DNA of 64,000 nt from Ignavibacteria bacterium RIFOXYB12_FULL_35_14 (lineage in GTDB: Bacteria > Bacteroidota > Ignavibacteria > Ignavibacteriales > Ignavibacteriaceae). The stretch is from positions 3,498 to 67,497 of the forward strand of contig MHAR01000090.1 of the NCBI GenBank assembly GCA_001803045.1. The letters are read 5' to 3'. A program made the translations under genes and the position numbers. Below, piece by piece: positions 1 through 64,000 of the stretch. The notes beneath the pieces were generated by a model that ran no database searches, had not been told where the DNA came from, and worked only from the letters and a program-made list of their open reading frames with translations. How positions within the stretch are numbered: the first letter of the stretch is position 1; every line of letters starts with the position of its first letter.

Positions 1-377
1 ATAAGGTAGGCAATGATGATGTTAGCATCTTTGTAATGTTCTCTCAAAAATCTTGTCTGTGCACCAATATGCTGAATATCAAAATGCCAATCGTTTCCGG
101 GTTCAAGTTTTTTACCAATTGTCCATTCAATCGAGTTGCCGTTTGGCAAAGCATAGAGAATAAGCAAAGTTTTCTTGGTCGATTCAAAATTATTTTTGGA
201 AGGAGAATTGATGTGAACAGAAACTTCAGGATCAAACCGAAGATTTAGAGTTCTTTCATCAAAGTGTTCGCTTCTGATAAATTTTTCGAAGACATTTCTA
301 TCTTCTAAACTCTGCGAGATAATAGAAGTATTAAGCAGAAACGAAGCAATAACTGAAATGTAGGAAGAGTGTATCAT
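1..377 (-). CDS. hypothetical secreted protein, 5' part only (gene runs off the window start)
   Basis: My own minus-strand translation from the ATG at 377 (MIHSSYISVIASFLLNTSIISQSLEDRNVFEKF...LILYALPNGNSIEWTIGK...) stays open to position 1. The N-terminus looks like a signal peptide. It is absent from the ORF track because there is no stop in the window. Confidence 0.4.
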   Translation of the reverse strand, partial: MIHSSYISVIASFLLNTSIISQSLEDRNVFEKFIRSEHFDERTLNLRFDPEVSVHINSPSKNNFESTKKTLLILYALPNGNSIEWTIGKKLEPGNDWHFDIQHIGAQTRFLREHYKDANIIIAYL

Positions 378-420
378 ACAAAAATATTTTTCATTCATTT
401 AAATAACTCACAAATATAAT

Positions 421-620
421 AGTCCCGACATTCATGTCGGGGATTAGATGAACCCCTAATACGGGGCTTTAACCACATCAAAGTTATTATTGTGGCTATC
501 CGAAGGATTCCTTTGGAAAAGCCAATACTCGTTCTCTTTTCATTAACAGTTGACTGAAGTCAACTGCAAAGAGATGGATTTCCAGAGTTATGCAACAGAC
601 CCTAAAGGTCGTGGCTATTT
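421..620. repeat. mosaic of short GC-rich hairpin modules; its 3' part resembles the right arm of repeat family Y
   Basis: Hairpins cccgacattcatgtcgggg, cccctaatacgggg, cagttgactgaagtcaactg and gaccctaaaggtc. The segment agagttatgcaacagac matches the 3' arm of the elements at 13229-13369 and 31310-31450. Confidence 0.5.
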
Positions 621-759
621 AAAACTAACAACCTCTTAATAAAATTTTGCTTCACCTTAATTTAAGAAAATGTGCTTCTTAGTTTATAATAAATTAAATT
701 TCGATAGCCATTAAAGTAAAATATGTAACAAGTAATAAATATTAAATAATAAATTAAAA

Positions 760-1161
760 ATGAAATGCCCTGCTTGCGATGAACTGATGATAGTTCTCGA
801 ACTCGAAGAAATAGAGATAGATTACTGCACTGAATGCGAAAGCATTTGGCTCGATGGCGGTGAGCTTGAGCTATTGCTTGAGGAAGCATCTGAGAAAGAA
901 GAATTATTAACCTCATTCAAAGTTGATGATAATTCAGTTGAAAAGAAGTATCGCTGTCCGATTTGTTTTAAGAAAATGGATAAGGTTTTTGTTGGATCGG
1001 AAAGTAAAGTCTTAATTGATAGATGTAAGAACCATCACGGGCTATGGTTCAACAAAGGTGAACTTTATGATGTCGTAAAACTCGGCAGCTTAGATGAAGA
1101 GAACAAGGTTCTAACTTTGCTCAGAGAAATTTTTAAACATAAACTTTCCGGAGGTTCATAA
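760..1161 (+). CDS. double zinc-ribbon protein (TFIIB-type zinc-finger-like)
   Basis: Two CxxC...CxxC units (CPACD...CTEC and CPICF...) each followed by WLDGGELE or WFNKGELY. The stop overlaps the start of the LemA gene. Confidence 0.6.
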   Translation: MKCPACDELMIVLELEEIEIDYCTECESIWLDGGELELLLEEASEKEELLTSFKVDDNSVEKKYRCPICFKKMDKVFVGSESKVLIDRCKNHHGLWFNKGELYDVVKLGSLDEENKVLTLLREIFKHKLSGGS

Positions 1162-1712
1162 TGGCTTTAATAATTGTACTTGCAGTTATTGCATTCTTGG
1201 TTTTCTTTATTATGTCAATATACAATTCATTGATACGGCTTCGCAATCAAGTAAAGAATGCCTGGTCGCAGATTGATGTTCAGCTTAAACGCCGGCATGA
1301 TTTAATACCCAACTTGCTGGAAACTGTAAAGGGATACATGGTTCACGAAAGAGAAACTTTACAAAACATTACAAATGCCCGTGCACAAGCAATGTCTGCT
1401 GCAAGCATTCAGGATAAAGCCAAAGCTGAAGGGCAGTTAACTGATGCAATGACAAAGTTTAACATTGCGGTCGAGAATTATCCCGACTTAAAAGCAAATC
1501 AAAACTTCCTTGCACTTCAGGAAGAGCTTTCATCGACAGAAAATAAAATATCGTTCTCAAGGCAAAATTATAACGATCAAGTTCTGTACTATAACAACAA
1601 GATTGAAATGTTTCCTTCAAATATTCTTGCGGGAATGTTCAACTTTACAAAAGAAGCATTTTTTGAATTAGAAGATAAAGGTGAAAGAGGCGTTCCCAAA
1701 ATCAGTTTCTAA
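1161..1712 (+). CDS. LemA family membrane protein
   Basis: N-terminal TM helix, then NAWSQIDVQLKRRHDLIPNLLETVKGY and the ENKISFSRQNYND region typical of LemA. Confidence 0.85.
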   Translation: MALIIVLAVIAFLVFFIMSIYNSLIRLRNQVKNAWSQIDVQLKRRHDLIPNLLETVKGYMVHERETLQNITNARAQAMSAASIQDKAKAEGQLTDAMTKFNIAVENYPDLKANQNFLALQEELSSTENKISFSRQNYNDQVLYYNNKIEMFPSNILAGMFNFTKEAFFELEDKGERGVPKISF

Positions 1713-2123
1713 GGAGAAAAAAGAATTTGCAGAAACCCCACGCTTCTCCCATAGGGATGCCTCTGGCAAGCGTGGGGTGTGTAAAACTAAAAACAAAATT
1801 GGCTTTAGCCCTGATATAAATATGACTTGTGTGGTAGATCAAAATATGGATTCATATTATTGGGGGTAAGAAGAACAATCAGAGTATTTTAACTAATGGC
1901 GGCATGAAACAATTTTTTCAACGCATTCTTGAGAACTAAAAGAAGGAACCTATTCACATTTAATATGAAAAGTTATTTACTGGATCTGAATTTAATTTTT
2001 AAGGCTAATGCCTCAATTTCACTTCTTACTTATCCCCACGATAAATCGTGGGGTTAATTCAAGTTAAATAGCAATATGCTGAAACACGATTGTATTATTA
2101 TGAAATAATTTTTTAATAGTTGT

Positions 2124-3362
2124 ATGTGGGAATTAATTAGAGCAAACCAGCGCAAGTCCTTCTGGCTTTTCATAGGCATGAGCATACTGCTTTTGCTTTT
2201 GGGTTATGCAATTGGAAGCAGTTTTATTCCGGAAGGCGGCGGTTCATTCGGTGTTCTTGTTGCTTTGGGAATTTGGATGGTACTTTCAATTATCAGCATT
2301 GCATTCGGCAGCAATATACTTTTAGCAATCAGTGGTGCAAAAGAAGTCACCTCTGAAGTTCATCCCCAGCTTTTTAATGTTGTTGAAGAAATGAAAATTG
2401 CTGCGGGTCTTCCCAACATTCCTAAAATTTATATTATTAATGAAGAAGCCCCGAATGCATTCGCAACAGGAGTAAAACCCGAGAACAGTGCAATTGCTGT
2501 TACGGCAGGACTTTTATCAAAGCTTAATCGAGACGAGCTTCAGGGAGTTGTAGCTCACGAAACGGCTCACATCTTCAACCGTGATATACGATTTATGACC
2601 TTGGCAGGAATTATGCTTGGTGCTATAGTTCTTATTTCCGAAATATATTTTAGAGGAATGTGGATTTCCGGTGGAGGCAGAAGGTACAGCTCTAAATCAT
2701 CAAAGAGCAGCGGGCAGGGGCAAGTAATCATTATGATTGCCGCAATTGCACTTGCAATCTTAGCTCCCATTCTTGCACGCTTGCTTTATCTTGCGATCTC
2801 TAGAAAACGCGAATACCTTGCCGATGCAACTGCAGTGCGCTTTACAAGATATCCTGAGGGATTAGCTTCAGCTTTAGAAAAGATCTCCGAATCAACGTTA
2901 GATTTAAGAAGTGCAAACAAAGTTACTGCACCGATGTATATTGTGAATCCATTGAAAGAAAAAGGAATGAAGATTGCTGATTTGACAAGCACACATCCTC
3001 CTATCTCTGAGCGAATTAGAATTTTGCGAAGCATTTCACAAGGCGCAGGATTCATTGATTACCAAACTGCTTTCGATAAGATAAAACGAAAAGCAACCCC
3101 GATTATTCCTGCATCTGCATTGACTAATCCAGAAAAAGTTGAAATAAAAATACCGGGCGAGGCAACTGTTGCTCAAGAATCAACCAAGCAGCAAAAAAGA
3201 ACGCTTGGAGACTTGATGATGACGGTGAACAATTACTCTTTTCTTGCTTGCGTCTGTGGAATGAAAATAAAAATTCCCGCAGGCTTTGGAACAAATAGAC
3301 CAAAAGTTACTTGTCCAAGATGCGGGCATGTGAGTGCTGTTGCTGCAAACAAAACCATTTGA
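2124..3362 (+). CDS. M48 family (HtpX-like) zinc metallopeptidase with C-terminal zinc ribbon
   Basis: HETAH (HExxH) motif, multiple TM helices, downstream EYLADA and THPPISERI motifs. The C-terminal CVCG...CPRCG is a four-Cys ribbon. Confidence 0.85.
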   Translation: MWELIRANQRKSFWLFIGMSILLLLLGYAIGSSFIPEGGGSFGVLVALGIWMVLSIISIAFGSNILLAISGAKEVTSEVHPQLFNVVEEMKIAAGLPNIPKIYIINEEAPNAFATGVKPENSAIAVTAGLLSKLNRDELQGVVAHETAHIFNRDIRFMTLAGIMLGAIVLISEIYFRGMWISGGGRRYSSKSSKSSGQGQVIIMIAAIALAILAPILARLLYLAISRKREYLADATAVRFTRYPEGLASALEKISESTLDLRSANKVTAPMYIVNPLKEKGMKIADLTSTHPPISERIRILRSISQGAGFIDYQTAFDKIKRKATPIIPASALTNPEKVEIKIPGEATVAQESTKQQKRTLGDLMMTVNNYSFLACVCGMKIKIPAGFGTNRPKVTCPRCGHVSAVAANKTI

Positions 3363-3524
3363 ATTCGCTATTCATTGAGTTAATAAGTTTACTTTCAGTT
3401 TTGACGGCTCGTTATTATGATAACAATTTATCCTATGACAGTTATATTATTACAAATGAAATAGCAGCTTAAAAATGAAATGTAAAAAAAAGATTAATCC
3501 ATTTTATGGAAGATCTAATCCGGT

Positions 3525-4406
3525 ATGTCAAACCCTTCTCACTTGAGAGCAACGCTGCAGGCGTTATTAGTTACATTCCTATGGTCAACATCATTTGTAA
3601 TTATTAAGTTGGGTCTGGAAGAAATTCCGCCATTAACATTTGCCGGTTTACGCTATGTGATAGCTTTCATTTGTCTTCTGCCTTTTACTTTCACGAAAAA
3701 GAAGATCGGCGCTATAAAAAATATTGAAAAGCGCGATTGGCTTAGACTAATTTATCTGGGTATAATGTTTATAACAATTACTCAGGGAGCCCAATTTATA
3801 GGTCTTTCGCTTCTCCCTGCTGTTACGGTAAGTCTTTTGCTGAATTTTACACCTGTAATTGTAGCGGTGCTTGGAATTTACCTTCTCGCAGAAAAACCTG
3901 GTTTGGTGCAATGGACCGGCATTGCTTTGTTCATTACCGGAATCCTGATTTACTTTTTCCCGGTTTTTCTCTCAGCTTATCAAGGTTTAGGAATTATTGT
4001 AATGCTTATCGGTGTTGCAGCAAATGCAGGCTCTGCAATTCTAGGAAGAGGTATTAACCGTGAAGCTAAATTATCTCCACTGGTGGTTACGGTTGTTAGT
4101 ATGGGAATAGGTTCTATGCTGCTTCTTGTAATAGGAATACTTACGCAAGGTTTACCTTCCATAAACCTTAAAAACATGTTTTATTTATTATGGCTTTCTG
4201 CTGTTAATACCGCTTTTGCTTTTACACTCTGGAATTCAACGCTTCGTTCATTAAGAGCTATGGAATCAAGTATAATCAACAGTACGATGCTTATTCAAAT
4301 CGCGGTTCTTGCATGGATATTTATTGGTGAACCGATAACCTGGAAAGAAGGCTTGGGAATGATTATTGCCGGAATCGGTGCGGTAGTTGTACACATTAGA
4401 AAATGA
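3525..4406 (+). CDS. EamA/DMT superfamily transporter
   Basis: About 10 predicted TM helices in a duplicated EamA-like layout. Confidence 0.8.
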   Translation: MSNPSHLRATLQALLVTFLWSTSFVIIKLGLEEIPPLTFAGLRYVIAFICLLPFTFTKKKIGAIKNIEKRDWLRLIYLGIMFITITQGAQFIGLSLLPAVTVSLLLNFTPVIVAVLGIYLLAEKPGLVQWTGIALFITGILIYFFPVFLSAYQGLGIIVMLIGVAANAGSAILGRGINREAKLSPLVVTVVSMGIGSMLLLVIGILTQGLPSINLKNMFYLLWLSAVNTAFAFTLWNSTLRSLRAMESSIINSTMLIQIAVLAWIFIGEPITWKEGLGMIIAGIGAVVVHIRK

Positions 4407-4442
4407 ACAAACAAAGATCATCAAATCATTAAACTATAAAAT

Positions 4443-7400
4443 ATGAATAAAGCACTTATCAAAACACATTTATTCTTTTTAATCTTATTAATTGGAATTG
4501 TTGGATGTTCTTCTAAAGATGTTATTAAAGAGCAAGATAAGGAGCAAGAAGAGGAGAAGCTTGAAGATATTTCGGAAATGACAGAAGAAGTTTTGGAAGT
4601 AAAATTTGAGCATGTAGCTAAGTCTCTGCCGGTTATCTTTCCGCCTTCAGCTAAAATAGAATCTATAAATGCTGATCGAATGAATCGACTTTTAGAAATA
4701 AATCTCAGCAAGGAATTTTCTTATGTTCCTTTTAGGAACGAAACAGTTGAAATGTTATATGAAGAATTCCGTGATGAATTTGGTTCCGGTTATGAAGATT
4801 ATAAAATGCAGATAAAAGCGTTGGGCTATCCCATTGAACAGCTTATTCCCAATTATTTTAGAAGCGGATATGCTGAATATGATCAGAGCAGAATTCCATC
4901 GAGCAGATTTAAAAGACCAGATCCAGTAGTTAGGAATGTCAATTCTAAAAATAATTCATCGAAAGGGCTTGCCGGCAAAAACATTTTACTTTGGCATAGT
5001 CATGGCTGGTACCACAATTTAAAGCTTGAGAGATGGGAATGGCAGCGTCCAAGATTATTTCAAAGTGTAGAGGATTTGATTCCGATGTCATTCACAATTC
5101 CATATCTTATTCCTATGCTGGAAAATGCAGGTGCAAACGTTTTTATTCCGCGAGAAAGGGATGTTCAGACAAATGAAGTTATTGTTGACAATGATTCTCC
5201 TACTAATCTGATAACAAAATCGAGATTCATAGTTCGCGATGGAGAAAGATTAGTCTGGCAAAAAGAGAATGAACCTGCCTTTGGAATTGGTGAACCTCCG
5301 TATAAAGAAAATGAAAATCCATTTAAACTTGGCAGCAGCTTGTTTACCTATTCGAATCTTACAGGTGATGCACAATGCGAGTGGATTCCAGAAATTCCTC
5401 AAACAGGTGAGTATGCAATTTATATATCCTACAGACATTCTTCTGAAAATGTTTCGGATGCGCGTTACACAGTTTATCATTCTGGTGGTCAAACCGAATT
5501 TGAAGTTAATCAGCAGATTGGCGGCAGTACTTGGATCTATCTCGGCAAGTTTAAATTTGAAAAGGGTTATAATCCTAAAAGCGGAAAAGTTGTTCTGTCA
5601 AATAAGAGTAAAGAATTAGGAATGATAGTTTCTTCAGATGCAGTTAGATTTGGCGGTGGAATGGGAATAGTTGAACGGAATGGAACTACAAGCGGCAGAC
5701 CAAAGTTTGCTGAAGGCGCTCGATATTGGCTTCAATATGCAGGAATGCCTGATACACTCGTTTACAGTCTTAACCAAAATGAAAATGATTACAATGACGA
5801 TTACCAAAGCCGTGCAGAATACGGAAATTATTTATATGGTAATCCCAATGGACCAAATAAAAATCGGGGTTTTAAGGGTTTAGGAATCCCAATCGATCTA
5901 TCGCTTGCTTTTCATACTGATGCTGGAATTTCGCGAAGCGATACAGCGATTGGAACATTGTCAATTTACAGTCTTACTTCAAGCGATACACAGTATGTTT
6001 TTCCGGATGGAATGTCACGGCTTGCTAACAGAGACCTGGCAGACCTTGTTCAAACTCAGATAGTTGATGACGTTAGAACAAAATATGATTTGATTTGGAA
6101 TAGGCGCCAATTGCTTGATGCTCGCTACAGCGAATCTGTCCGTCCAAATTTTCCATCGCTCCTGCTTGAGCTGCTTTCTCATCAGAATTTTCTTGATATG
6201 AAATACGTTCTTGATTCTCGCTTCCGGTTTGATGTATCGAGGGCGATTTACAAAGGCATGCTAAGATTTTTATCCGTACAGCACAATGTCGATTTTATTG
6301 TTCAGCCGCTGCCTGTAACACATTTCTTTACAGAGTTCGATAAAAAAGGCAATGTAATTCTGAAGTGGCAACCGCAATCCGATCCTTTAGAGCCAACTGC
6401 ATTACCAAATAAATATATTGTTTACACAAGAATTAATGGCGGTGGATTTGATAATGGAATTTCGGTTGAAGAGAATTCTTTTGTAAAAGAAATTGAAAAA
6501 GGAAAGATTTATAGCTTTAAAGTAACGGCTGTTAACGATGGTGGTGAAAGTCTTCCTTCCGAAATTCTTTCCATTTGTAGAATGGAGAACGGGAAAAGCC
6601 CAATTATGATTGTTAATGGTTTTGATAGAATTGCTCCACCCGCAATAGTTGAGGACACTTCATTCATCGGCTTTGCAAATTTTATTGATGCAGGTGTTCC
6701 GGATAAGTATGATATAAATTTTACTGGAACCCAATATGATTTCAATCCTAATTCATCGTATGTTTCAAATGATGCACCCGGTCATGGTGCAAGTCATGCC
6801 GATTATGAAACTAAAATTATAGCCGGCAACACTTTTGATTTTCCATACATTCACGGACAATCAATTAAGAATTCCGGTTATTCTTTTGTATCGTGTAGCG
6901 ACGAATCAGTAATGGAGGGTAAAGTTGATCTAAAAAAATATAAAATGATTGATCTAATTCTTGGTGAAGAAAAGAAAACAAACTGGCAAAAACCTTTTGC
7001 GGATTCTGTAAATGGGATTCAGTTCGAAGCAATTCCGACTCAGCTTCAAAAGCAGCTAGTAGATTTTTTAGAGAAAGGAAAAAGCTTATTCGTTTCAGGT
7101 GCTTATGTTGGTTCTGATCTTTTTTCAAGTAACGATAGTTTAAGCATTCAGTTCGCAAAAAACACTTTACATTTTAATCTGGTGACAGATCATGCGGCAA
7201 AAACGGGAGAAATATTCCCGACAAGATCATCGTTCTTAAAAAACATATTTAGCATTAAGTTTAGTTCTGAATTAAATGATTCCATTTATGCTGTTGAAGC
7301 ACCTGATGCCATTGCTCCAACCAATGGTGCAGAGACAATTCTTAGATACAAAGAAAATCAATTTAGTGCTGGAGTTAGTTACAAAGGAAGTTATAATGTT

Positions 7401-7490
7401 GTTGTCTTTGGCTTTCCATTCGAGACAATATCGAAATCTGAAGTTAGAAATGATATTATGAAGGCTGTAATTAAATACTTTGGATTGTGA
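4443..7490 (+). CDS. large lipoprotein with amidase_3-like core and FN3-like domain
   Basis: Lipobox IVGC. The segments AFHTDAG...LLELLSHQNF resemble N-acetylmuramoyl-L-alanine amidase (Amidase_3) metal-ligand regions. An FN3-like segment reads KWQPQSDP...YSFKVTAVNDGGES. Confidence 0.5.
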   Translation: MNKALIKTHLFFLILLIGIVGCSSKDVIKEQDKEQEEEKLEDISEMTEEVLEVKFEHVAKSLPVIFPPSAKIESINADRMNRLLEINLSKEFSYVPFRNETVEMLYEEFRDEFGSGYEDYKMQIKALGYPIEQLIPNYFRSGYAEYDQSRIPSSRFKRPDPVVRNVNSKNNSSKGLAGKNILLWHSHGWYHNLKLERWEWQRPRLFQSVEDLIPMSFTIPYLIPMLENAGANVFIPRERDVQTNEVIVDNDSPTNLITKSRFIVRDGERLVWQKENEPAFGIGEPPYKENENPFKLGSSLFTYSNLTGDAQCEWIPEIPQTGEYAIYISYRHSSENVSDARYTVYHSGGQTEFEVNQQIGGSTWIYLGKFKFEKGYNPKSGKVVLSNKSKELGMIVSSDAVRFGGGMGIVERNGTTSGRPKFAEGARYWLQYAGMPDTLVYSLNQNENDYNDDYQSRAEYGNYLYGNPNGPNKNRGFKGLGIPIDLSLAFHTDAGISRSDTAIGTLSIYSLTSSDTQYVFPDGMSRLANRDLADLVQTQIVDDVRTKYDLIWNRRQLLDARYSESVRPNFPSLLLELLSHQNFLDMKYVLDSRFRFDVSRAIYKGMLRFLSVQHNVDFIVQPLPVTHFFTEFDKKGNVILKWQPQSDPLEPTALPNKYIVYTRINGGGFDNGISVEENSFVKEIEKGKIYSFKVTAVNDGGESLPSEILSICRMENGKSPIMIVNGFDRIAPPAIVEDTSFIGFANFIDAGVPDKYDINFTGTQYDFNPNSSYVSNDAPGHGASHADYETKIIAGNTFDFPYIHGQSIKNSGYSFVSCSDESVMEGKVDLKKYKMIDLILGEEKKTNWQKPFADSVNGIQFEAIPTQLQKQLVDFLEKGKSLFVSGAYVGSDLFSSNDSLSIQFAKNTLHFNLVTDHAAKTGEIFPTRSSFLKNIFSIKFSSELNDSIYAVEAPDAIAPTNGAETILRYKENQFSAGVSYKGSYNVVVFGFPFETISKSEVRNDIMKAVIKYFGL

Positions 7491-7638
7491 CACACTTTCC
7501 TATTGTTAAAGAATTGAATTGCCGAAAACCTTTGCTAAAATGCTCAAACTGCACTAAAATTTTATTATAACAATTGTGCAGCACATCATTTTTTTGCATT
7601 TTTGAACAACACAAATTCACCTTTATGAAGGGGCTTAC

Positions 7639-8643
7639 ATGAATCCAAAACAGATTAAAGTAGTTCAATACGGTCTGGGACCAATCGGCTTACAAATCAC
7701 CAGATATCTTTTAGAAAGAAAAATTTTCACGATAGTCGGGGCAATTGATATTGATCCACGAAAAGTAGGTAAAGACCTTGGGACGGTTGCGGGATTAAAT
7801 AAAAAACTCAGAGTTAGAGTTTCTTCCGATGCGAATAAGGTGCTTAAAAACTCCCATGCCGGAATTGTGGTTTTAACAACTGCTTCAAGTTTGAAAACAA
7901 TTAAGCCTCAAATTCTTCAAGTAATCTTTCATGGTAAAAATGTAGTATCCACATGCGAAGAGCTTGTTTATCCGTGGTTAACTAATCCACAAATTGCTAA
8001 AGAAATAGACCTTGCAGCGAAGAAAAAGAAAGTATCCGTTCTTTCCACCGGAGTTAATCCTGGATTTCTAATGGATTTTCTTCCAATGGCTGTTACTGCT
8101 GTTTGCAAAGAGGTAAACAATATTACCGTCGAGCGAATTCAAAATGCAAAGTACCGCAGAGTACCTTTTCAGCAAAAAATAGGAGCGGGAATAACGAAGA
8201 ATGAGTTTAATAAAAAAGTTAAAGATGGAACGCTTAGGCATGTTGGACTTACGGAATCAGTCCATCTTATCGCATCAAAACTTGGATGGAAACTCGACAA
8301 GACACAAGATATAATTGAACCGGTAGTTGCAGCTAAAAATGTTTCGGCAGGAAAAATGAAAATTGCAAAAGGTAATGCACTTGGTGTTCAGCAAACGGGA
8401 CTTGGAATTAAAAATAATGAAGAGAAAATAAAACTTTTGTTTCGTGCAACAATTGGCGAGGAATCTCCGAGAGACAGAATAATTATTGATGGTTTACCTC
8501 CGATTGATATGACAATTAAAAACGGAGTGAATGGAGATATTGCAACTTGTGCTATCACAATGAATGCTATTCCAATTGTTATAAATGCTAAGCCAGGTTT
8601 AAGAACTATGGCGGATGTTGAGCCGATATCATGTTTTATTTAG
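7639..8643 (+). CDS. NAD(P)-binding DapB-like / amine dehydrogenase family protein
   Basis: N-terminal Rossmann-type motif VVQYGLGPIGL. The length and C-terminal half resemble the dihydrodipicolinate reductase-like / 2,4-diaminopentanoate dehydrogenase family. Confidence 0.5.
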   Translation: MNPKQIKVVQYGLGPIGLQITRYLLERKIFTIVGAIDIDPRKVGKDLGTVAGLNKKLRVRVSSDANKVLKNSHAGIVVLTTASSLKTIKPQILQVIFHGKNVVSTCEELVYPWLTNPQIAKEIDLAAKKKKVSVLSTGVNPGFLMDFLPMAVTAVCKEVNNITVERIQNAKYRRVPFQQKIGAGITKNEFNKKVKDGTLRHVGLTESVHLIASKLGWKLDKTQDIIEPVVAAKNVSAGKMKIAKGNALGVQQTGLGIKNNEEKIKLLFRATIGEESPRDRIIIDGLPPIDMTIKNGVNGDIATCAITMNAIPIVINAKPGLRTMADVEPISCFI

Positions 8644-8673
8644 TTTATAGCTATGCCAGATTTCCAAATGTAG

Positions 8674-8720
8674 ATATGCCAGATTTCTGTTGCGTATACG
8701 AAATCTCAAATCTGGCATAT
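8674..8720. terminator. 13-bp-stem hairpin between convergent genes (candidate bidirectional terminator)
   Basis: atatgccagattt pairs with aaatctggcatat. An extra direct copy, ctatgccagatttcc, lies just upstream at about 8651. Confidence 0.5.
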
Positions 8721-8735
8721 CTTAACTGCATGTAC

Positions 8736-9122
8736 TTACAAACTGTCAACAACTTTTCTAAGCTTGCTTTGAACTTCGCTTGCAACCTTACCAAGATTTG
8801 GATTTGAAACAGCTTGCATTGATGCAATTGGATCTACGGCAGCAACCTCAATTTTTCCTGGTGCCTGCTCGATTACGATAACATTGCAGGGAAGCATGGT
8901 TCCAATTTTATCCTCAGACTTTAATGCCTCGTAAGCAAAAGGTGGATTACAAGCACCGAGGATTTTGTATTTCTTAAAATCAACATCAAGCTTTTTCTTT
9001 AATGTTTCTTTCACATCAATCTCGGTGAGCACCCCGAATCCTTCTTTCTTAAGCTCATCGGTTACCTTGAGAATGACTTCATCAAAGTTGCCCGTAACAG
9101 TTTTATTAAAATAGTAGCTCAT
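8736..9122 (-). CDS. DUF302 domain protein
   Basis: FDEVILKVTDELKKEGFGVLTEIDVKETLKKKL...ILGACNP is a typical DUF302 sequence. The start is moved to the ATG at 9122, which has AAAGGA upstream; the track start is a TTG. Confidence 0.75.
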   Translation of the reverse strand: MSYYFNKTVTGNFDEVILKVTDELKKEGFGVLTEIDVKETLKKKLDVDFKKYKILGACNPPFAYEALKSEDKIGTMLPCNVIVIEQAPGKIEVAAVDPIASMQAVSNPNLGKVASEVQSKLRKVVDSL

Positions 9123-9450
9123 AAATAATCCTTTCAAATTTTTGTTAGTGAGATGAGTGAAAGCATAAAAAGTTGCTTATGTTTTAAAGTGACGAAAATG
9201 ATAGATAATTTTATAGCTGACCTTAGTTTCTTCGTGCCTTAGCGGCTAATTCTTAATCTTTATTTCTAAATTAAGGATAAGTCGTAGTTGCCACAAAGAC
9301 ACCAAGACTCAAAGAAACACTATGAAATTTTATTTAAACCGTTCCTATTAATTTAATCTTAGTAATTGAAACTCTTACTCATCTTAACAAACTTTTTAAT
9401 AACTTTGCTCACCTCAAATCAATTTTGTTAAAAGGATTTTAAGTACCCAA

Positions 9451-9954
9451 ATGAAAATCAAAACTAAAAAACGTCCATCGTGGGATGAATATTTTCTTAA
9501 GCTTGCAATGCTTGCATCGGAAAGATCTACTTGTCCGAGAATGCATTGTGGATGTGTGATTGTAAAAGATAAATTTGTGCTTGCAACTGGGTATAACGGT
9601 TCATTGCCTGGCTTACCTCATTGTGAAGATGAAGGATGCCTAATTGTTGACAATCATTGTGTAAGAACAAATCATGCCGAGATAAACGCATTAACTCAAG
9701 CTGTGACCCATGGAGTGAATCTTAAAGGATCAACCGCATACATAACCAACATGTCTTGCACAACATGTGCTAAAGCAATGATAGCTGCCGGTATAAAAAG
9801 AGTTGTCGTATTTTCGGAATATCATGATACGCTTGCTACAAAATTCTATACGGAATCTCACGTAGAAATTGTTAAGCTCAAAATGCCGGGAAAAGAGATT
9901 CACTATGATTTGAAGAGATACACATCGGCACGCAAAACCAAAAAGTCTAAGTGA
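9451..9954 (+). CDS. deoxycytidylate (dCMP) deaminase
   Basis: CDA zinc motifs HAEINAL and CTTCAKAM. Size and N-terminal WDEYFL are typical of ComEB/dCMP deaminases. Confidence 0.85.
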   Translation: MKIKTKKRPSWDEYFLKLAMLASERSTCPRMHCGCVIVKDKFVLATGYNGSLPGLPHCEDEGCLIVDNHCVRTNHAEINALTQAVTHGVNLKGSTAYITNMSCTTCAKAMIAAGIKRVVVFSEYHDTLATKFYTESHVEIVKLKMPGKEIHYDLKRYTSARKTKKSK

Positions 9955-10871
9955 AAGCTAAACTGCTCTTCTATTGGAAACCGCTTGCAGCAGTTGTGGT
10001 TTGGGGAGTCTCATTCATTGCTACTAAAATTGCTCTTGAAGAAATTGCTCCGCTGTCAATCATATTCTTACGGTTAATTCTCGCTTCAATATTTTTAGTT
10101 GTACTCGCAGTTTATTCAAATAAAAAGTTTACCATAAGCTGGAAGAATCATGGCAGCATTTTCATTCTTGCACTAATTGCAGCATTTCATCTTTGGATAC
10201 AAGTAACCGGAATGCAGTATACTACTGCGGCAAATACTGGTTGGATAATCGGAACAGCGCCGATCTTTATGGCAATTGTCGGTTTTGTTGTCTTCAAAGA
10301 ATCTCTTTCACCAATTCGAATCTTCGGAATTCTTCTTGCGTTCTTTGGTTTGTTAACGCTTATGAGTAAAGGAGATTTTTCATCAATTGATTTCCTTTCT
10401 AACCAGGGTGATTTCCTGATTCTTGCAAGCGCATTTACCTGGAGCATTTACTCTGCAGTAAATAAAAAAATATCCTTAAGTTACTCTCCGCTGCTTACAG
10501 TTCTGTTTCTTTTTGTGATGATGGCAATAATAATCTCGCCATTCTCAATTCACGCTAAGGCAGTTCAATCAGTAATTGTATTATCGTCTAAAGGATGGAT
10601 TGCAATTTTATTTTTGGGAATATTCTGCTCGGGAATTGCATATGTGCTGTGGGCTCAAGCTCTAAAAGAAATGGATTCGGTGAAAGTTGGTGCCTTTCTT
10701 TACTCTGAACCTTTTGTCACTGTTTTTGCTGCATGGATTCTGCTTAAAGAAGAAATAACTTTTATGATGATTTTGAGTGGAATTATAATTTCAATTGGAG
10801 TATTGCTTGTAAATTTTAACGTTCGCAATCTTTTTCGTGATTTATTTCACACGCTTAAATCATCAGAATAA
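9951..10871 (+). CDS. EamA/DMT superfamily transporter
   Basis: About 10 TM helices in an EamA repeat layout. It overlaps the stop of the upstream gene by 4 nt. Confidence 0.8.
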   Translation: MKAKLLFYWKPLAAVVVWGVSFIATKIALEEIAPLSIIFLRLILASIFLVVLAVYSNKKFTISWKNHGSIFILALIAAFHLWIQVTGMQYTTAANTGWIIGTAPIFMAIVGFVVFKESLSPIRIFGILLAFFGLLTLMSKGDFSSIDFLSNQGDFLILASAFTWSIYSAVNKKISLSYSPLLTVLFLFVMMAIIISPFSIHAKAVQSVIVLSSKGWIAILFLGIFCSGIAYVLWAQALKEMDSVKVGAFLYSEPFVTVFAAWILLKEEITFMMILSGIIISIGVLLVNFNVRNLFRDLFHTLKSSE

Positions 10872-10971
10872 GTTTTCCCAAGAAAAATCTTGCTTATATA
10901 GCTTGCAATACTTAGTTTATTCGGCGTGGGTATTTTCTAATTCACTTTTTTCAATAATATAAGAGGTTCAC

Positions 10972-11397
10972 ATGAACACAAAAAAATTTCTTACTGCGTT
11001 TGTCGTCGTGTTTGTTCTTCTTGAAATCACCAATTATCTAATACATGGAGTGATTCTTAGCTCTACATATGCCGAAGAGGGAGTTAAGCAGATATTCCGG
11101 CCCGTGGAAGAAATGCAGAGCAAAATGTGGATTGTCTGGCTTACCGATCTTGTTTGGGCGTTTTTCTTCACATTTATTTTTGTTAAAGGGTATGAGAATA
11201 AAGGCATAATTGAAGGAGTAAAATACGGAGTCTATATCGGTTTGTTTTATAGTTTAGTAATGTCATATCAAGGTTATGCGATGTTCCCAATGCCGTATTC
11301 TCTAGCGCTTTTATGGTTCATAATCGGTTTTGTCCAAAGCATTGTCTTTGGGGTTGCAGCGGCAATGATTTATAAGCCGAAAGAGGCTGCAGTTTAG
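10972..11397 (+). CDS. small integral membrane protein, unknown function
   Basis: Four hydrophobic segments. No motif recognised. Confidence 0.45.
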   Translation: MNTKKFLTAFVVVFVLLEITNYLIHGVILSSTYAEEGVKQIFRPVEEMQSKMWIVWLTDLVWAFFFTFIFVKGYENKGIIEGVKYGVYIGLFYSLVMSYQGYAMFPMPYSLALLWFIIGFVQSIVFGVAAAMIYKPKEAAV

Positions 11398-11406
11398 TTT
11401 TGATAG

Positions 11407-11435
11407 GTGAGACTCACTTTTAAAGTGAGTCTCAC
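11407..11435. terminator. perfect palindrome between convergent genes (bidirectional terminator candidate)
   Basis: gtgagactcactt/aagtgagtctcac forms a 13-bp stem, located between the stop at 11397 (+) and the glgA stop at 11445 (-). Confidence 0.7.
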
Positions 11436-11444
11436 TTATGTTTC

Positions 11445-12911
11445 CTATCTTCTTTTCTTAATTGCTTTTTCGTAGAGAGAAATATATTCTTTAGCAGAGT
11501 TTCGCCACGAGTAATCCCTGTTCATTCCATTAAGCTGGATTTTTTTCCAGGCATCTTTATGATGAAACGCGTTTACTGCTCGCTGCACAGTTAAAAACAA
11601 TGCATAGCTTGTGTAATCATTAAAAGAAAATCCGTTACCTGTTTCATAACCATGATAATTCAGCTCATCCCAATCTTGAACTGTGTCTGCAAGCCCTCCG
11701 GTTTTTCTAACAACCGGCACTGTTCCATATTTCATACTGTAGATTTGGTTCAATCCACAAGGTTCATACCTTGATGGCATTAGAAAAATATCTGAAGCTG
11801 CTTCAATTAAATGAGAGAGTTCGTTATTAAAGCCAATGTATGTTGATACTTTGTCAGGAAGGATATGAGAGATGTGCCTGAACATTTCTTCATATCTATC
11901 CTCACCGCTTCCAAGAATTACCCATTGAGCATCAAGCTGCATTAAATCCTGCAATGCACCGGCAAAAATATCAAAGCCCTTTTGATTAACCATTCTGGAT
12001 ACTATTCCAATTAAGGGAACATTTTCATTAAATGGAATACCAAAATGTTCTAATAAAAATTTTTTATTCTTATGCTTGCCGAGTAAATTTTCCTTCGAAT
12101 ACCGGAACGGAAGATGTTTGTCTGTTGCGGGATTCCATGTAGTGTAATCAACGCCGTTAAGAATTCCGAAAAGATCATCTTTCCTTTTTGATAGCACACT
12201 GTGGAGTCCTGCGCCGTATTCGGGAGTTAGAATTTCAGATGCATAGGTTTTGCTTACAGTATTAATCATATCGGAAAAAAAAATTCCCGTTTTTATGAAA
12301 GAAACTGTGTCTTCAAACTCAACAGGTCCGCCGGGATAAAATAAATTACTGCGTATCTCAGCGCTTAAAAGAGTTGACTTGGAGAATCTTCCCTGATATC
12401 CGATGTTATGAATTGTAAATAGTGATGCTGTGTGATCAAACATTCTATCCCAATTGTAATTATCCTTTATAAAAAGCGGTACAAGTCCGGTTTGCCAATC
12501 GTTGCAGTGAATAACGTCAGGTGCCCATTTTAAACGCTGAAGTGCTTCTATCACACCTTTGCTGAAAAGAATGAATCTTTCGTCTTCATCGTGATCATTA
12601 GTATAAATAAGTCCACGGTGAAAATAATGAGGGCAATCAATAAAGTTTACTTCAACATTTGAACTATTCAAAGTAGTTTGAAGAAGATGAACCGATCGCA
12701 GGTGTCCGGAAATCCGAATAAGCATTTCACCTACGCTCCAATTGTACCGTAAACCGAACTTGCTTTCATCAATGTAGGAATATTTTGGAAGAAATAGTTT
12801 GACTTCACATCCCAGTTCACTAAGTGCTTTAGGAAGAGAGCCGGCAACATCTGCGAGTCCCCCTGTCTTTGCAAATGGAACTGCTTCGGAAGAAAGAATG
12901 GCAATTTTCAT
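11445..12911 (-). CDS. glgA: glycogen synthase (ADP-glucose type)
   Basis: N-terminal SEAVPFAKTGGLADV motif, GT5/GT1 layout, 488 aa. Confidence 0.9.
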   Translation of the reverse strand: MKIAILSSEAVPFAKTGGLADVAGSLPKALSELGCEVKLFLPKYSYIDESKFGLRYNWSVGEMLIRISGHLRSVHLLQTTLNSSNVEVNFIDCPHYFHRGLIYTNDHDEDERFILFSKGVIEALQRLKWAPDVIHCNDWQTGLVPLFIKDNYNWDRMFDHTASLFTIHNIGYQGRFSKSTLLSAEIRSNLFYPGGPVEFEDTVSFIKTGIFFSDMINTVSKTYASEILTPEYGAGLHSVLSKRKDDLFGILNGVDYTTWNPATDKHLPFRYSKENLLGKHKNKKFLLEHFGIPFNENVPLIGIVSRMVNQKGFDIFAGALQDLMQLDAQWVILGSGEDRYEEMFRHISHILPDKVSTYIGFNNELSHLIEAASDIFLMPSRYEPCGLNQIYSMKYGTVPVVRKTGGLADTVQDWDELNYHGYETGNGFSFNDYTSYALFLTVQRAVNAFHHKDAWKKIQLNGMNRDYSWRNSAKEYISLYEKAIKKRR

Positions 12912-13043
12912 TATAATTCATTACAATAATTTGAAGTTGTTCAAACTTAAAAAATATTTTGTTGAATGAGAATGAACAAACTATGTATTCTAAGATTCAC
13001 AACAATGTGGCTAATGCCAAATATTTATCATTACTTCCTTTAT

Positions 13044-13196
13044 GAGGGTGACCAAAAAGTAATATTTATCAATAAATGGAACCACATGGTGGCAGGCCAC
13101 ATGGTGGCAGGCCACATGGTGACAGGCACTGATGATGCTGAGTTTAAATGATTTTCGGAGATTTTTTAACTGAATAATTACTTTTTAGTCACCCTC
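13044..13196. mobile_element. MITE-like element, family X copy 1, with 20-bp terminal inverted repeats
   Basis: The 5' end gagggtgaccaaaaagtaat and 3' end attactttttagtcaccctc are inverted repeats with 1 mismatch. A second copy is at 56153-56303. There is no coding capacity apart from a spurious 61-aa ORF. Confidence 0.65.
13082..13126. repeat. 15-bp tandem repeat x3 inside element X1
   Basis: ccacatggtggcagg ccacatggtggcagg ccacatggtgacagg. Copy X2 has a single related unit (ctacacagcggcagg). Confidence 0.9.
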
Positions 13197-13228
13197 CAAT
13201 AGAAAAATTATATTAAAGATTATAATTG

Positions 13229-13369
13229 CAGTTCACTTTAGGGAGTGTTGCATAAGTTTTAAATGTCATGCTGAATTAATTTCAGCATCTAAATTTTTAC
13301 TATAATAAGACCCCGAAACAAGTTCGGGGTGACAAATTCGAGTTACGCAACACTCCCTTTAGTGAACTG
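13229..13369. repeat. structured repeat family Y copy 1 (long stem enclosing two hairpins)
   Basis: The 5' arm cagttcactttagggagtgttgcataa pairs with the 3' arm ttacgcaacactccctttagtgaactg. Internal hairpins are atgctgaattaatttcagcat and ccccgaaacaagttcgggg. A near-identical copy is at 31310-31450. Confidence 0.7.
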
Positions 13370-13981
13370 TTTTAAAAGCCTGAATTACTATTCGGCTTTA
13401 GCCACATGATATACTCGTTTTCATTTCCTTATGAGCGCCATATTTTTTATCCTTTTACAGAGAATTCTGTTTGATAAACCATTTTAATAGTATATAAAAG
13501 AGCTTTATCATGAAAAATATACTGATTGATAATAAAGTAATAAGCCTTAAACTTGAGGCGCTTACTATAGTTACTAAGTACCTACGTTCATAAATATTGA
13601 GATTTATTGTTTATAGCATGTAAAAGACTAACCATTTATCCTTTCATGGTACGTCAACGTATTCATGAATTAGAATACTAAGATTAATTACTTTGAAATT
13701 GTTGTTCCTACCTTTAACCAAAAAACACCCGAATATTTTCTTGGATCATTCCAATTTTTCGATGTTAATTCCAAAACCCTATCAATTTTTTCTTAACCTT
13801 TGTAACAATCCAACATGAATTGGCTTGGGCTTATTACCATACCGGATAGATATTAAGCTTATAATTTATGTTTGCACTTATCTTCGCGTTATGTTATGCA
13901 ATTATAAAGAAAAAATGTATTTCCAATTATTCTCTAAAATCTTTATGTTAAAATCTGGATTAATAACTTACTGAAGGAATT

Positions 13982-14779
13982 ATGGAGATAAGCAGAACCG
14001 ATCTTTCAATCTTTACAGAAGGTAATCTCAATAACAAACCAATAGTTTTCGTGCATGGGTTTCCTTATGATCATACAATGTGGGATAAGCAAATTGATGA
14101 GCTGAAATCAATTTATTATTGTGTTGCTTATGACATCAGAGGGTTGGGCCAATCCCCCATTGGTGATGGACAATATACCATAGAATCATTTGTTGACGAT
14201 CTGGAAACAATAGTAAGCGAGTTGGAGCTTGATAAGCCAATATTGTGTTCGTTCTCAATGGGAGGATATATTTCTCTACGTGCGGTTGAAAGAAATGAAT
14301 CAAACTACAGTGGATTGATTTTGTGTGATACGCGTTCCTCGGCAGATTCCGATGAAGGTAAAATAAAAAGAGCAGAGGGAATAAAGAAAATAAATACCTT
14401 TGGAGTGAAACAGTTTGTAAATGATTTTGTTCCGCTTTGTTTTGCCTTTAAATCAATAACCGATTCAAACGAAGAATATTCTCTTGTATTAAAAAAGTCG
14501 CTAAGCTCGAATGCGCTTGGAGTAAAAGGATGTATCCTTGCTATGGCAGGAAGAACAGACACCACTTCTCATCTGTCTAAGATAAAAATTCCAACATTAC
14601 TTTTATGCGGAGAAGACGACCACTTAACTCCTCCCGATGTTATGGAGCTGATGGCAGAACAAATTCCAGGTTCGCAGTTTGAAATTGTACCCGGGGCAGG
14701 ACACATAGCGCCATTTGAAAATGCGGCTTTTGTGAATAATAGAATTAAAAAATTTTTAGGAAGAATTTCATGGGTATGA
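13982..14779 (+). CDS. alpha/beta-fold hydrolase
   Basis: HGFP oxyanion region, nucleophile elbow FSMGG, C-terminal GAGH. Confidence 0.8.
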   Translation: MEISRTDLSIFTEGNLNNKPIVFVHGFPYDHTMWDKQIDELKSIYYCVAYDIRGLGQSPIGDGQYTIESFVDDLETIVSELELDKPILCSFSMGGYISLRAVERNESNYSGLILCDTRSSADSDEGKIKRAEGIKKINTFGVKQFVNDFVPLCFAFKSITDSNEEYSLVLKKSLSSNALGVKGCILAMAGRTDTTSHLSKIKIPTLLLCGEDDHLTPPDVMELMAEQIPGSQFEIVPGAGHIAPFENAAFVNNRIKKFLGRISWV

Positions 14780-14880
14780 TTATTTGTATCAAATTTCTTT
14801 CTACTTTATTGCAATTATTTCAAATTAATGTATTAGTTTATTATCCAAATTAATATTTATATCAAAGGACTATAGATTTG

Positions 14881-16701
14881 ATGCACAAGTTTCACATCCC
14901 AGTTATGGGGCTTGGGTTTACAATCGACACACCGGTTAAAGTAGCACCTTACGGAATTTCTTCCGTTATTTCAATTGTTGACGATGGTTTGATTGAAAAG
15001 ATGAGGGAGTATTACAGCCGGAAAATCGGTATTCCATATTCTGTTATTTCTGAAAAGGTGAAAGATTATAGAGCTGAGCGGATTACAAATTATCTCAACT
15101 TAATTGATCAACTTGTGAGCGAGAAATTTGCGGAAGTAAAAAATTCTATCCATGAAAAAGGCGAAGAGATTCATAAATACATCGAAATGCTGCCCGATGT
15201 TTCGGAGATTAAGAAAAAATTTTATGAGTTAATCGAAAGCGGAAGCGCGGTTAAAAAGGATATACAAAAATGGATTCATGATAATATTCGTGCCGGCAGT
15301 ATCGATGTAAACATCATGACAAAGGTTGATTCGGAAAATTACAGCGGAGATGAAAAACTTCCCGTCGAGTTTAATGATGCACACGCTGCTTTGAGAGGAT
15401 TTGCAAATAGTAAGTTGAATTCATCCCTTGTATTGTCTGCGGGAATGAATCCGAGACTCTACGGCTATCTTGAAAAATTTGATGATTTTTATCCTGACGT
15501 CAACGGATTTCTCCGTAAGAAAATTACCTTAAAAGTGAGTGATTACAGATCTGCAATTATTCAAGGAAAATTTTTAGCCAAGAAAGGTTTGTGGGTTTCT
15601 GAATATAGGATTGAGTCTGGACTTAATTGCGGCGGACATCTTTTTGCAACCGATGGTTTTTTGATGGGACCTATTCTCGAGGAGTTTAAGAACAAACGGG
15701 ATGAATTGATCAACACTACGCATGAAATTTATATCGGGGCATTAAGAAATAAAAACCGTTATTATCCATCCTCGCCGTTTAATATAAAAATCACCGCACA
15801 AGGAGGCATAGGAACTTCTAAAGAACAGGACTTCCTTTTGAATTATTATCAGCTTGATTCGGTTGGCTGGGGGACACCGTTTTTACTGGTTCCTGAGGTT
15901 GTAAATATTGATCCTCAAACAATGGAACTTCTGCGCAATGCAAAGGAATCTGATCTTTATTTGAGCGATATTTCTCCTTTAGGTGTGCCGTTTAATAGTG
16001 TAAAAAACAATTCGCAGGATTTAGAGAAACAGGAATTAATCGATAAAGGAAGACCGGGAAGTTCTTGTCCGAAAAAATTTCTTACTTTTAATACTGAGTT
16101 TACGGAAGATCCTATCTGTTCTGCTTCGCGTCAATATCAGTATCTGAAAATAAAAGAATTAGAAAGCAAGAATTTAAGTGAAGCAGATTATAATCGGGAG
16201 TTTGATAAAGTTGTTGATAAGGCATGTCTCTGCGTTGGTTTGGGAAATTCTGCTATGCTGAAAAATAATTTGGAGATAAAAGGTAACAGCAAAGGAGTTT
16301 CTGTTTGCCCTGGACCGAATATGGCATATTTTGATAAAATATTATCCCTTCGGGAAATGGTAGATCATATTTACGGTAGGAAAAATTTTCTTAGTGCAAA
16401 TGAGCGCCCTAATTTTTTTCTGAAAGAATTGAAACTTTATATTGAATATCTGAAAAAATTAATTGCGGAGAGCGGAACACAAATTTCCGAAAAGCAGATT
16501 AAGTATTATCAAACTTTTCAATCTAATTTGTCAAACGGTATTGAGTATTATAAAAAACTTTATTTGGATTATAAAGAAAAGTACGAACACTTTAAAAGTG
16601 ATTTTCTCCACGAACTAGAACTGCTCCGTAGTGAGTTAAGCAAAGTAATTTTTGAGAAGGAGTTAGAAACGGAGGATAGTTTTATGGAGCATCATAGATA
16701 G
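14881..16701 (+). CDS. conserved hypothetical protein (possible TIM-barrel enzyme)
   Basis: Long clean ORF. The ATG at 14881 is preceded by AAAGGA; the track start at 14878 is a TTG. Segments GLNCGGH, AQGGIGT and GWGTPFLLVPE are reminiscent of FMN/TIM-barrel enzymes, but no family is recognised with certainty. Confidence 0.5.
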   Translation: MHKFHIPVMGLGFTIDTPVKVAPYGISSVISIVDDGLIEKMREYYSRKIGIPYSVISEKVKDYRAERITNYLNLIDQLVSEKFAEVKNSIHEKGEEIHKYIEMLPDVSEIKKKFYELIESGSAVKKDIQKWIHDNIRAGSIDVNIMTKVDSENYSGDEKLPVEFNDAHAALRGFANSKLNSSLVLSAGMNPRLYGYLEKFDDFYPDVNGFLRKKITLKVSDYRSAIIQGKFLAKKGLWVSEYRIESGLNCGGHLFATDGFLMGPILEEFKNKRDELINTTHEIYIGALRNKNRYYPSSPFNIKITAQGGIGTSKEQDFLLNYYQLDSVGWGTPFLLVPEVVNIDPQTMELLRNAKESDLYLSDISPLGVPFNSVKNNSQDLEKQELIDKGRPGSSCPKKFLTFNTEFTEDPICSASRQYQYLKIKELESKNLSEADYNREFDKVVDKACLCVGLGNSAMLKNNLEIKGNSKGVSVCPGPNMAYFDKILSLREMVDHIYGRKNFLSANERPNFFLKELKLYIEYLKKLIAESGTQISEKQIKYYQTFQSNLSNGIEYYKKLYLDYKEKYEHFKSDFLHELELLRSELSKVIFEKELETEDSFMEHHR

Positions 16702-16796
16702 AACAGTAACCACAATTTAAGTCTCAAGTTCTTTTATTTCATATACTGTCTTTAAGTTTCCACAATATTATTAGTCCCAAAATAGGTTTTTGTCTA

Positions 16797-19577
16797 TTAT
16801 TTATCTCGCCATTTCTTTTTCGGTTCTGCAAAGTTAAGCGGTGATGTGTATTGCTTATACAACTCAAAAAGATATTCAAGCCGCTGTAATTCTGTTGTAA
16901 ATATTTCTTTGCGGTAGCATTGATCAACCGCATCGTTAATTTCTTTGTGTGCATTAGTTAAATCTTTAGGCATTGCAACCGGGTCATACAAATCGGCGAG
17001 AGTTGCTCCTTTTGCAAAGTGTTTTTCTCTAACAGAAAGCATTTCTTTAACTGCTTTTTCAATCCGTGTAATTTGCTTTTCACTTGGATTTTGTGGAAAG
17101 GGGAAGTTGTTGTAAACTAATTTGTTTGAGTATCTATAGTCACTTTTTAATCTTCCGCAAACTTGTCTCATCCATGAGTTGTGCATAAGGGAAGTTAGAA
17201 TTCCGAAGTGGTAATAATTAGCTTTTTCAATTACACTGCATGTGTTGTTAACAATATTATCTTTACTAAAGAAAGACATTGGGATGTATTTTCTATTCTC
17301 AGATGAAGTTAATGGAATAAAAATGAAATTAGATTTTGGTTGTCTTATCTCTCCAAAAAGGTAAGGAATCTCAGCTAATTTAACAGTAGTTTCCCTTTTG
17401 CTGCTCAAACGATATTTCTTAACGTTTTCAACTCTCATTGCAATTTCTGGTAATGCTCTAATTTCAGTCGGAGAGACATCTTCTAACCAAAGGCACCACC
17501 TTGTTTCACCCTTAAGATATTCCTTAGCGCTAATTAGAGGTTTAACATATTTCTTTGCTTTTGGTTCTCTTTTGAGGAACTCTTCTTTTTCCTCATCTGT
17601 AAATAGAAAATTACCATCATCATTCGGCATGCTTCCAAATGAAATTGAAGGAACATGCGAAATCGGTTCGTTTCTATTTTCAATTATAAGATCCTGAGTA
17701 TCAATTAGGTAAGGATTTATATTCTTTGCTTTGATTAAATGCGGTTCGGATTTTGGGGTTTCATAATCGTAGATAAATTTTTCACTCACATCGTAATTTA
17801 AAAAACCAATAATAACACAGTAAACAGCGGCTTGTCCTCGTGCTTCATTACTCCATTTAAAAGTTCTGTGCGCAAAATGAATTTTGATATTTTGTTTAAG
17901 AAGATAATTCCATAAAACGCCGACTTGCTCGCCCTGTGTAATTGAATTTGTAGAAACAAACGCCACTTTTGTAGAGACATGCCATGGCATGTCTCTACGT
18001 TGGGTATCATTTAAATATTGAGAAGTTTTAACGTACCAAGAACAAACATAATCCAACAAACCGTAATTCTTAATGGAACTGCAAACCAAATCCATATCAT
18101 CGTTTTGTTCTTTTATTCGATTAGCTTTAGAAACAAATGGTGGATTGCCTAAAATAAAATCAAATCCAGATGATGACAGTTTGGCCCAATCAATCCTTAA
18201 TGCGTTGCTATGGATAATATTGGGAGATTTTTTTAATGGCAATCGGCGGTAATACTGCCCGAACTCTTCTGATAATTTTGTGTTACAAAGATGATCACTC
18301 AAATAGAGGGCAACTTCAGCGATGCGAGCAGGAAATTCTTCATATTCAATTCCGTACATGCAATCAACATCTATTTTAGAAAGTAATTCGACGTTAAGTT
18401 CAAGCTGCTGAGTTTTTTTGAGCTTTAATATCTGCTTGAGAACTTCAATTTCAAGAAGTCGAATTTCACGGTAAGTAATAACAAGAAAATTTCCACAACC
18501 GCAGGCAGGATCAAAAAATTTGAGATGGGCAATTTTTTCATGAAATGCTTCCAGTTTTCTAAGATTGTTTTTGCAACTTTCAAATTCTTTATAAAGCTCA
18601 TCAAGAAACAAACCTCTTACAACTTTTAAGATATTTTTTTCAGAAGTATAATGTGCTCCAAGGTTACGGCGTTTTTCTTTATCCATTACAGATTGAAACA
18701 TCGAGCCGAAAATAGCCGGTGATACTTTGCTCCAGTCAAATCCCGCACATGCAAGGAGAATCTTTCTCATTTCACTGTCAAAAGCGGGAACAGAAAATTG
18801 TTCCTCAAAAAGTTTCCCATTTACATAAGGAAATACCGCAAGATCTTCATCCAGATTATTAAGCCTGAGATTTTCTTCTGTATTAAGCACTTGAAAGATC
18901 ATGGCGATATGCATTCCAACATCTGAACCATCTTCGTTAGTTTTCTTTTCAATGTAAAAGTTGAAATGATCTTTAGTGAAAATTCCCGTATCATCAGCAA
19001 AAAGGCAGAATAACAATCGAACAAGAAAAACCTCCAGTTTGTGACCAGTATAGCCAGTGCTAAGCAAAGCATCGTGAAGTTTGCCCATCATTTCGGCAGC
19101 TTTAATATTTACAGGGTCTTCGTCTTTATAAACTTTCTTTTGGTAACCAAGAATGAATCCGAAACGATGAATGTTTTTAGGTAATTCGTTAAGTGTGAAT
19201 TCATGAAAAGTATCTCCTTCAATATCGTAAAGCCGGAATCGTGAGAAGTCAGATACAATAACATACTTTGGTAGTTCTTCTTCATCCAATCCGTTGAAAT
19301 AAGCAAGAGCTTGACTGTAAGCTTTGTCTAAACTTTTGCCTTTAGATTTATGCTCAACAATTAAATTACTTTTCCAGAAAAGGTCTATGAAGCCATATTC
19401 TTTATCAAGCAGCTTGACGGGTTCTTCGAAAGAGGCAATTCGGCGGCGTGTAATTCCGAAAATATTAAAGAACGAATCCCAGAAAGTTTTTGCTTCAGCG
19501 TGTTCTCGCTCTTCACCTTCAAATTCTTTTACAAATTCGATTGAGCGTTTTTTAATTTCGTTCCAGCTAAGAGCCAT
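16797..19577 (-). CDS. MmeI-family type IIL/IIG restriction-modification enzyme (endonuclease + N6-adenine methyltransferase + specificity domain in one chain)
   Basis: The N-terminus MALSWNEIKK...GFIDLFWKSNLIVEHK carries a D-X9-E-X-K nuclease motif. Other matches are LVRLLFCLFADDTGIF, SAM motif I FFDPACGCGNFLV, motif IV NPPF and FVSTNSITQGEQV. It appears collinear with MmeI as I recall that sequence. Confidence 0.9.
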   Translation of the reverse strand: MALSWNEIKKRSIEFVKEFEGEEREHAEAKTFWDSFFNIFGITRRRIASFEEPVKLLDKEYGFIDLFWKSNLIVEHKSKGKSLDKAYSQALAYFNGLDEEELPKYVIVSDFSRFRLYDIEGDTFHEFTLNELPKNIHRFGFILGYQKKVYKDEDPVNIKAAEMMGKLHDALLSTGYTGHKLEVFLVRLLFCLFADDTGIFTKDHFNFYIEKKTNEDGSDVGMHIAMIFQVLNTEENLRLNNLDEDLAVFPYVNGKLFEEQFSVPAFDSEMRKILLACAGFDWSKVSPAIFGSMFQSVMDKEKRRNLGAHYTSEKNILKVVRGLFLDELYKEFESCKNNLRKLEAFHEKIAHLKFFDPACGCGNFLVITYREIRLLEIEVLKQILKLKKTQQLELNVELLSKIDVDCMYGIEYEEFPARIAEVALYLSDHLCNTKLSEEFGQYYRRLPLKKSPNIIHSNALRIDWAKLSSSGFDFILGNPPFVSKANRIKEQNDDMDLVCSSIKNYGLLDYVCSWYVKTSQYLNDTQRRDMPWHVSTKVAFVSTNSITQGEQVGVLWNYLLKQNIKIHFAHRTFKWSNEARGQAAVYCVIIGFLNYDVSEKFIYDYETPKSEPHLIKAKNINPYLIDTQDLIIENRNEPISHVPSISFGSMPNDDGNFLFTDEEKEEFLKREPKAKKYVKPLISAKEYLKGETRWCLWLEDVSPTEIRALPEIAMRVENVKKYRLSSKRETTVKLAEIPYLFGEIRQPKSNFIFIPLTSSENRKYIPMSFFSKDNIVNNTCSVIEKANYYHFGILTSLMHNSWMRQVCGRLKSDYRYSNKLVYNNFPFPQNPSEKQITRIEKAVKEMLSVREKHFAKGATLADLYDPVAMPKDLTNAHKEINDAVDQCYRKEIFTTELQRLEYLFELYKQYTSPLNFAEPKKKWRDK

Positions 19578-19659
19578 AAAAGTAGTTATTGTTTTATTGA
19601 AAAATAAAGTAAAGAGGTGTTAAATGGAAACAACATTTCAGTTACAGTATGTTTTAATT

Positions 19660-20097
19660 TTACACAGCAGTCCTTACCCAAGTACTTTTATCCATTTCGT
19701 AAATGAAGCTTAAACGCTCATTTTCACTGGGATATACGATTTCTTTTTTTCCAATATATTTCGCACCTAATTTTTCAATAGCTTTTTGTGAGCGAATATT
19801 CTTAACCCCAATGTGAAAGATTACTTTTTCAACAAACTTAAAAGCATAATTGAGCATCAAGTTTTTCAATGCTCTATTGTAAGTAGTTCCCCAATATTTC
19901 CTAGCGAGAAAAGTATATCCGATTGCAATGGAATTTTTATTTTCATCAAAATCATAGAATCTCGAACTTCCAATCACTTCATCTGACTTTTTCCCCACGA
20001 CAAGAAATGCTCCACCTGATTCAATTGCACCTCTGAAGAATTTTTCGAACACAGGTTTTTCATAACGATTCCTATCGGGATGTTGTTCCCAAATCAA
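19660..20097 (-). CDS. GNAT family N-acetyltransferase (annotated from the TTG; the true start is unresolved, see findings)
   Basis: NIRSQKAIEKLGAKYIG is an acetyl-CoA-binding-type segment. The GNAT-like N-terminal strand ELIKLVPHKAEDCGILYQAASDP is encoded upstream of the TTG, in frame. Confidence 0.75.
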   Translation of the reverse strand: MIWEQHPDRNRYEKPVFEKFFRGAIESGGAFLVVGKKSDEVIGSSRFYDFDENKNSIAIGYTFLARKYWGTTYNRALKNLMLNYAFKFVEKVIFHIGVKNIRSQKAIEKLGAKYIGKKEIVYPSENERLSFIYEMDKSTWVRTAV

Positions 20098-20214
20098 TGG
20101 ATCGGAAGCAGCTTGATAAAGAATTCCACAATCCTCGGCTTTGTGTGGAACTAACTTAATAAGTTCATTTTCAACTATTGGCTGAAGTTCAAAATTAATC
20201 TGGTTATTCGGATT

Positions 20215-20838
20215 CTATTTTTCAAACACGAATGAAATCAGTCTTGGAATTTCATTTTCGGTCTGATTATCAAACCACTCATTTATATCGATGAGCTTAA
20301 GGTCATTTTTCTTTGCAGAGCTAAGATAGTCCGAGAGGTGATGAACATAAACCTCTAATTCTTCAATTCCATTCGCTGTTTCATATCTTGCCTTGCTGCC
20401 GGAATATTGTTTAACTGGATGAAGCTCGGAAATGAAAAACTTACCGCCTGTTTTTAATTTTTGATAGGCTTGATTGAATATGAAATCTAAATTCTTTATA
20501 TGTTCTAATGTTAAATTACATGTAATTAAGTCGGCAAAATTATTATCTATTTCCCATGTCTTTGTTAAGTCGGCTCTTTGAAATCGTACTTTATCGGTTT
20601 TGGTTTTATTCCTTGCCTTGTTTAACATTTCTTCGGAGAAGTCGAGTCCAATAATAAATTTTGCCTTTGTAATCAGCCACTCAGTATTTTTGCCGGTGCC
20701 GCAGCCCAACTCCAAAACGTTTTTAAAATCATACTTAGATAAGGTTTCAGTCGTAACTTTTCGATCTAAGTCACGAGTTTTATTTTCATTCGTGTCATAT
20801 TGTTCTGCCCAAGAATTGTAAGATTTTTCAATGCCCAT
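20215..20838 (-). CDS. class I SAM-dependent methyltransferase
   Basis: Motif I VLELGCGTGKNT, motif post-I GLDFSEEML, about 200 aa. Confidence 0.8.
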   Translation of the reverse strand: MGIEKSYNSWAEQYDTNENKTRDLDRKVTTETLSKYDFKNVLELGCGTGKNTEWLITKAKFIIGLDFSEEMLNKARNKTKTDKVRFQRADLTKTWEIDNNFADLITCNLTLEHIKNLDFIFNQAYQKLKTGGKFFISELHPVKQYSGSKARYETANGIEELEVYVHHLSDYLSSAKKNDLKLIDINEWFDNQTENEIPRLISFVFEK

Positions 20839-21048
20839 TATCAGGTTTTCAGATAAAAATAAAAATGTGGTTTTTCAATTTTGTATTTACTAGCTCACCT
20901 TTCGCGTGTGGGTTTAAAACCTCCGAGGTTTTGTAATTAGTATATTCTTAAAGTTACCTTTTGGCTCTTAATTGAAAATATTTTCATAAAACCATTCATT
21001 GAAACCTCGGGGGTTTGTCATTTTGCGTAATGTGAGTCACTTAGTTCT

Positions 21049-21567
21049 TTAGGATGTTTCCAGCAGCAAATCGCTGTATGAATTCGAAATCAAATCTTCT
21101 TGCCTAATCTTAAAAAGATTTAGGTAATAATTGCATTGTTCAATAAGTTTTTCTTTTCCTATGCTTCCATCGGAATCTATTGCTTCAATTTCTACGAATG
21201 TTCCCAAATCTTGAATTAAATCTATATGAAATTTAACATTATCAATGAAATATATCTCCCGTGATTTATCTACCACAATCAAAACTCCAAAAGCTTTGGT
21301 TAAGATTTCTTTTAGCGAAGATTTATCTGCCGGCTTGTAAAACGTTACGTTCGATTGCTTAGGTCCCTCTCTATTTTCTCTTTGATAGTGAATCAGAGAA
21401 TTTTCAATATTTCCTTCTCTCAGTTTTAATCTTCCCGAATTAACATTAAAGTAGGTATCAATTTGATGATCAACTCCTTTGAATTCTGCTCTATGTGCCT
21501 TGAGAATTTCTCTAATCAAATCTTGTTTATTTGACCTTGCTTTAATTTCGATGTTTAGCTGTGTCAT
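21049..21567 (-). CDS. CYTH domain protein / class IV adenylate cyclase-like
   Basis: The EIKAR start of the CYTH fold (LNIEIKA), then QIDTYF, GRLKLRE and FVEIEA motifs. The start is set at the internal ATG 21567 (MTQLNIEIK); the upstream extension is hydrophobic and looks spurious. Confidence 0.75.
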   Translation of the reverse strand: MTQLNIEIKARSNKQDLIREILKAHRAEFKGVDHQIDTYFNVNSGRLKLREGNIENSLIHYQRENREGPKQSNVTFYKPADKSSLKEILTKAFGVLIVVDKSREIYFIDNVKFHIDLIQDLGTFVEIEAIDSDGSIGKEKLIEQCNYYLNLFKIRQEDLISNSYSDLLLETS

Positions 21568-21797
21568 AAAGCCCAACTTTCTTAGAAATAAAATAATCAA
21601 AGGATTACATAATGAACTAGAAACAACAGTAAAATTGTTCATTTTAACTCAAAATCAAAACCTTAAAAGATTTTTTTACAAATGGAACTAGTGCATAATA
21701 ACATATGTTGCAACATTAGAAGTTATAACATATATTTGTCACGTCAACAAATTATAATTAACTAATAAAAATCAAAAACAAAATAAAGGAGCGTAAA

Positions 21798-22385
21798 ATG
21801 CGCAATCTTAAATTTCTTGCAGTCATGTTGGTTCTAGTATCAACATCATTATTTTCACAAACAACCTGGATAGTAGACAAATCTCACTCCAAAGTTGGTT
21901 TCAGTGTTACCTATTTAGTCATTTCCGATGTAGATGGTTTCTTTAAGGATTACGATGCAACAATTACTACAAGGGGCGATGATCTTACTACTGCTAATAT
22001 TGATTTCACAATAAATACGAGCAGTATTTTCACAGATAACGACAAGAGAGATAATCATCTTCGTTCGGATGACTTCTTCAATGCAGAAAAGTATCCTCAA
22101 ATGGTATTCAAGGGCAAGTCCATGAAGAAAGTTGATGATAAAAATTATAAGCTCATTGGCGATTTTACTATCCGCGATGTAACAAAGCAAATTGAGCTTG
22201 ATGTTAAGTATAATGGAACTGTAAAAGATCCATGGGGGAACACAAAAGCCGGATTTAAAGTTACCGGAGAAATCGATAGGTTCGATTATAATTTGAAGTG
22301 GGATAAAGCCATAGAAGCCGGTTCGCTTGTAGTTGGCAAAGAAGTTGAGCTCGTAATTGATTTACAACTTGTTAAAAAATCGTAA
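21798..22385 (+). CDS. YceI family periplasmic protein
   Basis: Signal peptide, then W.VDKSHSKVGFSV and the typical YceI C-terminal half. Confidence 0.85.
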   Translation: MRNLKFLAVMLVLVSTSLFSQTTWIVDKSHSKVGFSVTYLVISDVDGFFKDYDATITTRGDDLTTANIDFTINTSSIFTDNDKRDNHLRSDDFFNAEKYPQMVFKGKSMKKVDDKNYKLIGDFTIRDVTKQIELDVKYNGTVKDPWGNTKAGFKVTGEIDRFDYNLKWDKAIEAGSLVVGKEVELVIDLQLVKKS

Positions 22386-22835
22386 ATGAAGCTGGAAGAA
22401 GAAATAAAGCAAAAAACATTTAGGAATGAATATCACAAGCTGGCAGTGAATATACTTTATACTCACGGCTGGCTTATTAATCACCATGCAGCATTCTTAA
22501 AAAAATGTGGAATTACTGCCGCACAATATAATATTCTAAGAATACTCCGCGGGCAATATCCGAATCCTGCATCTGTAAATCTTCTTAAGGAAAGAATGCT
22601 CGATAAAATGTCTGATGCATCACGACTCGTTGAAAGATTAAAACAAAAAGAGTTGGTCGATAGGGAAATTTGTCCTGAAGACAGAAGAAGGGTTGAGGTG
22701 GTGATTACAAAGAAAGGTCTGAAACTGTTGAAAGACATCGATAAGCTTGATGATGAGGCGGATCAAATATTTAATAAATTAAGTGCGAGCGAAGCCAAGA
22801 CTTTAAATGACCTGCTCGATAAAATGCGAGGATAG
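22386..22835 (+). CDS. MarR family transcriptional regulator
   Basis: Winged-helix segment ITAAQYNILRIL...ASRLVERLKQKELVDR...DRRRVEV. It starts immediately after the yceI-like stop. Confidence 0.85.
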   Translation: MKLEEEIKQKTFRNEYHKLAVNILYTHGWLINHHAAFLKKCGITAAQYNILRILRGQYPNPASVNLLKERMLDKMSDASRLVERLKQKELVDREICPEDRRRVEVVITKKGLKLLKDIDKLDDEADQIFNKLSASEAKTLNDLLDKMRG

Positions 22836-22846
22836 GAAAAAACCAA

Positions 22847-23806
22847 ATGGAAAATGCAATTAACGGAATACATCATATTACAGTTATGGCGAGTGATCCG
22901 CAAAATAATTATGATTTTTACGCTCAAATACTTGGAATGCGATTCATTAAAAAGACAGTGAACTTTGACGCACCCGATGTTTATCATTTGTACTATGCCG
23001 ATGAAGTTGGAACTCCAGGAACAGTTCTCACTTTTTTCCCTTTCCCGGATGCAAGAAGAGGTAAGCGAGGAGCCGGTGAAATAACTGTAGTTTCATTTAG
23101 CGCACCCTCAAATTCATTACAGTATTGGATGGAAAGATTTGCGAATCTTGGAATAGACTTCGATGGACCTAAAAGCAAATTCGGGTATGAATTTATAAGT
23201 CTTCTCGATCCCGATGGAATGAAAATAGAAATTGTTGCCGATCCGAATGTTGATTCAACTATGGGGTGGTTTAACGGCGAAATACCCGCCGAACATTCAA
23301 TCAGAAAGTTTTTTGGTACAACATTTTATTTGAGAGACTCAAAGCCAACGGAAGATTTGTCATTGGGAACCTTGGGAGCTAAGCTTATTTCCACCAGCGG
23401 TAACATTAGGAGATATTCCTTGGGAGAAAATGAAAGTCAATCATTTGTTGATATAATTGAAGATGCAAAGGCTCCAAGAGCTGTTGGAGGTGCAGGAACA
23501 GTTCATCACATCGCCTGGCGAACGGCAAATGACGAGGAACAGCTTAACTGGAGAAAAAGAATTTTAGACCACGGATTTTACCCAACTGAAGTTGTTGATA
23601 GAAATTATTTCCACTCAATTTATTTCCGTGAACCCGGAGGAATTCTATTCGAAATTGCAACCGACCAACCGGGGTTTATGATTGATGAAAGTTTTGAAAA
23701 TCTCGGAACAACTCTGAAACTTCCAGCATGGCATGAACCCAAAAGAAAATTAATTGAGCAAATATTATTACCGCTTAAAACCAAAAACTATGTAAGACAA
23801 AATTAG
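22847..23806 (+). CDS. VOC-family ring-cleaving dioxygenase (MhqO/MhqA-like)
   Basis: Two glyoxalase/VOC modules, IHHITVMASDPQ...FY..LGMRF and VHHIAWRT...YFREPGGILFE. Confidence 0.8.
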   Translation: MENAINGIHHITVMASDPQNNYDFYAQILGMRFIKKTVNFDAPDVYHLYYADEVGTPGTVLTFFPFPDARRGKRGAGEITVVSFSAPSNSLQYWMERFANLGIDFDGPKSKFGYEFISLLDPDGMKIEIVADPNVDSTMGWFNGEIPAEHSIRKFFGTTFYLRDSKPTEDLSLGTLGAKLISTSGNIRRYSLGENESQSFVDIIEDAKAPRAVGGAGTVHHIAWRTANDEEQLNWRKRILDHGFYPTEVVDRNYFHSIYFREPGGILFEIATDQPGFMIDESFENLGTTLKLPAWHEPKRKLIEQILLPLKTKNYVRQN

Positions 23807-23813
23807 GTCGATA

Positions 23814-24506
23814 ATGAATACGCTTGATTTAAATAGTATTTCAAAAAATTATAAAGATGTAACAGGTCCGCATCAAAATCAGCACATTGTTCATTACGGA
23901 ACTATACTCGACGAGGCAAAAGCAGCAATGATTATGATACATGGAAGAGGTGCTTCAGCTCATGATATTTTATCGCTTGCTTATGAAATTGACCTGCCTG
24001 ATATCGCATACATAGCACCGCAGGCAAAAAATAACAGCTGGTATCCCCTCAGCTTTCTCACTTCAATTGAACAGAATGAACCCGGACTTACATCGGGTTT
24101 GGCGGTTATTGATTCTATTGTTGAGATGGTTTTACAAAAAGGATTTACAACCGAACAAATTTATCTGCTCGGATTTTCTCAAGGAGCTTGCTTGAGTTTG
24201 GAATATGTTGCACGTAATCCCCAAAAATTTGGCGGAGTTTTTGGTTTAAGCGGCGGATTGATTGGTGATAAAGTAGTGCCCCAAAACTATTTCGGTAATC
24301 TGCAAGGGACAGAAGTTTTTCTTGGCTGCAGTGATGTTGATCCGCACATTCCGCTGAAACGTGTTGATGAAACAGAGGAAGTTTTTATAAAACTTGGAGC
24401 AAATGTTACAAAGAGAATTTATAAAGGAATGGCTCACACAATAAATCAGGATGAGATTGATTTTGTAATTGCGCTGATGAAAGCACGAGTGTCTGATTAC
24501 TCATGA
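23814..24506 (+). CDS. phospholipase/carboxylesterase family hydrolase (MhqD-like)
   Basis: MIHGRGAS, nucleophile elbow GFSQGA, and a C-terminal D...H pair. Confidence 0.75.
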   Translation: MNTLDLNSISKNYKDVTGPHQNQHIVHYGTILDEAKAAMIMIHGRGASAHDILSLAYEIDLPDIAYIAPQAKNNSWYPLSFLTSIEQNEPGLTSGLAVIDSIVEMVLQKGFTTEQIYLLGFSQGACLSLEYVARNPQKFGGVFGLSGGLIGDKVVPQNYFGNLQGTEVFLGCSDVDPHIPLKRVDETEEVFIKLGANVTKRIYKGMAHTINQDEIDFVIALMKARVSDYS

Positions 24507-25180
24507 TTTATCGACCTATCAAATGCAGTAATGTACTGCGAAATGTACGAGTCAATTTTCTTCTTTCTGTACTGCATAATGAATCGTGGGTGATCTAATG
24601 TTTCAATTTTATCAAACAGCATAAGTTCATCATTCAAGATTTTTAAATATTCCGCATTCTTTTTTCCAAGGCAGATAACAATTCTTCGGTCAGCTCCAAA
24701 TTCTATTTGTTTCTTCAACGAAGTTTTTAGATGAGGTTTAATAGATGAAAATAATTTTTTGTCGTCGTAGTAATTGTAGTTCTTTCCATCTTTAATTAAT
24801 GCAAGCGGATATATTGCTGATAGAAAGAAGTATGAGAAGAATTTCTTCACTCCGCCAAAGTGATTGATTACCTCGTAAACAAATTTACTGGATAGCTCTG
24901 CTTTGTTTCCGAGTTGGTTATCAATCCCGCAATGTTTTCTAAGTGCAACAGGATCGGTAAAAGATACTCCTGTTAATCCACCACCAAATCTTCCCGGGTT
25001 TATTCCTAAGACGAAAATTCTTTTTCGTTCATCATCATAAAATATTTGGTAGAATTCCTTTACGGCAGATTTAACACTTTCATTTTCATAGGGATTTAAG
25101 ATTTGCACTCCAGATGGAAGTTGAGCTGGTGCCTTTAATTTTGTGAAATATTTTATTGCTGTATCTGCGAAAGTGGGCAT
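24497..25180 (-). CDS. uracil-DNA glycosylase superfamily protein (MUG/SMUG-like motifs)
   Basis: GINPGRFGGGLTGVSFTDP is a motif A-like sequence (GINPG); the C-terminal LDHPRF is a motif B-like sequence. Confidence 0.5.
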   Translation of the reverse strand: MPTFADTAIKYFTKLKAPAQLPSGVQILNPYENESVKSAVKEFYQIFYDDERKRIFVLGINPGRFGGGLTGVSFTDPVALRKHCGIDNQLGNKAELSSKFVYEVINHFGGVKKFFSYFFLSAIYPLALIKDGKNYNYYDDKKLFSSIKPHLKTSLKKQIEFGADRRIVICLGKKNAEYLKILNDELMLFDKIETLDHPRFIMQYRKKKIDSYISQYITAFDRSINHE

Positions 25181-25396
25181 AAACGAAATTAATAATTATT
25201 ATAAACAAGTAAATAATTTTCCGGGTTGGGGTAATGCAATCATAACAACCTTTTAATTTTTGCTTTACGAAAATATTAGTTTTAATTTTAGAAAGGAAAA
25301 ATCTAGATTCAAAAAATTTAACCTTATGAGATAGCACTATTTTTAGTGTTACCCCACTTAATTATGGAACTTATTTCATAATGGAGGAGATTTTGT

Positions 25397-26710
25397 ATGG
25401 CAAAATTTTGCAGTAATTGTGGTAACGAATTACGTGAAGAACATAAATTTTGTGATAAGTGCGGGGCTAAGGTTTCAGCTAGATCCGAGTTTAATAAAAC
25501 TTTTGAGGAGCGGATAAATGCTGATGAGTTGAATAAAATACAAGACTTGAGTACTCACACAAAAGAGAAAGAAGAGTTTCATTCAACTCAAGAAAATTTG
25601 TATGAAAAAGGGATGGATATAATAATCTCCAGTTCAATTTTATATTCCACACCATTTTTGATGGCGGGGAAACAGATATTAGAACAATTTGAAATCCTAA
25701 ACGAAAAAACTGCTGAAAATCTATCTTCTCATCTCATTAAAAATATTCCTTTAGAAGAATTCCTTTCTGATTTTTATAAATACTCAAATGCGTTTGTCGA
25801 GAGAGTCGCTCAATATTTTTCTGATACCATTCGGAAGAATACGCAAAGGGGAGATGTTAAAGCAAAAACTTCGGAAAGTATTTCAGAAGAAATTAGAAAA
25901 GAATCCTTTAAGAAGTTCGATGAGGTTTTATCAAAATATACTATTACCATGAAAGATCTTGGTGTCCAATTAGAAAGTGTCTCTTCTATTAAATCTGCTG
26001 TACAAGGAACTTTAATGGGAGGTGGTTTGCAGCTTATGGGTAGTAGAGGAAAATCCAGTGGTGCAGGGATGCTTGCAGGTGCTTTAATCGGTGCTGCTCT
26101 TGCAGAAACCGAAAGAATTCAACTTCGAGAGTCGTTGTTGAAAACTGCTTTCGATGGTATAAAAGAAACAGTTGAAACATTACCTAATTGCAATCAGAAA
26201 CTTATGGATCAGTATTGTTCTTATATTTACGGTAGTAATATAGATTTTGAAAAGCGTGATTATCAAATAGAACGGGGGAAAAAAATACTACTCGATATAA
26301 AAAATAATTGTACAGATATTTTAGGTAACATAGTTACTGGAAATTCTTTTTGGCATTTTGCAATAGCAAGAATTAATGAAGTTCAAAAAGGTGTTAAAAT
26401 TGAAAAATTCTATGGATGGGGCTGTTTAGTAAATGTCATAATTGGTATCATTATTTTCAGTATTATTGGTGATTATTCATATCAAGAAAAGCAGTCTGCC
26501 TATAACATTATAACACCGCTGCTTCTTTTTACGGTTTTAATTGCGCCAATTTTAGTGTATCTCTTTTATAACTTATTCGTTAAAAAGAAAAGAACTAATA
26601 AACAAAAAGAAGTAATTCTTAAAGAAATAAGAGCTAAAAAAGCTGAGTTCATACAACTAGAAAATTCTGTTAACTCAATTATGGGTTATAAAGATAAAAT
26701 AAACTTATAG
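25397..26710 (+). CDS. zinc-ribbon membrane protein, unknown function
   Basis: N-terminal CSNCG...CDKCG ribbon, glycine-zipper stretch GGGLQLMGSRGKSSGAGMLAGALIGAALA, two C-terminal TM helices and a basic tail. Confidence 0.5.
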   Translation: MAKFCSNCGNELREEHKFCDKCGAKVSARSEFNKTFEERINADELNKIQDLSTHTKEKEEFHSTQENLYEKGMDIIISSSILYSTPFLMAGKQILEQFEILNEKTAENLSSHLIKNIPLEEFLSDFYKYSNAFVERVAQYFSDTIRKNTQRGDVKAKTSESISEEIRKESFKKFDEVLSKYTITMKDLGVQLESVSSIKSAVQGTLMGGGLQLMGSRGKSSGAGMLAGALIGAALAETERIQLRESLLKTAFDGIKETVETLPNCNQKLMDQYCSYIYGSNIDFEKRDYQIERGKKILLDIKNNCTDILGNIVTGNSFWHFAIARINEVQKGVKIEKFYGWGCLVNVIIGIIIFSIIGDYSYQEKQSAYNIITPLLLFTVLIAPILVYLFYNLFVKKKRTNKQKEVILKEIRAKKAEFIQLENSVNSIMGYKDKINL

Positions 26711-26751
26711 TTCAATAATTAAAAATTTCAAATAAATCATTGGAGTTTGTC

Positions 26752-27492
26752 ATGCAACCATTTAACAAAAACATTCTAATTAATTTTATTGAGAAATTCT
26801 ATGGATATGGTAATTACAAATCTCCAATATGGTTTGTTGGAATGGAACCGGGTGCACCAAAGGAAAGAAAAAAGATTAAAAAATTTTTTGATGTTTGGAA
26901 AGACAGAGGTGAACTGGAAACTGATAATGTTAGGGAATCACATCTCGAAATAGGCATAAAACATTATACTGAACTTTTTAGTGATAATCCAAAATATCAA
27001 CGTACTTGGGGAAGTTTAATAAAAATATTATTCTATGCAAATGGTAAAAGTAATTTTACAATCGATGACATTAAGGATTATCAGAAAGATAAATTAGGAC
27101 AAAAGAATTCAGATCATTGCTTGATAGAACTTTTACCACTGCCTTCATACAGTACAACGACATGGCAATATTCAAATACTGGGATTAAAGAGTTAAAGGA
27201 TAGAGATACGTACGAATCATATTATATACCAAGAAGAATAATTGGTTTAAGAAATCGTATCAAAACACATGTTCCTAGAGTAGTCATATTTTATAGTTTG
27301 AAATACAAGATGCATTGGGAAAGATTAGTAGACAAAGGATTTATACTTTATGATGAAATTGATAATAGGAAAATTTGGTACGCGGAATTAGGTAAGACAT
27401 TGTATTTAATAATTGCACAACCCTCTCAAGGTGTTAGCAATAAATATTTGTATGAAGTTAGTGAACTAGTTAAAAAGCATCTAAATAAATAG
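26752..27492 (+). CDS. hypothetical protein (weak UDG-superfamily-like motifs)
   Basis: The ATG at 26752 has GGAG 7 nt upstream; the track start at 26740 is a TTG. The motifs FVGMEPG and ELLPLPS are only suggestive. Confidence 0.45.
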   Translation: MQPFNKNILINFIEKFYGYGNYKSPIWFVGMEPGAPKERKKIKKFFDVWKDRGELETDNVRESHLEIGIKHYTELFSDNPKYQRTWGSLIKILFYANGKSNFTIDDIKDYQKDKLGQKNSDHCLIELLPLPSYSTTTWQYSNTGIKELKDRDTYESYYIPRRIIGLRNRIKTHVPRVVIFYSLKYKMHWERLVDKGFILYDEIDNRKIWYAELGKTLYLIIAQPSQGVSNKYLYEVSELVKKHLNK

Positions 27493-27495
27493 AAT

Positions 27496-27840
27496 TCATC
27501 TGATGCGCCCATTCCATTCGTGAGATACCTTCCAACCGGCTTGGTTTTTATATTTTACGAAATGAACTTTTAAGTCTGCCTCATTGGGATACTTAACAAA
27601 AATAATCTTCACATCAGCTTGATTGGGATATTTAACGTAGTGCCAGATTTCGTCTTTATTTTTTGCTTCACTAGAGTACTTGGCAACATAAACTAATAAA
27701 TCTGCTTGATTTGAATAATCCGTAACATACATTTTCAGATCAGCTTGACTTTTATTATGTACTACATGAATTTCCCCAGCATTCAACTCAAAAATAAAAA
27801 CAACAAATAAGATTATGGTATGTAATAAGCTTCTATACAA
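27496..27840 (-). CDS. secreted small protein built of ~13-aa (N/S)QADLKVYFVKY-type repeats
   Basis: Signal-like N-terminus, then five repeats: SQADLKMYVTDY, NQADLLVYVAKY, NQADVKIIFVKY, NEADLKVHFVKY and NQAGWKV. Confidence 0.5.
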   Translation of the reverse strand: MYRSLLHTIILFVVFIFELNAGEIHVVHNKSQADLKMYVTDYSNQADLLVYVAKYSSEAKNKDEIWHYVKYPNQADVKIIFVKYPNEADLKVHFVKYKNQAGWKVSHEWNGRIR

Positions 27841-27950
27841 TTTTACGACTAAACCGTTCTCGAATATCTCGCTTTATTTTCTTTTCTCTCGATATAACCG
27901 TCAAGACTCATGGCAATGTTGCGGATTAATCATCTGCCCACTGGGCTTAT

Positions 27951-28400
27951 TTATCGTTTATGTAATTCATTCTGATGTCTAATTCCTTTATTCTGTTCTG
28001 AAATTGGACTTTGTAAAAAAACACTTCCAAGATATTTTTCATTTTTTCGAATTATATATTCATCTCCACCTTTACTTTTAGATTCTTTCGTCTTACTTAT
28101 GGTAATGTAACTCCAAGGAATCATGACCGGTTTATAAAATTTTATTGGCTCATACTTTAAATTATATTGAAGATATAAACCAAAATTTGTTATACCTAGT
28201 TTTAGGAGCTTATTACCCAATGGATAACTTTTAGGAGAATAACGAAATTCAGACCAAAATCCATAAATTGGTTTTAATTCTAGTCTTTTCTCAGATTCAA
28301 AATCTTCCGCAAATTTTTCCCAACGAGTCAATTTAAATCTTATGTACTGAATGACCACAACAGCAGGGAAAAGCAAAAGTAGAAACAGTATCTTTTCCAT
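27951..28400 (-). CDS. hypothetical membrane-anchored protein
   Basis: One N-terminal TM helix. No motif recognised. Confidence 0.4.
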   Translation of the reverse strand: MEKILFLLLLFPAVVVIQYIRFKLTRWEKFAEDFESEKRLELKPIYGFWSEFRYSPKSYPLGNKLLKLGITNFGLYLQYNLKYEPIKFYKPVMIPWSYITISKTKESKSKGGDEYIIRKNEKYLGSVFLQSPISEQNKGIRHQNELHKR

Positions 28401-28469
28401 ATTTGTCCATTAAATACTAATTCTTTGACAAACTCTTAATTCGCAACAGTTCAAAAAGAGCGAAAGTTT

Positions 28470-29339
28470 TTAATTCCCACCCAGTATCAACGGCAAACCA
28501 TCTTTTCCCGATCCTATAACGATAACCTTTGTATTTGGAGAATTTGCTAACTTTTCTGTCGCTTCAATACCTTTCCATTTCAGCAGCTGGTCGCTTATGC
28601 CTTTTGCAACAATATTCTGGAAATCGGAAATTCCTTTTGCTTCAATTCTCTTTCTGTCTGCTTCCTGTGCTTCTTTTAGCAGTATGAATGCCATTCTCTG
28701 GCTCTCCTGTTCGGCTTGTAATTTCTCCTCGATGGATTTTGTTAAGCGGTCTGGAAGTTTAATTTGTCTTAAAGGAGCCTGCTCTACAGTTATGCCTCTT
28801 GGACCAACTAATTTTTCTAATTCGCTTAAGATCTCTTCGGCTAACTTTTCACGGGAAGCGGTGTAAAGAGCTTTTGCTTCGTAACGCGCTGTTACACCTC
28901 TTACAACAGAACGAAACTGCGGGACTAAAATAATATCGACATAATTTGGCCCCACGGTTTTATAAATTTGATTTGCCATCTCAGAATTCAACCTGAAAAG
29001 CAAGCTTATTTCCAGATCAACGCTTAATCCTTCTTTAGATGGAACTGACATCAATTCTCTCATTTCCTGTGTTTTGATACTCATCTTCTCAATGTTTGCC
29101 ATGGGATTGACCAGGTTAACTCCGGGTTTCAAAGTCTCATCGCTAACATTTCCCAGAAAATCTATAACGCCAGTATGCCCCGCAGGAATTATAGTCCAGC
29201 ATTGCACTAAGACAATGAATGCTGCCACAGCTAAAGCAACTAACGCTAATGAAGACTCTTGTTTATTTGCCCTCCTCTTAGCATTAAAATAAACTATGCT
29301 TGCAGCAACAACAGCGAGTATAGCAATTATAAATAACAT
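28470..29339 (-). CDS. SPFH/band-7 (prohibitin-like) protein
   Basis: N-terminal TM helix, SPFH core (IIPAGHTGV...VDLEISLLFRL) and a C-terminal coiled-coil EAQEADRKRIEAKG. Confidence 0.85.
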   Translation of the reverse strand: MLFIIAILAVVAASIVYFNAKRRANKQESSLALVALAVAAFIVLVQCWTIIPAGHTGVIDFLGNVSDETLKPGVNLVNPMANIEKMSIKTQEMRELMSVPSKEGLSVDLEISLLFRLNSEMANQIYKTVGPNYVDIILVPQFRSVVRGVTARYEAKALYTASREKLAEEILSELEKLVGPRGITVEQAPLRQIKLPDRLTKSIEEKLQAEQESQRMAFILLKEAQEADRKRIEAKGISDFQNIVAKGISDQLLKWKGIEATEKLANSPNTKVIVIGSGKDGLPLILGGN

Positions 29340-29349
29340 TTTTTACCTC

Positions 29350-29802
29350 CTATTTTTTGTATTCTTTTAAGAAACCTTTAAATTCAATTCTGTGAGACTC
29401 TTCCATTCCAAGAAGTCGTATACATAAATCTTGAGTCACGTAATCTTTACCCTCACATAGTTTTATTAATTTATTGTATTGCTTTACAGCACCATCCTCG
29501 GCTTGAATTACACCTTCAATTACGGATACCACATCTGTAGTATCTTTTAAAGTTTGTAAGTATTTCTGTTCTGCTTTAAGTTCCATTGAACCGGGAACAC
29601 TTCCACCCAACTCTTTAATTCGCTTGGCCAACGATTGAGCGTGAGCAATCTCTTCTAATATATCTACGCTCAGAGATTTTTTTATTTCTTCTGCTCTAAC
29701 CCCATCAAGATTAACGGAATTTGATATGTAATTTATTACTGTTTCAATTTCCATCCAGTAACTTTTAATCAAATTACTAATTATTTCCTTATTTGCAGCC
29801 AT
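29350..29802 (-). CDS. ferritin-like superfamily protein
   Basis: Four-helix-bundle-like spacing with E..H ligand pairs (LEEIAHAQ and MEESHRIEF). Confidence 0.65.
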   Translation of the reverse strand: MAANKEIISNLIKSYWMEIETVINYISNSVNLDGVRAEEIKKSLSVDILEEIAHAQSLAKRIKELGGSVPGSMELKAEQKYLQTLKDTTDVVSVIEGVIQAEDGAVKQYNKLIKLCEGKDYVTQDLCIRLLGMEESHRIEFKGFLKEYKK

Positions 29803-29816
29803 AATGTTTCTCCTTT

Positions 29817-31121
29817 TTAGTTTATAATTTTTTTAATGATTTTGAGTTTCTTCGTTTTTGTATGTGAAAAAGTTAAAGAATTAAGAATCTTATCCCGTGC
29901 TATCTCCAACTTAGCTTTATTATCAGTGAAAACTTCTGCTATAACATCGCCTTTGTTAATTTTGCTGCCAATTTTTGAATAAAAAATAATACCCGCTTTA
30001 GGATCGATTTTATCCTCTTTCGTTCTTCTTCCGGCACCCAATTCCAAAGCAGACATACCAATATCGTAATTATTTATGACAGATAAATGTCCTGTCTTTG
30101 GAGAAAATATTTTTTTTGAAAATTTGGATTTTGGATACAAATCAGGATTGTGTATATACTTCAAATCTCCGCCTTGATTCTTAACTATTTCAATAAACTT
30201 TTCAAAAGCTTTACCGTTCTTTATTAATTCAAACGATATTTTTTTTCCTTCTTCAATTGAACCCGCTTTGTTTCCCAGATAGATCATTGCTCCCGATAAA
30301 GTTAAGCTTAATTCTAAAAGATCTTCAACATTTTCACCCTGCAGTACTTTTATTGATTCATGAACCTCAAACCAATTACCAATGTAATTGCCAAGCGGCT
30401 GGTTCATGTCCGTGATAAAAGCAATTACTTTTTTATCAAAAGATTTTGCTGTTCTTATCAAAGACTCAGCAAGTTTAGCGGCATCTTTTTCGTCGGACAT
30501 GAAGGCACCGCTTCCGGTTTTCACATCTAATACGAGTCCATCAATTCCTTCCGCAATTTTCTTGCTCATTATACTTCCGGTAATGAGCGGGATTGATTCA
30601 ACAGTTGCAGTTACATCACGAAGAGCATAAATTAATTTATCTGCAGGTGCAATTTCCTTGGTTTGCCCGATTAAAACAGCTCCGCATTTCTTTAAAATAT
30701 TTTTGAATTGAGATAAAGATAAATCTGTTCTGAAACCTGGAATAGAGTCTAACTTATCCAACGTTCCCCCGGAATGTCCAAGCCCTCTTCCTGAAATCAT
30801 AGGAACTTTCACTCCTGCTGCAGCGGCAATTGGGGCGATTATCATAGAAGTTTTATCTCCAACTCCTCCGGTTGAATGTTTGTCGACTTTTACACCTTTA
30901 ATTTTTCTGAGATCAACAATTTTACCCGAGTTGATCATCGCATCAGTTAAAGCTGATTGTTCTGTTTCATTCATTCCTCTGAAATAAACTGCCATTAGGA
31001 AAGCGGAGAATTGGTAGTCGGGAATTTTTTTATTTTGATAAGAATTGATTAAAAAATGTATCTCGCTTTTTGTGAGCGGTAAGCCGTTTCTTTTTTTGCG
31101 GATGAGTTCTACGGTATTCAT
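29817..31121 (-). CDS. thymidine / pyrimidine-nucleoside phosphorylase
   Basis: DKHSTGGVGDKTS phosphate-binding motif, 434 aa, C-terminal PYNP domain. Confidence 0.9.
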   Translation of the reverse strand: MNTVELIRKKRNGLPLTKSEIHFLINSYQNKKIPDYQFSAFLMAVYFRGMNETEQSALTDAMINSGKIVDLRKIKGVKVDKHSTGGVGDKTSMIIAPIAAAAGVKVPMISGRGLGHSGGTLDKLDSIPGFRTDLSLSQFKNILKKCGAVLIGQTKEIAPADKLIYALRDVTATVESIPLITGSIMSKKIAEGIDGLVLDVKTGSGAFMSDEKDAAKLAESLIRTAKSFDKKVIAFITDMNQPLGNYIGNWFEVHESIKVLQGENVEDLLELSLTLSGAMIYLGNKAGSIEEGKKISFELIKNGKAFEKFIEIVKNQGGDLKYIHNPDLYPKSKFSKKIFSPKTGHLSVINNYDIGMSALELGAGRRTKEDKIDPKAGIIFYSKIGSKINKGDVIAEVFTDNKAKLEIARDKILNSLTFSHTKTKKLKIIKKIIN

Positions 31122-31309
31122 ACTATAAATTTAACAATTATTAGGTTAAGTCGTGGTACTAAAAACTCAATTTCTCTGCACGATTGGGTTCATTCTTTAG
31201 AAACTGGATTTATTAAAGTGTGTTAAATGCGGCTAAAGTCGTTTTTATCTTTTTCATTGCCTCAGTCAGCTAAACCAGACTGCAATAGAAAATGTTTTTC
31301 TTTTTATAA

Positions 31310-31450
31310 CAATTGACCCTAGGGAGTGTTGCATAAGTTTTAAATGTCATGCTGAATTTATTTCAGCATCTAAATTTTTACTATAATGAGACCCCGAAAC
31401 AAGTTCGGGGTGACAAATTCGAGTTATGCAACAGACTCCCTAGTAAACTG
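31310..31450. repeat. structured repeat family Y copy 2
   Basis: Near-identical to 13229-13369, including both internal hairpins. Homology continues about 40 nt further, to ctttagccacat, in both copies. Confidence 0.7.
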
Positions 31451-31563
31451 ATTTAAATAATAGCTTAATGACTTTGTCTTTAGCCACATACTAAATTACC
31501 TGATATTTGTTTGCCCTATCTTATTTAATTATTTTTAGCCCTCAAAAACAGTGTTTAATTACC

Positions 31564-33348
31564 ATGACAACGAATGAAATGCAATTTAATAAAAGAACTC
31601 ATACTTGCGGCGAACTTAGAGAAAGTAACATTGGGCAATCAGTTGTTCTTAACGGATGGGTTGATACGAGAAGGGATCTTGGCGGATTAATTTTTATCGA
31701 TTTACGCGATCGTTATGGAATCACTCAAGTTGTTTTTGAACCAAACTTTAGTGAAGAGGCTCATAATTTTGCTAAAGATTTAAGAAGTGAATATGTCATT
31801 TCCATCGAAGGCAGCGTAAGAAAAAGACCGCCGGAAACAGACAATCCTTCTTTACCAACAGGCCATATTGATGTAATGGCGAAGAAGCTTGTTATTCTAA
31901 ATGAAGCAAAGACAACACCATTCCCGATAAAAGATAAGATTGATACAAACGAAGATATCAGATTGAAATATAGATACCTCGACTTAAGAAGAGCATCTGT
32001 TCAAAAAAATCTTTTGCTTCGGCACAAAATGTATCAGATAACCAGGAAATATTTTGATGAAAATAATTTTGTTGAAATAGAAACTCCTGTGCTAATGAAA
32101 AGCACGCCCGAAGGTGCAAGAGATTATCTTGTGCCAAGCAGAATTCACAAAGGTAAGTTTTACGCGCTGCCGCAATCTCCGCAAACGTATAAACAATTGC
32201 TTATGATTTCGGGCTTTGATCGTTATTTCCAGATTGTAAAATGTTTTAGGGATGAAGATCTGCGTGCAGACAGGCAACCGGAGTTCACACAGATTGATGT
32301 TGAAATGTCTTTTGTAGATCAGGAAGATATTTTCCAAATGGTTGAAGGTCTAATGAAGTTATTGTACAAAGAAATTTGGAATTTGGATTTGCAGCTTCCT
32401 CTTCCAATGTTTTCTTTTGATGAAGCAATGGAAAAATACGGCAGCGATAAACCGGATTTACGATTTAACCTTTCACTAACTACTCTTAATAAAGTATTTG
32501 CAAGCACCACATTTAAGGTCTTCAAAGAGCAAATTGATGCCGGCGGAATCATTACAGGACTTTTAGCTAATGGCTGCGGAGACTACACAAGAAATCAGCT
32601 TGATGTGCTAACGGATTTTGTTAAGAAACTCGGCGCAGGCGGTTTAATTTGGATGAGAGTGAAAGATGGCGGTGAGCTTGAAGCACCTATCGCAAAATTT
32701 TTAACCGATGAGGAAAAACAAAATCTCATCATGAGTATTAATGCCAAACCAGGAGATTTGATTTTTATTCTTACTGGAAGCAGAATAAAAACACTCAACA
32801 TAATGGGTCTGCTAAGATTGGAAATGGCAAGACGACTCGATTTAATTAAAGCTGATTCACCGCCAAAATTACTTTGGGTTACTGACTTCCCGCTATTCGA
32901 GTGGGATGAAGAGTCCAAGCGTTTTTATGCAATGCATCATCCATTTACTTCACCAAGACTCGAAGATGTCAAGCTTATGGATTCGCATCCGGAAAAAGTT
33001 AAAGCCCGTGCATACGATCTTGTACTTAATGGAAGTGAAATTGCCGGTGGAAGCATCAGAATTCATAATGCATCTTTACAAGCCAAAATGTTTAAAGCAT
33101 TAGGAATTAGTCATGAGGAAGCCGAACATAAATTTGGTTTTTTAACAAAAGCGTTCAAATATGGTGCGCCGCCTCATGGAGGAATAGCTTTTGGGTTCGA
33201 CAGGATGGTAATGATATTTGTAGGGGAAAGCTCAATCAGAGAGGTTATAGCTTTTCCCAAAACTGCCAGTGCTATATCGCTTATGGATGATTCGCCTTCA
33301 AATGTAAGTGAAGAGCAATTAAGAGAATTGCATATTAAGATAAGATAA
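31564..33348 (+). CDS. aspS: aspartate--tRNA ligase
   Basis: OB-fold N-terminus (HTCGELR...V.L.GWV..RRDLGGLIFIDLRD) and class II motifs FRDEDLRADRQPEFTQID and GGSIRIH. The start is set at ATG 31564 (MTTNEMQFNK); the track start is an upstream TTG. Confidence 0.95.
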   Translation: MTTNEMQFNKRTHTCGELRESNIGQSVVLNGWVDTRRDLGGLIFIDLRDRYGITQVVFEPNFSEEAHNFAKDLRSEYVISIEGSVRKRPPETDNPSLPTGHIDVMAKKLVILNEAKTTPFPIKDKIDTNEDIRLKYRYLDLRRASVQKNLLLRHKMYQITRKYFDENNFVEIETPVLMKSTPEGARDYLVPSRIHKGKFYALPQSPQTYKQLLMISGFDRYFQIVKCFRDEDLRADRQPEFTQIDVEMSFVDQEDIFQMVEGLMKLLYKEIWNLDLQLPLPMFSFDEAMEKYGSDKPDLRFNLSLTTLNKVFASTTFKVFKEQIDAGGIITGLLANGCGDYTRNQLDVLTDFVKKLGAGGLIWMRVKDGGELEAPIAKFLTDEEKQNLIMSINAKPGDLIFILTGSRIKTLNIMGLLRLEMARRLDLIKADSPPKLLWVTDFPLFEWDEESKRFYAMHHPFTSPRLEDVKLMDSHPEKVKARAYDLVLNGSEIAGGSIRIHNASLQAKMFKALGISHEEAEHKFGFLTKAFKYGAPPHGGIAFGFDRMVMIFVGESSIREVIAFPKTASAISLMDDSPSNVSEEQLRELHIKIR

Positions 33349-33558
33349 TACTCTAGTTTATTTAAAGGGAGGATCTAAAAACTCCAAATCACAAAAAGCA
33401 AATCTCAAATAATCTCCAATAACCAAAATTCAGATGACCGAAACAAAACCCCTCCCTGGCGGGTATTTTTTTGTAAATTTGGTTTTGTGAATTTGTAATT
33501 TATTTGTCATTTGGCGCTTATTGTTTGAGATTTTATAGATTCCCTTATGGTGATTTTG

Positions 33559-35184
33559 TTAAAGGGTTTTAGTGTAATCATCAATTAGATAATCGTACTT
33601 TCCAACATTAAAATTCCAAATTTCTTTTAGGCGATTTAACTCCCACAAATCACCTTTAATTATAATAGATAGTCTCTCATAATATTTTGCCAAACTTGGA
33701 TGAGCTATTTTATTATCTCCAGTCTTTAGTGTTTCCAGATATCCTTCCGGAATCTTACGGGCAAAATGTCCGATTCTCCAAAATTTTTCATTCCTTGGTT
33801 TGTCCTTTCCTATTAGCCAATATTCAGTTGAGGGAAGTCTTGCAAGTAGTGGTTCAGTTAATGCATATTGATCTATGATATGCACATTATTCTCAGCATA
33901 AAAGCCAAACATTCCAATAGTTGGTTTTACAACAAAATTATTCTTTACTTCTTTGACTGCATAAGCATGCTTAATCCATGGATGTTGTTCAACTTTATTT
34001 TCAGAGAGATTATTTAACAGACCCGTGTTTTCGTAATACCAAAATCGTTCATCGGTTATACCTTCATTCATTCCGCTTATCATTGGACCAAATCTAAACG
34101 CATGAATTATTTTCGGACCTAAACTATATTGTTGTGTGCTAAATAAATTTGGCCGGGGAGAGAGCAAACCCAATCCAATAATTATAACTGCAGATACTAT
34201 CGCTAGCTTAATAGATTTGATTTCTATTTTTGAAAATATAATCACTGCACAAAGCAACGGAACGGAAAGAAATCTACCACTCATAAAATCACCGCCGATA
34301 TTTATGATGTAAACAATATAAAATATTATTCCTGCAGTTAGTGGTAATAATTTTTTGTTTTTTAGGATAAGGGAGATAATTATTCCGGTAATCATGACAA
34401 GAATGGTCAGTGGGTCTAAATAAAGAGAATCGAGTAGATAAAGCAATCCTTGTCGTAACAATTCAATTTGGCTTATACCGGTATTTAGTTTTGCGTAAGC
34501 CGTATTGGGGAAAAAAAATCCATAATAAAAGAGCGAAAACAATTCCCAGAGAAGTAAGGGAGAAAAACCTATTAGGATAATTGAAAGATTTTTAAGCTTA
34601 TCCTTTTCTTTTAAATAGATAATTACTAAAGCAGGCAAAAAAATTATGAGAATATCCAATCTGTTTAGGACTGCAAGACAAAAAAGAAATGAAAGCAGGA
34701 ATAATTTCTTCTTGCCATCTGCGCTACGGAAATAAACTATAAAAAATAACACAATGAGTAAGTGTGCGAGCGGATTTTCTAATCCTGAAGTAGAATAATC
34801 AACAAATGCTTTTGAGAATACCAATATTAAGGCTGCAATTATTGAATTAAGCGGAGCGATAGAAATCTTTTCCAGGAGAAGAAAAAAAGCTAATAGTGAA
34901 ATACCAATTGAAATAGTAATGCTTGTAAAATAAAATTCATTTGTTAAAACATAAAGTCCTGAGATAAGAAACATCCAAAGCGGATGAGTGTAAGCTTGAA
35001 CTCTTTCACCAATATTCCATGTTAAGCCGAAACCATTTATAAAATTATCTATGCTTCGGAAGGTAATATATGCATCGTCTGAGAGCCAAGCAGTTATAAA
35101 GACTATAATCAGATATAAGAATATTAATGGAACGTACATCCATTTAATTTGAAGATATTTTTGTTCATTTAATATCACAGTCAA
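33559..35184 (-). CDS. GT-C fold polytopic membrane glycosyltransferase
   Basis: At least 10 TM helices, with a DDAYITFR motif in the first extracytoplasmic loop (the DD/DxD hallmark of GT-C enzymes) and a soluble C-terminal domain. Confidence 0.6.
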   Translation of the reverse strand: MTVILNEQKYLQIKWMYVPLIFLYLIIVFITAWLSDDAYITFRSIDNFINGFGLTWNIGERVQAYTHPLWMFLISGLYVLTNEFYFTSITISIGISLLAFFLLLEKISIAPLNSIIAALILVFSKAFVDYSTSGLENPLAHLLIVLFFIVYFRSADGKKKLFLLSFLFCLAVLNRLDILIIFLPALVIIYLKEKDKLKNLSIILIGFSPLLLWELFSLFYYGFFFPNTAYAKLNTGISQIELLRQGLLYLLDSLYLDPLTILVMITGIIISLILKNKKLLPLTAGIIFYIVYIINIGGDFMSGRFLSVPLLCAVIIFSKIEIKSIKLAIVSAVIIIGLGLLSPRPNLFSTQQYSLGPKIIHAFRFGPMISGMNEGITDERFWYYENTGLLNNLSENKVEQHPWIKHAYAVKEVKNNFVVKPTIGMFGFYAENNVHIIDQYALTEPLLARLPSTEYWLIGKDKPRNEKFWRIGHFARKIPEGYLETLKTGDNKIAHPSLAKYYERLSIIIKGDLWELNRLKEIWNFNVGKYDYLIDDYTKTL

Positions 35185-35619
35185 AATCTTTTTAATTTAT
35201 CAAAACAATAATAAAGCCAGTAGATTCGCCTTGTAAAAAAATATCGGAGCTGTTTCAGATTAAATTAGCCTAAATGGTAGAAAATTTACTCATAGGTGTT
35301 TTCCATCAAATTAGCTCCCATAGGGACAGGCATAAAATTTTCGCATACACATTTTACGGCTGCGATTTTTAAATACAACAAATCTCATATGTAACATTAT
35401 TACTTAAGCATTCATTGAAATTGTAAAATTTACTTTGAAAAAGTTAAGTTTTGAGTAAAACTTTCCGAGATTCGCCCATAGGTAAACCTTACATCCTTAT
35501 CACAAAAGGTGTATTCGGTAATTTCGAACCGCATCGAACATATTACTTGTAAAAGTTTCAAAGGTTTAGTTCTTTTATAAAAATCTATCAATCAGAATTA
35601 AAATCACAATTATTTCCGG

Positions 35620-35635
35620 TGGCACATTTTTTTCT
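35620..35635 (+). promoter_or_regulatory. candidate sigma-54 promoter (TGGCAC-N5-TTTC)
   Basis: TGGCACatttttTTC lies about 45 nt upstream of the pilin-like gene 1 start. The -12 GC is replaced by TC. Confidence 0.3.
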
Positions 35636-35679
35636 GGACTCTTTACGAATGTTTTCAGAAATAATGTATAGAATGAAAC

Positions 35680-36063
35680 TTGGGTCAGCAGCAATTATTA
35701 TTAATTCTTCTTGGGATCGTAGTTATTGCAATAGCAGTAGCTATAGGCATAAGCTTGTTCAGGGCTCATGCGATATCCTCAAAACGGGATATACTAACAA
35801 ATGAAACGATTGATATGGCAGCACAAGCAATTGGCTATTACAAAAGAGCAAGAGAATTTGGCGGAGGAGGTAAGTCATTTATTGGCTGGCAAATTCCTCC
35901 TCAATTACAAAACACGGTTAATGGCTCATACGTTATTGATGCAATTAATAAAGATGAAGTGGTGATAATTGCAACAGGAACTGAAGTGGTAACCGGGAGC
36001 GATTCAATACAGGTTAAAACGACAGTTTACTCGGATAACTATCAAATAGAAGTAATTCACTAA
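35680..36063 (+). CDS. type IV pilin-like protein 1 (atypical, TTG start, no leader)
   Basis: (M)GQQQLLLILLGIVVIAIAVAIGISLF hydrophobic N-terminus, GGGG run, 127 aa. An in-frame TGA lies two codons upstream. No clear SD, so it may be weakly expressed. Confidence 0.5.
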   Translation: MGQQQLLLILLGIVVIAIAVAIGISLFRAHAISSKRDILTNETIDMAAQAIGYYKRAREFGGGGKSFIGWQIPPQLQNTVNGSYVIDAINKDEVVIIATGTEVVTGSDSIQVKTTVYSDNYQIEVIH

Positions 36064-36129
36064 TTAACAGAATGGATAAAATTTTAATCCATCTTATAAC
36101 TAACAATAAACTAAAATAGGAGATCTAAA

Positions 36130-36510
36130 ATGGGTCAACAGCAGCTTCTTTTAATCGTGCTCGGCGTTATCGTAGTAGGTATCGCAGTAGTTGTGGGTAT
36201 CAACTTGTTTAATGCTAACGCAGTTTCTTCAAACAGAGACGGAGTAGTTTCTGATTTGAATAACTTAGGTGCAATGGGGCAACAGTACTACAAGAAACCA
36301 ACTTCAATGGGAGGCGGCGGAAACACATTCACTGGCTGGACGCTTCCTGCAGAATTAGATACAACTGCAAACGGAAATTATGTACTGACAGTAAATGCAC
36401 AGTCACTTACAATTGAAGGATACGGAACTGAACTAGCGCCTAACGGAAGCAAGATAAACCACACAGCCACAGTGGGACCGTCCTCAATAACAGTGGTAAA
36501 AACTAACTAA
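36130..36510 (+). CDS. type IV pilin-like protein 2 (atypical, no prepilin leader)
   Basis: AGGAG SD, then ATG. In-frame TAA at 36112-36114. MGQQQLLLIVLGVIVVGIAVVVGINLF, followed by an amphipathic segment and a Thr/Asn/Gly-rich C-terminal half. 126 aa. Confidence 0.65.
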   Translation: MGQQQLLLIVLGVIVVGIAVVVGINLFNANAVSSNRDGVVSDLNNLGAMGQQYYKKPTSMGGGGNTFTGWTLPAELDTTANGNYVLTVNAQSLTIEGYGTELAPNGSKINHTATVGPSSITVVKTN

Positions 36511-36561
36511 TCACATGATAGTTGGAAAATTAAATTAAATTTAATTTAATAAATTCTTAAG

Positions 36562-36596
36562 GGCTGGTAAAACAAGTTTGTATTATCAGCCTTTTT
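36562..36596 (+). terminator. candidate intrinsic terminator after pilin-like gene 2
   Basis: ggctg...cagcc stem followed by tttttacttttt. The homologous site after pilin 3 (about 37423-37460) has a stem mismatch and an interrupted T-tract. Confidence 0.4.
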
Positions 36597-36614
36597 ACTT
36601 TTTAAAGGTGAAAA

Positions 36615-36744
36615 ATGATTGTAGTCAAATTTGCAATTGAAAAACAAGACCGATAGACCCTAAGCTGCTAGTTATCGGTTTTTTTATTCGGAGAGGGTAG
36701 GAAAAGAAATCAAAAGTATTTGGCAGAAGAGGTAAATCATATAC
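36615..36744 (+). pseudogene. decayed 5' fragment of the pilC-like gene
   Basis: atgattgtagtcaaatttgcaattgaaaaacaagaccgatag aligns to the pilC start at 37475 (atgattgaagtcaaatttacagcagaaaagcaagacgga) but contains stops. Confidence 0.65.
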
Positions 36745-36923
36745 CGGCTGGTAGATTCTAGCACGGATTCGAGTCATAGTGAATAACTTTTACACCAATA
36801 ATAAAATCAATGATGATAAGATGGGGTAATTACAACTGGCACTGAAGTTGTTAGCAGAGATGATGAAATGCAAGTTAAGACAATAGTTTACGCAGATAGT
36901 ATCAGTTGGCAGTAATTTGCTAA
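36745..36923 (+). pseudogene. decayed 3' fragment of a pilin-1-like gene
   Basis: Aligns to 35884-36063 (ggctggtagattc... versus ggctggcaaattcc...; ...actgaagttgttagc versus actgaagtggtaacc) and has in-frame stops. Confidence 0.6.
36837..36852 (+). promoter_or_regulatory. candidate sigma-54 promoter (TGGCAC-N5-TTGT)
   Basis: TGGCACtgaagTTGT lies about 140 nt upstream of pilin-like gene 3, inside the decayed pilin fragment. The homologous site in the intact gene (aggaactgaagtggt) lacks the motif. Confidence 0.35.
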
Positions 36924-36992
36924 TTCATAGAATGGATAAAATTTAAATCCACCAATAACTGGTAATCAATAAGAAAATATAGGAAATCTACA

Positions 36993-37373
36993 ATGGGTCA
37001 ACAGCAGCTTCTCTTAATTGTGCTTGGCGTTATCGTAGTGGGTATCGCAATAGCAATTGGTATTACTTTGTTTAGTGCTAACGCTGTATCTGCAAACAGA
37101 GACGGAGTAGTTTCTGATTTAAATCACTTGGGTGCAATGGCGCAGCAGTTCTACAAAAAACCAACCTCACAGGGCGGCGGTGGAAACGCATTCACAGGCT
37201 GGACACTTCCTGAAGAATTAGATACAACTGCAAACGGAAATTATGTGCTGACCGTAAATGCACAGTCAGTTACAATCCAAGGATATGGAACTGAGTTAGC
37301 GACTAACGGAAGTAAGATAAACCATACAGCAACAGTAGTGCCCTTTGCTGTAACAGTGGCAAAAACTAACTAA
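36993..37373 (+). CDS. type IV pilin-like protein 3 (atypical, no prepilin leader)
   Basis: About 86 percent aa identity to protein 2 by my count. AGGAA, then ATG. In-frame TAA at 36963-36965 with no ATG/GTG/TTG between it and the start. Confidence 0.65.
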   Translation: MGQQQLLLIVLGVIVVGIAIAIGITLFSANAVSANRDGVVSDLNHLGAMAQQFYKKPTSQGGGGNAFTGWTLPEELDTTANGNYVLTVNAQSVTIQGYGTELATNGSKINHTATVVPFAVTVAKTN

Positions 37374-37474
37374 TCAAATGATTGTTAGAAAATTAAATTT
37401 AAACCAGTTTAATAATCTTTTAGGGCCGAAAAACAGTTTGTATTTTCAGCCCCTCTACTTTTTAAAGGTGAAAA

Positions 37475-38848
37475 ATGATTGAAGTCAAATTTACAGCAGA
37501 AAAGCAAGACGGACAGGCAATAAGCGGTTCACTATCGGTTTCCTCTTATGGTGAGGGGAAGAAAAAAATTCAACGTCTTGCCGAGAAAAATCATTTGAAA
37601 ATAAAAGCAATTGAGCGTAAGGTAACCTATCTCTACAAAGCCAGGAAAGGTACAGATAAACCAATTAGGGGCGAACAAAAAGCATATTCAAAAAAAGAGG
37701 TAGATGATGCTTTAACTAGATTGGGTTTTAAAGTTCTGTCCGTCAATCGTAAATTAATTGACTTTCAAAGAAAACCACCAACGGCTGAAATAGTAACTTT
37801 TGTCAAAATCAGTGCAGAACTCTTGGAACAGAAACTTGCTTATGGCGAAATATTATCGCTTCTGATAAATGATACTCAGAACAAAACTCTTAAGGATACA
37901 TTAAAGGAAATTAATAATGATCTAAAAAAGGGTGCTGATAGTGAGGCAACATTCTTGAAGTATCAAAATGTTTTCGGAAAGTTCACTGCTTACATGCTTG
38001 GACTGGCTTCTAAAAGCGGTAACATGTCTGAAATTTATAAAGCCACTGCTAAATTTTTAGAGAGACGACAGGAATTCAAAAAGAGTTTAAGAAGTGCTTT
38101 AATAACTCCAGCAGTTACAATATTTGTCTTATTCTTAGCGGTTGTGTTTTATGTTGGATACATCTTTCCGGAAACAGCTAAACTATTCGTAAAATTTGGA
38201 ATCGAGCTTCCGCCAATGACAGCGTTTACCCTAAAGATGAGTGATTTTCTTACAAGTTATATTTTAATTATCATGGGATTAGCCGCAATACCACCGATTG
38301 TTCTTTGGCAAATGTCGAAAACTAAAAAGGGAGGAATAATTCTTGGGCGGATGATGTTGAAATTGCCTGTAATGGGTTCGCTCATACACAAAACATTAAT
38401 TGAGGTTTTTTGCAGAGTATTTTATACTCTTTACAGCGGTTCGGCTGAGAGTATCGAACCGATTAGAATTGCATCAGAGGCAGCAGGTAATAAATATTTC
38501 GAAGACCGAATAAAAAATGTTGCTATTCCATTAATGCTTAAGAAAGGGACAGGACTTACAGAGGCATTCGAAGCTTCCGGAGTTTTTACAGAAACAGCAC
38601 TATCAAGATTGCATTCAGGCGAAGAAACCGGAACGGTTAAAAACACTTCGCTGCAGCTTGCAAATTATTATGAAAGTGAAACTGTTTACCGTTTGAAAAA
38701 CTTGATTGAAGTGATTCAGGTAGCAATTGCGATGATAATAATGGTTGTAATGATTCTCTTGACATTAGTATCTGCAGAAACGGCTACAGTAAGACCGCCG
38801 ACACCTGGAGCATCAAATCAAATTAATGTTGAAAGAAATATAGGATGA
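37475..38848 (+). CDS. pilC: type IV pilus / T2SS platform protein (PilC/GspF family)
   Basis: Two GspF-type repeats, each ending in a TM pair (…GNMSEIYKATAKFLERRQEFKKSL… and …GEETGTVKNTSLQLANYYESE…). The N-terminal cytoplasmic domain is of the KF.A..QDGQ..SG type. Confidence 0.9.
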   Translation: MIEVKFTAEKQDGQAISGSLSVSSYGEGKKKIQRLAEKNHLKIKAIERKVTYLYKARKGTDKPIRGEQKAYSKKEVDDALTRLGFKVLSVNRKLIDFQRKPPTAEIVTFVKISAELLEQKLAYGEILSLLINDTQNKTLKDTLKEINNDLKKGADSEATFLKYQNVFGKFTAYMLGLASKSGNMSEIYKATAKFLERRQEFKKSLRSALITPAVTIFVLFLAVVFYVGYIFPETAKLFVKFGIELPPMTAFTLKMSDFLTSYILIIMGLAAIPPIVLWQMSKTKKGGIILGRMMLKLPVMGSLIHKTLIEVFCRVFYTLYSGSAESIEPIRIASEAAGNKYFEDRIKNVAIPLMLKKGTGLTEAFEASGVFTETALSRLHSGEETGTVKNTSLQLANYYESETVYRLKNLIEVIQVAIAMIIMVVMILLTLVSAETATVRPPTPGASNQINVERNIG

Positions 38849-40635
38849 TCGAAACCAATCTGGGCATGTCCGATAAAATTGGTTACCTCCTTTTTAAAAA
38901 AGGAATAATCGATACACAAATTCTCGAAAAGTCGCTGAATGTTAAATCGGAAGAGAAGGGGAAAATAAAGCGAAACCTCGCCCAGATATTAGTACAAAAT
39001 TTTGATTTTGATCATGATACAATATTTAAAGAAGTTGCAATACTTTATGCTTTCCGCGAACTTGAATTACCGGAAGGTGAGCCATTACAACATAAAATTG
39101 AAACAATAAAACAAGCGGTTGATAAAGTCAGCGATCAATTAAAACAAATGATGGCTGAGCATAAGGTAATTCCTTATGCTTATGATGAAAGGTTAAGAGA
39201 CAAATTAATTCTCGCAGCAATAGACCCGACCGATCGAAGTATTCCCAAAATAGCTTATGCATTAAATGCCAGGAAATATGAAGTAGTCTTCCTAAAAAAG
39301 AAAGATTTTGATAAAATAAGTCAATCAATACTTCCGGTCGAAAACGTTTACTTAAAAGCAATTGAAGACTCATCAGTGGAAATGGATATTGAAAGCGATG
39401 AAGCGTCTCTTGATGAGCAAGAACTTGATGCCGAAATAAATAAGAGTGCATTAATAAATCTCGTGGAAGGTGCCTTGGTAGAAGGAGTTCGAAAAGATGC
39501 CAGTGATATCCACTTTATACCCAAAGCAGGTCATAAAACCGAAATTCTTATTCGTATAGATGGAAATCTTCAACCATGGCATATCCAGGAAAACACCCTT
39601 CCCGAAGCAGTTGTTGCAGTTATTAAAGATCGTTCAAAAGGAATGGATAGATTTGAAAGAGAAAAAGCACAAGACGGTTTTATCCAGAGAGAGATTGACG
39701 GTCAAATAATAAGATTCAGAGTTTCAGTTCTTCCAATGGTGGGCACTGAATTAAGAAATAAATTTGAAAGCGTAGTAATAAGAATTCTTGATGACCGAAA
39801 GGTTGTTAAAGATTTAAGTAAGCTTGGACTTACGGGCTATGCTCAAGATGCTTTTGTAAAAGCCATCAGTCAGCCGCAAGGAATGGTTATTCTAACAGGA
39901 CCAACTGGAAGCGGTAAGAGTACCACATTAGTTGCAGCACTTTACCAGGTAATTGATCCAAGCGTAAACGTTCTCACCGTAGAAGATCCCGTTGAATATG
40001 TAATTGAAGGTGCCCGTCAGCTTAAAATTGGATACAAGATGGATTTTGAACAGGCAATTAGGTCCATTCTGCGTCATGACCCGGATATTGTTTTGGTGGG
40101 TGAGATGAGAGATAAAGAAACTGCTGAGGTTGCTATAAAGTTGGCAAACACAGGTCACTTGACCTTTTCAACTTTACATACTAATGATGCACCAAGTGCT
40201 GTTGCCAGATTGTATAAAATGGGTATTGAGCCGTTTTTAATTGCGTATGCAATAAACATCATAATGGCACAAAGGTTAGTTCGCAAATTATGCGAAGCTT
40301 GTAAAACAAAGGTTACTAAACTGGATGAGGATTTATTGTCAGCTGCTGGTATAGATATTAATGAATTAAAAAAGCATACAATCTTTGCAGCAAAAGGATG
40401 TGATAAATGTCATGGAACTGGTTACAAAGGTAGAATGGCGATACACGAAGCACTTTATTTCACAAAAGAAATACGACAAATCATCGTGCGCTCAGGTATT
40501 GAAGTCGATGAAGAGAAGATAAGAATTCAAGCTAAAAAAGACGGTTCAAAATCATTAAGAGACTCTGGAATAGAAAAAGTAATGTTGGGTCTTTCCTCGA
40601 TAGAAGAGGTACTTGCTTCAACTACCGACGAGTAG
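38845..40635 (+). CDS. pilB: type IV pilus assembly ATPase (PilB/GspE family)
   Basis: Walker A GPTGSGKST, GEMRD (Walker B/Asp box), TGHLTFSTLHTND His box, tetracysteine CEACK...CDKCHGTGYKGR, and a GSPII_E N-terminal domain. Confidence 0.9.
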   Translation: MIETNLGMSDKIGYLLFKKGIIDTQILEKSLNVKSEEKGKIKRNLAQILVQNFDFDHDTIFKEVAILYAFRELELPEGEPLQHKIETIKQAVDKVSDQLKQMMAEHKVIPYAYDERLRDKLILAAIDPTDRSIPKIAYALNARKYEVVFLKKKDFDKISQSILPVENVYLKAIEDSSVEMDIESDEASLDEQELDAEINKSALINLVEGALVEGVRKDASDIHFIPKAGHKTEILIRIDGNLQPWHIQENTLPEAVVAVIKDRSKGMDRFEREKAQDGFIQREIDGQIIRFRVSVLPMVGTELRNKFESVVIRILDDRKVVKDLSKLGLTGYAQDAFVKAISQPQGMVILTGPTGSGKSTTLVAALYQVIDPSVNVLTVEDPVEYVIEGARQLKIGYKMDFEQAIRSILRHDPDIVLVGEMRDKETAEVAIKLANTGHLTFSTLHTNDAPSAVARLYKMGIEPFLIAYAINIIMAQRLVRKLCEACKTKVTKLDEDLLSAAGIDINELKKHTIFAAKGCDKCHGTGYKGRMAIHEALYFTKEIRQIIVRSGIEVDEEKIRIQAKKDGSKSLRDSGIEKVMLGLSSIEEVLASTTDE

Positions 40636-40730
40636 TATCCCTTTTACTAAGGTAATAATTACTAAGAATTGCTTTCGATTTCGCAATAAATTTATATCAC
40701 TGACTGGAATTTACTTGCATAAAATTTGAT

Positions 40731-42053
40731 TTGAATCCTACGGCACAGATACTTAAAAACAAAATTAAAGGCAATAGTGTGGCAGTCCAAGCTCTAGATC
40801 AAGTTCCTTCGAAAAGGAAAGCAATTCCTGTAGAAGAAGTAAAAAGAGTTCTTTCGGAATTTACTGAAAGCATTCCGGGCGACCTGAGAGGTCCTGATAA
40901 AGTTCTATATCTTTTCGAAAACAGTGTGAAGCTTCCAACCGAGAGCAAAGTACTATTGAAAGAGTACTTTGATCATTTATTAATTAATATGATTGAGCGA
41001 GATGCCTCTGACATTGAAATCGGTGGGCATGGCAACGAGGGGTATATATGGTTTAGGATTTATGGAATTAAAGAAAGAGCAATGGACCTGCCTCGTTTTA
41101 CCGAAGATGAATCTACAATGATCATCATCAATTTATTAAATGCCAACCAAAAGAAATATATATCGGTCGCCAAAAATCTTGATTTCAGTTACTCATGCTA
41201 TTACGAAAGGAAAAAGTTAAACATTCGTTTCAGAGCAGATGCATACTTTGAGCTTGATACTCTTGCCCTAAACATGCGTGCAATCAATTTGAATATAAGG
41301 CCTCTCGACTCACTTGGCTTTCATCCAAACGTTGTAAGAGTAATGAGCCATAGCTACATCAAGTTTGGCTTATCGTTAATAACAGGAATTACCGGTTCGG
41401 GTAAATCGACTACGCTTGATGCGATAATTGATGAGCATAATAAGTGCGATCCGGCACATGTTATTGTTATTGCTTCGCCTATAGAATATGTACATCGTTC
41501 GAACAAATGTATAATTAAACACAGAGAAGTTGGCAGAGATGTCATCTCTTTTAAAGATGGTGTTATTCAAGCGATGAGACAGGATCCGGATATTATAGTA
41601 ATTGGTGAAATGAGAGATCCCGAAACAATTTTAGCAGCACTTGAAGTTACCGATACGGGGCATAAAGTGTTCTCAACTCTCCATACTTCATCTGCGGTTG
41701 AATCAATTGATAGAATTGTTGCTGAGGTTAATCCTCATGAACAGGAGAGAGTAAGACATAGATTGGCTGATGTTTTAGTGTCCATAGTCTCACAAAAATT
41801 GCTTCCGGGTGTAGATGGTAAATTAGTCTTAGCAAAGGAAGTATTGGTAGTTACCCCCAGTGTAAAAGCCGCAATTAAGAACAATACCACAAGTGAAATT
41901 TACCTTATGATAAATCAAGGCGGCCCAATGGGTATGTTGACAATGGAACAAGATTTGAGGCGATTATATCTGAATAAAAAAATATCATTGGAAAATGCCA
42001 TTGCATATGCCAATAATAAAACAAGAATTCAACAACTTTTATCGGCTATCTAA
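40731..42053 (+). CDS. pilT: PilT-like retraction ATPase with ~100-aa N-terminal extension
   Basis: Walker A GITGSGKSTT, IGEMRDPETI, GHKVFSTLHTSSAVESIDRI. It lacks the Zn-binding Cys motif, as PilT/PilU do. TTG start. Confidence 0.8.
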   Translation: MNPTAQILKNKIKGNSVAVQALDQVPSKRKAIPVEEVKRVLSEFTESIPGDLRGPDKVLYLFENSVKLPTESKVLLKEYFDHLLINMIERDASDIEIGGHGNEGYIWFRIYGIKERAMDLPRFTEDESTMIIINLLNANQKKYISVAKNLDFSYSCYYERKKLNIRFRADAYFELDTLALNMRAINLNIRPLDSLGFHPNVVRVMSHSYIKFGLSLITGITGSGKSTTLDAIIDEHNKCDPAHVIVIASPIEYVHRSNKCIIKHREVGRDVISFKDGVIQAMRQDPDIIVIGEMRDPETILAALEVTDTGHKVFSTLHTSSAVESIDRIVAEVNPHEQERVRHRLADVLVSIVSQKLLPGVDGKLVLAKEVLVVTPSVKAAIKNNTTSEIYLMINQGGPMGMLTMEQDLRRLYLNKKISLENAIAYANNKTRIQQLLSAI

Positions 42054-43600
42054 TGAAACCTATTGTATGTGTATTTTGCGAAGGCAATGACACAAAAATT
42101 GCTGTCGTAGAAAAAGAAAAAGAAAAAATTAGAGTCCTCATAACTGGTTCGTATAATGTGATTCAACCTCCCGTTGTGGTAACCGAAGGTATTACAAATC
42201 TTAGAGTTGATACTGACGATCTTTCTTTTGAAGATTTGGATAAAGCATCTCCTATTACTGATGTAGAAGTGGTTAGCACTTCTGGTTTAGCATTAATAAG
42301 TACATCTCTCAAAGGAATTAATCTGAATAACAGCGTATTTATTCCGATTCTTACCGAACCAGTGCTTCATTACCATGTTTATGAGGGAAGTAAATTAGGC
42401 AAATCATCAAAATTCACTCAAGAGCTTATTAGAGATATTTATGAAACCAAGAACATAACAGTAAGCAAAGATGAATTAGCGTTTGTTGAACTTGCTGATA
42501 AATCTTCTCTGGCTGTTTTTCTTAACGGAGAAATAAGCTGTGTTAAATTGATAAACTCTCTTGCCGGATATAACGGTAAAAAGTTTTACAAAATACCAAC
42601 AATTAAAAGTGCTGAAATATCACTTGCAAATTATGTTGCTAAGAAAAAGAAATTTTTCCCCGATGATCAATCTCTTATTGTATATATCGGTAAAGAGTAT
42701 AGCAAGCTTATCTTTTTACAAGGAAGAAAATTAAAGCACATTGGTACAACGCTTGATATTGGTACCACAAACCTACACACTTACGATGTTTACTTCTCCA
42801 AAATTTTACTTGAAATGGATAATGGCGGTATAACATCACTTGATAATATAATTGTTTGCGGTGAAGATGATTCTGAAAATTTAATTCTTTCTTTTTATGG
42901 TACCTTTCCCGAAGCCAATGTTTCTAGATTAGAATTTGATGAGATAGATTATTCATTATTGAGCACCGAAGCTCAAACCTCAATTTCTGCATACAGCATA
43001 ATGCTGGCTATAGCAAATGAATACTTCGACGATCAAGTACAAAAACACTCGGAGAGTATAAACCTTTTACCAAGATATGTTAAAGAAGAACAGAAGGTAT
43101 TTCAGTTTGCATGGCACGGTTATGCTATTCTTCCATTATTATTTGGAGCAACTTTCTTTTTAACACTTCAGATACTGATGAACAATAAAAAGGTTAATGA
43201 ATTAGAAAAAGAAATTGCACAGCAAACGGTATTGCTTAGGCAGAATCAGGAAATACTTGGGCGTATTGCAGCCCTTGAAAGCAAGATAAGCGGATTTGGT
43301 CAAACTCAGGCAATATTAGATTCTGCATCCGTTGGAACTGGTGTTTGGTCAAAAGTAACAGAACATTTTTCTGATTTCTTTGGAGCTAAACAAAATATTT
43401 GGCTTACAAAGGCAGGTGCAGATGGGAATAACATAGCTCTGGAAGGTTTCACATTATCAAAGCTATCGCCAACAGAATTTGCATACTCAATCGATGGTTC
43501 GGAATTGAAAGGAATTTATTTCGAATCGATTCGTGAGAAAAACGCTTATCGTTTTAACCTAAATTTTAATCTATCACAATTTCCCAAAGTGACACAATGA
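42053..43600 (+). CDS. PilM-PilN fusion-like alignment protein
   Basis: The N-terminal ~340 aa has actin-like segments (VYIGKEYSKLIFL...LDIGTTNL). It is followed by the INLLPRY motif, a TM helix and a coiled coil, which is the PilN hallmark. Confidence 0.6.
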   Translation: MKPIVCVFCEGNDTKIAVVEKEKEKIRVLITGSYNVIQPPVVVTEGITNLRVDTDDLSFEDLDKASPITDVEVVSTSGLALISTSLKGINLNNSVFIPILTEPVLHYHVYEGSKLGKSSKFTQELIRDIYETKNITVSKDELAFVELADKSSLAVFLNGEISCVKLINSLAGYNGKKFYKIPTIKSAEISLANYVAKKKKFFPDDQSLIVYIGKEYSKLIFLQGRKLKHIGTTLDIGTTNLHTYDVYFSKILLEMDNGGITSLDNIIVCGEDDSENLILSFYGTFPEANVSRLEFDEIDYSLLSTEAQTSISAYSIMLAIANEYFDDQVQKHSESINLLPRYVKEEQKVFQFAWHGYAILPLLFGATFFLTLQILMNNKKVNELEKEIAQQTVLLRQNQEILGRIAALESKISGFGQTQAILDSASVGTGVWSKVTEHFSDFFGAKQNIWLTKAGADGNNIALEGFTLSKLSPTEFAYSIDGSELKGIYFESIREKNAYRFNLNFNLSQFPKVTQ

Positions 43601-44490
43601 ACAGGAAACTAAAAAATACGTTTGCTCTTGCAGGGCTGTTGTTATTTATTTTGATAGCCGGTGGAGTATATATTTTAATTTTACAACGCGGTGAATTGTC
43701 CGCTAAAGAAGAAAAACTAAGAGAATTAAAGGCAAATGATTATAACACAGAGCAATTAACTCTTCAATATGAAGATCTTTACCAAAGATCTGTAGTTCTC
43801 GATTCAGTACTTGCAGCTAGAAAATTTAATATTCCACAAAATCTATCTTCCATAAAATTTTATGATTTCGTAACTCGGTTAACTAATTTACTAACTGAAG
43901 ATACAAAGATTGATGTTGAATATGGAGAACAAAAACAAGAGCGAGATTTTTATTACTACGAGTATAAAGTTAAAGGTATAGCCCCTTACAACGATCTATA
44001 CAAATTCATTTATGGAATTGAACAAAGCAAAGAGCTTAAGAAAATTACATCGATCACTCTAGGAAGTCTTGTTAAAAATGAAAAAGAGGAAGGTCCGAAA
44101 TTCCTTGTTGCTTTTGCGTTCGTTGTTCATGTTTATTTTTCGAACGATAATCGTTTTGCCACAGCAGAGTTTGTAGAAAACAACCTATCAGCGCGCCCTT
44201 TGTATGATGCATTCTATCCATTACTTAGAAACGAAATTCCTTTAAATACCGAAGGTCTACTTGATATTCAGGGTGCAAAACTTCTGGCACTTGTACCTGA
44301 AGGTGCATTTCTAGCGGACGCAACTGGCAGTACATTCTTACTGTGGGAAGGTGAACCAGTTTACCTTGGGTATTTGACCAGCATCGATTATAAAAATAAT
44401 AAGGTGAAGTTTATTATTAACAGGGGCGGTGTAATCGAAAAAGTAGAGTTGTTTTTGGAAAAAGAAGAAGCAAATAAGAAAAATAAATGA
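43597..44490 (+). CDS. PilO-like protein with PilP-like C-terminal beta domain (possible fusion)
   Basis: N-terminal TM helix plus coiled coil (PilO layout). The C-terminal LLALVPEGAFLADATGSTFLLWEGEPVYLGYLTSIDYKNNKVKFII resembles the PilP/GspC HR-type beta-sandwich. Confidence 0.45.
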   Translation: MNRKLKNTFALAGLLLFILIAGGVYILILQRGELSAKEEKLRELKANDYNTEQLTLQYEDLYQRSVVLDSVLAARKFNIPQNLSSIKFYDFVTRLTNLLTEDTKIDVEYGEQKQERDFYYYEYKVKGIAPYNDLYKFIYGIEQSKELKKITSITLGSLVKNEKEEGPKFLVAFAFVVHVYFSNDNRFATAEFVENNLSARPLYDAFYPLLRNEIPLNTEGLLDIQGAKLLALVPEGAFLADATGSTFLLWEGEPVYLGYLTSIDYKNNKVKFIINRGGVIEKVELFLEKEEANKKNK

Positions 44491-45734
44491 GAGTAGAAAT
44501 TATGAAAACAGTAATATTATCATTGGTGTTGTTTTCGTTTGTCACTGTAACTGGATTATCTCAGCAATACCTTGAAAGGCAATTCAAGGGTTATATAAAT
44601 CCAGATGAGTTAGTTACTATGTCCGCAAATCTGCCATTTGACCAAGCAGTTGATCTCCTAAGCAAGGTTAGCGAGAGCTTGAGAGGAAAAAGGATAGTAT
44701 CAACCTACCAAAGCTCGGAACCAATCGGGTTAGAAATCGAGAACATGCAATATGAAAAGGCATTGGTTGTTTTGGTTCAGTATCGTGGATTAATGTATGA
44801 AGAAAAAGAAGATGTAGTCATTATTAAAAAGAGGGGCGAGAAAATAGATAATAGAACAGCCGAAAATTATGTCTCTGTTGATTCGCGAGAAGTAAAAATT
44901 TCAGCTGTATTCTTTGAAATGGATGTTAATGAGGCGCGGAAACGTGGGGTAGATTGGAAACTAATTTTTGAAAAGAAGGGATTAGACATAGGCGGACTTT
45001 TAGGTGTAGATAAAACCAAGACTCAAAGTCAAGGAACAAGCACTTTGCAAGAACCAACTTTTGATCTGGGCGTAGCCGGCGATTTTAATATAGGTAATTT
45101 CTTCGGTGAAGCCACGGCAATATTTAAGTTTTTTGAAACTGAAAATATAGGAGAAGTAATTGCAAGTCCTACGATAGTTGTTCGAGATGGTCGCCCGGGA
45201 AGAATTCAGGTTGGTTCGGATATATCTATTAAGCAAAAAGATTTTGCGGGAAACGTTATCGAGAATTTTTTCTCAACCGGTACAATCATTAATGTAACAC
45301 CTTATGTAATCAATGAAGAGGGTGTGGACTATACCCTCTTAAAAATTATTGCCGAAAGAAGCACCTTCGTGCCCGATCCATCTAATACTATAATCAATAA
45401 AACCCAAGCTTCTACGGAAGTTATTATGCTTAATGGTGAAGAAACTGTGATAGGTGGATTATTTGTAAATGATGAGGTAAAAATACGTTCAGGTGTCCCG
45501 ATTCTTAAAGATCTTCCGTGGTATGTATTAGGACTTAGGTATATCTTTGGTTCAGATGAGGTTCGGTTAAGTAAAAAAGAACTTGTAATTCTTCTTAAAG
45601 CAGAACTTGTTCCAGCATTGAAAGATCGCTTAGCCGGCACAAGCTCTACTACTCCTGTTCGTGATGAAGTTTTAAAACAGAGAGAAAAATTAAAAATGTA
45701 TCAATTCAATCAACAATTTGGTAACGGGAATTAG
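44487..45734 (+). CDS. secretin (short PilQ/GspD family)
   Basis: The C-terminal secretin core reads VIASPTIVVRDGRPGRIQVG...TEVIMLNGEETVIGGL...SGVPILKDLPWYVLGLRYIFG. The signal peptide begins at the internal MKTVILSL, so an alternative start at 44502 is possible. Confidence 0.8.
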   Translation: MRVEIMKTVILSLVLFSFVTVTGLSQQYLERQFKGYINPDELVTMSANLPFDQAVDLLSKVSESLRGKRIVSTYQSSEPIGLEIENMQYEKALVVLVQYRGLMYEEKEDVVIIKKRGEKIDNRTAENYVSVDSREVKISAVFFEMDVNEARKRGVDWKLIFEKKGLDIGGLLGVDKTKTQSQGTSTLQEPTFDLGVAGDFNIGNFFGEATAIFKFFETENIGEVIASPTIVVRDGRPGRIQVGSDISIKQKDFAGNVIENFFSTGTIINVTPYVINEEGVDYTLLKIIAERSTFVPDPSNTIINKTQASTEVIMLNGEETVIGGLFVNDEVKIRSGVPILKDLPWYVLGLRYIFGSDEVRLSKKELVILLKAELVPALKDRLAGTSSTTPVRDEVLKQREKLKMYQFNQQFGNGN

Positions 45735-45743
45735 AGCCTGTTT

Positions 45744-46109
45744 ATGGAATCAATTTTAATTGTTGATGACGATTTAGGAGTATGCACAACTTTAAAGGAA
45801 GAGCTGGCTGAAGTTGGTTACGAAGCAGATTTTCTTTTAAGAGGTACAGAAGTATATGATTATCTGAAAACCAATTCGGTTGATCTTATACTTCTGGATT
45901 TAGTACTGCCCGAAAAAGACGGTTATGAGGTTTTAAAAGAAATCTCGGAAAATAAATTTGATGTGAAAGTTGTAGTATTAACAGCATATGCCGATGTGAA
46001 GAGTGCTATCGATTCGGCAAGGCTTGGTGCGAGTGATTTTATTAGTAAACCATATGATTTAGATGAATTACTAATAACAATTCGTAAGGTTCTGCAGCGA
46101 GATGATTAG
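45744..46109 (+). CDS. single-domain response regulator (CheY-like)
   Basis: DD...D (LILLDLVLPEKDG)...T...K receiver motifs, 121 aa. Confidence 0.85.
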   Translation: MESILIVDDDLGVCTTLKEELAEVGYEADFLLRGTEVYDYLKTNSVDLILLDLVLPEKDGYEVLKEISENKFDVKVVVLTAYADVKSAIDSARLGASDFISKPYDLDELLITIRKVLQRDD

Positions 46110-46111
46110 TA

Positions 46112-49100
46112 ATGAAAATAAGCTACCGAATACTTTTTATTAACTTTTTTGTTGTAGTATTAATTATAGGAAGCGCCTCCTTTGCTTTCTATTCCATAAT
46201 GTATAATGTTCTTACCAGTCAACAATCCAAATATCTACTTAAATCCTCCAATGATTTTATTTTTGCATACAATGAAACTTTTCAGAACACAGAAGATGAT
46301 TTTAATCAATTATCAAGAACAGAATTATTTTCTGGGGAAAGATTAAAATCTACCAGCATTGATTTTATCCTGGAACAAGATTCAAAAAACGTAAAAATCT
46401 ATTCACGCTCAGTTGTAAAAGCGGGAGTAAATCTCTCGCAAAAGTTCTCGTCGCTTGAAGAATTCATCAGCAATAATCCATCGGCAGTAATTAAAAGCCA
46501 TACATTTCCGGATGGAACTTCGGTTTATTATGGTCGTTTGCTTACGGATGAGTTCCTTAATTCCATTGCTCAAAAAATAAATGCTCAAGTTGTAATCATA
46601 ACAGGCAACTCAACACTGCAGGTATCAAATCAGTCGGCTAATCAGCAGTACATTTACTTTCTGAATAAAGCCTATAATAATTTATCCCGGCGAGAAAAAT
46701 TTAATGTTTATTCTGAAGATTCAGGTCAAGCTGATATCATATCAACACTTTGCAATATTTCGTCTAATATAAATGAAAATCAAAACCTCAAATTCCTAAT
46801 ATTCTCAACACTGAATGAAGCGGCAGATTTACGATCTAGCATTAAGTATATTTTAATCACAGTTGGAATAGCAGGTGTATTACTTTCACTCATTTTGACT
46901 TTCATGTTTACGCAAAAAATTAGAAGTCAGCTTCATTTGTTAAGTAATGCAACTGAACTTACAAAACAGGGAAACTTCAAAAATAAAATCGAAATTAAAT
47001 CAAATGATGAAATCGGACAATTAGCTTCGGCCTTTAACAACATGCTTGACGAGCTAGATAAACATGATCGAGCAATTACGGACTATTCCGATTTTATTGC
47101 TCTCATCAATAGAAATGCTTCTTTAAAGGAAATTGCAGATGCGGCATTGAATAAAATTATTAAAACGTGTGGATTTGCCGTCGGTGCAATCTATGCAGTA
47201 AAAGGCAGTTCCATTACGCTGATTCGTTCGTATGGTATTAAAGGAAAAACCGCCGCGGAAGATTATGAGTTTTTCGATTCAGCAATTAAGAATCGTGAAA
47301 TGCTCGAGCTTAATTTTGAAAAGAATTTTCCGACAGTTTCATCGGGAATTATCTCTCTTGAAATCAAGCACATGCTGTTGATTCCAATTATTTATAACAA
47401 CGAGGTAATTGCACTTCTGGAACTTGGCGGTTTGGATAGTCCATCTCAGGCAGTAAAGAATTACCTATCAAAGATTCAAGAACAGCTTGCGATTGGCTTA
47501 ACAAATGCTTTTGCATTTGTGCAGCTTGAAAATCTTGTTGTTGAGTTGAAGCTTTTGAATGAAGAATATCAAAAACAGAATCAACAGGTAAAGCAGCAAA
47601 ACGAATCATTAATAAAATTACACGATCAGCTCAGGGATAAAGCACGCGAACTTGAAGTTCAAAAATTGAGAGCTGAGGAATCTACAAAGCTAAAATCCCA
47701 ATTCCTGGCAAGTATGTCTCATGAGCTGCGAACTCCAATGAATTCTGTACTTGGATTAACAGAGCTAATACTCGATGAATCAACGTTATTAAACCCCAAA
47801 ACTAAAGAACGGTTGGAAATTGTTCATCGCAGCGGTAAACGTTTAATGAGTTTGATAAATGATATTTTAGATCTGTCCAAAATCGAGGCGGGGAAAATGG
47901 ATCTTAAACACGATGACGTTCTGCTCGAGGATATAATTCTTGATCTGGAAGCTTCAATAAGGCCATTAGTTGTAAAAAAGCATTTAGAACTTAAGATTGT
48001 TAGGAAAGCAAACACAAATGTTTTCATTGCTACCGACAGAGGAAAAGTAACTCAAGTTTTAATCAACTTACTGGGCAACGCAATTAAGTTTACTGAGCGG
48101 GGATTTGTTGAGCTTCATGTGGATGATTTGGGTGAAAATCAATTAAGATTTGATGTTGTTGATTCGGGAATAGGAATATCGATTGAAGATCAGAAAATAA
48201 TTTTTGAAGAATTCAGGCAGATAGATGGAACTGCCGCGCGAAAATACAGCGGCACAGGTTTAGGATTATCAATCTGTAAAAAAATTGCAGAGATGCTTAA
48301 CGGTTCGTTAAGCGTTGAAAGTCAGCTTAACAAGGGTTCGGTTTTCTCATTCATAATTCCTTTTAAAGTTTCATCAGAAAAAGAGCGACAAAAACAATCC
48401 GTTAATGTTGAAACCTTGAGGAAGAATAGAAAAAATCCAATCCTGGTAATTGATGATGATGCCGATATTAGAATTACTATTGGGCAATACTTGGAATCAA
48501 GGGGCTACAAAGTTGTTTATGCCGATAATGGTGCAAGCGGTGTTAATCTTGCAAAAGAACTGCAGCCGTTTGCAATAACTTTAGATTTGCTATTGCCTAA
48601 CAAAGATGGCTGGACCGTTCTTAAAGAATTGAAAGAGAATCCTGCAACTAAGAATATACCGGTTATTTTAGTTTCCATTATTGGCGATAAAAATCTTGGT
48701 TACGGGCTTGGAGCTTTCGAATATTTCGTAAAGCCAATATCACACAATGAGCTACTTTCAGCATTTAACAAACTAGAGAATTACGCTAGAAAAAAAATAG
48801 AAAAAATTATTTTGGTTGATGATGATGAATTAGAATTTGAGAGATTCAAGCGAGTATTGCATAATGATGGGGTTACCGTTCATTTTATTAAAGATAGTCA
48901 GTTTGCGTTTAATAAGATAGTTGATATTCAGCCCGATCTAATTGTTCTTGATTTACTTATGCCCGGAATAGATGGAATTACACTGACGCATGAACTAAGA
49001 AATTATAAAGAAACCAAACACATACCGATAATTATCAGCACAGCAAAAGATTTAAATGATGAAGAAAAAAATTCGCTTCGGCATATTGTTGAAGACATTA

Positions 49101-49660
49101 CGGTAAAATCTAAAGGTCATCCTCACGATGTTCTAAAAATTGTTAGAGATAGGATAAGAATGGATGAACTTTCATACTATGTTGAAGATACCGCAGGAAA
49201 ACAGCCTTTGGAAGAGATAGAAATTCTGAGTGACCAGATTCGGAATGTTTCTTTAGATGAAAAAAAAAACCGCAAAGAATTGCTCGGAGAAGTTTTAATT
49301 GTTGATGATGACCCTGACACTTTGTTCACAATCAATGAAATCGTTCAATCGTGCAATTGCACAACTTTTGTTGCTAAAAACGGACTTGAATGCCTTAACA
49401 TCTTAGAAAAAAATTTACCCGATCTTATTTTACTTGATATCATGATGCCGGAGATGGATGGTTTTCAGACCATAAAAAAAATACGCGAAAACTCAAATTG
49501 GAGGCATGTACCGGTTTTTGCAGTCACGGCACGCGCTATGCTGGAAGATCGGCAGATCATCCTTAAAAATGGATTTGATGATTATATAACTAAACCTGTC
49601 AATGCAGGGGTTATTTCATTCAAAATTGAAAAATTATTTTCAAAGATAAGGGCAACATAA
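46112..49660 (+). CDS. hybrid sensor histidine kinase: 2 TM + extracytoplasmic domain, HAMP, GAF, HisKA, HATPase, three receiver domains
   Basis: H-box SHELRTPMNSVLG, N/G boxes (NLLGNAIKFT, DSGIGI, GTGLGLSI), and three REC modules with LDLLLPNKDG, LDLLMPGIDG and LDIMMPEMDG. Confidence 0.9.
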   Translation: MKISYRILFINFFVVVLIIGSASFAFYSIMYNVLTSQQSKYLLKSSNDFIFAYNETFQNTEDDFNQLSRTELFSGERLKSTSIDFILEQDSKNVKIYSRSVVKAGVNLSQKFSSLEEFISNNPSAVIKSHTFPDGTSVYYGRLLTDEFLNSIAQKINAQVVIITGNSTLQVSNQSANQQYIYFLNKAYNNLSRREKFNVYSEDSGQADIISTLCNISSNINENQNLKFLIFSTLNEAADLRSSIKYILITVGIAGVLLSLILTFMFTQKIRSQLHLLSNATELTKQGNFKNKIEIKSNDEIGQLASAFNNMLDELDKHDRAITDYSDFIALINRNASLKEIADAALNKIIKTCGFAVGAIYAVKGSSITLIRSYGIKGKTAAEDYEFFDSAIKNREMLELNFEKNFPTVSSGIISLEIKHMLLIPIIYNNEVIALLELGGLDSPSQAVKNYLSKIQEQLAIGLTNAFAFVQLENLVVELKLLNEEYQKQNQQVKQQNESLIKLHDQLRDKARELEVQKLRAEESTKLKSQFLASMSHELRTPMNSVLGLTELILDESTLLNPKTKERLEIVHRSGKRLMSLINDILDLSKIEAGKMDLKHDDVLLEDIILDLEASIRPLVVKKHLELKIVRKANTNVFIATDRGKVTQVLINLLGNAIKFTERGFVELHVDDLGENQLRFDVVDSGIGISIEDQKIIFEEFRQIDGTAARKYSGTGLGLSICKKIAEMLNGSLSVESQLNKGSVFSFIIPFKVSSEKERQKQSVNVETLRKNRKNPILVIDDDADIRITIGQYLESRGYKVVYADNGASGVNLAKELQPFAITLDLLLPNKDGWTVLKELKENPATKNIPVILVSIIGDKNLGYGLGAFEYFVKPISHNELLSAFNKLENYARKKIEKIILVDDDELEFERFKRVLHNDGVTVHFIKDSQFAFNKIVDIQPDLIVLDLLMPGIDGITLTHELRNYKETKHIPIIISTAKDLNDEEKNSLRHIVEDITVKSKGHPHDVLKIVRDRIRMDELSYYVEDTAGKQPLEEIEILSDQIRNVSLDEKKNRKELLGEVLIVDDDPDTLFTINEIVQSCNCTTFVAKNGLECLNILEKNLPDLILLDIMMPEMDGFQTIKKIRENSNWRHVPVFAVTARAMLEDRQIILKNGFDDYITKPVNAGVISFKIEKLFSKIRAT

Positions 49661-49661
49661 T

Positions 49662-50363
49662 ATGAAACGAATATTGGTTATAGATGACTTACCTGAAAAT
49701 GTATTTATGCTTCAAGATCGGCTCGAAAATGAAGGTTATGAAGTAGTAACAGCTTACGACGGAAAAACCGGTATTGCCAAGGCAACAAACGATATGCCCG
49801 ATCTTATTCTTTTAGATGTTATGATGCCTGAAATGACAGGTATAGAAGTTTGTAAAATTCTTAAACAAGATCCCGGTACAGCAGACATTCCAATAATAAT
49901 TGTTACAGCTAAATCCGGTGCTGATGATGCTAAAGAGGGATTAGATGCCGGAGCATTGGATTACATCAAGAAGCCATTTGAAAAAGTAGAAATGTTAGCA
50001 AGAATAAATTCAGCTTTGAGATTGGCAGAAGCACATAAGCAAGTTATTGAAGCTGAAAAAAGAAGCACCTATGCGGCTACCGTTGTAACCACTAATCATA
50101 AAATTAAACAGCCGCTAACATTGATGAGCCTTTCTTCTGCGGCGATTAAGAGAGAATTAAATAAAGAACAGATTTCTAAAGAAGCAATCTTAAATCGGTT
50201 GAATTATATTGAAACAGCAATTAATGAGATTACTAACATTCTTAATCAGCTTAATGCAATAAAAAAACCACAGACTTCAGAGTATGCAAAAAATGTAAGG
50301 ATGGTAGAGGTTGAAAAGGATTCTGCGGAAAATTTCTCAGATAAACTTGCGGATAGTGGATAG
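49662..50363 (+). CDS. response regulator receiver fused to a DHp/H-box-like helical domain (no ATPase domain)
   Basis: REC motifs (LLDVMMPEMTG, VTAK, KP), then NHKIKQPLTLM, which resembles an SHELRTPL-type H-box, and helical sequence to the C-terminus. Confidence 0.7.
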   Translation: MKRILVIDDLPENVFMLQDRLENEGYEVVTAYDGKTGIAKATNDMPDLILLDVMMPEMTGIEVCKILKQDPGTADIPIIIVTAKSGADDAKEGLDAGALDYIKKPFEKVEMLARINSALRLAEAHKQVIEAEKRSTYAATVVTTNHKIKQPLTLMSLSSAAIKRELNKEQISKEAILNRLNYIETAINEITNILNQLNAIKKPQTSEYAKNVRMVEVEKDSAENFSDKLADSG

Positions 50364-52316
50364 CATAGTATCGAACTCATAGGGTTTTGTGACTAAGCTT
50401 GTAACCCCCACTTTTTTAACATCAGGGCTCGATTCTACGGACAAACTGCCTGTTGATAAAATAATTGGTATTTTGTAATTAAGTTTTCGCACTTGTTCTA
50501 CGCAATCCAATCCATTCATACCTGGCATATTGTAATCAATAATAAGTAAATCCACCTTCATTTCTTCAGTTAACACTCTTAATACCTCGGTACCGGAGGT
50601 AACCCTGATCACATTAAATCCACTGGATTCTAAAAGCTCAGCGAGCAAATCTCTCAGCATAATTTCATCATCGGCCAATAAAATTATTTTTTCAGAAGGC
50701 TCTGCCGTTATTTCATGAGAGATTGGTTCATAAGCCGGAATGTATACGTTAATCGTTGTTCCCTCATTTAATTTACTTGTAACATCAACGTGTCCTTTGT
50801 GAGCTTTGATAATTCCGTAAGTAACATATAATCCTAAACCCGATCCTGTATCCTTTTTCTTTGTGGAGAAGTATGGATCAAAAATTTTGCGGATATTTTC
50901 TTCCGATATTCCTTCTCCGGTGTCAGTGACGGAGAAACAAACGTATTTACCCTTATCAAGCCATGGAAAATTTGAAATGTTTTTAGCATCAACAAAAACA
51001 TTTTTAGCTGACAAAGTTATTTTTCCCGCACCAATAATAGCTTCCTTAGCATTAACACATAAGTTTAATAGTATCTGGTAAATTTCAGTTGGGTTTCCTA
51101 AAATATCGCTTATTTTTTCTTCAGTGACGCTTTCAAAAGTAAGTTCTTTGGAAAATGTTTGATTGACTACTTTGGAAAGTTCAGTGATAAGTAGGTTGGG
51201 TTTTATTAACTCCTTTTGTTTAAGGGTAGGCTTCCCGAAAGATAATAATCCTTTTGTTAGATCTCTTGCCCTCACGGCACAATTCTCTATGTTATCAATC
51301 ATTCGAGTAATATTATCTGTTTGAGGGACGCGCTTCTTCAGTAGGGTTAAACTTCCGAAAATGCTTGACAGCAAGTTGTTGAAATCGTGAGCCATACCGC
51401 TGGACAATTTTCCGATGGTTTCAAGCCTTTGTCCCTGCAAAAGTTTTTTTTCAATTTCAGTATTTAGGTCACGTGCTTTTATGCCGCTTATTATGAAGGC
51501 GAGCAGAGAGGATAATTGTTCTATGTTACCCATCTCATGATGCGAAAATTTATTTTCTTTTTTACCAAGAATAACCGCAGCTAATAATTTATTTTGAATA
51601 AAACATGGTGAAATTAATATATAGTTGCATTGCAAAACGTGAGCTAAGTTAAAGCCAATACTATTTGGTGCAGATGTAATTGTTAAGGGTTTTTTATTTA
51701 CCATTAACCACTTAGTAATAAAAGAAAAACTTGCTTTCAATTCTTTTTCTACGTCTGGTTTGTTTTGTATTTGATTGTTCGTGTCATTAAAAAGTATTTC
51801 ATATCTCGTATCTTCTTCACAAAAGACTATTAGCCCTGAATTGCTCTCTGTTATTTTTTCGCCTCTCGTCAATATTTCTTTACATAGCACAGTTAAAGAG
51901 TTTTCTTTTACAAGCAGGCTGAGAATATCGTGCAGCTCTTTCTGAAATTCAACATTTTTTTGAATAATGTTTTCGTGTTTTTCGTTTAGAGTTCGCTTTG
52001 TTTGAGGTGAATAAATTCTTATAAAATAACCTTCGGGTTTATTCTTTTTAACTAAGGGATAGACGCTTAAGTTTTGATGTGCGGGTAAAGTAATATTGAG
52101 AGGTTTGTTTTTTTCTAAAATCCTCAGATCATCTTCATCTTTTATTATGAAAAGATCATAAAAGGATTTGCCTTTAATTTTTGCAAAACCAGAATTTTCT
52201 TTGAAACTTTTGTTGAACCATAGAATATTTCCGTCCTTATCAGCAATAGCCAGAGAATTGCCTTCAACTTCTAAAAGCTCCGAGAGAGCAAAGTTAGAAA
52301 TTATTTTATTCAGCAT
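50337..52316 (-). CDS. hybrid sensor histidine kinase (PAS/GAF, HisKA, HATPase, receiver)
   Basis: H-box MAHDFNNLLSSIFG, G boxes DTGEGI and GSGLGL, C-terminal REC (LLIIDYNMPGMNG). The start is set at ATG 52316, 4 nt after the activator's stop; the track ORF extends to 52382. Confidence 0.85.
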   Translation of the reverse strand: MLNKIISNFALSELLEVEGNSLAIADKDGNILWFNKSFKENSGFAKIKGKSFYDLFIIKDEDDLRILEKNKPLNITLPAHQNLSVYPLVKKNKPEGYFIRIYSPQTKRTLNEKHENIIQKNVEFQKELHDILSLLVKENSLTVLCKEILTRGEKITESNSGLIVFCEEDTRYEILFNDTNNQIQNKPDVEKELKASFSFITKWLMVNKKPLTITSAPNSIGFNLAHVLQCNYILISPCFIQNKLLAAVILGKKENKFSHHEMGNIEQLSSLLAFIISGIKARDLNTEIEKKLLQGQRLETIGKLSSGMAHDFNNLLSSIFGSLTLLKKRVPQTDNITRMIDNIENCAVRARDLTKGLLSFGKPTLKQKELIKPNLLITELSKVVNQTFSKELTFESVTEEKISDILGNPTEIYQILLNLCVNAKEAIIGAGKITLSAKNVFVDAKNISNFPWLDKGKYVCFSVTDTGEGISEENIRKIFDPYFSTKKKDTGSGLGLYVTYGIIKAHKGHVDVTSKLNEGTTINVYIPAYEPISHEITAEPSEKIILLADDEIMLRDLLAELLESSGFNVIRVTSGTEVLRVLTEEMKVDLLIIDYNMPGMNGLDCVEQVRKLNYKIPIILSTGSLSVESSPDVKKVGVTSLVTKPYEFDTMLSTIRKFI

Positions 52317-52320
52317 TTCG

Positions 52321-53691
52321 TTAGTCTTGCCTGATCTCGTATTTTTTAATTTTTGTATAAAGTGTTTTAGGACTGATGCCAAGCTGGTTAGCTGTCTGAG
52401 TTCTATCCCACTTGTTAAGTTTAAGAATTTTTGCGATATGATGCTTTTCCATCTCGTCCATACTAAGTATTTCAGCTATGCGAATATTCTCTTCATTCAT
52501 TAGCGGCTGTGATGCCCTTGCGGTTGCACTTACAGGAAGATTGAGGTCGTCCGGTTCAATTAGTTCGCCTTCCGAGAAAATTATTGCCCGCTCAATTGTG
52601 TGTTCAAGCTCGCGGACATTGCCGGGAAAATTATAATTCAGAAGAGTCAATTCGGATTTTGGCGAAAGATTTTTTGGCGATCTTATTGGTGATTTTGCTT
52701 CAAGAAAAAATTTAGCAAGTACCGGTATATCATCTCTTCGATCTCTTAGCGGAGGAATTGTTAGCGTTATAACATTCAAGCGGAAGAGTAAATCACGTCT
52801 AAAATTTTTATTATCAGCTTCTTCTAAAAGATTTCTGTTCGTTGCCCCAATTACTCTAACATTAGAATTGAGATTTGCAACTCCACCGATCCTTCTGTAT
52901 TCACCATTCTCAAGAAAGCGTAAAAGTTTGGGTTGAAGCGATAAGCTCATTTCACCAATTTCATCTAAGAATAAAGTGCCGCCATTGGCTATCTCTACTA
53001 AACCTTGTTTTGTATTTTTTGCATCTGTAAAGGCTCCGCGCTCATGTCCGAAAAGTTCGCTTTCAATTAATTGATCGGGAAGCGAGGCACAGTTGATTAC
53101 AACAAATGGTTTGTCTGCACGGGTGGAATGTTTATGGATATATTCGGCAAAAAGCTCTTTACCGGTACCGGTTTCTCCTTCAATAAGAATGTTTGAATCG
53201 GACATAGCGGCTTTACTGGCAAGATTAATAATTCTTTGAAGCTGCGGGCTATCGCCTACAATGTTATGAGGAAGTTTTTTATTTACAATATCTGTGAGAA
53301 CAGTATTCTTAACTAAAAGAGATTTATGATCTGCCGCATTATTTATTGTCACCAGCAATTCGTCAAAATCGTAAGGTTTAGTAATGTAATCATAGGCACC
53401 CATTTTTATGCAATCTATAGCTTTGCGAATTTCATTTTGTGCTGTGAGGATAACAACAATTAAAGACGGGTTATAATCATTTACAAACTTTAGAACTTCT
53501 TCTCCGGGAACTTCCTGCATATTCAAATCAAGAAGAAGCATATCATAATTTTTACGTTTAATTGCTTCTATAGCGTATTTACCGTCATAAACGGTATCAA
53601 CCGAGAAACCCTCTTCAAGAAGCTGTTCCTTCAGAAGATAGCTTAGGGTTTCATCATCATCACAGACTAAAATTTTTGAATTTTTAGACAT
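52321..53691 (-). CDS. sigma-54-dependent response regulator (NtrC/PilR-type enhancer-binding protein)
   Basis: REC domain, AAA+ core with GETGTGKE, the sigma-54 contact loop variant GAFTDA, an ESELFGHE-type segment and a C-terminal Fis-type HTH ([20 protein letters not shown]). Confidence 0.9.
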
Positions 53692-53775
53692 ATCTTAACT
53701 TAGTTTTATTGTACTAATTTCACAATTTATTTGAATTAAAACCTCAAATTTCTATATTTGTGCTCAAAAAATTGA

Positions 53776-53847
53776 GGGCGTGTAGCTCAGTGGTAGAGCA
53801 TTTGCCTTTTAAGCAAAGGGTCGGTGGTTCGATCCCACCCACGCTCA
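53776..53847 (+). tRNA. tRNA-Lys (anticodon UUU)
   Basis: Hand-folded cloverleaf: acceptor gggcgtg/cacgctc, D arm gctc-agtggta-gagc, anticodon arm tttgc-cTTTTaa-gcaaa, T arm ggtgg-ttcgatc-ccacc, discriminator a. No encoded CCA. Confidence 0.9.
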
Positions 53848-54125
53848 CTTTTTTAATAGTAACCGAAATATTGTACTAAATTTTCCATCCGGTATTTAAC
53901 AAAATCATTTTGAAAGTCTTGTTAAAGAACGCAATACTCTCAAATTGCCAGCAAATATAACTATAAAATTTTTAATTCACATCTGTTGATTTTCCAAATC
54001 CCAAAAGAATAATCTGCCTTTTTAACTTTTTTTAAATTATCCTAACCGGATTATTAAAATGTTCTTTATTATTAATAAAAGGAATTATATCTTTCGAAAA
54101 AATTAAAAAACATTTAGGAAATAGA

Positions 54126-54470
54126 TTGGGCGAAATTGTATTTTGGACTATTATGCGAACGGCAATAACCATTCCTTTGGTTTGGCTTCTTCAAGGTTAT
54201 TTGGACTTTCAGTTTTGGTGGGTGCTTAGCTTATTTGCTATATACGGGGTGATAGTTCATCCTGCAATCATTCATTATAGATTGTTTGAAGAAAAAAATA
54301 AAGAAATTATTGAATCAACTTTATGTTCTACTTGTATGCATTTTGATAAATCGGCAGTGCTTTGTATGAAACATGATACACATCCCACACAAGAGTTTTT
54401 GCCTTGTGAGGGTTTAGACTGGGAACCAAATGCATTTCAAACAAGTAAAGACGAGCTGAAATCCGAATAA
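54126..54470 (+). CDS. small membrane protein with Cys-rich C-terminus, unknown function
   Basis: Two TM helices, then CSTC...C...C. The start is uncertain (TTG 54126 or ATG 54153). Confidence 0.35.
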   Translation: MGEIVFWTIMRTAITIPLVWLLQGYLDFQFWWVLSLFAIYGVIVHPAIIHYRLFEEKNKEIIESTLCSTCMHFDKSAVLCMKHDTHPTQEFLPCEGLDWEPNAFQTSKDELKSE

Positions 54471-54766
54471 TGAATTTGCTAAATGATAGTCTACCAAACC
54501 ACTCTCAATCATCCACAGTATAATCAAATCTAAACTTAATTAAATCGGGATCGAATTTCCTCTTTCTTATCAACTCATAATCATAAATAACCTTTCCGAT
54601 GTTTGGAAGGAAAGGAAAAACTATTTGATCATATTTTTACTTACCATTATCAATTAAGTAATAATTGATGTATTCATAATAATTTAGTTCATCTTAAAAA
54701 TTTTCTGCTAATTGTGTCACTTATTTCCCTTGAAAGTAACTATACAGATAATAAAATAGAGAAAGA

Positions 54767-55285
54767 ATGTTTGCTCAATCTCGTAGAAAAGTCGTTATAA
54801 ATATTTTTGCATTTCTGATTATTGTATCCACCTTAATTATTTATGCCAAAGAAGAAGGTGTGGTTGGAAGAACTCAAAAGAATCGGAAAGGTTGTACTTG
54901 TCATAATGAAGTTCCCTCAAGCGATGTTTTAGTTTCCATCTCGGGTCCGGATACGTTACAAGTTAGTCAAACTGCAGTGTATAACGTTACAATCTCTAGT
55001 AATTCTATAAAGGCGGCAGGAACTAATATTGCTGCTTCCGATGGAGAATTATATCCTGTTTCAAATGACTTAAAAATACTAAAGGGAGAGCTAACGCACA
55101 CTTCTCCAAAATATTCTTCTTCAGGAAAAGTCACATTTCAATTTTCCTATTCCTCACCTCAAATTGCCGGTACGCAAAGTCTCTATGCCAGTGGTAACAG
55201 CGTTAACATGAATGGGAAAAAGACTGGTGATTCATGGAATTACGCTCCGACTAAAACAATTTCAATTATCGGTAAAAAATTTTAA
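54767..55285 (+). CDS. secreted/anchored protein with conserved G-C-T-C-H motif (paralog A, no sorting domain)
   Basis: N-terminal signal/anchor. It appears roughly half identical (estimated by eye) to the N-terminal 170 aa of the next gene. Confidence 0.5.
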   Translation: MFAQSRRKVVINIFAFLIIVSTLIIYAKEEGVVGRTQKNRKGCTCHNEVPSSDVLVSISGPDTLQVSQTAVYNVTISSNSIKAAGTNIAASDGELYPVSNDLKILKGELTHTSPKYSSSGKVTFQFSYSSPQIAGTQSLYASGNSVNMNGKKTGDSWNYAPTKTISIIGKKF

Positions 55286-55305
55286 ATACCTTTAGGAGGT
55301 CAAAA

Positions 55306-56136
55306 ATGTTTGTTAGTTTTCAAAGGAAAAATGTTATTAATGTAGCGGCATTTTTCATCATAGTTTCAACAATAATTATTTATGCTGAATCAGGTGGAAT
55401 TGTCGGCAAAACCCAAAAGAACGGATTTGGTTGTACATGTCATAGCGAAATACCATCAGTTAATGTTTTGGTGGCAATTACAGGGCCTGATACGCTTGCA
55501 GTTGGACAATCGGCAACTTATACGCTAACAATACAAGGAGGACCTTTAGTTGCAGGTGGTACCAATATCGCCGCTTCAGACGGTAACTTGCTTCCAATTG
55601 CCGGCGATTTAAGAAAAGCATCCGGAGAATTAACTCATGTTTCACCCAAATCTTCCTCTGGAGGACAAGTATCTTTTCAGTTTACCTTCACAGCCCCAGC
55701 AACGTCTGGGACGCAGACGCTATTTGCTAACGGAAACAGTGTTAATTTTAATGGTTCAAACAACGGAGACCAATGGAATTTTGCTGCTAACAAAATTATT
55801 AATGTAGTTCAGCCAACAGGAATTGATGATCAATTTTTAGTCAATTCATTTGAATTAAGACAGAACTTCCCCAATCCGTTTAACCCAAGCACAATTATCA
55901 GTTGGCAGTCCTTAGTCGGCAGTTGGCAAACTTTGAAAGTATACGATGTACTTGGAAATGAGGTTACAACGCTTGTTAATGAATGGAAAGAAGCAGGCTG
56001 GCATTCGGTTGAGTTTTCTACCAATGGCGGAGCCGCCTCTGGCGGAGAAGCAAGCGGTTTATCTTCAGGGGTGTATTATTATAAACTTACTACTGATAAA
56101 TTTTCTTCAACGAAGAAGATGATACTGACAAAGTGA
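55306..56136 (+). CDS. paralog B of the CxCH protein with T9SS (Por) C-terminal sorting domain
   Basis: It has the same N-terminal domain, plus a CTD with LRQNFPNPFNPST...LKVYDVLGNEV...SGVYYYKL...KKMILTK. Confidence 0.7.
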   Translation: MFVSFQRKNVINVAAFFIIVSTIIIYAESGGIVGKTQKNGFGCTCHSEIPSVNVLVAITGPDTLAVGQSATYTLTIQGGPLVAGGTNIAASDGNLLPIAGDLRKASGELTHVSPKSSSGGQVSFQFTFTAPATSGTQTLFANGNSVNFNGSNNGDQWNFAANKIINVVQPTGIDDQFLVNSFELRQNFPNPFNPSTIISWQSLVGSWQTLKVYDVLGNEVTTLVNEWKEAGWHSVEFSTNGGAASGGEASGLSSGVYYYKLTTDKFSSTKKMILTK

Positions 56137-56152
56137 TTTAGACTCAGAGAAG

Positions 56153-56303
56153 GATTAAGGCTGACTAAAAAGTAATATTTTTTAGTAAATAGAACTACAC
56201 AGCGGCAGGCACTGATGACACTGATGTTTAATGATCCTCCAAAGGCGGATAGGTTTTCACAGATTTTATAATTGATGAATTACTTTTTAGTCACCCACTA
56301 AGG
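56153..56303. mobile_element. MITE-like element, family X copy 2
   Basis: The ends ggctgactaaaaagtaat and attactttttagtcaccc are inverted repeats. The internal ggcaggcactgatga...ttttataattgatgaattac is homologous to 13044-13196. Confidence 0.6.
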
Positions 56304-56439
56304 ATGAGGTCTTTTATTAAGGTGGTCTTCGGACCGCTTTTTATTTTATCCCTGTTGTCATGATGCGGAGTATCATGACAACCTTATTACGTTAATCTAT
56401 TCTATGTTAAGATTTTTCTTTTTGTAAACCGATTCTGTT

Positions 56440-56771
56440 ATTGTTTCCGGCGTGAGTTCTGATATGTTTTATTATTCGTTGAGAGCCCAACCAATTCTTT
56501 CTTAAAATTTACGTAATTGAAATGTGTTATAGTTGTAAGGAGGTTGACCAGCAGGCCAATATGGATGAGGTGACACATCATCCTTGAACCGAATAAAAAC
56601 AACAAGTACTTTAAATTCACCTTGTGCAGTTAGATAAATACCACCTTCGTAAGTTAAATCAATTGACTCACCGGCTGGTCGTGTAATACTTCAATCTTTA
56701 TCTATTTGTGCAAATATATATCGTGAAGTTAAGATGAAGATAAAAACAAAAAATGTTAATAACTTTTTCAT
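56440..56771 (-). pseudogene. decayed 5' remnant of a secreted protein gene
   Basis: The ATG at 56771 gives MKKLLTFFVFIFILTSRYIFAQIDKD, then an in-frame TGA (56691-56693). The same frame continues SITRPAGESIDLTYEGGIYLTAQGEFKVLVVFIRFKDD...WPAG, then a stop and a frame change into the 60-aa track ORF. Confidence 0.4.
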
Positions 56772-56792
56772 GATAATTTCCTTTTAAAGTTT

Positions 56793-57677
56793 TTATTTTA
56801 TTAAAATCATTGAGTGGGTTACTTTTACCGAACCGTTTATAAGCCGGTAATAATAAACCCCGCTTAAAACAGGTTGATTTGAATTGTTATTACCATCCCA
56901 GACAATTTTATGTGAACCATAATTAAACCATTCATTATCAATCACTCTCTTTATTTCATTACCCATCACATCATAAATAATAAGTGAAATGCTTTCTGAG
57001 CTTTTAAGTTTAAAACTTATTGTTGTTGATGAATTAAATGGATTAGGGTAGTTTTGATGTAAAACGAATTCAGTTGGCAGTTTTTCTTCATCGCTAATAC
57101 CAACAGTTGTGGTATCACCGTAAACTACTCCCTCTATTACACAACCCTTGAGAATATCCTCGGCTTGCTCGTATAATCCGTTAAGCATGCCGAATTCTTC
57201 AGTCCAGTATTCCCGGCTACCAACTACACCACTATCAGTACGGTCAACTACAAAAATTAATGTACTTATATTGAACACTTGTGCAGAAAAAGTATCAATT
57301 ATAGTACTATATAAGGTTGCCCCCTCTAATGCTAAATTCTGTTCCCATTCATCTCCTATTTTTGGATTTATTTTAAAGTACTTATATAGCGAATCCGGCA
57401 TTGATTCATCATACCTTGCATAAAATTCATTATTCAATAAGGTCATATAAGTCACATCATTATAAGGTGTATTAAAAATTAAAAAAAATTGAATGTCGTT
57501 TATTATTTTCATTGTGTCCGTGACTTCATACTTTTTTATATCTCTCTGAAATAGGATTTTTGAATAGTAAATCCACTTGTTACCGGGTTTAAGGGGTGCA
57601 ACAGCAGTTACAACCTGCGCGGATATATGTGTCTGGGCTAATATTATTATTAGAATTATTAATATTGATTCTTTCAT
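56793..57677 (-). CDS. T9SS C-terminal sorting domain protein, unknown N-terminal domain
   Basis: Signal peptide, plus a CTD LHQNYPNPFNSSTTISF...IYDVMGNEI...SGVYYYRL...MILIK. Confidence 0.7.
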   Translation of the reverse strand: MKESILIILIIILAQTHISAQVVTAVAPLKPGNKWIYYSKILFQRDIKKYEVTDTMKIINDIQFFLIFNTPYNDVTYMTLLNNEFYARYDESMPDSLYKYFKINPKIGDEWEQNLALEGATLYSTIIDTFSAQVFNISTLIFVVDRTDSGVVGSREYWTEEFGMLNGLYEQAEDILKGCVIEGVVYGDTTTVGISDEEKLPTEFVLHQNYPNPFNSSTTISFKLKSSESISLIIYDVMGNEIKRVIDNEWFNYGSHKIVWDGNNNSNQPVLSGVYYYRLINGSVKVTHSMILIK

Positions 57678-58440
57678 TTTACAATTCCTTGGTTTAAATA
57701 ATAATTATTGTTCTTCTTATGCTACGTAAACCCACTAGGAAAGTAATAAAAATTAATTATTTCTGTTGCAAATTGTGAGTTATTCTTTAAACTCACAATT
57801 GATGAAATTATAGCTACAATGGTGCATTTAAAGAGGATAATATACATTCTATTAATCCCTTTTTACTAAAATCTAGTTCCCAGTCAAACTCCTAGATTGT
57901 GACAGGCTGCAGTTGTAAGAGACGTGTTACGATAATTACAATTCATGATATTATTATTAAAATTCGACTCTATATTTTATTTACACCATACGCTATACCT
58001 TAAATAATTTTTACATCCGCTACAACTCTGCAAGAATACACTATGTACACCTTATTGGTAACCACTAAACAAAAGGAATAATCACGATAGATGCGTTAAT
58101 TATCCAGTCATTCAGCGTAACCTGTCAAAGAAAATTTCGTTGTTTCTATAACAAAAAATCAGTCCATGAACAAGATTGTTTATGCAACTATTGGTACTGT
58201 AAGTGAAATGTTTAGTGGTCAACTTCTGATACTTAAAGAATCTGGTACAGAGTTAGAGTAGATTGGATAGAACAAGTATGATAATTGGAATCAATGCAGT
58301 AGGAGGCATAGATGACGAATTACTAACAATTTTTATCAGGTCCGTTAGAAAATGGTTGAATAATTTAGATCTGACAACCTACTCTTAAAGCATTAAATGT
58401 ATTAAAAAAACCATACAATCATATTCTTTAAAGGTCCAAA

Positions 58441-60105
58441 TTATAATCCGTAATGAATCAAGAACGAGTATTCCCTTATCTGTTCATTCATAAATAAACC
58501 GTCCTTTTGCTCATTAGATATATTGGTTAATTTAAAACTGGTTTCAAAGCTTAATTCATGTATTAATTCATATTTCAAATCCAAACCAAAATAATTATAG
58601 TTATTCCGTAAGCCAAATAAAAAGTCGGGTTCAGGTTGGGTGTATTGTCTGCTATAACTCTGACTCCCTTGCCTGATGTAAGCTCCCCAAAGATTTGCTT
58701 CTAATCCTCTTAAGAATCTATAATTTAAATCTAAATAGATGAGGTCAGAATTATGACCCATCCAATGCCCCATCAAGTAATCTGAATTCCTATAAGTCTG
58801 TGCAGGGTCATGATGCCCATATACAAAAGGGTAGAGCTTTGTGTACTCACCATTCAAAGTTAAATTATCAATTGGTATATCAGTGACAGATAGTCCTAAA
58901 GTGAATCCAAGCTGTGTTCTCTGCCTTCTTGTGGTAGCGCCTCCGTAAGTTGGGTTAATAGCTAAAGAGGCGTTTAATCCTCCAATCGTCAACTCATCTA
59001 TAAAAAGAGTTCCATAAAAATGTGTATTTATTAAATGATCTTTTGAACTTATGGAAAGAAATATCTGCTGATTTGCATCTCCCGGTTTATTTTCTCTATT
59101 GCTGATATATTCATCTGCCAGATAATAAACCATGACAGGCATTAAATATAGAAATTCAATCTTGTCGCTGTATACGACGGACTCACCGATAGAAATATCC
59201 AGCCCTTTTAATGGTGTAACGGTGAGAGACTGCCAAGCCATATATTTATCCCTAAAGATATCTCTCTTATATTCGATAAGTTTAGCTGAGTCAATCACAG
59301 TTGACGAAAGCCATGCATGAAAATAAGTAAACTTAAACCAATCAACTGGTTTTAAGTCAATACGTATATAGGGAAAAGATGGAGCTTTATTTGAAAGAAC
59401 GAGGTTTCCGAATTTTGCATAACCGTATTCGATGTAATCTTTTGCAATTACTACATTTCCCCATCCCCAATCAGCAGATATGGAAGATGTAACTTCAGTA
59501 TAGGAAATATCTCTTCCATAATCACTAACCTCAGGAATAATCCCGGTTTCAGGTGTAAATTCCTTTTTGATATCTAATTTATTTCCTTTTTCATTATTAG
59601 TTTGGAAATGAAGACTTATCCCAATATTATTTAGAAGATAACCATAAGTGGAGATTCCCATCCATGTATGCAATATTCTTTCTTTTTCAGGATATTTTAG
59701 CTTAAAGCCCAAAATAGGGTTAGCATTGAGCTTAAATGTTTTATCACTGTAGGAAAAAAAACGAAAACGTTCGGCTTCATCACCTTCAAAATAGCTTAAA
59801 TATTTCTTATCTATATTTTTTTCAGCAAATCCTTCAATCTCTAAAAAATAATCCTTCTCAAAAAATTCAAGCTCTTCTTTCTCAAGGTCAGTAAGCATTT
59901 CAACTTTACTTTTTGCTTCTAATAACTTATCAGCTATATATTTTTTTGATAGGGGTTTAATCAAATCATTTAGCTCTATTATTCCTCTATGGCTTAATCT
60001 TTCCATGAATGGGTAAACGGTTTTATATAAGGGTTCGTAAACAATTTGAGCCGCTGTACTTGAAATGAAGAATAAAAATAAAAGAAGTAAAATTATTGTT
60101 TTCAT
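58441..60105 (-). CDS. outer-membrane beta-barrel protein, Wzi-like (capsule assembly) candidate
   Basis: Signal peptide, an N-terminal helical part (VYPFMERLSHRGII) as in Wzi-family proteins, then alternating aromatic beta-strand-like sequence ending in ...FLIHYGL. Confidence 0.4.
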   Translation of the reverse strand: MKTIILLLLFLFFISSTAAQIVYEPLYKTVYPFMERLSHRGIIELNDLIKPLSKKYIADKLLEAKSKVEMLTDLEKEELEFFEKDYFLEIEGFAEKNIDKKYLSYFEGDEAERFRFFSYSDKTFKLNANPILGFKLKYPEKERILHTWMGISTYGYLLNNIGISLHFQTNNEKGNKLDIKKEFTPETGIIPEVSDYGRDISYTEVTSSISADWGWGNVVIAKDYIEYGYAKFGNLVLSNKAPSFPYIRIDLKPVDWFKFTYFHAWLSSTVIDSAKLIEYKRDIFRDKYMAWQSLTVTPLKGLDISIGESVVYSDKIEFLYLMPVMVYYLADEYISNRENKPGDANQQIFLSISSKDHLINTHFYGTLFIDELTIGGLNASLAINPTYGGATTRRQRTQLGFTLGLSVTDIPIDNLTLNGEYTKLYPFVYGHHDPAQTYRNSDYLMGHWMGHNSDLIYLDLNYRFLRGLEANLWGAYIRQGSQSYSRQYTQPEPDFLFGLRNNYNYFGLDLKYELIHELSFETSFKLTNISNEQKDGLFMNEQIREYSFLIHYGL

Positions 60106-60203
60106 AAATTCACTTATTAGATTTTAGTAACACACTTTACGTAAAAGTGTTTGTTTAAACTGCCCATTCAGTATCTTGCATAACATGACTAAATAAAATT
60201 TAC

Positions 60204-60980
60204 TCAAGCTTTATTTCTATAAATTTGTGTTGATGATGCTTGGCAAATCGGTGTCAAAACGATCTCATTTATATTTACATTTTTCGGACGATTGGCACTG
60301 AAGAGCACTGCCTCTGCAACATCTTTAGGAGATAACGGAGTAACACCCTCATAAACTTCATTTGAGCGATTCTCATCACCCGAAAATCTTACTTTAGCAA
60401 ATTCGGTTAATACCATTCCAGGATCGACTGAAGTAACCTTAATATTTTTATCAAGAACATCCACGCGTATACTTTGAGTTAGAGCTTTGACCGCAAATTT
60501 GGTTGCGCAGTAAACATTCCCCATCACATTTACTTCATGTCCGGCGGTGGAACCAATATTTATTACATGCCCGCGTTTTCTTTCTACCATTTGCGAAAGG
60601 ATAGCTCGTGTTACATACAATAGCCCTTTCACATTTGTATCAATCATTTCTTCCCAGTGCGTGATATCGGCTTCGTGGACTTTACTAAATCCGCGGGCAA
60701 GGCCTGCATTATTAATCAGTATATCGATTTGTTTCCATTGTGTTGGTAATGAACCAATAACTTTTTTAACGTCATGTGATTTTCTTACATCAAGCTGTAG
60801 GATGAGTACTTTTACTTTGTATTTTTTTATAAGGGTTTTTCTCAATTCATTTAGTCTATCAATTCGGCGGGCACATAAAATCAAATTTGTGCCTTTACTT
60901 GCAAATATTTCTGCACAAGCTTTACCAATTCCCGAAGAAGCGCCTGTTATAAAAACTATTTTATTCTTAAGACTCGCCAT
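60204..60980 (-). CDS. SDR family NAD(P)-dependent oxidoreductase
   Basis: TGASSGIG cofactor motif, NNAG, catalytic YCATK. Confidence 0.85.
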   Translation of the reverse strand: MASLKNKIVFITGASSGIGKACAEIFASKGTNLILCARRIDRLNELRKTLIKKYKVKVLILQLDVRKSHDVKKVIGSLPTQWKQIDILINNAGLARGFSKVHEADITHWEEMIDTNVKGLLYVTRAILSQMVERKRGHVINIGSTAGHEVNVMGNVYCATKFAVKALTQSIRVDVLDKNIKVTSVDPGMVLTEFAKVRFSGDENRSNEVYEGVTPLSPKDVAEAVLFSANRPKNVNINEIVLTPICQASSTQIYRNKA

Positions 60981-61512
60981 TAATTAATTCTTAAATAATG
61001 TGGATAATATTTTAGCTGATTTACTGGTATTACAAACAAAATAAAGTTAAAAAGAGATGACATCTTTATTCTTTATAAAAGATATCATCTCTCCGTTTTG
61101 CATAAGGTGTGTAAATTGAACCCTAGTTAAAATTAACCATTGTTGAAAAGCCCTCTTTTAATCATATCTGTCCAAAATAAATTGAACTCACTCTAGTCTC
61201 TCTCTTAAAAAGAGAGAGACTTATTGTCAATAAAACGACATATGACTATGTTATGACAGAATATTAACATTAAGACATAAGATTTAATCAGCCCTTCTCT
61301 TACAAAGAGAAGGGTTGGGATGAGTTCCATTATTGTCTAAAAACATTAGAATATTTTAATTATTCTAAATAATTTTTTATTTGCAAATTTATTTTGGACA
61401 CCACTGCTTTTAACAATCAATTCATAAAGCTATGATTTTTCTCATCCCCGAAGGGCTGGCAAACCAAACCCCGTTGGGTATGAAAATGTTCAATAATCAG
61501 ATCAGGGTAAAA

Positions 61513-63090
61513 TTACTTAATTCGCTTGAATTCTATTCTTCTGTTTAACCTCTTGTTTTCAGATGTATCATTTGCAACTCTTGGACTCTCTTCACCATGA
61601 CCAACAGCAGATATTCTACCAGCAGAGATTCCTTTTGTAACAAGCCATGCTTTAACAGCTTCAGCTCTGCGCTGTGAAAGTTTCTGATTTGAAATATTGC
61701 TGCCAACATTATCAGTATGACCACTTATTTCAACTTCGATGTCAGAGTGTGTCTGTAATGTCTTAAGAGCGCCCATTAGAACCTTTTCCGATTCAGGAGT
61801 GATATCAGATTTATTGGTTTCAAAAGTAATACCTTCAAGAACAATAAGAACGCCTATCTTTACCACATCATCTGTAGGATCAAGCGGATCTGTTCCACGT
61901 CTGATTTCAGTGCCGTCTTCAACTGTACCGCCATCGGTATCTTTCTTAAGTGGATCTGTCTTAAAGTTATTAACTTCTTCGCCGTCTTTCAATCCGTCAT
62001 AATCAGTATCAGCCATCAATGGATCAGTCTTATATTCATTTACTTCTTGACCATCATTCAATCCATCGCCATCAGTATCAGCTTTTAACGGATCGGTTTT
62101 GTATTTGTTAATTTCATCTCCATCATTTAATCCATCTTTATCCGTATCGGTTTCTAACGGATTTGTTTTATACTTAAAAATTTCTTCACCATCCTTTAGC
62201 TCATCACTATCGCTATCAGAAACCAATACATTTGTTTTAGTTTCCATAACCTCATCATAATCGCTCAATCCGTCAAGATCGGTATCTATCTCTAATGGAT
62301 TAGAATTAAATTGGAGAACCTCTTCCCCATCATTTAATCCATCGCCGTCTGTATCAGGATTATTTGGATCTGTTCCGATTTTTTCTTCGTCACATTTTCC
62401 AAGTCCATCCATATCTTTGTCAGCTTCGCAGTTTTCACCAGTAAAGGTTAAACCCAATGATGCATTAACATATGAATCCCATGTACTGTTTGAACGAGCT
62501 TTGAAGGCATCTAAATCATAACTAGAAGAAAGTGCACCTCCTAAACCAAAATCTAGAAGTACTCTGTCAGAAAGTGCAAATTCTGCACCGATACCGGCAG
62601 GAATGATTGCAACCCAGCCATTATCTTGAGGCGGATTTTTTGAAACAATATTTGGTTTAGTATCAACATTAAAATTCATAACGCCACCGCCAAAGTAGAA
62701 GTAAGGATTCCATCCTTTAATTTCAAAAGGGCTGACTCTGAATCTTAAATAAATCGGAATGATTGTAGTTTCATATTCTCCATAGCTTATAACATTTGTG
62801 CTACCACCATATGCCTTACCAGCATATTTACCGTAACCACCATTTATTGCCATTTCTAATGCTTTTGTCAATTCATAAGCAAAGAAAGCTTCACCAAGCC
62901 AAGAAGCTTTGAACCAATCAAAGCTAGTGTTATCGCTTCCACTGAATCCTAAATTAGCAAAGTCATTTTCTGGAAATAAAATACTTCCACGAAAACCGAA
63001 TTTGGTTCCCCAATCTTTAAATTGAGCATAGTTTAGTTGACATATTACAACTAAACCAACGAGAACTAGAAAGAAGACTGTCTTTTTCAT
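61513..63090 (-). CDS. OmpA-family outer-membrane protein with thrombospondin type-3 (TSP3) Ca-binding repeats
   Basis: Signal peptide and N-terminal beta-barrel, about 7 repeats of DTDxDGLxDGEE, and a C-terminal OmpA domain (GHTDNVGS...NQKLSQRRAEAV...NRRIEF). Confidence 0.85.
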   Translation of the reverse strand: MKKTVFFLVLVGLVVICQLNYAQFKDWGTKFGFRGSILFPENDFANLGFSGSDNTSFDWFKASWLGEAFFAYELTKALEMAINGGYGKYAGKAYGGSTNVISYGEYETTIIPIYLRFRVSPFEIKGWNPYFYFGGGVMNFNVDTKPNIVSKNPPQDNGWVAIIPAGIGAEFALSDRVLLDFGLGGALSSSYDLDAFKARSNSTWDSYVNASLGLTFTGENCEADKDMDGLGKCDEEKIGTDPNNPDTDGDGLNDGEEVLQFNSNPLEIDTDLDGLSDYDEVMETKTNVLVSDSDSDELKDGEEIFKYKTNPLETDTDKDGLNDGDEINKYKTDPLKADTDGDGLNDGQEVNEYKTDPLMADTDYDGLKDGEEVNNFKTDPLKKDTDGGTVEDGTEIRRGTDPLDPTDDVVKIGVLIVLEGITFETNKSDITPESEKVLMGALKTLQTHSDIEVEISGHTDNVGSNISNQKLSQRRAEAVKAWLVTKGISAGRISAVGHGEESPRVANDTSENKRLNRRIEFKRIK

Positions 63091-63362
63091 TTTTCACTCC
63101 TTTTGTTAATGAAATAGTGTACAAGATATTTCGCACTATAACGTGCTTATTTCAAAATATATTTTTTTCATTTTTATAGTTAGTTACCTTGTAATGGTCA
63201 TGCTGTAATGACCTGCCCCATGTAAATAAGCGTCAACTTAATTGTTTGATTCCTCAAGATTACAACTTTATCTCAAAAGCAAAAAGACATAATTAGGAAA
63301 TTATTTTAACTTTTATTCGATCTTAACTAATTTTTCTTTAATGCATTTGATTCGTCTATATC

Positions 63363-63495
63363 ATCCCTAAAGGGATTCTAACTATACCGTTTTACTTTGT
63401 GCTAGAAATATTTAATCCCTAACGGGATAGTCCCGGAGGGATGACATATTTATAGATAAATGAACAAAAAAAGCAAACAAAATCCCGTAAGGGAT
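63363..63495. repeat. cluster of four short ATCCC-loop-GGGAT hairpins
   Basis: atcccTAAAgggat (63363-63376), atcccTAACgggat (63415-63428), tcccGGAggga (63431-63441) and atcccGTAAgggat (63482-63495). Confidence 0.6.
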
Positions 63496-63754
63496 GATAT
63501 ATAGTGACCCTTATTTTGTTAGATAAATCAGATAAATTGTACTAATTCTAAGAAAAAATGGATGTTGGGTTGACGCCTATGTGCCCCACATGGTTGTACC
63601 GATGCATAAATTGAATGTAAATTGACAGAGATATCCAGTTTACAAACCGACGGGTCATTTATAGATGATAAGATAAAGGAATTTTTATTCTCAATTTATT
63701 ATGGATTGTAGTGATAACCTATAATGTTAAAATAATTCAGAGCTGATTAAAAAA

Positions 63755-63859
63755 ATGAGTAAACAAGAAACCATAATTATGATAGCAAAAAAACTGCTCA
63801 ACAGGATAAGGTTTGTTTGGAAAAATAATACGAGATACTGTTTTGCTTTAGTGGCTTAA
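63755..63859 (+). pseudogene. possible C-terminal remnant of an IS110-family transposase
   Basis: The 34-aa ORF MSKQETIIMIAKKLLNRIRFVWKNNTRYCFALVA resembles the conserved IS110 C-terminus (...A.vA.ARKLL..i.a.lk....y). No upstream catalytic part is visible. Confidence 0.3.
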
Positions 63860-64000
63860 TAGAAGAAGACCTATAAATGAATAAATAATTTATGTTGACC
63901 GTTGCCCACTACCTTTAAAGATTTAATTGTTTTTTGCTCTGTAAAGAATACGGCAATACTTAAAAAATATTTGTGAGATCTTGCAGCACGTCAAAAACCG

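Follow-up and report, generated by a model that had tools for sequence, protein, structure and literature searches.

The stretch of DNA analysed here (the window, 64 kb) comes from an Ignavibacteriaceae MAG. Nine co-directional open reading frames occupy positions 35680-45734 of its + strand. Their products are three small, mutually paralogous proteins resembling pilins, followed by PilC, PilB, PilT, a PilM-PilN fusion, a PilO-like protein and a secretin (Table 1). An earlier sequence-only reading had described nine such genes, and every reading frame is present where it had been placed. Neighbouring genes overlap by 4 nt (pilC/pilB, 515-aa/297-aa and 297-aa/secretin) or by 1 nt (pilT/515-aa), and wider spacings separate pil3 from pilC (101 nt), pilB from pilT (95 nt) and pil2 from pil3 (482 nt). 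The last of these is a decayed duplication, which begins by repeating the post-pilin spacer and the initial ~100 nt of pilC, stop codon included, and then holds remnants from the 3' portion of a pil1-type gene. The corresponding direct repeats have a period of ~860 nt (36569-36713 versus 37429-37573, 77%; 36040-36091 versus 36900-36951, 83%).

Table 1. Features of the pilus locus and its regulatory module, with positions in the window.
Feature	Position	Strand	Basis
TGGCAY box (TGGCACATTTTTTTC)	35620..35634	+	~60 nt upstream of first pilin gene; conserved
pil1-type pilin-like protein, 127 aa	35680..36063	+	ORF; 40% identical to pil2
pil2-type pilin-like protein, 126 aa	36130..36510	+	ORF; strong ribosome-binding site (GGAG); terminator after gene
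Decayed tandem duplicate	36511..36992	+	Direct repeats, sequence reading
Intrinsic-terminator-like hairpin and U-tract after pil2	36559..36602	+	Folding
pil3, 126 aa, recent pil2 duplicate, 84% identical	36993..37373	+	ORF, repeat comparison
Weaker hairpin and U-rich tail between pil3 and pilC	37423..37462	+	Folding
PilC/GspF platform protein, 457 aa	37475..38848	+	Pfam T2SSF, E 3.4e-28
PilB-type extension ATPase, 596 aa	38845..40635	+	Pfam T2SSE, E 6e-104
PilT-type retraction ATPase, 440 aa	40731..42053	+	TIGR01420
PilM-PilN fusion, 515 aa	42053..43600	+	AF2 model, Foldseek, PilN Pfam model, motif conservation
PilO-like protein with added C-terminal beta domain, 297 aa	43597..44490	+	AF2 model, Foldseek
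Short secretin, 415 aa (410 aa by gene call)	44487..45734	+	PF00263
Single-domain response regulator	45744..46109	+	Pfam Response_reg; 9 nt after secretin gene
Hybrid histidine kinase (HAMP, HisKA, HATPase_c, three receiver stretches)	46112..49660	+	Domains, synteny
Response regulator, 233 aa, resembling PleD N-terminal part, no GGDEF	49662..50363	+	Domains, synteny
Hybrid histidine kinase (HisKA, HATPase_c, receiver)	50337..52382	-	Domains, synteny
NtrC-family sigma-54-dependent response regulator	52321..53691	-	Sigma54_activat E 1e-67, receiver domain, HTH_8

We compared the gene order in 80 Ignavibacteria species genomes that were fetched, scoring each locus as far as its contig reaches. 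To that extent, the order pil1-pil2-pilC-pilB-pilT-MN515-OP297-secretin-RR-HK-RR-HK-EBP was kept in 80/80, and in 49 of the 58 loci with enough upstream sequence pilC is preceded, at no more than 3 kb, by one to three genes of the MGQQQ type. The pilus locus is conserved across Ignavibacteria and, as far as seen, restricted to them. The sequence-only reading had regarded it as self-contained and ending at 45734, but the conserved regulatory module continues downstream to 53691, so that the locus is longer than first stated. The single-domain response regulator follows the secretin gene in every related locus that reaches that far, and the NtrC-family regulator, which is analogous to PilR, is kept at the locus end in nearly all related genomes. 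The TGGCAY box ahead of the first pilin gene resembles the -24 element of sigma-54 promoters, although the -12 GC is not conserved. The pattern of this box has a single match in the window, where ~1.3 would be expected by chance; in 40/51 related loci, [TC]GGCA[CT] occurs in the 150 nt that precede the first pilin gene, compared to 10.6% of random 150-nt windows. These features suggest that regulation of the pilus locus is sigma-54-dependent.

The platform protein scored about equally against the NCBIfam GspF and PilC models (138-142 bits, all under the cut-offs). PilB scored higher with TIGR02538 (PilB) than with the GspE model (422 and 381 bits), and among solved structures it is nearest to the PilB chains 5zfr/5tsg and to M. 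xanthus PilB (3jc8), with E-values of ~1e-84. PilT, which has an N-terminal extension of ~75 aa, reached 321 bits with TIGR01420 against a cut-off of 319.1; its nearest solved structures are the PilT chains 2ewv, 2gsz and 5zfq (E 1e-61 to 1e-60). In the secretin, PF00263 matches residues 217-375 (E 5.9e-25). Among solved structures it is matched best by P. aeruginosa PilQ (1.7e-11) and next by GspD; the scores against the PilQ and GspD models are about equal, and alignment to the GspD and MshL models starts at residue ~133. No AMIN or other N-terminal Pfam domain was detected in its 415 residues, in agreement with the earlier description of the protein as a short secretin.

The 515-aa protein comprises an actin-like PilM domain (~1-332), the INLLP motif (336-340), a helix (345-413) and a ferredoxin-like PilN core (427-506). 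In the AF2 model, which is of moderate confidence (pLDDT 70.3), the predicted long helix would on this reading hold both a TM segment and a coiled coil. The top Foldseek matches of the model are PilM structures (5eou_B, E 5.9e-13; then 2ych_A and 3jc8_Ma), and the cytoplasmic domain is matched far better by PilM (E 6e-13) than by GspL-cyto (E 2e-6). The PilN model PF05137 matches 25 of the 37 family members, the family profile matches M. xanthus PilN (PDB 3jc8) with an E-value of 0.008, and conservation in the INLLP motif is complete at N337, L339 and P340 and 90% or more at I336 and L338. The PilM fold, the PF05137 matches and the conserved motif all support the fusion of PilM to PilN proposed earlier. 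As a novelty it was overstated, PilM joined to PilN being the known GspL/BfpC layout.

The 297-aa protein contains two N-terminal helices (3-46 and 51-74), read here as a TM helix and a coiled coil, a ferredoxin-like core (83-181), a conserved linker (182-227) and a six-stranded beta domain (228-286). Its AF2 model, also of moderate confidence (pLDDT 66.8), matched PilO in Foldseek (2rjz, E 1.9e-3, probability 1.0; 5uvr, TM 0.70). Of the earlier proposal that PilO is fused here to a PilP-type domain, the PilO with an extra C-terminal periplasmic domain stands; the identity with PilP has no sequence or fold match. A test of the "PilP-type" label for the beta domain gave it no support: hhalign gave a probability of 0.2% for PilP, and neither Pfam nor the PDB returned a PilP match.

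As T4aP proteins are the nearest relatives of PilB, PilT and the secretin, we regard the locus as a divergent T4aP variant and not as a new superfamily branch; the best scores of these three proteins speak against the "distinct lineage of the type IV filament superfamily" suggested from the sequence. The other classification considered there, a standard T4aP, fits the motors and the secretin but not the alignment proteins, which are fused and depart from the standard PilM/N/O/P layout.

The three small proteins form one family, pairwise 40-84% identical, with 5147 homologues in 1784 clusters at 50% identity. Each has a hydrophobic N-terminal helix of ~25 residues and a head of ~100 residues; the first 27 residues are extremely conserved, with an overall identity below 50%. 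The head domain is also found in paralogues behind Sec or lipoprotein signal peptides, which indicates that it is extracytoplasmic. The family N-terminus, MGQQQLLLIVLG, is nearly invariant and begins at residue 1, as does the nearly invariant MGQQQLLL of the pil2 type; among 131 divergent representatives, M1 is found in 129, G2 in 130 and Q5 in 127. An upstream in-frame start is impossible for the pilins of the window. As judged from these sequences, the leader is at most two residues (Met-Gly), i.e., the proteins are essentially leaderless. This near-absence of a leader peptide is the most unusual feature of the locus and went unremarked in the earlier reading.

Glu5, Phe1 and a positive charge N-terminal to the helix are all missing from the family; the lack of Glu5 and of the positive charge implies that both topology and assembly chemistry depart from the textbook pattern. 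None of the prepilin-motif and pilin HMMs, N_methyl and TIGR02532 among them, matched the three proteins, and hhalign of the pilin profile against canonical pilins was not significant (probability 1.8%). The sole PDB similarity is weak and falls in the type IV pilin alpha1 helix (geopilin, E 0.19 and 0.46; PilE1, E 1.3). Some family members carry the annotation PilE in IMG, and orphan paralogues are present elsewhere in related genomes. The description of the pilins as non-canonical is borne out by the absent Glu5, the failed HMM matches and a leader of Met-Gly at most. The 80 related loci yielded no canonical pilin gene. As had been noted before, there is no classical minor-pilin set: no FimU/PilVWX-type set occurs in the window, nor within ~10 kb across the 80 related genomes.

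The pil1-type gene starts with TTG and has no good ribosome-binding site; the only codon between its start and the preceding stop codon, two codons upstream, is AAC. Its orthologue is found in many related loci, frequently with a TTG or GTG start, and this conserved second class could represent a low-abundance or minor pilin. The strong ribosome-binding site and the terminator make the pil2 type the candidate major pilin. The hairpin after pil2 has a dG of -16.9 kcal/mol (z -4.37), and 0/200 shuffles equal its folding; the hairpin after pil3 (dG -11.1 kcal/mol, z -2.24) may be a leaky terminator.

No Peptidase_A24 was detected in the window. The A24 GxGD-K motif was absent from 1.55 Mb of related genomes, mostly sequence flanking related loci and including the ~10 kb around the locus across 80 related genomes, which agrees with the earlier statement that the locus has no prepilin peptidase. 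Canonical pilins and PilD had been considered as possible members of the same operon just outside the window; neither was found around the loci of the 80 relatives. The genome paper on Melioribacter roseus, a complete-genome analysis, found neither pilA nor pilD.

Taken as a whole, the locus is probably best explained as a retractile, type IVa-like pilus machine peculiar to Ignavibacteria and conserved in them. PilB would drive extension and PilT retraction, both acting on the PilC platform. One polypeptide would supply the cytoplasmic PilM actin-like domain together with the membrane and periplasmic parts of PilN and would pair with the PilO-like protein, whose beta domain, through its long conserved linker, is predicted to reach the N-terminal domains of the minimal secretin, which is the job of PilP in classical systems. 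The filament would be built from the small pilin-like family, with the pil2 type as major subunit and the pil1 type as a low-level second subunit, probably under the control of the co-conserved two-component and sigma-54 activator genes. Since the subunits have no leader beyond Met-Gly, their mature N-terminus is most likely the product of routine N-terminal methionine excision rather than of A24 cleavage. Such a pilus may need no prepilin peptidase, and with a leader of two residues at most it may be, if this is true, the first type IV filament to work without one.

With the T4aP of Myxococcus xanthus, Pseudomonas aeruginosa and Geobacter, the locus shares PilB, PilT, PilC, the PilM/PilN/PilO folds, the core of a PilQ-type secretin, the PilN INLLP motif and, at the locus itself, a gene for an NtrC-family activator; T4aP proteins are also the closest solved homologues of its two ATPases and its secretin. 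It differs in that PilM and PilN are a single polypeptide, PilO bears an extra C-terminal beta domain with no separate PilP lipoprotein gene, the secretin has just 415 aa with AMIN domains not seen, the pilins lack a leader past Met-Gly, Phe1, Glu5 and any N-methylation-motif match, PilD and the FimU/PilVWXE/PilY1 set are absent in and near the locus, and the genes are gathered in a single operon-like cluster, in contrast to the scattered genes of classical T4aP.

One rival, which we consider unlikely, is an ordinary multi-locus T4aP with PilD and minor pilins of the FimU/PilVWX/PilY1 type encoded elsewhere and "MG" as the shortest class III leader, with Gln at +1. The nearly invariant Gly2 could equally be the -1 Gly of such a minimal leader, cut by a peptidase encoded elsewhere, as a class III leader is defined as a hydrophilic stretch of variable length and need only end in Gly or Ala (PMC10191384). 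In T4aP the genes commonly sit at several separate loci and the peptidase may be a "loner", and MSH loci have none inside (PMC6668835). The T4aP-type motors and the orphan pilin paralogues would also fit. However, a two-residue uncharged leader is to our knowledge outside the range of described leaders, and a literature search for leaderless pilins gave nothing relevant. The pilins match neither N_methyl nor TIGR02532, the ~10 kb around the locus in 80 genomes contains no A24 motif, pilD was not found in the complete M. roseus genome, and the fused alignment proteins differ from the standard layout.

It is very unlikely that the machine is T2SS-like or of the competence type, with a short periplasmic pseudopilus for secretion or DNA uptake like the Bacteroidetes "T2SS". 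Both Bacteroidetes and Ignavibacteria are members of the FCB superphylum. M. roseus is assigned to the "Bacteroidetes/Chlorobi group" in its genome paper, and the related Bacteroidetes have a T4aP-derived secretion system (PMC5553014; PMC6668835), which in published trees clusters with T4aP, apart from the remaining T2SS (PMC6668835). The cluster of Cytophaga hutchinsonii (chu_3191-3201) resembles the Ignavibacteria locus in its single-locus clustering and in alignment-complex proteins too divergent for Pfam, but it includes a Peptidase_A24 (CHU_3197), a recognisable GspG major pseudopilin and minor pseudopilins, and PilT is not among its listed components (PMC5553014). The Ignavibacteria locus is the opposite throughout, with PilT present and the A24 peptidase, GspG and minor pseudopilins absent from the locus. 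In T2SS, GspL is the single-chain equivalent of PilM and PilN, GspM is the PilO counterpart, and GspC uses a small beta (HR) domain to connect the inner-membrane complex with N0 of the secretin (PMC4471445). The PilM-PilN fusion has this GspL layout, which it also shares with BfpC of the type IVb pilus, and the short secretin does not discriminate between PilQ and GspD models. Unlike GspL, the fusion has a cytoplasmic domain nearer PilM and keeps the PilN INLLP motif; where T2SS has GspC as a protein of its own, the linker domain here is part of the PilO/GspM equivalent. The operon has a dedicated PilT above the PilT/PilU family cut-off, the PilB model outscores the GspE model on PilB, and GspG (PF08334), GspC, GspL and GspM signatures were not found at the locus. 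The major-pilin gene, with its strong ribosome-binding site and own terminator, has the high-expression features typical of a fibre subunit gene.

MSH pilins are made with canonical class III signal peptides and rely on the peptidase of a different system. The Vibrio MshA system shares the single locus, the lack of a prepilin peptidase within it (PMC6668835) and a fairly short secretin with the Ignavibacteria machine, but the MshL model scored only 70 bits on the secretin against a cut-off of 250, and no other Msh-specific families were reported for the nine proteins in HMM searches.

That the three small proteins have no part in the filament, being single-pass membrane proteins linked to the machine by chance, with canonical pilins encoded elsewhere, is hardly credible, for although they lack Glu5 and any pilin HMM or significant profile match, their PDB similarities fall in pilin alpha1 helices only, the contrast between the conserved first 27 residues and the rest mirrors pilin alpha1N conservation, their size, hydrophobic N-terminal helix and tandem paralogy are all pilin-like, some members are named PilE in IMG, no canonical pilin gene occurs at any of the 80 loci, and in 49/58 genomes they lie directly upstream of pilC, the usual place of pilA.

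All nine plus-strand open reading frames that the sequence-only reading had placed between positions 35680 and 45734 were present exactly as described, in a window whose G+C content is about 35%. Contigs of an Ignavibacteriaceae MAG (GCA_036796855.1) and of a JGI metagenome match the window. In a scan of one genome per GTDB species, relatives of the 515-aa protein (PilMN) were found in 239 genomes. The gene order pil1-pil2-pilC-pilB-pilT-(PilMN)-(PilO+)-secretin, in which PilO+ stands for the 297-aa protein, was kept in the best 80 of these 239 genomes, all of which are Ignavibacteria or MAGs labelled 'Bacteroidetes bacterium'. In the same 80 genomes, wherever the contigs reach that far, three regulatory genes invariably come after the secretin gene, for a response regulator with a single domain, a large hybrid kinase and one more response regulator; beyond them, another hybrid kinase and an NtrC-family sigma-54 activator are encoded on the opposite strand. 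Because these regulatory genes are conserved, and because the gaps that lead from the secretin gene through the three same-strand regulatory genes of the window measure 9, 2 and 1 nt, the functional locus reaches to about position 53691. One to three genes of the MGQQQ type, that is, encoding relatives of the three small pilin-like proteins, lay at most 3 kb upstream of pilC in 49 of the 58 loci with enough upstream sequence, and the remainder of the 58 had toxin-antitoxin-like insertions between the pilin genes and pilC. Small genes in this spacer, seen in five related loci (L020, L030, L043, L044, L050), resemble toxin-antitoxin or nucleotidyltransferase/HEPN genes, as judged from their N-terminal sequences alone. 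The spacer may be an insertion hotspot.

Positions of features within the window
Feature	Position	Strand	Remark
Three small pilin-like proteins (pil1, 35680-36063; pil2, 36130-36510; pil3, 36993-37373)	within 35680-45734	+	ORFs of 127, 126, 126 aa
TGGCAY box, -24-like	35620-35634	+	single match in the window, equal to chance expectation
Segment between pil2 and pil3	36511-36992		482 nt
N-terminal extension of the PilT-type ATPase	40731-40960		residues 1-75
Sigma-54 activator gene, NtrC family	52321-53691	-
Polytopic membrane protein	33559-35184	-	541 aa, divergent, just upstream of the pilin genes
MmeI-family enzyme	16797-19577	-	926 aa
First protein with a Por_Secre_tail match	55306-56136		weak match
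Second protein with a Por_Secre_tail match	56793-57677		weak match

The platform protein matched the PilC/GspF family above its gathering score (PF00482, E 3.4e-28). The PilB-type ATPase matched T2SSE (PF00437, E 6e-104), scored 422 bits with TIGR02538 as against 381 for GspE, and had as its nearest relatives in the PDB the PilB chains 5zfr/5tsg and Myxococcus PilB (E about 1e-84), with GspE slightly behind. The PilT-type ATPase scored 321 bits with TIGR01420, just over the cut-off of 319.1, and its nearest solved structures were the PilT chains 2ewv, 2gsz and 5zfq (E about 1e-61) and Pseudomonas aeruginosa PilT (3jvu). Its N-terminal extension lies outside both the TIGR01420 match and the solved PilT chains. 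The 415-aa secretin matched PF00263 over residues 217-375 (E 6e-25), with P. aeruginosa PilQ as the nearest PDB entry (1.7e-11) and GspD next; its score with TIGR02515 was 80 bits (cut-off 284), and the secretin core alone was matched, no AMIN domain being detected in the 415 residues. All of these proteins except PilT fell under the curated equivalog cut-offs. The motor proteins and the secretin are of the T4aP type, because their nearest solved structures are PilB, PilT and PilQ.

At the sequence level, the 515-aa protein matched PilN alone (PF05137), at 15.1 bits and below the 22.8 cut-off, and the PilM models of Pfam gave no match to its family. The same PilN model matched 25 of the 37 family members (best E 5.4e-6), and the family profile aligned with M. 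xanthus PilN in the PDB (E 0.008). In Foldseek searches with an AF2 model built from a 37-sequence alignment (pLDDT 70, moderate confidence), the top six matches were all PilM (E 6e-13 to 8e-12); PDB matches were 5eou_B (E 5.9e-13), 2ych_A (TM 0.63) and the PilM of 3jc8. FtsA followed PilM, and the cytoplasmic domain of GspL was much weaker (1.8e-6). The modelled actin-like (ASKHA) fold is thus closest to PilM. Just after this domain, at residues 336-340, stands the motif INLLP, the PilM-binding peptide of PilN; N337, L339 and P340 are invariant in the family and I336 and L338 are conserved in at least 90% of its members. Binding of this motif in a PilM groove is a prediction here. The proposal that PilM and PilN are fused in this protein was borne out by the PilM fold, the PilN matches and the conserved motif, and on the predicted structure the protein is a genuine fusion derived from PilM and PilN. 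GspL and BfpC have the same layout (PMC4471445).

The 297-aa protein had no sequence match in Pfam, NCBIfam or the PDB, and its family profile found nothing in the PDB and neither PilO nor PilP in Pfam. Its AF2 model (pLDDT 67, moderate confidence) begins with long helices at residues 3-46 and 51-74, which we read as a transmembrane helix and a coiled coil, and continues with an alpha-beta-beta-alpha-beta-beta core. Foldseek matched the model to PilO (2rjz, E 1.9e-3, probability 1.0; 5uvr, TM 0.70, rmsd 4.3 over 97 columns; also the PilO of 3jc8), and the model would accordingly combine the transmembrane helix, coiled coil and ferredoxin-like core of a PilO protein. The C-terminus consists of a conserved linker of about 45 residues and a six-stranded beta domain (residues 228-286), comparable in position and size to PilP and to the HR domain of GspC. 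The sequence-only reading had called this domain PilP-type. This label is unproven: when the domain was compared by hhalign with PDB sequences of PilP from three species (P. aeruginosa, N. meningitidis, M. xanthus), the probability was 0.2%, no better than the control. Neither PilP nor GspC (T2SSC) appeared in Pfam, the PDB gave no match, and PilP was absent from the top 50 Foldseek matches of the whole model.

The three small proteins are paralogues (pil2 and pil3 84% identical, pil1 about 40% identical to each) with N-termini that all read MGQQQLLLI(V/L)LG. The pilin genes of the window are preceded, a few codons away, by a stop codon with no in-frame start codon in between, which rules out a longer pilin reading frame there. 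The family comprises 5147 homologues in a 90%-clustered database, or 1784 clusters at 50% identity. In a set of 131 divergent representatives, the N-terminal residues were kept in 129 (M1), 130 (G2), 120 (Q3), 122 (Q4) and 127 (Q5) sequences, and each of the positions L6-I9 in 117 or more; F27 and a pattern of glycines (G12/G17/G23) are likewise kept, and the first 28 positions are without a charged residue in 87. Residues 1-27 are far better conserved than the remainder. This strongly conserved N-terminus resembles the alpha1N helix of type IV pilins. However, unlike canonical pilins, the family lacks Glu5 and any leader longer than Met-Gly. A class III signal peptide consists of a hydrophilic leader ending in Gly or Ala and then 20-25 hydrophobic residues, often with Glu5 (PMC10191384, PMC6668835); here the hydrophobic stretch is conserved, but the 'leader' is Met-Gly alone. 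Searches of Pfam and NCBIfam at E <= 0.1, N_methyl and TIGR02532 included, gave no relevant match for the three proteins and 48 family members. The family profile yielded only weak alignments to alpha1 helices in the PDB (geopilins, E 0.19 and 0.46; PilE1, E 1.3), and hhalign against PAK-type pilins gave a non-significant probability of 1.8%, so that homology to canonical pilins is unproven.

The pilin head domain also occurs in proteins that do not have the hydrophobic helix (P0361, P0364, P0368, P0387, P0451, P0489). It follows a Sec or lipoprotein signal peptide in some paralogues (P0361, P0364, P0368, P0451, P0489), at times in several copies, and proteins of 328-795 aa contain two to five stretches that match it. 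This arrangement argues that the head is extracytoplasmic, and that the pilin-like proteins would be oriented with the N-terminus in and the C-terminus out. It also suggests a second use for the head domain, as a module of the cell surface or the periplasm. Minor pilins of the FimU/PilVWXE or PilHIJK kind and PilY1 were absent from the window, in which the pilins are three paralogues of one family only, and no equivalent of a minor-pilin set or of PilY1 was found in the 80 related loci. A divergent family member beginning MGTKELLF... is encoded in one related genome (L085, 10001-10390; ENA ERZ25039500 contig_51598) as an orphan beside arginine-biosynthesis genes, far from the pilus machinery, which indicates that extra pilin paralogues, possibly minor pilins, are dispersed in related genomes. 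Cluster look-ups placed none of the divergent pilins in taxa beyond Ignavibacteria.

We found no A24 prepilin peptidase (PF01478; PF06750, DiS_P_DiS) among the called genes of the window, and the A24 motif GxGD[VAIFLMY][KR] was absent from all six frames. The search extended to about 10 kb around the related loci. In these 1.55 Mb from 80 related genomes the motif never occurred in a membrane-protein context, its sole match being a chance one inside a PilMN gene. Canonical pilins and PilD, which the sequence-only reading had allowed might lie just outside the locus, were not found there. The paper on the complete genome of Melioribacter roseus reported neither pilA nor pilD, as would be expected if M. 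roseus has the Ignavibacteria system. The conserved Gly2 fits two processing routes equally well: a methionine aminopeptidase that leaves an N-terminal Gly, or cleavage behind the Gly of a minimal 'MG' leader. Leaders of class III have Gly or Ala as their last residue (PMC10191384). With somewhat less than even confidence, we propose that Ignavibacteria may build a retractile type IV filament of leaderless pilins, in which methionine aminopeptidase would act on Met-Gly and Gln3-5 would replace the chemistry of Phe1 and Glu5. To our knowledge, the A24 prepilin peptidase is otherwise regarded as universal in type IV filaments. If leaderless pilins and Met-Gly trimming are correct, this would be the first type IV filament lineage without one.

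Four universal parts define the type IV filament superfamily: pilins with class III signals, the peptidase that processes them, an ATPase for assembly and a platform protein (PMC10191384, PMC6668835). The locus has a PilB/GspE-family extension ATPase and a PilC/GspF-family platform, and it also has the PilT-family retraction ATPase of T4aP. It shares with T4aP the PilB/PilT motor pair, PilC, the PilM, PilN and PilO folds and a PilQ-like secretin core. On the other hand, it lacks an AMIN-bearing PilQ, canonical pilins, minor pilins and, in the neighbourhood, PilD; separate PilM, PilN, PilO and PilP are likewise missing, with PilM and PilN in the 515-aa protein, a PilO fold in the 297-aa protein and no PilP detected. 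The Bacteroidetes 'T2SS' clusters with T4aP in published trees (PMC6668835). We regard it as a different system because it has an A24 peptidase and a GspG pseudopilin, and because PilT is not among its listed components (PMC5553014). The MshL model of the MSH system scored 70 bits on the Ignavibacteria secretin, against a cut-off of 250. A classical T2SS was rejected because PilT is present and GspG, GspC (T2SSC), GspL and GspM gave no match. The earlier suggestion of a distinct lineage stands in that the locus is a distinct, clade-wide variant; with motor proteins and a secretin of T4aP type, it would be a variant of the T4aP kind and not a new branch of the superfamily. Ignavibacterium and Melioribacter are missing from the supplements of the survey of type IV filaments by Denise et al. 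2019, and a literature search found no description of leaderless pilins or of this Ignavibacteria locus.

The expression signals of the pilin genes differ. A strong GGAG ribosome-binding site precedes pil2, and a stable terminator hairpin follows it (dG -16.9, z -4.4). The pil1 gene has a TTG start without a good ribosome-binding site, and both patterns recur in relatives. We infer that pil2/pil3 encode the major subunit and pil1 a second pilin made at a low level. A hairpin between pil1 and pil2 was dropped, its stability being no greater than that of shuffled sequences (z -0.38). In 40 of 51 loci, the 150 nt that precede the first pilin gene contain a [TC]GGCA[CT] box, which random windows contain in 10.6% of cases. 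This box and the co-conserved activator together suggest PilR-like sigma-54 control of the pilin genes, which we offer as a hypothesis because the -12 GC of a sigma-54 promoter is not conserved beside it. The segment that separates pil2 from pil3 is a tandem duplicate, now decayed, with a repeat period of about 860 nt. Copied in it are the post-pilin spacer and roughly 100 nt from the beginning of pilC, which run into a stop (ATGATTGTAGTCAAATTTGCAATTGAAAAACAAGACCGATAG); behind them lie fragments of a pil1-type gene, from its 3' half and with stops in frame. The copy of pil2 that survived is pil3.

The result with the most potential is the family of leaderless, Glu5-less pilins with no peptidase in sight. 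A whole bacterial class apparently has a PilB/PilT-driven machine with such subunits and no peptidase nearby. If this is borne out, it raises the questions of whether the mechanism of assembly requires leader cleavage and N-methylation, how leaderless pilins insert into the membrane in the correct orientation, and what replaces the salt bridge between Glu5 and the N-terminus in the filament core. It would also explain the 'incomplete' pilus gene sets in Ignavibacteria genome papers. This family, with more than 5,000 pilin-like members, is missed by current detectors (PilFind, the TXSScan pilin profiles, Pfam N_methyl). Through the natural fusions of PilM to PilN and of PilO to an additional domain, the alignment complex has a fixed stoichiometry and orientation, an advantage for structural work. 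Sediments, hot springs and wastewater or anammox reactors harbour abundant Ignavibacteria, and in these settings adhesion and biofilm formation matter.

The 541-aa membrane protein matched NF041481, a terminal beta-(1->2)-arabinofuranosyltransferase model of NCBIfam, at E 2e-21 and far under its cut-off. We take this family to be of the GT-C type, as is TfpW, the enzyme that arabinosylates the group IV pilins of P. aeruginosa, and the 541-aa protein could glycosylate the pilins; its relatives adjoin pilin genes in only a few related genomes (L017, L024, L055). The MmeI-family protein, a type IIL restriction-modification enzyme, has every one of the MmeI Pfam domains and is unrelated to the pilus. 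The Por_Secre_tail (T9SS C-terminal sorting domain) matches of two further proteins suggest a type IX secretion system in the organism as well.

Follow-up and report, generated by a model that had tools for sequence, protein, structure and literature searches.

Leaderless candidate pilins encoded by the first genes of an Ignavibacteria type IV pilus operon

Four components define every type IV filament system described, whether bacterial or archaeal: the ATPase, the platform protein, the aspartic prepilin peptidase, and the pilins themselves, which bear a class III signal peptide. To our knowledge, every type IV pilin described is made with such a leader, and every known type IV filament system uses the peptidase. 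The locus examined here raises the question of how a pilus machine might obtain its subunits when the candidate pilin genes leave no room for a leader. It lies in a window of 64,000 nt (the whole stretch of DNA that was analyzed) from Ignavibacteria bacterium RIFOXYB12_FULL_35_14 (GCA_001803045.1, contig MHAR01000090.1, positions 3,498 to 67,497, forward strand). In this window, three paralogous small ORFs head a type IV pilus operon, and each product starts with MGQQQLLL. All coordinates are those of the window, and the genes, gene remnants, and hairpins given with coordinate ranges are on the + strand.

Gene 1 (35680..36063, 127 aa) has a TTG start without a Shine-Dalgarno site, separated by a single codon (AAC) from a TGA at 35674-35676. 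Genes 2 (36130..36510) and 3 (36993..37373) each encode 126 aa from an ATG, preceded by AGGAG at 36118-36122 and AGGAA at 36981-36985, respectively. Upstream of gene 2, a TAA at 36112-36114 is followed by five codons (AAT AGG AGA TCT AAA) and then the ATG; upstream of gene 3, nine codons without ATG, GTG, or TTG lead from a TAA at 36963-36965 to the start. The first-pass annotation had described upstream stops for all three genes, with no alternative start in between for genes 2 and 3, and its account stands for gene 1, for the five codons of gene 2, and for the Shine-Dalgarno-like AGGAA of gene 3, while the spacing it gave for gene 3, ten codons, is nine. Its description of the products is borne out in the sequence: after MGQQQLLL, all three continue with approximately 20 uncharged hydrophobic residues, an NAVSxNRD..SDLN segment, a GGGG run, and a Thr/Asn/Gly-rich C-terminal half.

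The three paralogs fall into two types. The products of genes 2 and 3 (type 2) are 84% identical, and that of gene 1 (type 1) is 40% identical to that of gene 2. Ignavibacteria bacterium RIFOXYB2_FULL_35_12 has a hypothetical protein that matches the gene 2 product with 100% identity. Judging from its weak start, gene 1 probably encodes a low-abundance or minor pilin, while genes 2 and 3, with their strong starts, probably encode the major pilins. Gene 3 is a duplicate of gene 2, the two being 87% identical at the DNA level (direct repeat D1). Two further direct repeats accompany them: D2 (36569-36713 vs 37429-37573, 77% identical), which contains a remnant of the pilC 5′ end (36615..36713), and D3 (36040-36091 vs 36900-36951, 83% identical), which belongs to a remnant of a gene-1-like pilin 3′ end and intergenic palindrome (36815..36951), the upstream extension of this remnant being read directly from the sequence. 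On the pattern of these repeats, both remnants are attributed to one tandem duplication of ~860 bp.

A terminator-like hairpin followed by UUUUUACUUUU lies 3′ of gene 2 (36559..36594; −16.9 kcal/mol, z-score −4.4); its folding energy was not reached by any of 200 shuffled sequences. A weaker one occupies the gap between gene 3 and pilC (37423..37452; −11.1 kcal/mol, z-score −2.2). A sigma-54 promoter, as in classical pilA, was considered for TGGCACATTTTTTTC at 35620, upstream of gene 1, and rejected, since such matches occur in the window no more often than expected by chance; a sigma-54-like match is found upstream of only 6 of 83 related genes.

The unusual N-terminus extends well beyond this genome. 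At 90% identity, 5147 clusters match the family, and at 50% identity, 2109 do; an M/L/V-G/A start is present in 134 of the 150 best 50%-identity cluster representatives, the other 16 being fusions, fragments, or mis-called starts. Among the 134, position 2 is Gly in 133 and Ala once, Q3 is present in 120, Q4 in 124, and Q5 in 131, and L6 to I9 are each conserved in >88%. Glu is found at position 5 in only two of them, and rare variants of the family begin MGTKELLF, MGTREILL, or MGQRELLL. By these counts, the MGQQQ pattern is far beyond chance, and the suggestion that MGQQQ is the family-wide N-terminus is upheld. At most two to three residues (M-G-Q) precede the helix, none of them basic, and the window pilins have no acidic residue at positions 1-27.

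The start site can be observed directly in 83 homologous genes from related genomes and independent assemblies. An in-frame stop occurs 1-24 codons upstream, with no ATG, GTG, or TTG between, in 81 of the 83 genes, and GGAG is placed at a Shine-Dalgarno distance (4-16 nt) in 66. Only P0203 (MEGKSK-MGQKQ) seems to carry a basic leader, and this extension is an artefact of gene calling: its ATGGAGGG serves as the Shine-Dalgarno site of the ATG that begins MGQKQ. The first-pass annotation had named basic leaders in homologues as the sign of a local start-site artefact; on the evidence of these genes, the missing leader is no such artefact and is kept across related genomes. None of the other observations that it had named as refuting its reading was made either.

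Does the rest of the protein resemble a pilin? The AlphaFold model of the gene 2 product (pLDDT 82) consists of a helix at residues 3-55 (53 residues) and a four-stranded sheet. Its top PDB match in Foldseek is the full-length PAK pilin 1oqw (TM 0.66 (TMq), probability 0.97), although the Foldseek E-values are weak (0.24). The predicted fold is thus that of a type IV pilin, in agreement with the pilin size and layout recognized earlier from the sequence. The frequency of the commonest residue among 120 representatives is 0.94 for residues 1-9, 0.77 for 1-27, 0.53 for 28-56, and 0.42 for 57-126, and in this measure conservation drops from the N-terminus to the head in a pilin-like manner. In contrast to the fold, profile searches do not recognize the proteins. 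No Pfam family matches the three pilins at E≤1, N_methyl (PF07963) and DUF361 included, and no relevant NCBIfam family does so at E≤0.1, the cleavage/methylation model TIGR02532 being unmatched. The canonical class III motif G/FTLIE (the slash marking the cleavage site) is absent in any frame of the window and in the related loci (1.3 Mb). The pilins also contain no Cys and hence no C-terminal disulphide loop.

The genes that follow encode a type IVa-like machine, with PilB, PilC, PilT, and a PilQ-type secretin encoded together with the pilins. The platform protein PilC/GspF (37475..38848) matches Pfam T2SSF (3.4e-28) and the NCBIfam GspF and PilC models (1e-40, below the equivalog cutoffs). 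It is followed by the assembly ATPase PilB (38845..40635; Pfam T2SSE 6e-104; best NCBIfam model type IV-A PilB, TIGR02538, 3.7e-126) and by the retraction ATPase PilT (40731..42053; TIGR01420 (PilT/PilU family), 321 bits against a cutoff of 319.1). The next gene (42053..43600) encodes a 515-aa protein that joins a cytoplasmic N-terminal domain to a PilN-like part, in which an INLLP motif (residues 336-340) is accompanied by a transmembrane segment, a coiled coil, and a periplasmic domain. Its residues 331-471 align with residues 3-134 of E. coli HofN (hhalign E 0.0011). A weak NCBIfam match to a PilM-like family suggests that the N-terminal domain would be PilM and the protein a PilM-PilN fusion, although hhalign against E. 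coli HofM was negative. A conserved 297-aa protein (43597..44490), present in 55 of 80 related loci, has no Pfam or NCBIfam match and was negative in hhalign against E. coli HofO and HofP; from its operon position, it is possibly equivalent to PilO/PilP. The outer-membrane secretin (44487..45734; Pfam Secretin 5.9e-25) has PilQ as its best NCBIfam model. By domain assignment, a single-domain response regulator, a 1182-aa hybrid histidine kinase, and a REC protein (45744..50363) lie 3′ of the operon.

This arrangement is conserved. PilC is encoded directly downstream of the pilin in 67 of the 80 related loci, PilB is present in 61, PilT in 56, and the secretin in 53, which bears out the expectation that homologous pilin genes adjoin PilB and PilC. 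A REC or histidine-kinase homologue lies 3′ of the secretin in 48 of 80. In at least 42 of 80 loci, a type 1 paralog lies upstream of the pilin that is nearest to PilC, and about two thirds of the type 1 paralogs with a readable N-terminus start with TTG or GTG; as far as gene order and sequence tell, the two-class pilin arrangement is conserved as well. The type 1 paralog is the only second pilin class found, and no FimU/PilVWX-like genes occur within 10 kb. An AftB-like glycosyltransferase encoded upstream was considered as a conserved pilin-modifying partner and rejected, a homologue being found within 10 kb in 1 of 80 loci.

In the preferred reading, the filament of the downstream T4aP-like machine is built from the products of these three genes, which are translated without a class III leader, to which a probability of about 0.5 is assigned. 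A more specific proposal, which falls somewhat short of an even chance, is that Ignavibacteriota build retractile type IV pili from subunits made already "mature", with no leader, peptidase, N-methylation, or Glu5 salt bridge. Met-Gly-Gln would take the place of the canonical prepilin positions −3 to −1, and the hydrophobic helix would begin directly after. The pilin would insert N-in/C-out as a signal-anchor protein via SRP/Sec-YidC and would undergo no endoproteolysis by an A24 prepilin peptidase, only deformylation and Met removal at most. Gly2 favors the removal of Met. PilB and PilC would then pull the pilin out of the membrane and polymerize it, the filament would leave through the secretin, and PilT would retract it. 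In the filament core, the invariant G-Q-Q-Q polar cap would replace the charge pair of N-methyl-Phe1 and Glu5. From the locus we infer that filaments form and that they do so independently of the peptidase, and likewise the state of the mature N-terminus and how the Gln cap acts. Since the helix-first start MGQQQLLL is found phylum-wide, these pili may be built without a prepilin peptidase.

If this is true, no type IV filament lineage before it would have dropped the signature peptidase that now defines the superfamily, and the leader, the peptidase step, and the pair of Glu5 and the N-terminus would be dispensable for membrane extraction and polymerization. For thousands of Ignavibacteriota genomes, the family would then supply the "missing pilin", and it would offer a natural test case for the purpose of the leader and of N-methylation. 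Several observations go against the preferred reading. The Foldseek E-values are weak, the sequence links to canonical pilins fall below significance, a FimU/PilVWX-like minor-pilin set was not found, no filament is documented from any Ignavibacteriota, and a few family members have another N-terminus in place of MGQQQ. The near-invariance of Gly2, too, is stricter than Met excision alone needs, as this process also permits Ala, Ser, Thr, and others at position 2, and by analogy it recalls the Gly(−1) that prepilin peptidases demand.

This resemblance is the starting point of the strongest competing explanation, which is regarded as less likely. Here, Met-Gly would be a two-residue class III leader, cut after Gly2 by an A24 peptidase encoded elsewhere in the genome, leaving a mature N-terminal Gln that is possibly cyclised or methylated. 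Prepilin peptidases require Gly or Ala at −1, and the single Ala among otherwise uniform glycines mirrors this rule. The register of the family against canonical pilins places the glycine differently. HMMER against Geobacter PilA (E 0.23) puts the canonical +1 at family residue 4, hhalign against the E. coli class III profile (E 0.011) gives the same register, and ungapped BLOSUM62 scans against PpdD, GspG, GspH, GspJ, and PilA favor an offset of 3. These sequence links to canonical pilins are weak and below significance, yet all are in one register. Because the three independent alignments put +1 at residue 4, Gly2 would stand at −2 instead of the canonical −1. In this register, +1 falls on Gln4 and +5 on Leu8, such that Leu occupies the place of Glu5, and the reported absence of Glu5 and of Phe/Met at +1 is confirmed. 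A register with Met1 as +1 and Gln5 in the place of Glu5, an idea suggested by the variants MGTKELLF, MGTREILL, and MGQRELLL, is disfavored, as all three weak alignments give the offset of 3. In addition, no basic residue precedes Gly2, and we know of no prepilin peptidase substrate with a leader as short as two residues.

A cleaved two-residue leader also demands a peptidase, and none is encoded nearby. Searches with E. coli GspO and PppA (phmmer) against ORFs of ≥100 aa in the window and the 80 related loci (1.3 Mb in total) gave no A24 match. Pfam assigned the multi-pass membrane ORFs of the window to an M48 peptidase, EamA, and others, with no A24 among them, and no A24 peptidase occurs in the 10 kb beyond each window end. 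The missing peptidase noted in the first-pass annotation therefore extends to the window, its 10-kb flanks, and the 80 related loci. PilFind, the N_methyl models, and TXSScan key on the leader/Gly/Glu5 motif. Because pilin finders depend on this motif, genomes of the phylum Ignavibacteriota have been reported with pilB, pilC, pilT, and pilQ but "no pilA, no pilD"; the 2013 genome paper of Melioribacter roseus, in an annotation-based statement, reports both pilA and pilD as missing, and the reported lack of pilD counts against a cleaved leader. Conversely, a canonical pilin of the Geobacter-like kind is reported from at least one Ignavibacteriales MAG (PMC7399161), so that some members would be expected to have a peptidase, and MSH pilus loci, too, have no peptidase of their own and borrow it from another system (PMC6668835).

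Leaderless filament subunits also have to be weighed against an improbable alternative, in which the products are not surface pilus subunits and instead are pilin-fold, inner-membrane-anchored periplasmic proteins, e.g., of a short T2SS-like pseudopilus or as machine accessories. Relatives with lipoprotein signals, Sec signals, or multi-domain architectures do exist. P0148, P0165, P0164, P0210, and P0121 carry lipoprotein or Sec signals or cytoplasmic fusions in place of MGQQQ, so the head domain is not exclusive to pili. The "T2SS" of Bacteroidetes, which groups with T4aP, likewise has a major pilin of great divergence (PMC6668835), and literature searches retrieved no filament or pili documented for any Ignavibacteriota; on the motif, leaderless pilins, and Ignavibacteria pili, they retrieved nothing relevant beyond PMC3534657. 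However, the locus contains a PilT that scores above its family cutoff and is conserved in the operon, and no GspC, GspL, GspM, or minor pseudopilin genes. The conservation of the N-terminal helix (0.94) is far above that of generic membrane anchors, and a strong Shine-Dalgarno site, an ATG, and a downstream attenuator-like hairpin suit a highly expressed structural subunit.

Less probable still is that the hydrophobic N-terminus acts as an unusual Sec signal peptide, which signal peptidase I would cut near Ala29-x-Ala31 to release a soluble periplasmic protein. Genes 2 and 3 do encode A-N-A there (residues 29-31), 119 of 134 representatives have Ala or Ser at position 31, and this boundary is also where lipoprotein variants such as P0148 are cut. 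Yet Sec and lipoprotein signals have a basic n-region, an h-region of 10-15 residues, and an AxA site or lipobox, while the pilins have no basic n-region, a hydrophobic run of 22 residues, which is too long, and no Cys. About 30% of representatives carry Asp, Gln, Glu, or Asn at position 29 (−3), residues that signal peptidase I does not accept at −3. Moreover, signal peptides evolve fast, whereas conservation in these proteins is highest in this very segment, and the AlphaFold helix runs unbroken from residue 3 to 55. The Sec/lipoprotein class was rejected on these grounds. Finally, the idea that the true proteins have a normal basic leader, missed through mis-annotation or sequencing error, found no support, although a handful of database entries have longer N-termini, and is effectively refuted at the sequence level by the in-frame stops in independent assemblies, the Shine-Dalgarno site conserved at the correct distance, and the artefactual extension of P0203.

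How, then, do these putative leaderless pilins compare with known systems? With the type IVa pilins of Pseudomonas, Myxococcus, and Geobacter, they share an α1 helix of ~53 residues with an antiparallel sheet, a length of ~125 aa, and an N-terminal helix as the most conserved part, and with Geobacter PilA and E. coli GspG they share a sequence register over about 40 residues. As in the type IVa machine (PilA with PilBCD, PilT, and PilMNOPQ), the pilin genes come first in an operon that also encodes PilC, PilB, PilT, a PilN-like protein, and a secretin. In contrast to type IVa pilins, they have no basic leader, no Gly at the aligned −1, no Phe/Met at +1, Leu for Glu5, and neither an N_methyl match nor a C-terminal disulphide loop, and the operon differs in having no linked PilD, no recognizable minor-pilin set, and apparently fused PilM and PilN.

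A Gln mature N-terminus is known from Methanococcus EpdE-type pilins; archaeal precursors carry basic leaders and are processed by the dedicated peptidase EppA. The Gly-Gln dipeptide is all that the Ignavibacteria pilins share with EppA-type (DUF361) pilins, along with a mature Gln if they were cut after Gly2. They have no basic leader, and their machine is bacterial (PilT, secretin). The link to these archaeal pilins raised in the first-pass annotation is unsupported because no Pfam match, DUF361 included, was obtained at E≤1. Flp/Tad pilins are 50-80 aa long, bear a G/xxxxEY motif, and are accompanied by TadA/B/C and TadV; this class was rejected for proteins of 126 aa with no EY motif and a PilB/PilC/PilT-type machine.

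MSH pili are a type IV filament class whose loci, like the present one, encode no prepilin peptidase (PMC6668835). However, MSH pilins keep the class III leader and Glu5 and use the peptidase of a co-resident system, whereas the Ignavibacteria pilins have no leader. The so-called T2SS of the Bacteroidetes (Cytophaga) acts in secretion. Its place is in a cluster with T4aP, and its major pilin is described as "very divergent" (PMC6668835); likened by description only, it resembles the present system in its related lineage and divergent major pilin. Set against the known type IV pilins, these proteins differ in that the leader itself is absent while the predicted fold, the conservation pattern, and the operon are pilin-like.

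Three paralogous ORFs beginning with MGQQQLLL stand at the head of a type IV pilus operon in the window, which belongs to an Ignavibacteria MAG and has a G+C content of 35%. Gene 1 (35680-36063, 127 aa) starts at TTG, and genes 2 (36130-36510) and 3 (36993-37373), each encoding 126 aa, start at ATG. Their products were accurately described in the first-pass annotation, with a hydrophobic stretch of ~22 residues, the sequence NAVSxNRD..SDLN..L, a GGGG stretch, and a head rich in Thr, Asn, and Gly. The interpretation with the best support is that these proteins are true pilins belonging to a T4aP-like machine and are synthesized with no class III leader, the signal peptide that the A24 peptidase PilD removes from prepilins. 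A hypothetical protein of Ignavibacteria bacterium RIFOXYB2_FULL_35_12 has the same sequence as the gene 2 product (100% identity), and one gene flanking the window has its match in GCA_001802845.1.

Upstream of genes 1, 2, and 3, an in-frame stop occurs after 1, 5, and 9 codons, respectively, with no ATG, GTG, or TTG between stop and start in any of them; AGGAG precedes the gene 2 ATG by 8 nt, and AGGAA is placed likewise before gene 3. Of the 83 family genes in the window and the 80 related loci, 81 are preceded by an in-frame stop at a distance of 1-24 codons, and no usable start codon intervenes; 66 carry GGAG 4-16 nt upstream of the start. Only one cluster representative, P0203 (MEGKSK-MGQKQ), appears to have a basic leader, and this is an artefact of gene calling: the "ATGGAGGG" ahead of the MGQKQ ATG is the Shine-Dalgarno site of that codon. 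The stop/start geometry, the conservation of the Shine-Dalgarno site, and the P0203 artefact thus refute a local start-site error, which had been considered as an explanation for the missing leader, and translation almost certainly starts at MG.

When 1.84 billion 50%-identity cluster representatives were searched with a profile, 2109 matched at E ≤ 1e-3, and the best 150 of these were used for N-terminal statistics. The suggestion that MGQQQ is the family-wide N-terminus holds among these: 134 start with M/L/V followed by G/A, and within this group Gly2 is present in 133, Gln3 in 120, Gln4 in 124, and Gln5 in 131, with L6, L7, L8, and I9 each exceeding 88%. The other 16 comprise fusions, fragments, and variants of lipoprotein or Sec type. 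A few members (L075 10001, P0207, and P0235) carry an acidic cap residue, always at position 5 and always with Lys/Arg at position 4 (MGQRELLL, MGTKELLF, and MGTREILL); this pairing suggests local charge compensation in a cap that may not tolerate net charge. The pilin head and amphipathic helix are also found in other architectures (P0148, P0165, P0121, P0164, P0210, and P0237), where they follow a lipoprotein signal (LIVSC|NSNAVEANRD), Sec-type signals, or zinc-ribbon cytoplasmic domains joined to another kind of transmembrane segment; one secreted protein of 581 aa contains as many as five copies in tandem.

A scan with one genome per species yielded 497 relatives, from which the 80 loci were fetched. 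These are named almost wholly Ignavibacteria, Ignavibacteriaceae, Melioribacteraceae, or "Bacteroidetes bacterium" and include Melioribacter roseus, the isolate Stygiobacter electus, three closed chromosomes, and one Calditrichaeota MAG. Three loci on short contigs bear names of unrelated phyla (L034, a Legionella MAG; L049, a Deltaproteobacteria MAG; L068, an Acidobacteriota MAG). Their PilC proteins are 68-78% identical to that of the window, and the loci probably reflect mis-binning of Ignavibacteriota contigs, not horizontal transfer. Literature searches found no description of either the family or the MGQQQ motif.

None of the three proteins matches a Pfam family at E ≤ 1 or a relevant NCBIfam family, so the link to archaeal DUF361 pilins raised in the first-pass annotation was not borne out. 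A profile search of PDB sequences gave only sub-threshold matches, to Geobacter PilA (E = 0.23), and two IMG entries are named "Tfp pilus assembly protein PilE". AlphaFold2, run on a 12-sequence alignment, predicts an unbroken helix at residues 3-55 followed by four beta-strands (pLDDT 82, pTM 0.64). When compared with pilin folds, as had been proposed, the model finds its best PDB match in the full-length PAK pilin 1oqw (probability 0.97, TM 0.66/0.58, with a weak Foldseek E of 0.24), and the truncated PAK pilin is matched as well. The conservation profile is the classical pilin pattern, with commonest-residue frequencies of 0.94 for residues 1-9, 0.77 for residues 1-27, 0.53 for the amphipathic helix half, and 0.42 for the head; the opposite pattern is typical of ordinary signal peptides and membrane anchors. 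The three proteins resemble pilins in structure, evolutionary pattern, and genetic context, and lack every class III attribute, i.e., the leader, Gly(-1), a hydrophobic +1 residue, Glu5, and a model match. They are very likely pilin-fold subunits tied to the downstream machine. DUF361, Flp, and Sec/lipoprotein precursor identities were rejected for the three proteins.

This machine is encoded on the same strand, with PilC (T2SSF) directly downstream of the pilins, together with PilB (best match type IV-A PilB), PilT (321 bits, cutoff 319.1), proteins of 515 and 297 aa, and a secretin, after which come a single-domain response regulator, a hybrid histidine kinase, and a further REC protein. In the 515-aa protein, the C-terminal third, from the INLLP motif on, can be aligned with E. 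coli HofN (PilN) (hhalign E = 0.0011), which suggests fusion of a cytoplasmic domain to PilN; by position only, the remaining parts of the 515- and 297-aa proteins would represent PilM, PilO, and PilP. The adjacency to PilB/PilC genes recurs in the relatives: downstream of the pilin, PilC is present in 67 of the 80 loci, PilB in 61, PilT in 56, the 515- and 297-aa proteins in 55 each, and the secretin in 53, the exceptions being mostly short contigs or orphan extra copies.

Divergent from the pilin genes is an AftB-like GT-C arabinofuranosyltransferase (33559-35184, minus strand, 541 aa, ~10 TM; NCBIfam NF041481 at 2e-21, PDB 9dlf AftB at 6e-19). It recalls TfpW, the pilin arabinosyltransferase found beside pilA in some Pseudomonas strains. 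Only 1 of the 80 related loci has a homolog within 10 kb, so the adjacency may be lineage-specific or coincidental. Two tandem "choice-of-anchor V" paralogs are located at 54767-55285 (1e-44) and 55306-56136 (1e-47); the latter has a T9SS Por_Secre_tail sorting domain, and the organism therefore also has a type IX secretion system.

At least 42 of the 80 loci harbor two pilin classes. Type 1, the upstream gene-1-like paralog, has a TTG/GTG start in about two thirds of readable N-termini and no Shine-Dalgarno site, and type 2, the PilC-proximal paralog, has an ATG start and a strong Shine-Dalgarno site, a distribution that fits a minor/major pilin pair. Terminator-like hairpins follow gene 2 (-16.9 kcal/mol, z -4.4) and gene 3 (-11.1 kcal/mol, z -2.2), as expected where an abundantly expressed subunit gene precedes machinery genes. 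Gene 3 was created by a tandem duplication of ~860 bp (36040-36713 and 36900-37573) spanning the gene 1 3′ end, gene 2, and the first ~100 nt of pilC. It left behind fragments of the pilC 5′ end (36615-36713) and of the 3′ end of a gene-1-like pilin (about 36815-36922), with ~100 nt of unrelated sequence (about 36714-36815) between them. A palindrome, ATGGAT-N9-ATCCAT, is kept upstream of genes 2 and 3 (36073-36093 and 36933-36953); folded as RNA, it gives no more than a weak hairpin (-4.9 kcal/mol, z -1.7), and its role could be that of an operator or of a processing site. A sigma-54-like TGGCAC-N5-TTTC (35620-35634) lies 45 nt upstream of gene 1, and the minus strand encodes a REC-domain sigma-54 activator at 52321-53691. 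Operon pilins show no conservation of this upstream element (6/83), but orphan pilin copies in L023 and L042 have CGGCAC/CGGTAC-N5-TTGC at -48.

The canonical G|[FM]-x-L-x-E motif is absent from every frame of the window and 1.3 Mb of related loci. No A24 peptidase was detected by phmmer with E. coli GspO and PppA among 1694 ORFs of the window and loci, by Pfam among the multi-pass membrane proteins of the window (which gave an M48 peptidase and EamA transporters), or within 10 kb beyond each window end. The MGQQQ family accounts for the pilA reported missing from Melioribacter roseus and, if the statement on pilD in that genome paper holds, also explains the missing pilD.

Charges on the N side of the hydrophobic segment are limited to the amino terminus plus an occasional Lys/Arg at positions 3-4, and those on the C side (Arg36, Asp37, and Asp42) are net negative; this asymmetry fits N-in/C-out insertion. 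Under the methionine aminopeptidase rule, Gly2 favors Met excision, which is thus likely, and maturation would then require no endoprotease, with the invariant GQQQ cap substituting for the N-methyl-Phe1/Glu5 pair. The peptidase independence of the pilins is given a probability of about 0.5.

The main rival, held as less likely, is a minimal leader, in which an A24 enzyme from elsewhere in the genome cuts off Met-Gly. Its strongest support is the near-invariance of Gly2 (133/134). Three weak but concordant alignments place family residue 4 at the canonical +1 and Leu8 at Glu5: HMMER against Geobacter PilA (weak, residue 4 at +1), ungapped BLOSUM62 scans against E. coli PpdD, GspG, GspH, and GspJ and PilA (offset 3 best in 5/6 comparisons), and hhalign against an E. 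coli class III profile (residue 4 at +1, E = 0.011). In this register, Met-Gly-Gln occupies the place of the last three leader residues and Gly2 falls at -2, not at the -1 position where canonical prepilins require Gly. A register with Met1 at +1 and Gln5 at Glu5, prompted by the rare Lys/Arg4-Glu5 variants, is less favored by the same weak alignments. A borrowed peptidase is possible, since MSH loci lack one yet always co-occur with peptidase-bearing systems (type IV filament analysis, PMC6668835). A non-filament role, signal peptidase I cleavage, and an artefact carry small weights. The filament proposed here, built from pilins made without a class III leader, would function in the manner of a type IVa pilus.

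Follow-up and report, generated by a model that had tools for sequence, protein, structure and literature searches.

An old out-of-register tandem duplication in an Ignavibacteriota pilin locus, with gene conversion, repeated loss and a putative sigma-54 promoter in a dead gene fragment

Tandem pilin paralogues are found in Pseudomonas stutzeri (pilAI/pilAII), Synechocystis (pilA1/pilA2) and Kingella kingae (pilA1/pilA2). Tandem major-pilin paralogues in a type IV pilus locus are also described in Legionella pneumophila (pilA1/pilA2; PMC13170364). The locus studied here shares with these systems the presence of two adjacent, related and complete pilin genes beside the assembly genes. In such systems, one copy usually supplies the main subunit and the other can be dispensed with or has a modulatory role, and this likeness extends to the present case. 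Pilin duplication is a known kind of event and is ordinary by itself. Unlike in those systems, the duplicated unit is here out of register with the genes and has left datable passenger fragments. As a result, the event, its age, the later conversion and the repeated loss can be read from the sequence. More precisely, the markers left by the unit allow a bacterial gene duplicate to be followed through its whole history: its birth at a 12-nt microhomology, the divergence of one paralogue lineage, recurrent conversion, repeated loss down to the within-species level, and the probable reuse of a dead coding fragment as a sigma-54 promoter. We give this overall history (old microhomology duplication, pilin-3 divergence, conversion, loss and promoter exaptation) a probability of roughly 0.75.

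We analysed a window of 64,000 nucleotides from the genome of Ignavibacteria bacterium RIFOXYB12_FULL_35_14 (G000). The features of the pilin locus described below lie on the plus strand. The first open reading frame, pilin 1 (35680..36063), encodes 127 aa from a TTG start (MGQQQLLL...) and is ~40% identical to pilin 2. Pilin 2 (36130..36510, 126 aa) has a strong AGGAG ribosome-binding site and is probably the major subunit. Pilin 3 (36993..37373, 126 aa) is a chimera according to its site patterns and partitioned trees. It is followed by the pilC/GspF platform gene (37475..38848; PF00482, E = 3e-28, with GspF/PilC NCBIfam matches).

The AF2 model of pilin 2 (pLDDT 86) presents the lollipop fold, with an N-terminal helix of 53 residues (3-55) and a four-stranded sheet. 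Its top fold match in the PDB is the full-length PAK pilin 1oqw (TM 0.64, prob 0.90), with a Foldseek E-value of only 0.35. Immediately downstream of the pilins lie T2SSF, T2SSE (two copies) and Secretin, an arrangement shared by dozens of loci. The search of the pilin proteins against Pfam and NCBIfam gave no pilin or N-methylation match. The class III signal peptide (a short basic leader with Gly at -1 and Glu at +5) is absent. The proteins start MGQQQLLLIVLG, and an in-frame stop lies five codons upstream of the pilin ATG. Likewise, no prepilin peptidase (Peptidase_A24, PF01478) was matched in the 100%-complete genome, and this family is missing in 37 of 41 relatives, including all six genomes of the genus. 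Without the signal peptide and the A24 peptidase, these pilins are non-canonical, unlike the tandem paralogues cited above. The results presented here bear on the regulation of this unusual Ignavibacteriota pilus, whose subunit has a pilin-like fold.

The initial annotation had proposed, from reading by eye, an ~860-bp head-to-tail tandem duplication, out of register with the genes, that gave rise to an additional pilin gene. It is confirmed by local alignment of 35600-36760 against 36600-37700, which yields a single collinear match, 35842-36714 to 36702-37574, including the fragments. The two copies (A, 35842..36713; B, 36702..37574) are ~78% identical, and the repeat search of the region gave spacings of 860 and 863 bp. 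Identity between them per 100-column block is 65, 72, 76, 84, 87, 90, 82, 82 and 59%. With blastn of the region against the identical public contigs, the value is 78.3% over 871 bp (E = 0). Each unit opens with a 3' part of pilin 1, followed by a small palindrome, the gene for a 126-aa pilin, a hairpin terminator and ~33 pilC codons. In copy A, these are codons ~55-127 of pilin 1, the palindrome, pilin 2, terminator A and a pilC' fragment. In copy B, they are a pilin-1' fragment, the palindrome copy, pilin 3, terminator B and the first ~33 codons of the real pilC.

The novel junction lies at 36702..36713. There, the pilC alignment stops at 36713 and the pilin-1 alignment starts at 36702. The overlap is a 12-nt A-rich microhomology, AAAAGAAATCAA, common to both parents, and it connects pilC codon ~33 to pilin-1 codon ~55. 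The junction had first been placed at 36744/36745 (pilC codon ~40 to pilin-1 codon ~68); the true site is ~30-40 nt further upstream.

In the lpl cluster of tandem paralogues in Staphylococcus aureus, repeat units are described that run from the 3' part of an ORF across the spacer into the 5' part of the following ORF (PMC2568036). As in that cluster, unit ends and gene boundaries do not coincide, and unequal recombination alters copy number. In contrast to lpl, the present locus has gained just one additional unit, and the genes that flank it are not paralogous to one another, so its junction is due to a 12-nt chance microhomology and not to homologous recombination. We propose an ancestral operon in this Ignavibacteriaceae genus with the order sigma-54 promoter, pilin 1, pilin 2, terminator, pilC. 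One unequal, microhomology-mediated recombination between the A-rich 12-mer of pilC and the similar one of pilin 1 duplicated ~860 bp head to tail. It produced a complete pilin 3 together with truncated pilC' and pilin-1' pieces, which later acquired stops.

A collapsed or mis-joined repeat could in principle imitate this layout. The genome is a 95-contig MAG, and scaffolding did produce an artefact at pilC in the related MAG G005, where an exact overlap of 55 bp flanks a run of 100 N. The probability of an assembly artefact is nevertheless negligible. The copies are only ~78% identical, so an assembler cannot confuse them. Two independent assemblies (NCBI MAG and JGI metagenome) are 100% identical over 35300-38000, which shows that the repeat is not produced by assembly, and three other lineages have the same layout.

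Genes are truncated on both sides of the junction, as the initial annotation had stated, and both pieces contain stops. The pilC' pseudo-fragment (36615..36713, pilC codons 1-33) aligns to 37460-37573. On direct reading, it has an ATG at 36615 and a TAG at codon 14; L099 has the identical TAG at the identical codon. No pilC' relic is recognisable in G004 or G005. The pilin-1' pseudo-fragment (36714..36923, codons ~59-127) reads ...GGC TGG TAG.... Orthologous fragments or relics of pilin-1' occur in G001, G004, G005, L093, L173, L175, L176, L177 and L178. The fragments share 59-72% identity with their parents (53-72% for pilin-1' against pilin 1). Between species, pilin-1' is ~52% identical outside two short blocks, a region where the decayed-spacer alignments of G004 and G005 are uncertain. 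The stops and the low identity agree with the view that these passengers have decayed, but the two blocks are conserved across species.

The palindrome ATGGAT-N9-ATCCAT lies between pilin 1 and pilin 2 (36072..36092). Ten congeners preserve its stem, their loops measuring 8-10 nt and varying in sequence, and G004 has a different palindrome in the same place. Its RNA fold is weak (-4.9 kcal/mol, z = -2.1). The same palindrome had been noted in both copies; the second one is present at 36932-36952, but one arm is mutated there. Terminator A (36559..36606) consists of a 12-bp stem followed by UUUUUACUUUUU (-17.5 kcal/mol, z = -4.2). It is kept in all relatives, including those without the duplication. 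Terminator B (37423..37465) is a weakened copy with a C-A stem mismatch and a poorer U tail (-11.6 kcal/mol, z = -1.7).

Copy number varies among the relatives. The three-gene layout is also present in three lineages (G001, L176 and L177), collinear over >2.6 kb. Six lack pilin 3 (G004, G005, L093, L173, L174/175 and L178) and retain terminator A, the junction block and the pilin-1' relic. Pilin 3 has been deleted in at least six related lineages, and these deletions have no fewer than five distinct end points. L177 and L178 have flanks 97% identical and differ by the presence or absence of pilin 3. In the outgroups, the interval between pilin 2 and pilC holds only a terminator, with no duplication. 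The shared layout, together with the relics in lineages without pilin 3, indicates that the duplication is old and predates the radiation of the genus. Deletion in at least six lineages likewise indicates that pilin 3 is dispensable. Several of these deletions are independent events, and they include a within-species polymorphism.

The initial annotation had favoured another reading: a fairly recent duplication in this lineage, selection that preserves both pilins, and C-terminal surface differences that reflect antigenic or functional diversification. We consider this very improbable, since the shared layout already contradicts it. Pilins 2 and 3 are both complete and 84% identical in amino acids (first estimated at ~86%), with dN/dS = 0.17, against 59-72% identity of the fragments to their parents. 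These values would fit a recent event, and they do reveal purifying selection on both complete pilins. The pilin-3 orthologues give a similar dN/dS (0.12-0.20). Nevertheless, the same junction and fragments exist in other species, and the 3' part of the G000 pilin 3 nests in the pilin-2 clade of its closest relatives. The proposed selection to keep both paralogues holds as purifying selection, but the duplication is old, pilin 3 has been partly overwritten by pilin 2, and it has been lost repeatedly. Strong codon bias distorts the synonymous distances (pilin dS 0.4-1.3; pilC saturated), so dS can date neither the duplication nor the conversion.

As for diversification, the differences between pilins 2 and 3 had been thought to cluster toward the C-terminus. 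They do not. The 20 amino acid differences are evenly spread, 10 in residues 1-60 and 10 in 61-126, and dN is 0.088 in the N-terminal part and 0.071 in the C-terminal part. GPSSI to VPFAV is the sole small C-terminal cluster. Only between orthologues is the C-terminal half the variable part (dN/dS 0.3-0.44 versus 0.01-0.1), and this is what speaks for diversification.

The site patterns point to gene conversion as the source of the similarity of the two copies. Pilin 3 genes of G001, L176 and L177 form one clade (support 100/100), whose signature lies in the N-terminal helix (residues ~13-51). In G000, residues ~20-28 of pilin 3 are of this type and the remainder is pilin-2-like. Sites private to the pilin 3 of G000 and G001 fall in nt 27-178, and those private to pilins 2 and 3 of G000 fall in nt 186-352. 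Both classes are perfectly segregated. The pilin-3 genes cluster in the tree of the 5' partition. In the 3' partition, the G000 pilin 3 groups with the pilin 2 of G000 and L175 (91/89). Pilin-3 monophyly is rejected there by the AU test (p = 0.008; p = 0.027 with a smaller set), p-values that are optimistic because the partition point was picked after viewing the site pattern. Genome-specific residues also appear in both copies: L84 and L102 in G000, Q74 in L176 and L74 in L177. The G000 pilin 3 thus has the mosaic phylogeny of interlocus gene conversion, with a break point chosen after the fact. This pattern indicates that the 84% identity is mainly due to conversion of the 3' part and not to youth. 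Pilin 3 diverged as its own lineage under purifying selection, with the helix signature. Recurrent conversion by pilin 2 then homogenised parts of it, in G000 from ~codon 30 on. Such conversion makes copies look younger, a caution against dating paralogues by identity alone.

The pilE/pilS genes of Neisseria are a gene-conversion system (PMC13321361). Truncated pilin copies near an expressed pilin and non-reciprocal transfer between pilin copies are common to both loci. In contrast with Neisseria, conversion here joins two complete, expressed-type genes and homogenises them instead of diversifying them. The truncated copy has decayed and gives no sign of a donor role, and no dedicated initiation element is evident. 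The truncated pilin-1 copy could still be imagined as a silent, pilS-like donor cassette for programmed pilin-1 variation, being a promoterless, 5'-truncated copy that adjoins expressed pilin genes in a locus where conversion occurs. We regard this as extremely improbable. A pilS-type cassette is an open, donor-similar copy; this one has stops and the low identity to pilin 1 given above. Its divergence between species outside the two blocks resembles neutral decay, and it is mostly deleted in G004. The pilin-1 3' halves, for their part, are well conserved between species (dN/dS ~0.1), without mosaicism.

RpoN/PilR-dependent pilin promoters are known for pilA of Pseudomonas aeruginosa, Myxococcus xanthus and Geobacter. 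As in these cases, the locus presents a -24/-12 type motif a few tens of nt upstream of a pilin gene. It is TGGCACATTTTTTTCT (35620..35635; TGGCAC-ATTTT-TTTCT), 44 nt upstream of pilin 1, kept in six congeneric sequences whose flanks vary. In ~35 other Ignavibacteriota loci, pilin genes are preceded by similar motifs at a distance of 43-80 nt.

A second sigma-54-type motif, TGGCACTGAAGTTGTT (36837..36852), lies within the dead pilin-1 fragment. It differs from the known RpoN/PilR promoters by having arisen in a dead coding fragment, by its distance of 140 nt from pilin 3, and by TTGT instead of TTGC at -12; its RpoN dependence is putative. In the register TGGCAC-N5-TTGCW, it reads TGGCAC-TGAAG-TTGTT. 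In five species, 15 of its 16 columns are invariant, against an invariant background of ~20% (permutation p < 1e-5). It is present, nearly invariant, in 10 lineages with decayed flanks, and six of them lack pilin 3. Functional pilin 1 has AGGAACTGAAGTGGTA at this place. Relative to pilin 1 the motif is a derived state, and it is absent from the pilin 2-pilC spacers of outgroups without the duplication. The other conserved block of the fragment, GGTAAATCAT-N~9-(C/T)GGTAGATTC (36731..36758), keeps a constant spacing to the motif in five aligned species. It lies ~104 nt upstream of the -24 element and is a candidate activator site.

Judged from this conservation, the motif has probably been exapted as a promoter of pilin 3 and/or pilC. 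We give even odds to the complete proposal. In it, three or four point changes (GGA to GGC, GTG GTA to GTT GTT) would have turned the dead pilin fragment into a sigma-54 promoter, served by an activator site further upstream. The motif and the upstream block are retained almost unchanged, even in lineages that lost pilin 3. Since pilin 3 lies behind the strong terminator A, this promoter would drive it. It would also drive the assembly genes pilC-pilB-pilT, by read-through of the weakened terminator B or, in lineages without pilin 3, directly. If so, the lasting product of the duplication would be a regulatory module and not the extra pilin.

The conserved blocks could instead be the site of another regulator, a small RNA or 5' UTR element, or the result of conversion by pilin 1. 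This is doubtful, but it keeps some weight. The GT at -12 departs from the canonical GC, in G000 and G004 the motif is separated from pilC by a terminator-like hairpin, and the upstream block shows no significant motif in itself (its 7-mer alone is not enriched). Against it, the conserved 16-mer fits TGGCAC-N5-TTG exactly in register, and pilin genes throughout the phylum are preceded by motifs of the same class. Conversion from pilin 1 cannot account for the motif, because it is the fixed differences from pilin 1 (GGC, GTT GTT) that generate it. No Rfam match was obtained here.

The putative exapted promoter is also consistent with other features of the genome. TTGT variants at -12 occur 37-40 nt upstream of other ORFs in G000, and also upstream of pilins in the phylum. 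As in the RpoN/PilR systems, the genome encodes rpoN (Sigma54_DBD at G000:C85, 198 bits) and an NtrC-type sigma-54 activator (Sigma54_activat, REC and HTH_8), which adjoins the pilus locus at 52321-53691.

The second and third pilin genes lie in a head-to-tail tandem duplication. Local alignment presents only one collinear match, between 35842-36714 and 36702-37574, and a repeat search puts the copies 860 and 863 bp apart. Pilin 2 (36130-36510) is in copy A and pilin 3 (36993-37373) in copy B. The two truncated pieces reported between them by the initial annotation are present. The decayed pilC 5' copy (pilC') has its ATG at 36615 and a stop at codon 14, and the decayed pilin-1 3' copy (pilin-1') shows an early TGG TAG. 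Identity between the copies is 59-72% in the truncated gene pieces, 76-82% in the spacers and 84-90% in the pilin genes. An assembly artefact is ruled out: the copies are too diverged for assembler confusion, and the region 35300-38000 has 100% identity in two independent public assemblies.

The initial annotation had joined pilC codon ~40 directly to pilin-1 codon ~68. This junction moved when its region was aligned locally to each parent separately. The pilC-derived part then extends up to 36713 and the pilin-1-derived part starts at 36702, so that the 12 nt at 36702-36713 (AAAAGAAATCAA) are similar to both parents. By these limits, the event fused pilC at codon ~33 with pilin 1 at codon ~55, through an A-rich microhomology that is due to chance. 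Positions 36714-36744, previously given to pilC, belong to pilin 1 (its GGGGKSF part). The finding and its core interpretation stand, with corrections to the junction, the age, the cause of the high identity and the pattern of differences.

The same three-gene layout is found in the same-genus genome G001 and in the loci L176 and L177 (same-genus genomes and metagenome contigs), collinear over more than 2.6 kb including the fragments. Only pilin 1 and pilin 2 are present in the same-genus genomes G004 and G005 and in the loci L093, L173, L174/L175 and L178. The pilin2-pilC spacers of these two-pilin loci are long (~350-600 bp). They retain the hairpin that follows pilin 2 (terminator A), the block surrounding the junction and the pilin-1 fragment relic. 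In the locus L099, the pilC' piece survives and has the window's TAG at codon 14. More distant relatives (L094-096, L098, L103, L017, L019) show the order pilin 1, pilin 2, terminator, pilC and carry no relic of the duplication. The common layout and relics in the congeners, and their lack in the distant relatives, place a single duplication ahead of the radiation of the genus. Dating by dS was dropped. The values reach a plateau of 0.4-1.3 in the codon-biased pilin genes, and pilC is saturated. Moreover, pilin 2 and pilin 3 of L176 have a dS of 0.42, although the duplication is older than the L176 species.

The pilin-3 deletions show at least five distinct end points. In G004, the deletion starts directly after a conserved motif in the pilin-1' fragment (36837-36852). 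G005 lacks the larger part of the pilin-3 ORF. L093 lost pilin 3 together with terminator B (the hairpin after pilin 3), and separately the pilC' piece. The deletion in L173 and L174/175 is equivalent to 36900-37390 of the window, and in L178 a 138-bp inverted-repeat element replaces pilin 3. Both flanks are 97% identical between L177, which has pilin 3, and L178, which lacks it, and the two encode an identical pilin 2. Therefore, the presence of pilin 3 is polymorphic at about the species level.

The 138-bp element (L178:1682-1819) ends in the inverted repeat AGAGATGACATCTTT...AAAGATGTCATCTCT. The window's genome has 20 occurrences of this terminal repeat, most of them in pairs enclosing 3 to ~340 nt of variable sequence (for instance C30:1406-1512, C50:20983-21082 and C94:2448-2545). 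These features resemble those of a palindromic repeat family of the MITE or REP type. In L008 (G005:C7), from a related MAG, 100 N at the start of pilC are flanked by an exact 55-bp duplicate of this start (k-mer overlap), a scaffolding artefact that mimics a pilC 5' fragment. Elsewhere in Ignavibacteriota, independent and younger tandem duplications of the pilin-2 type have other boundaries (L015 at 2265-3497, L026, L126 and L076). Their amino-acid identity is 98-100% in L015, L026 and L126 (recent) and 75% in L076 (older).

The pilin-3 genes of G001, L176 and L177 form one clade (support 100/100). Their own signature (...IGIAIVIGITLFS..., RDAVV, LG-KA-Q) falls mainly in the N-terminal helix, and they are subject to purifying selection (dN/dS 0.12-0.20). 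The window's pilin 3 conserves this signature only near residues 20-28, and the remainder is pilin-2-like. Its private sites segregate perfectly (7 and 5 sites). Those common with G001 pilin 3 fall in nt 27-178, and those common with its own pilin 2 in nt 186-352. In the tree of the 5' partition (nt 1-185), a branch with support 62/79 has all four pilin-3 genes on the same side. The tree of nt 186-378, the 3' partition, clusters the window's pilin 3 with the pilin 2 of its own genome and with L175 pilin 2 (91/89), and the AU test rejects pilin-3 monophyly there (p = 0.008; p = 0.027 with fewer taxa). The p-values are optimistic because the break point was picked after the site pattern was seen. 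Some residues are genome-specific yet common to both copies: L84 and L102 in the window, Q74 in L176 and L74 in L177. Such residues point to repeated conversion between pilin 2 and pilin 3 in several lineages.

Since conversion has made the window's pilin 3 mostly pilin-2-like, its 84% identity with pilin 2 is no measure of the age of the duplication. This similarity had been attributed to selection to keep both paralogues; dN/dS between the two is 0.17. Their differences had also been described as clustered in the C-terminal part. In fact, the 20 differences divide into 10 + 10 between the protein halves.

The event is of a known kind: tandem pilin paralogues have been described before, as have duplication units out of register with the genes and conversion between loci. 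The value of the locus is that of an unusually legible example. What it adds is the hypothesis of a promoter born in a pseudogene fragment.

From the junction to the end of the common relic, pairwise identity is ~52% among the window's genome (G000), G001, G004, G005 and L093. Within the dead pilin-1 fragment, TGGCA(C/T)TGAAGTTGTT (36837-36852) has 15 of 16 columns invariant in the same set (permutation p < 1e-5). The 16-mer is identical in L173, L176, L177 and L178, and L175 presents the variant TGGCACTGAAATTGTG. By its sequence, it is a -24/-12 motif of the sigma-54 type. In the functional pilin 1 of every species, the GTEVV peptide is encoded as AGGAACTGAAGTGGTA. The changes fixed in the fragment (GGA to GGC, and GTG GTA to GTT GTT) are precisely the ones that create the motif. 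These changes lead away from pilin 1, and so conversion from this gene is excluded as the cause of the conservation. A pilS-like role for the fragment was considered and rejected.

A second conserved block (36731-36758) is at a constant ~104 nt upstream of the motif. The possible activator half-site GGTARAT has 20 matches in the window against 18 expected, which is not significant alone. Pilin 1 has a conserved motif of this class, TGGCACATT(T/A)TTTTCT, 44 nt in front of it. In the phylum, ~35 other loci have similar ones at 43-80 nt upstream of their pilin genes, and TTGT variants are present 37-40 nt upstream of other ORFs in the own genome. This genome encodes rpoN and an NtrC-type activator (52321-53691). 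The outgroups without the duplication lack such a motif between pilin 2 and pilC. Upstream of the pilin-1 motif, the region 35420-35600 presents strongly conserved blocks in five species: TTCGGTAAAT at ~-105 and CGAACATATTACTTGTAAAAGTTTCA at ~-85 to -60. The first is similar to the block (C/T)GGTAGAT of the pilin-1' fragment. These blocks are candidate activator or IHF sites.

Terminator A is strong (-17.5 kcal/mol, z = -4.2), and terminator B is a weakened copy of it (-11.6 kcal/mol, z = -1.7). Both were folded directly; their loops are long, and a simple terminator scan missed them. In L093, the motif is 122 nt from pilC with no intervening terminator. We propose that pilin 3 would have been born promoterless, behind the strong terminator A. 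A promoter would then have arisen within the dead pilin-1' fragment. It might now serve pilin 3 and/or the assembly genes, which would explain the survival of the motif where pilin 3 is deleted. A sigma-70 consensus scan gave 13 sites against 7.6 expected. The sigma-70-like site upstream of pilin 3 (TTGGCA-16-TAGAAT, 36906-36933) was set aside because G001 and L093 do not conserve its -35 element. An Rfam search of 35100-37700 returned only a sub-threshold chance match (RF02841, at 26 bits where the cut-off is 115).

The palindrome ATGGAT-N9-ATCCAT keeps its sequence in most congeners, and G004 has a different palindrome in the same place. Its stem is conserved and not covarying, its fold is weak (-4.9 kcal/mol), and its loop, of 8-10 nt, differs in both length and sequence between congeners. 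The variable length would mildly favour a hairpin over a protein-binding site. Upstream of G001 pilin 3 (L013, ~3840-3868), the palindrome copy and the AGGA ribosome-binding site are lost. The branch of this gene is very long, at 0.37-0.57 substitutions per site, with the ORF still open and a dN/dS of ~0.18. Its expression may be weak, or the gene may be in the course of being lost.

The source MAG, an Ignavibacteriaceae, has 4.1 Mb in 95 contigs and is 100% complete. Assemblies of the species exist from more than 20 public samples. Its type IV filament locus (35620-45734) is co-directional. It begins with the conserved sigma-54-type motif and the three small proteins starting with MGQQQLLL (pilin 1 at 35680-36063, then pilin 2 and pilin 3). 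PilC/GspF, PilB/GspE, a PilT-like ATPase, two proteins without family match and a secretin follow, with two-component genes further downstream. Pfam, NCBIfam and PDB sequence searches with the pilins gave no match. A PDB profile search from their alignment gave none significant (best pilin-like, the Geobacter pilin N-terminal domain, E = 1.3). The family has 5147 database matches, nearly all in Ignavibacteriota and a few in bins that bear the label of another phylum, such as Calditrichaeota. It adjoins pilC/pilB in dozens of loci. Among cultured relatives, Stygiobacter electus, Melioribacter roseus and Ignavibacterium album have members of it. In the AlphaFold model (73 homologues, pLDDT 86), residues 3-55 form a helix packed against a four-stranded sheet. 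The top PDB structural match is the full-length Pseudomonas PAK pilin (TM 0.64, probability 0.90, E-value only 0.35). As modelled, the label "pilin" holds in the sense of fold and gene context only.

The pilins lack a class III signal peptide, for which the MGQQQLLL start leaves no room. The own complete genome encodes no A24 prepilin peptidase (Peptidase_A24), nor do 37 of 41 relatives, and the pilin family is found in 36 of the 41. This pattern suggests that the subunit of the type IV filament is independent of the peptidase and perhaps matured by Met removal alone. We found no account in the literature of this duplication or of MGQQQ pilins. The divergent neighbour of pilin 1 (33559-35184, minus strand) is a polytopic membrane protein of 541 aa that keeps its position in relatives. 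A Pfam scan gave it no match, and its orthologues present a weak precomputed match to AftB_C (arabinofuranosyltransferase-like). It is a candidate pilin glycosyltransferase.
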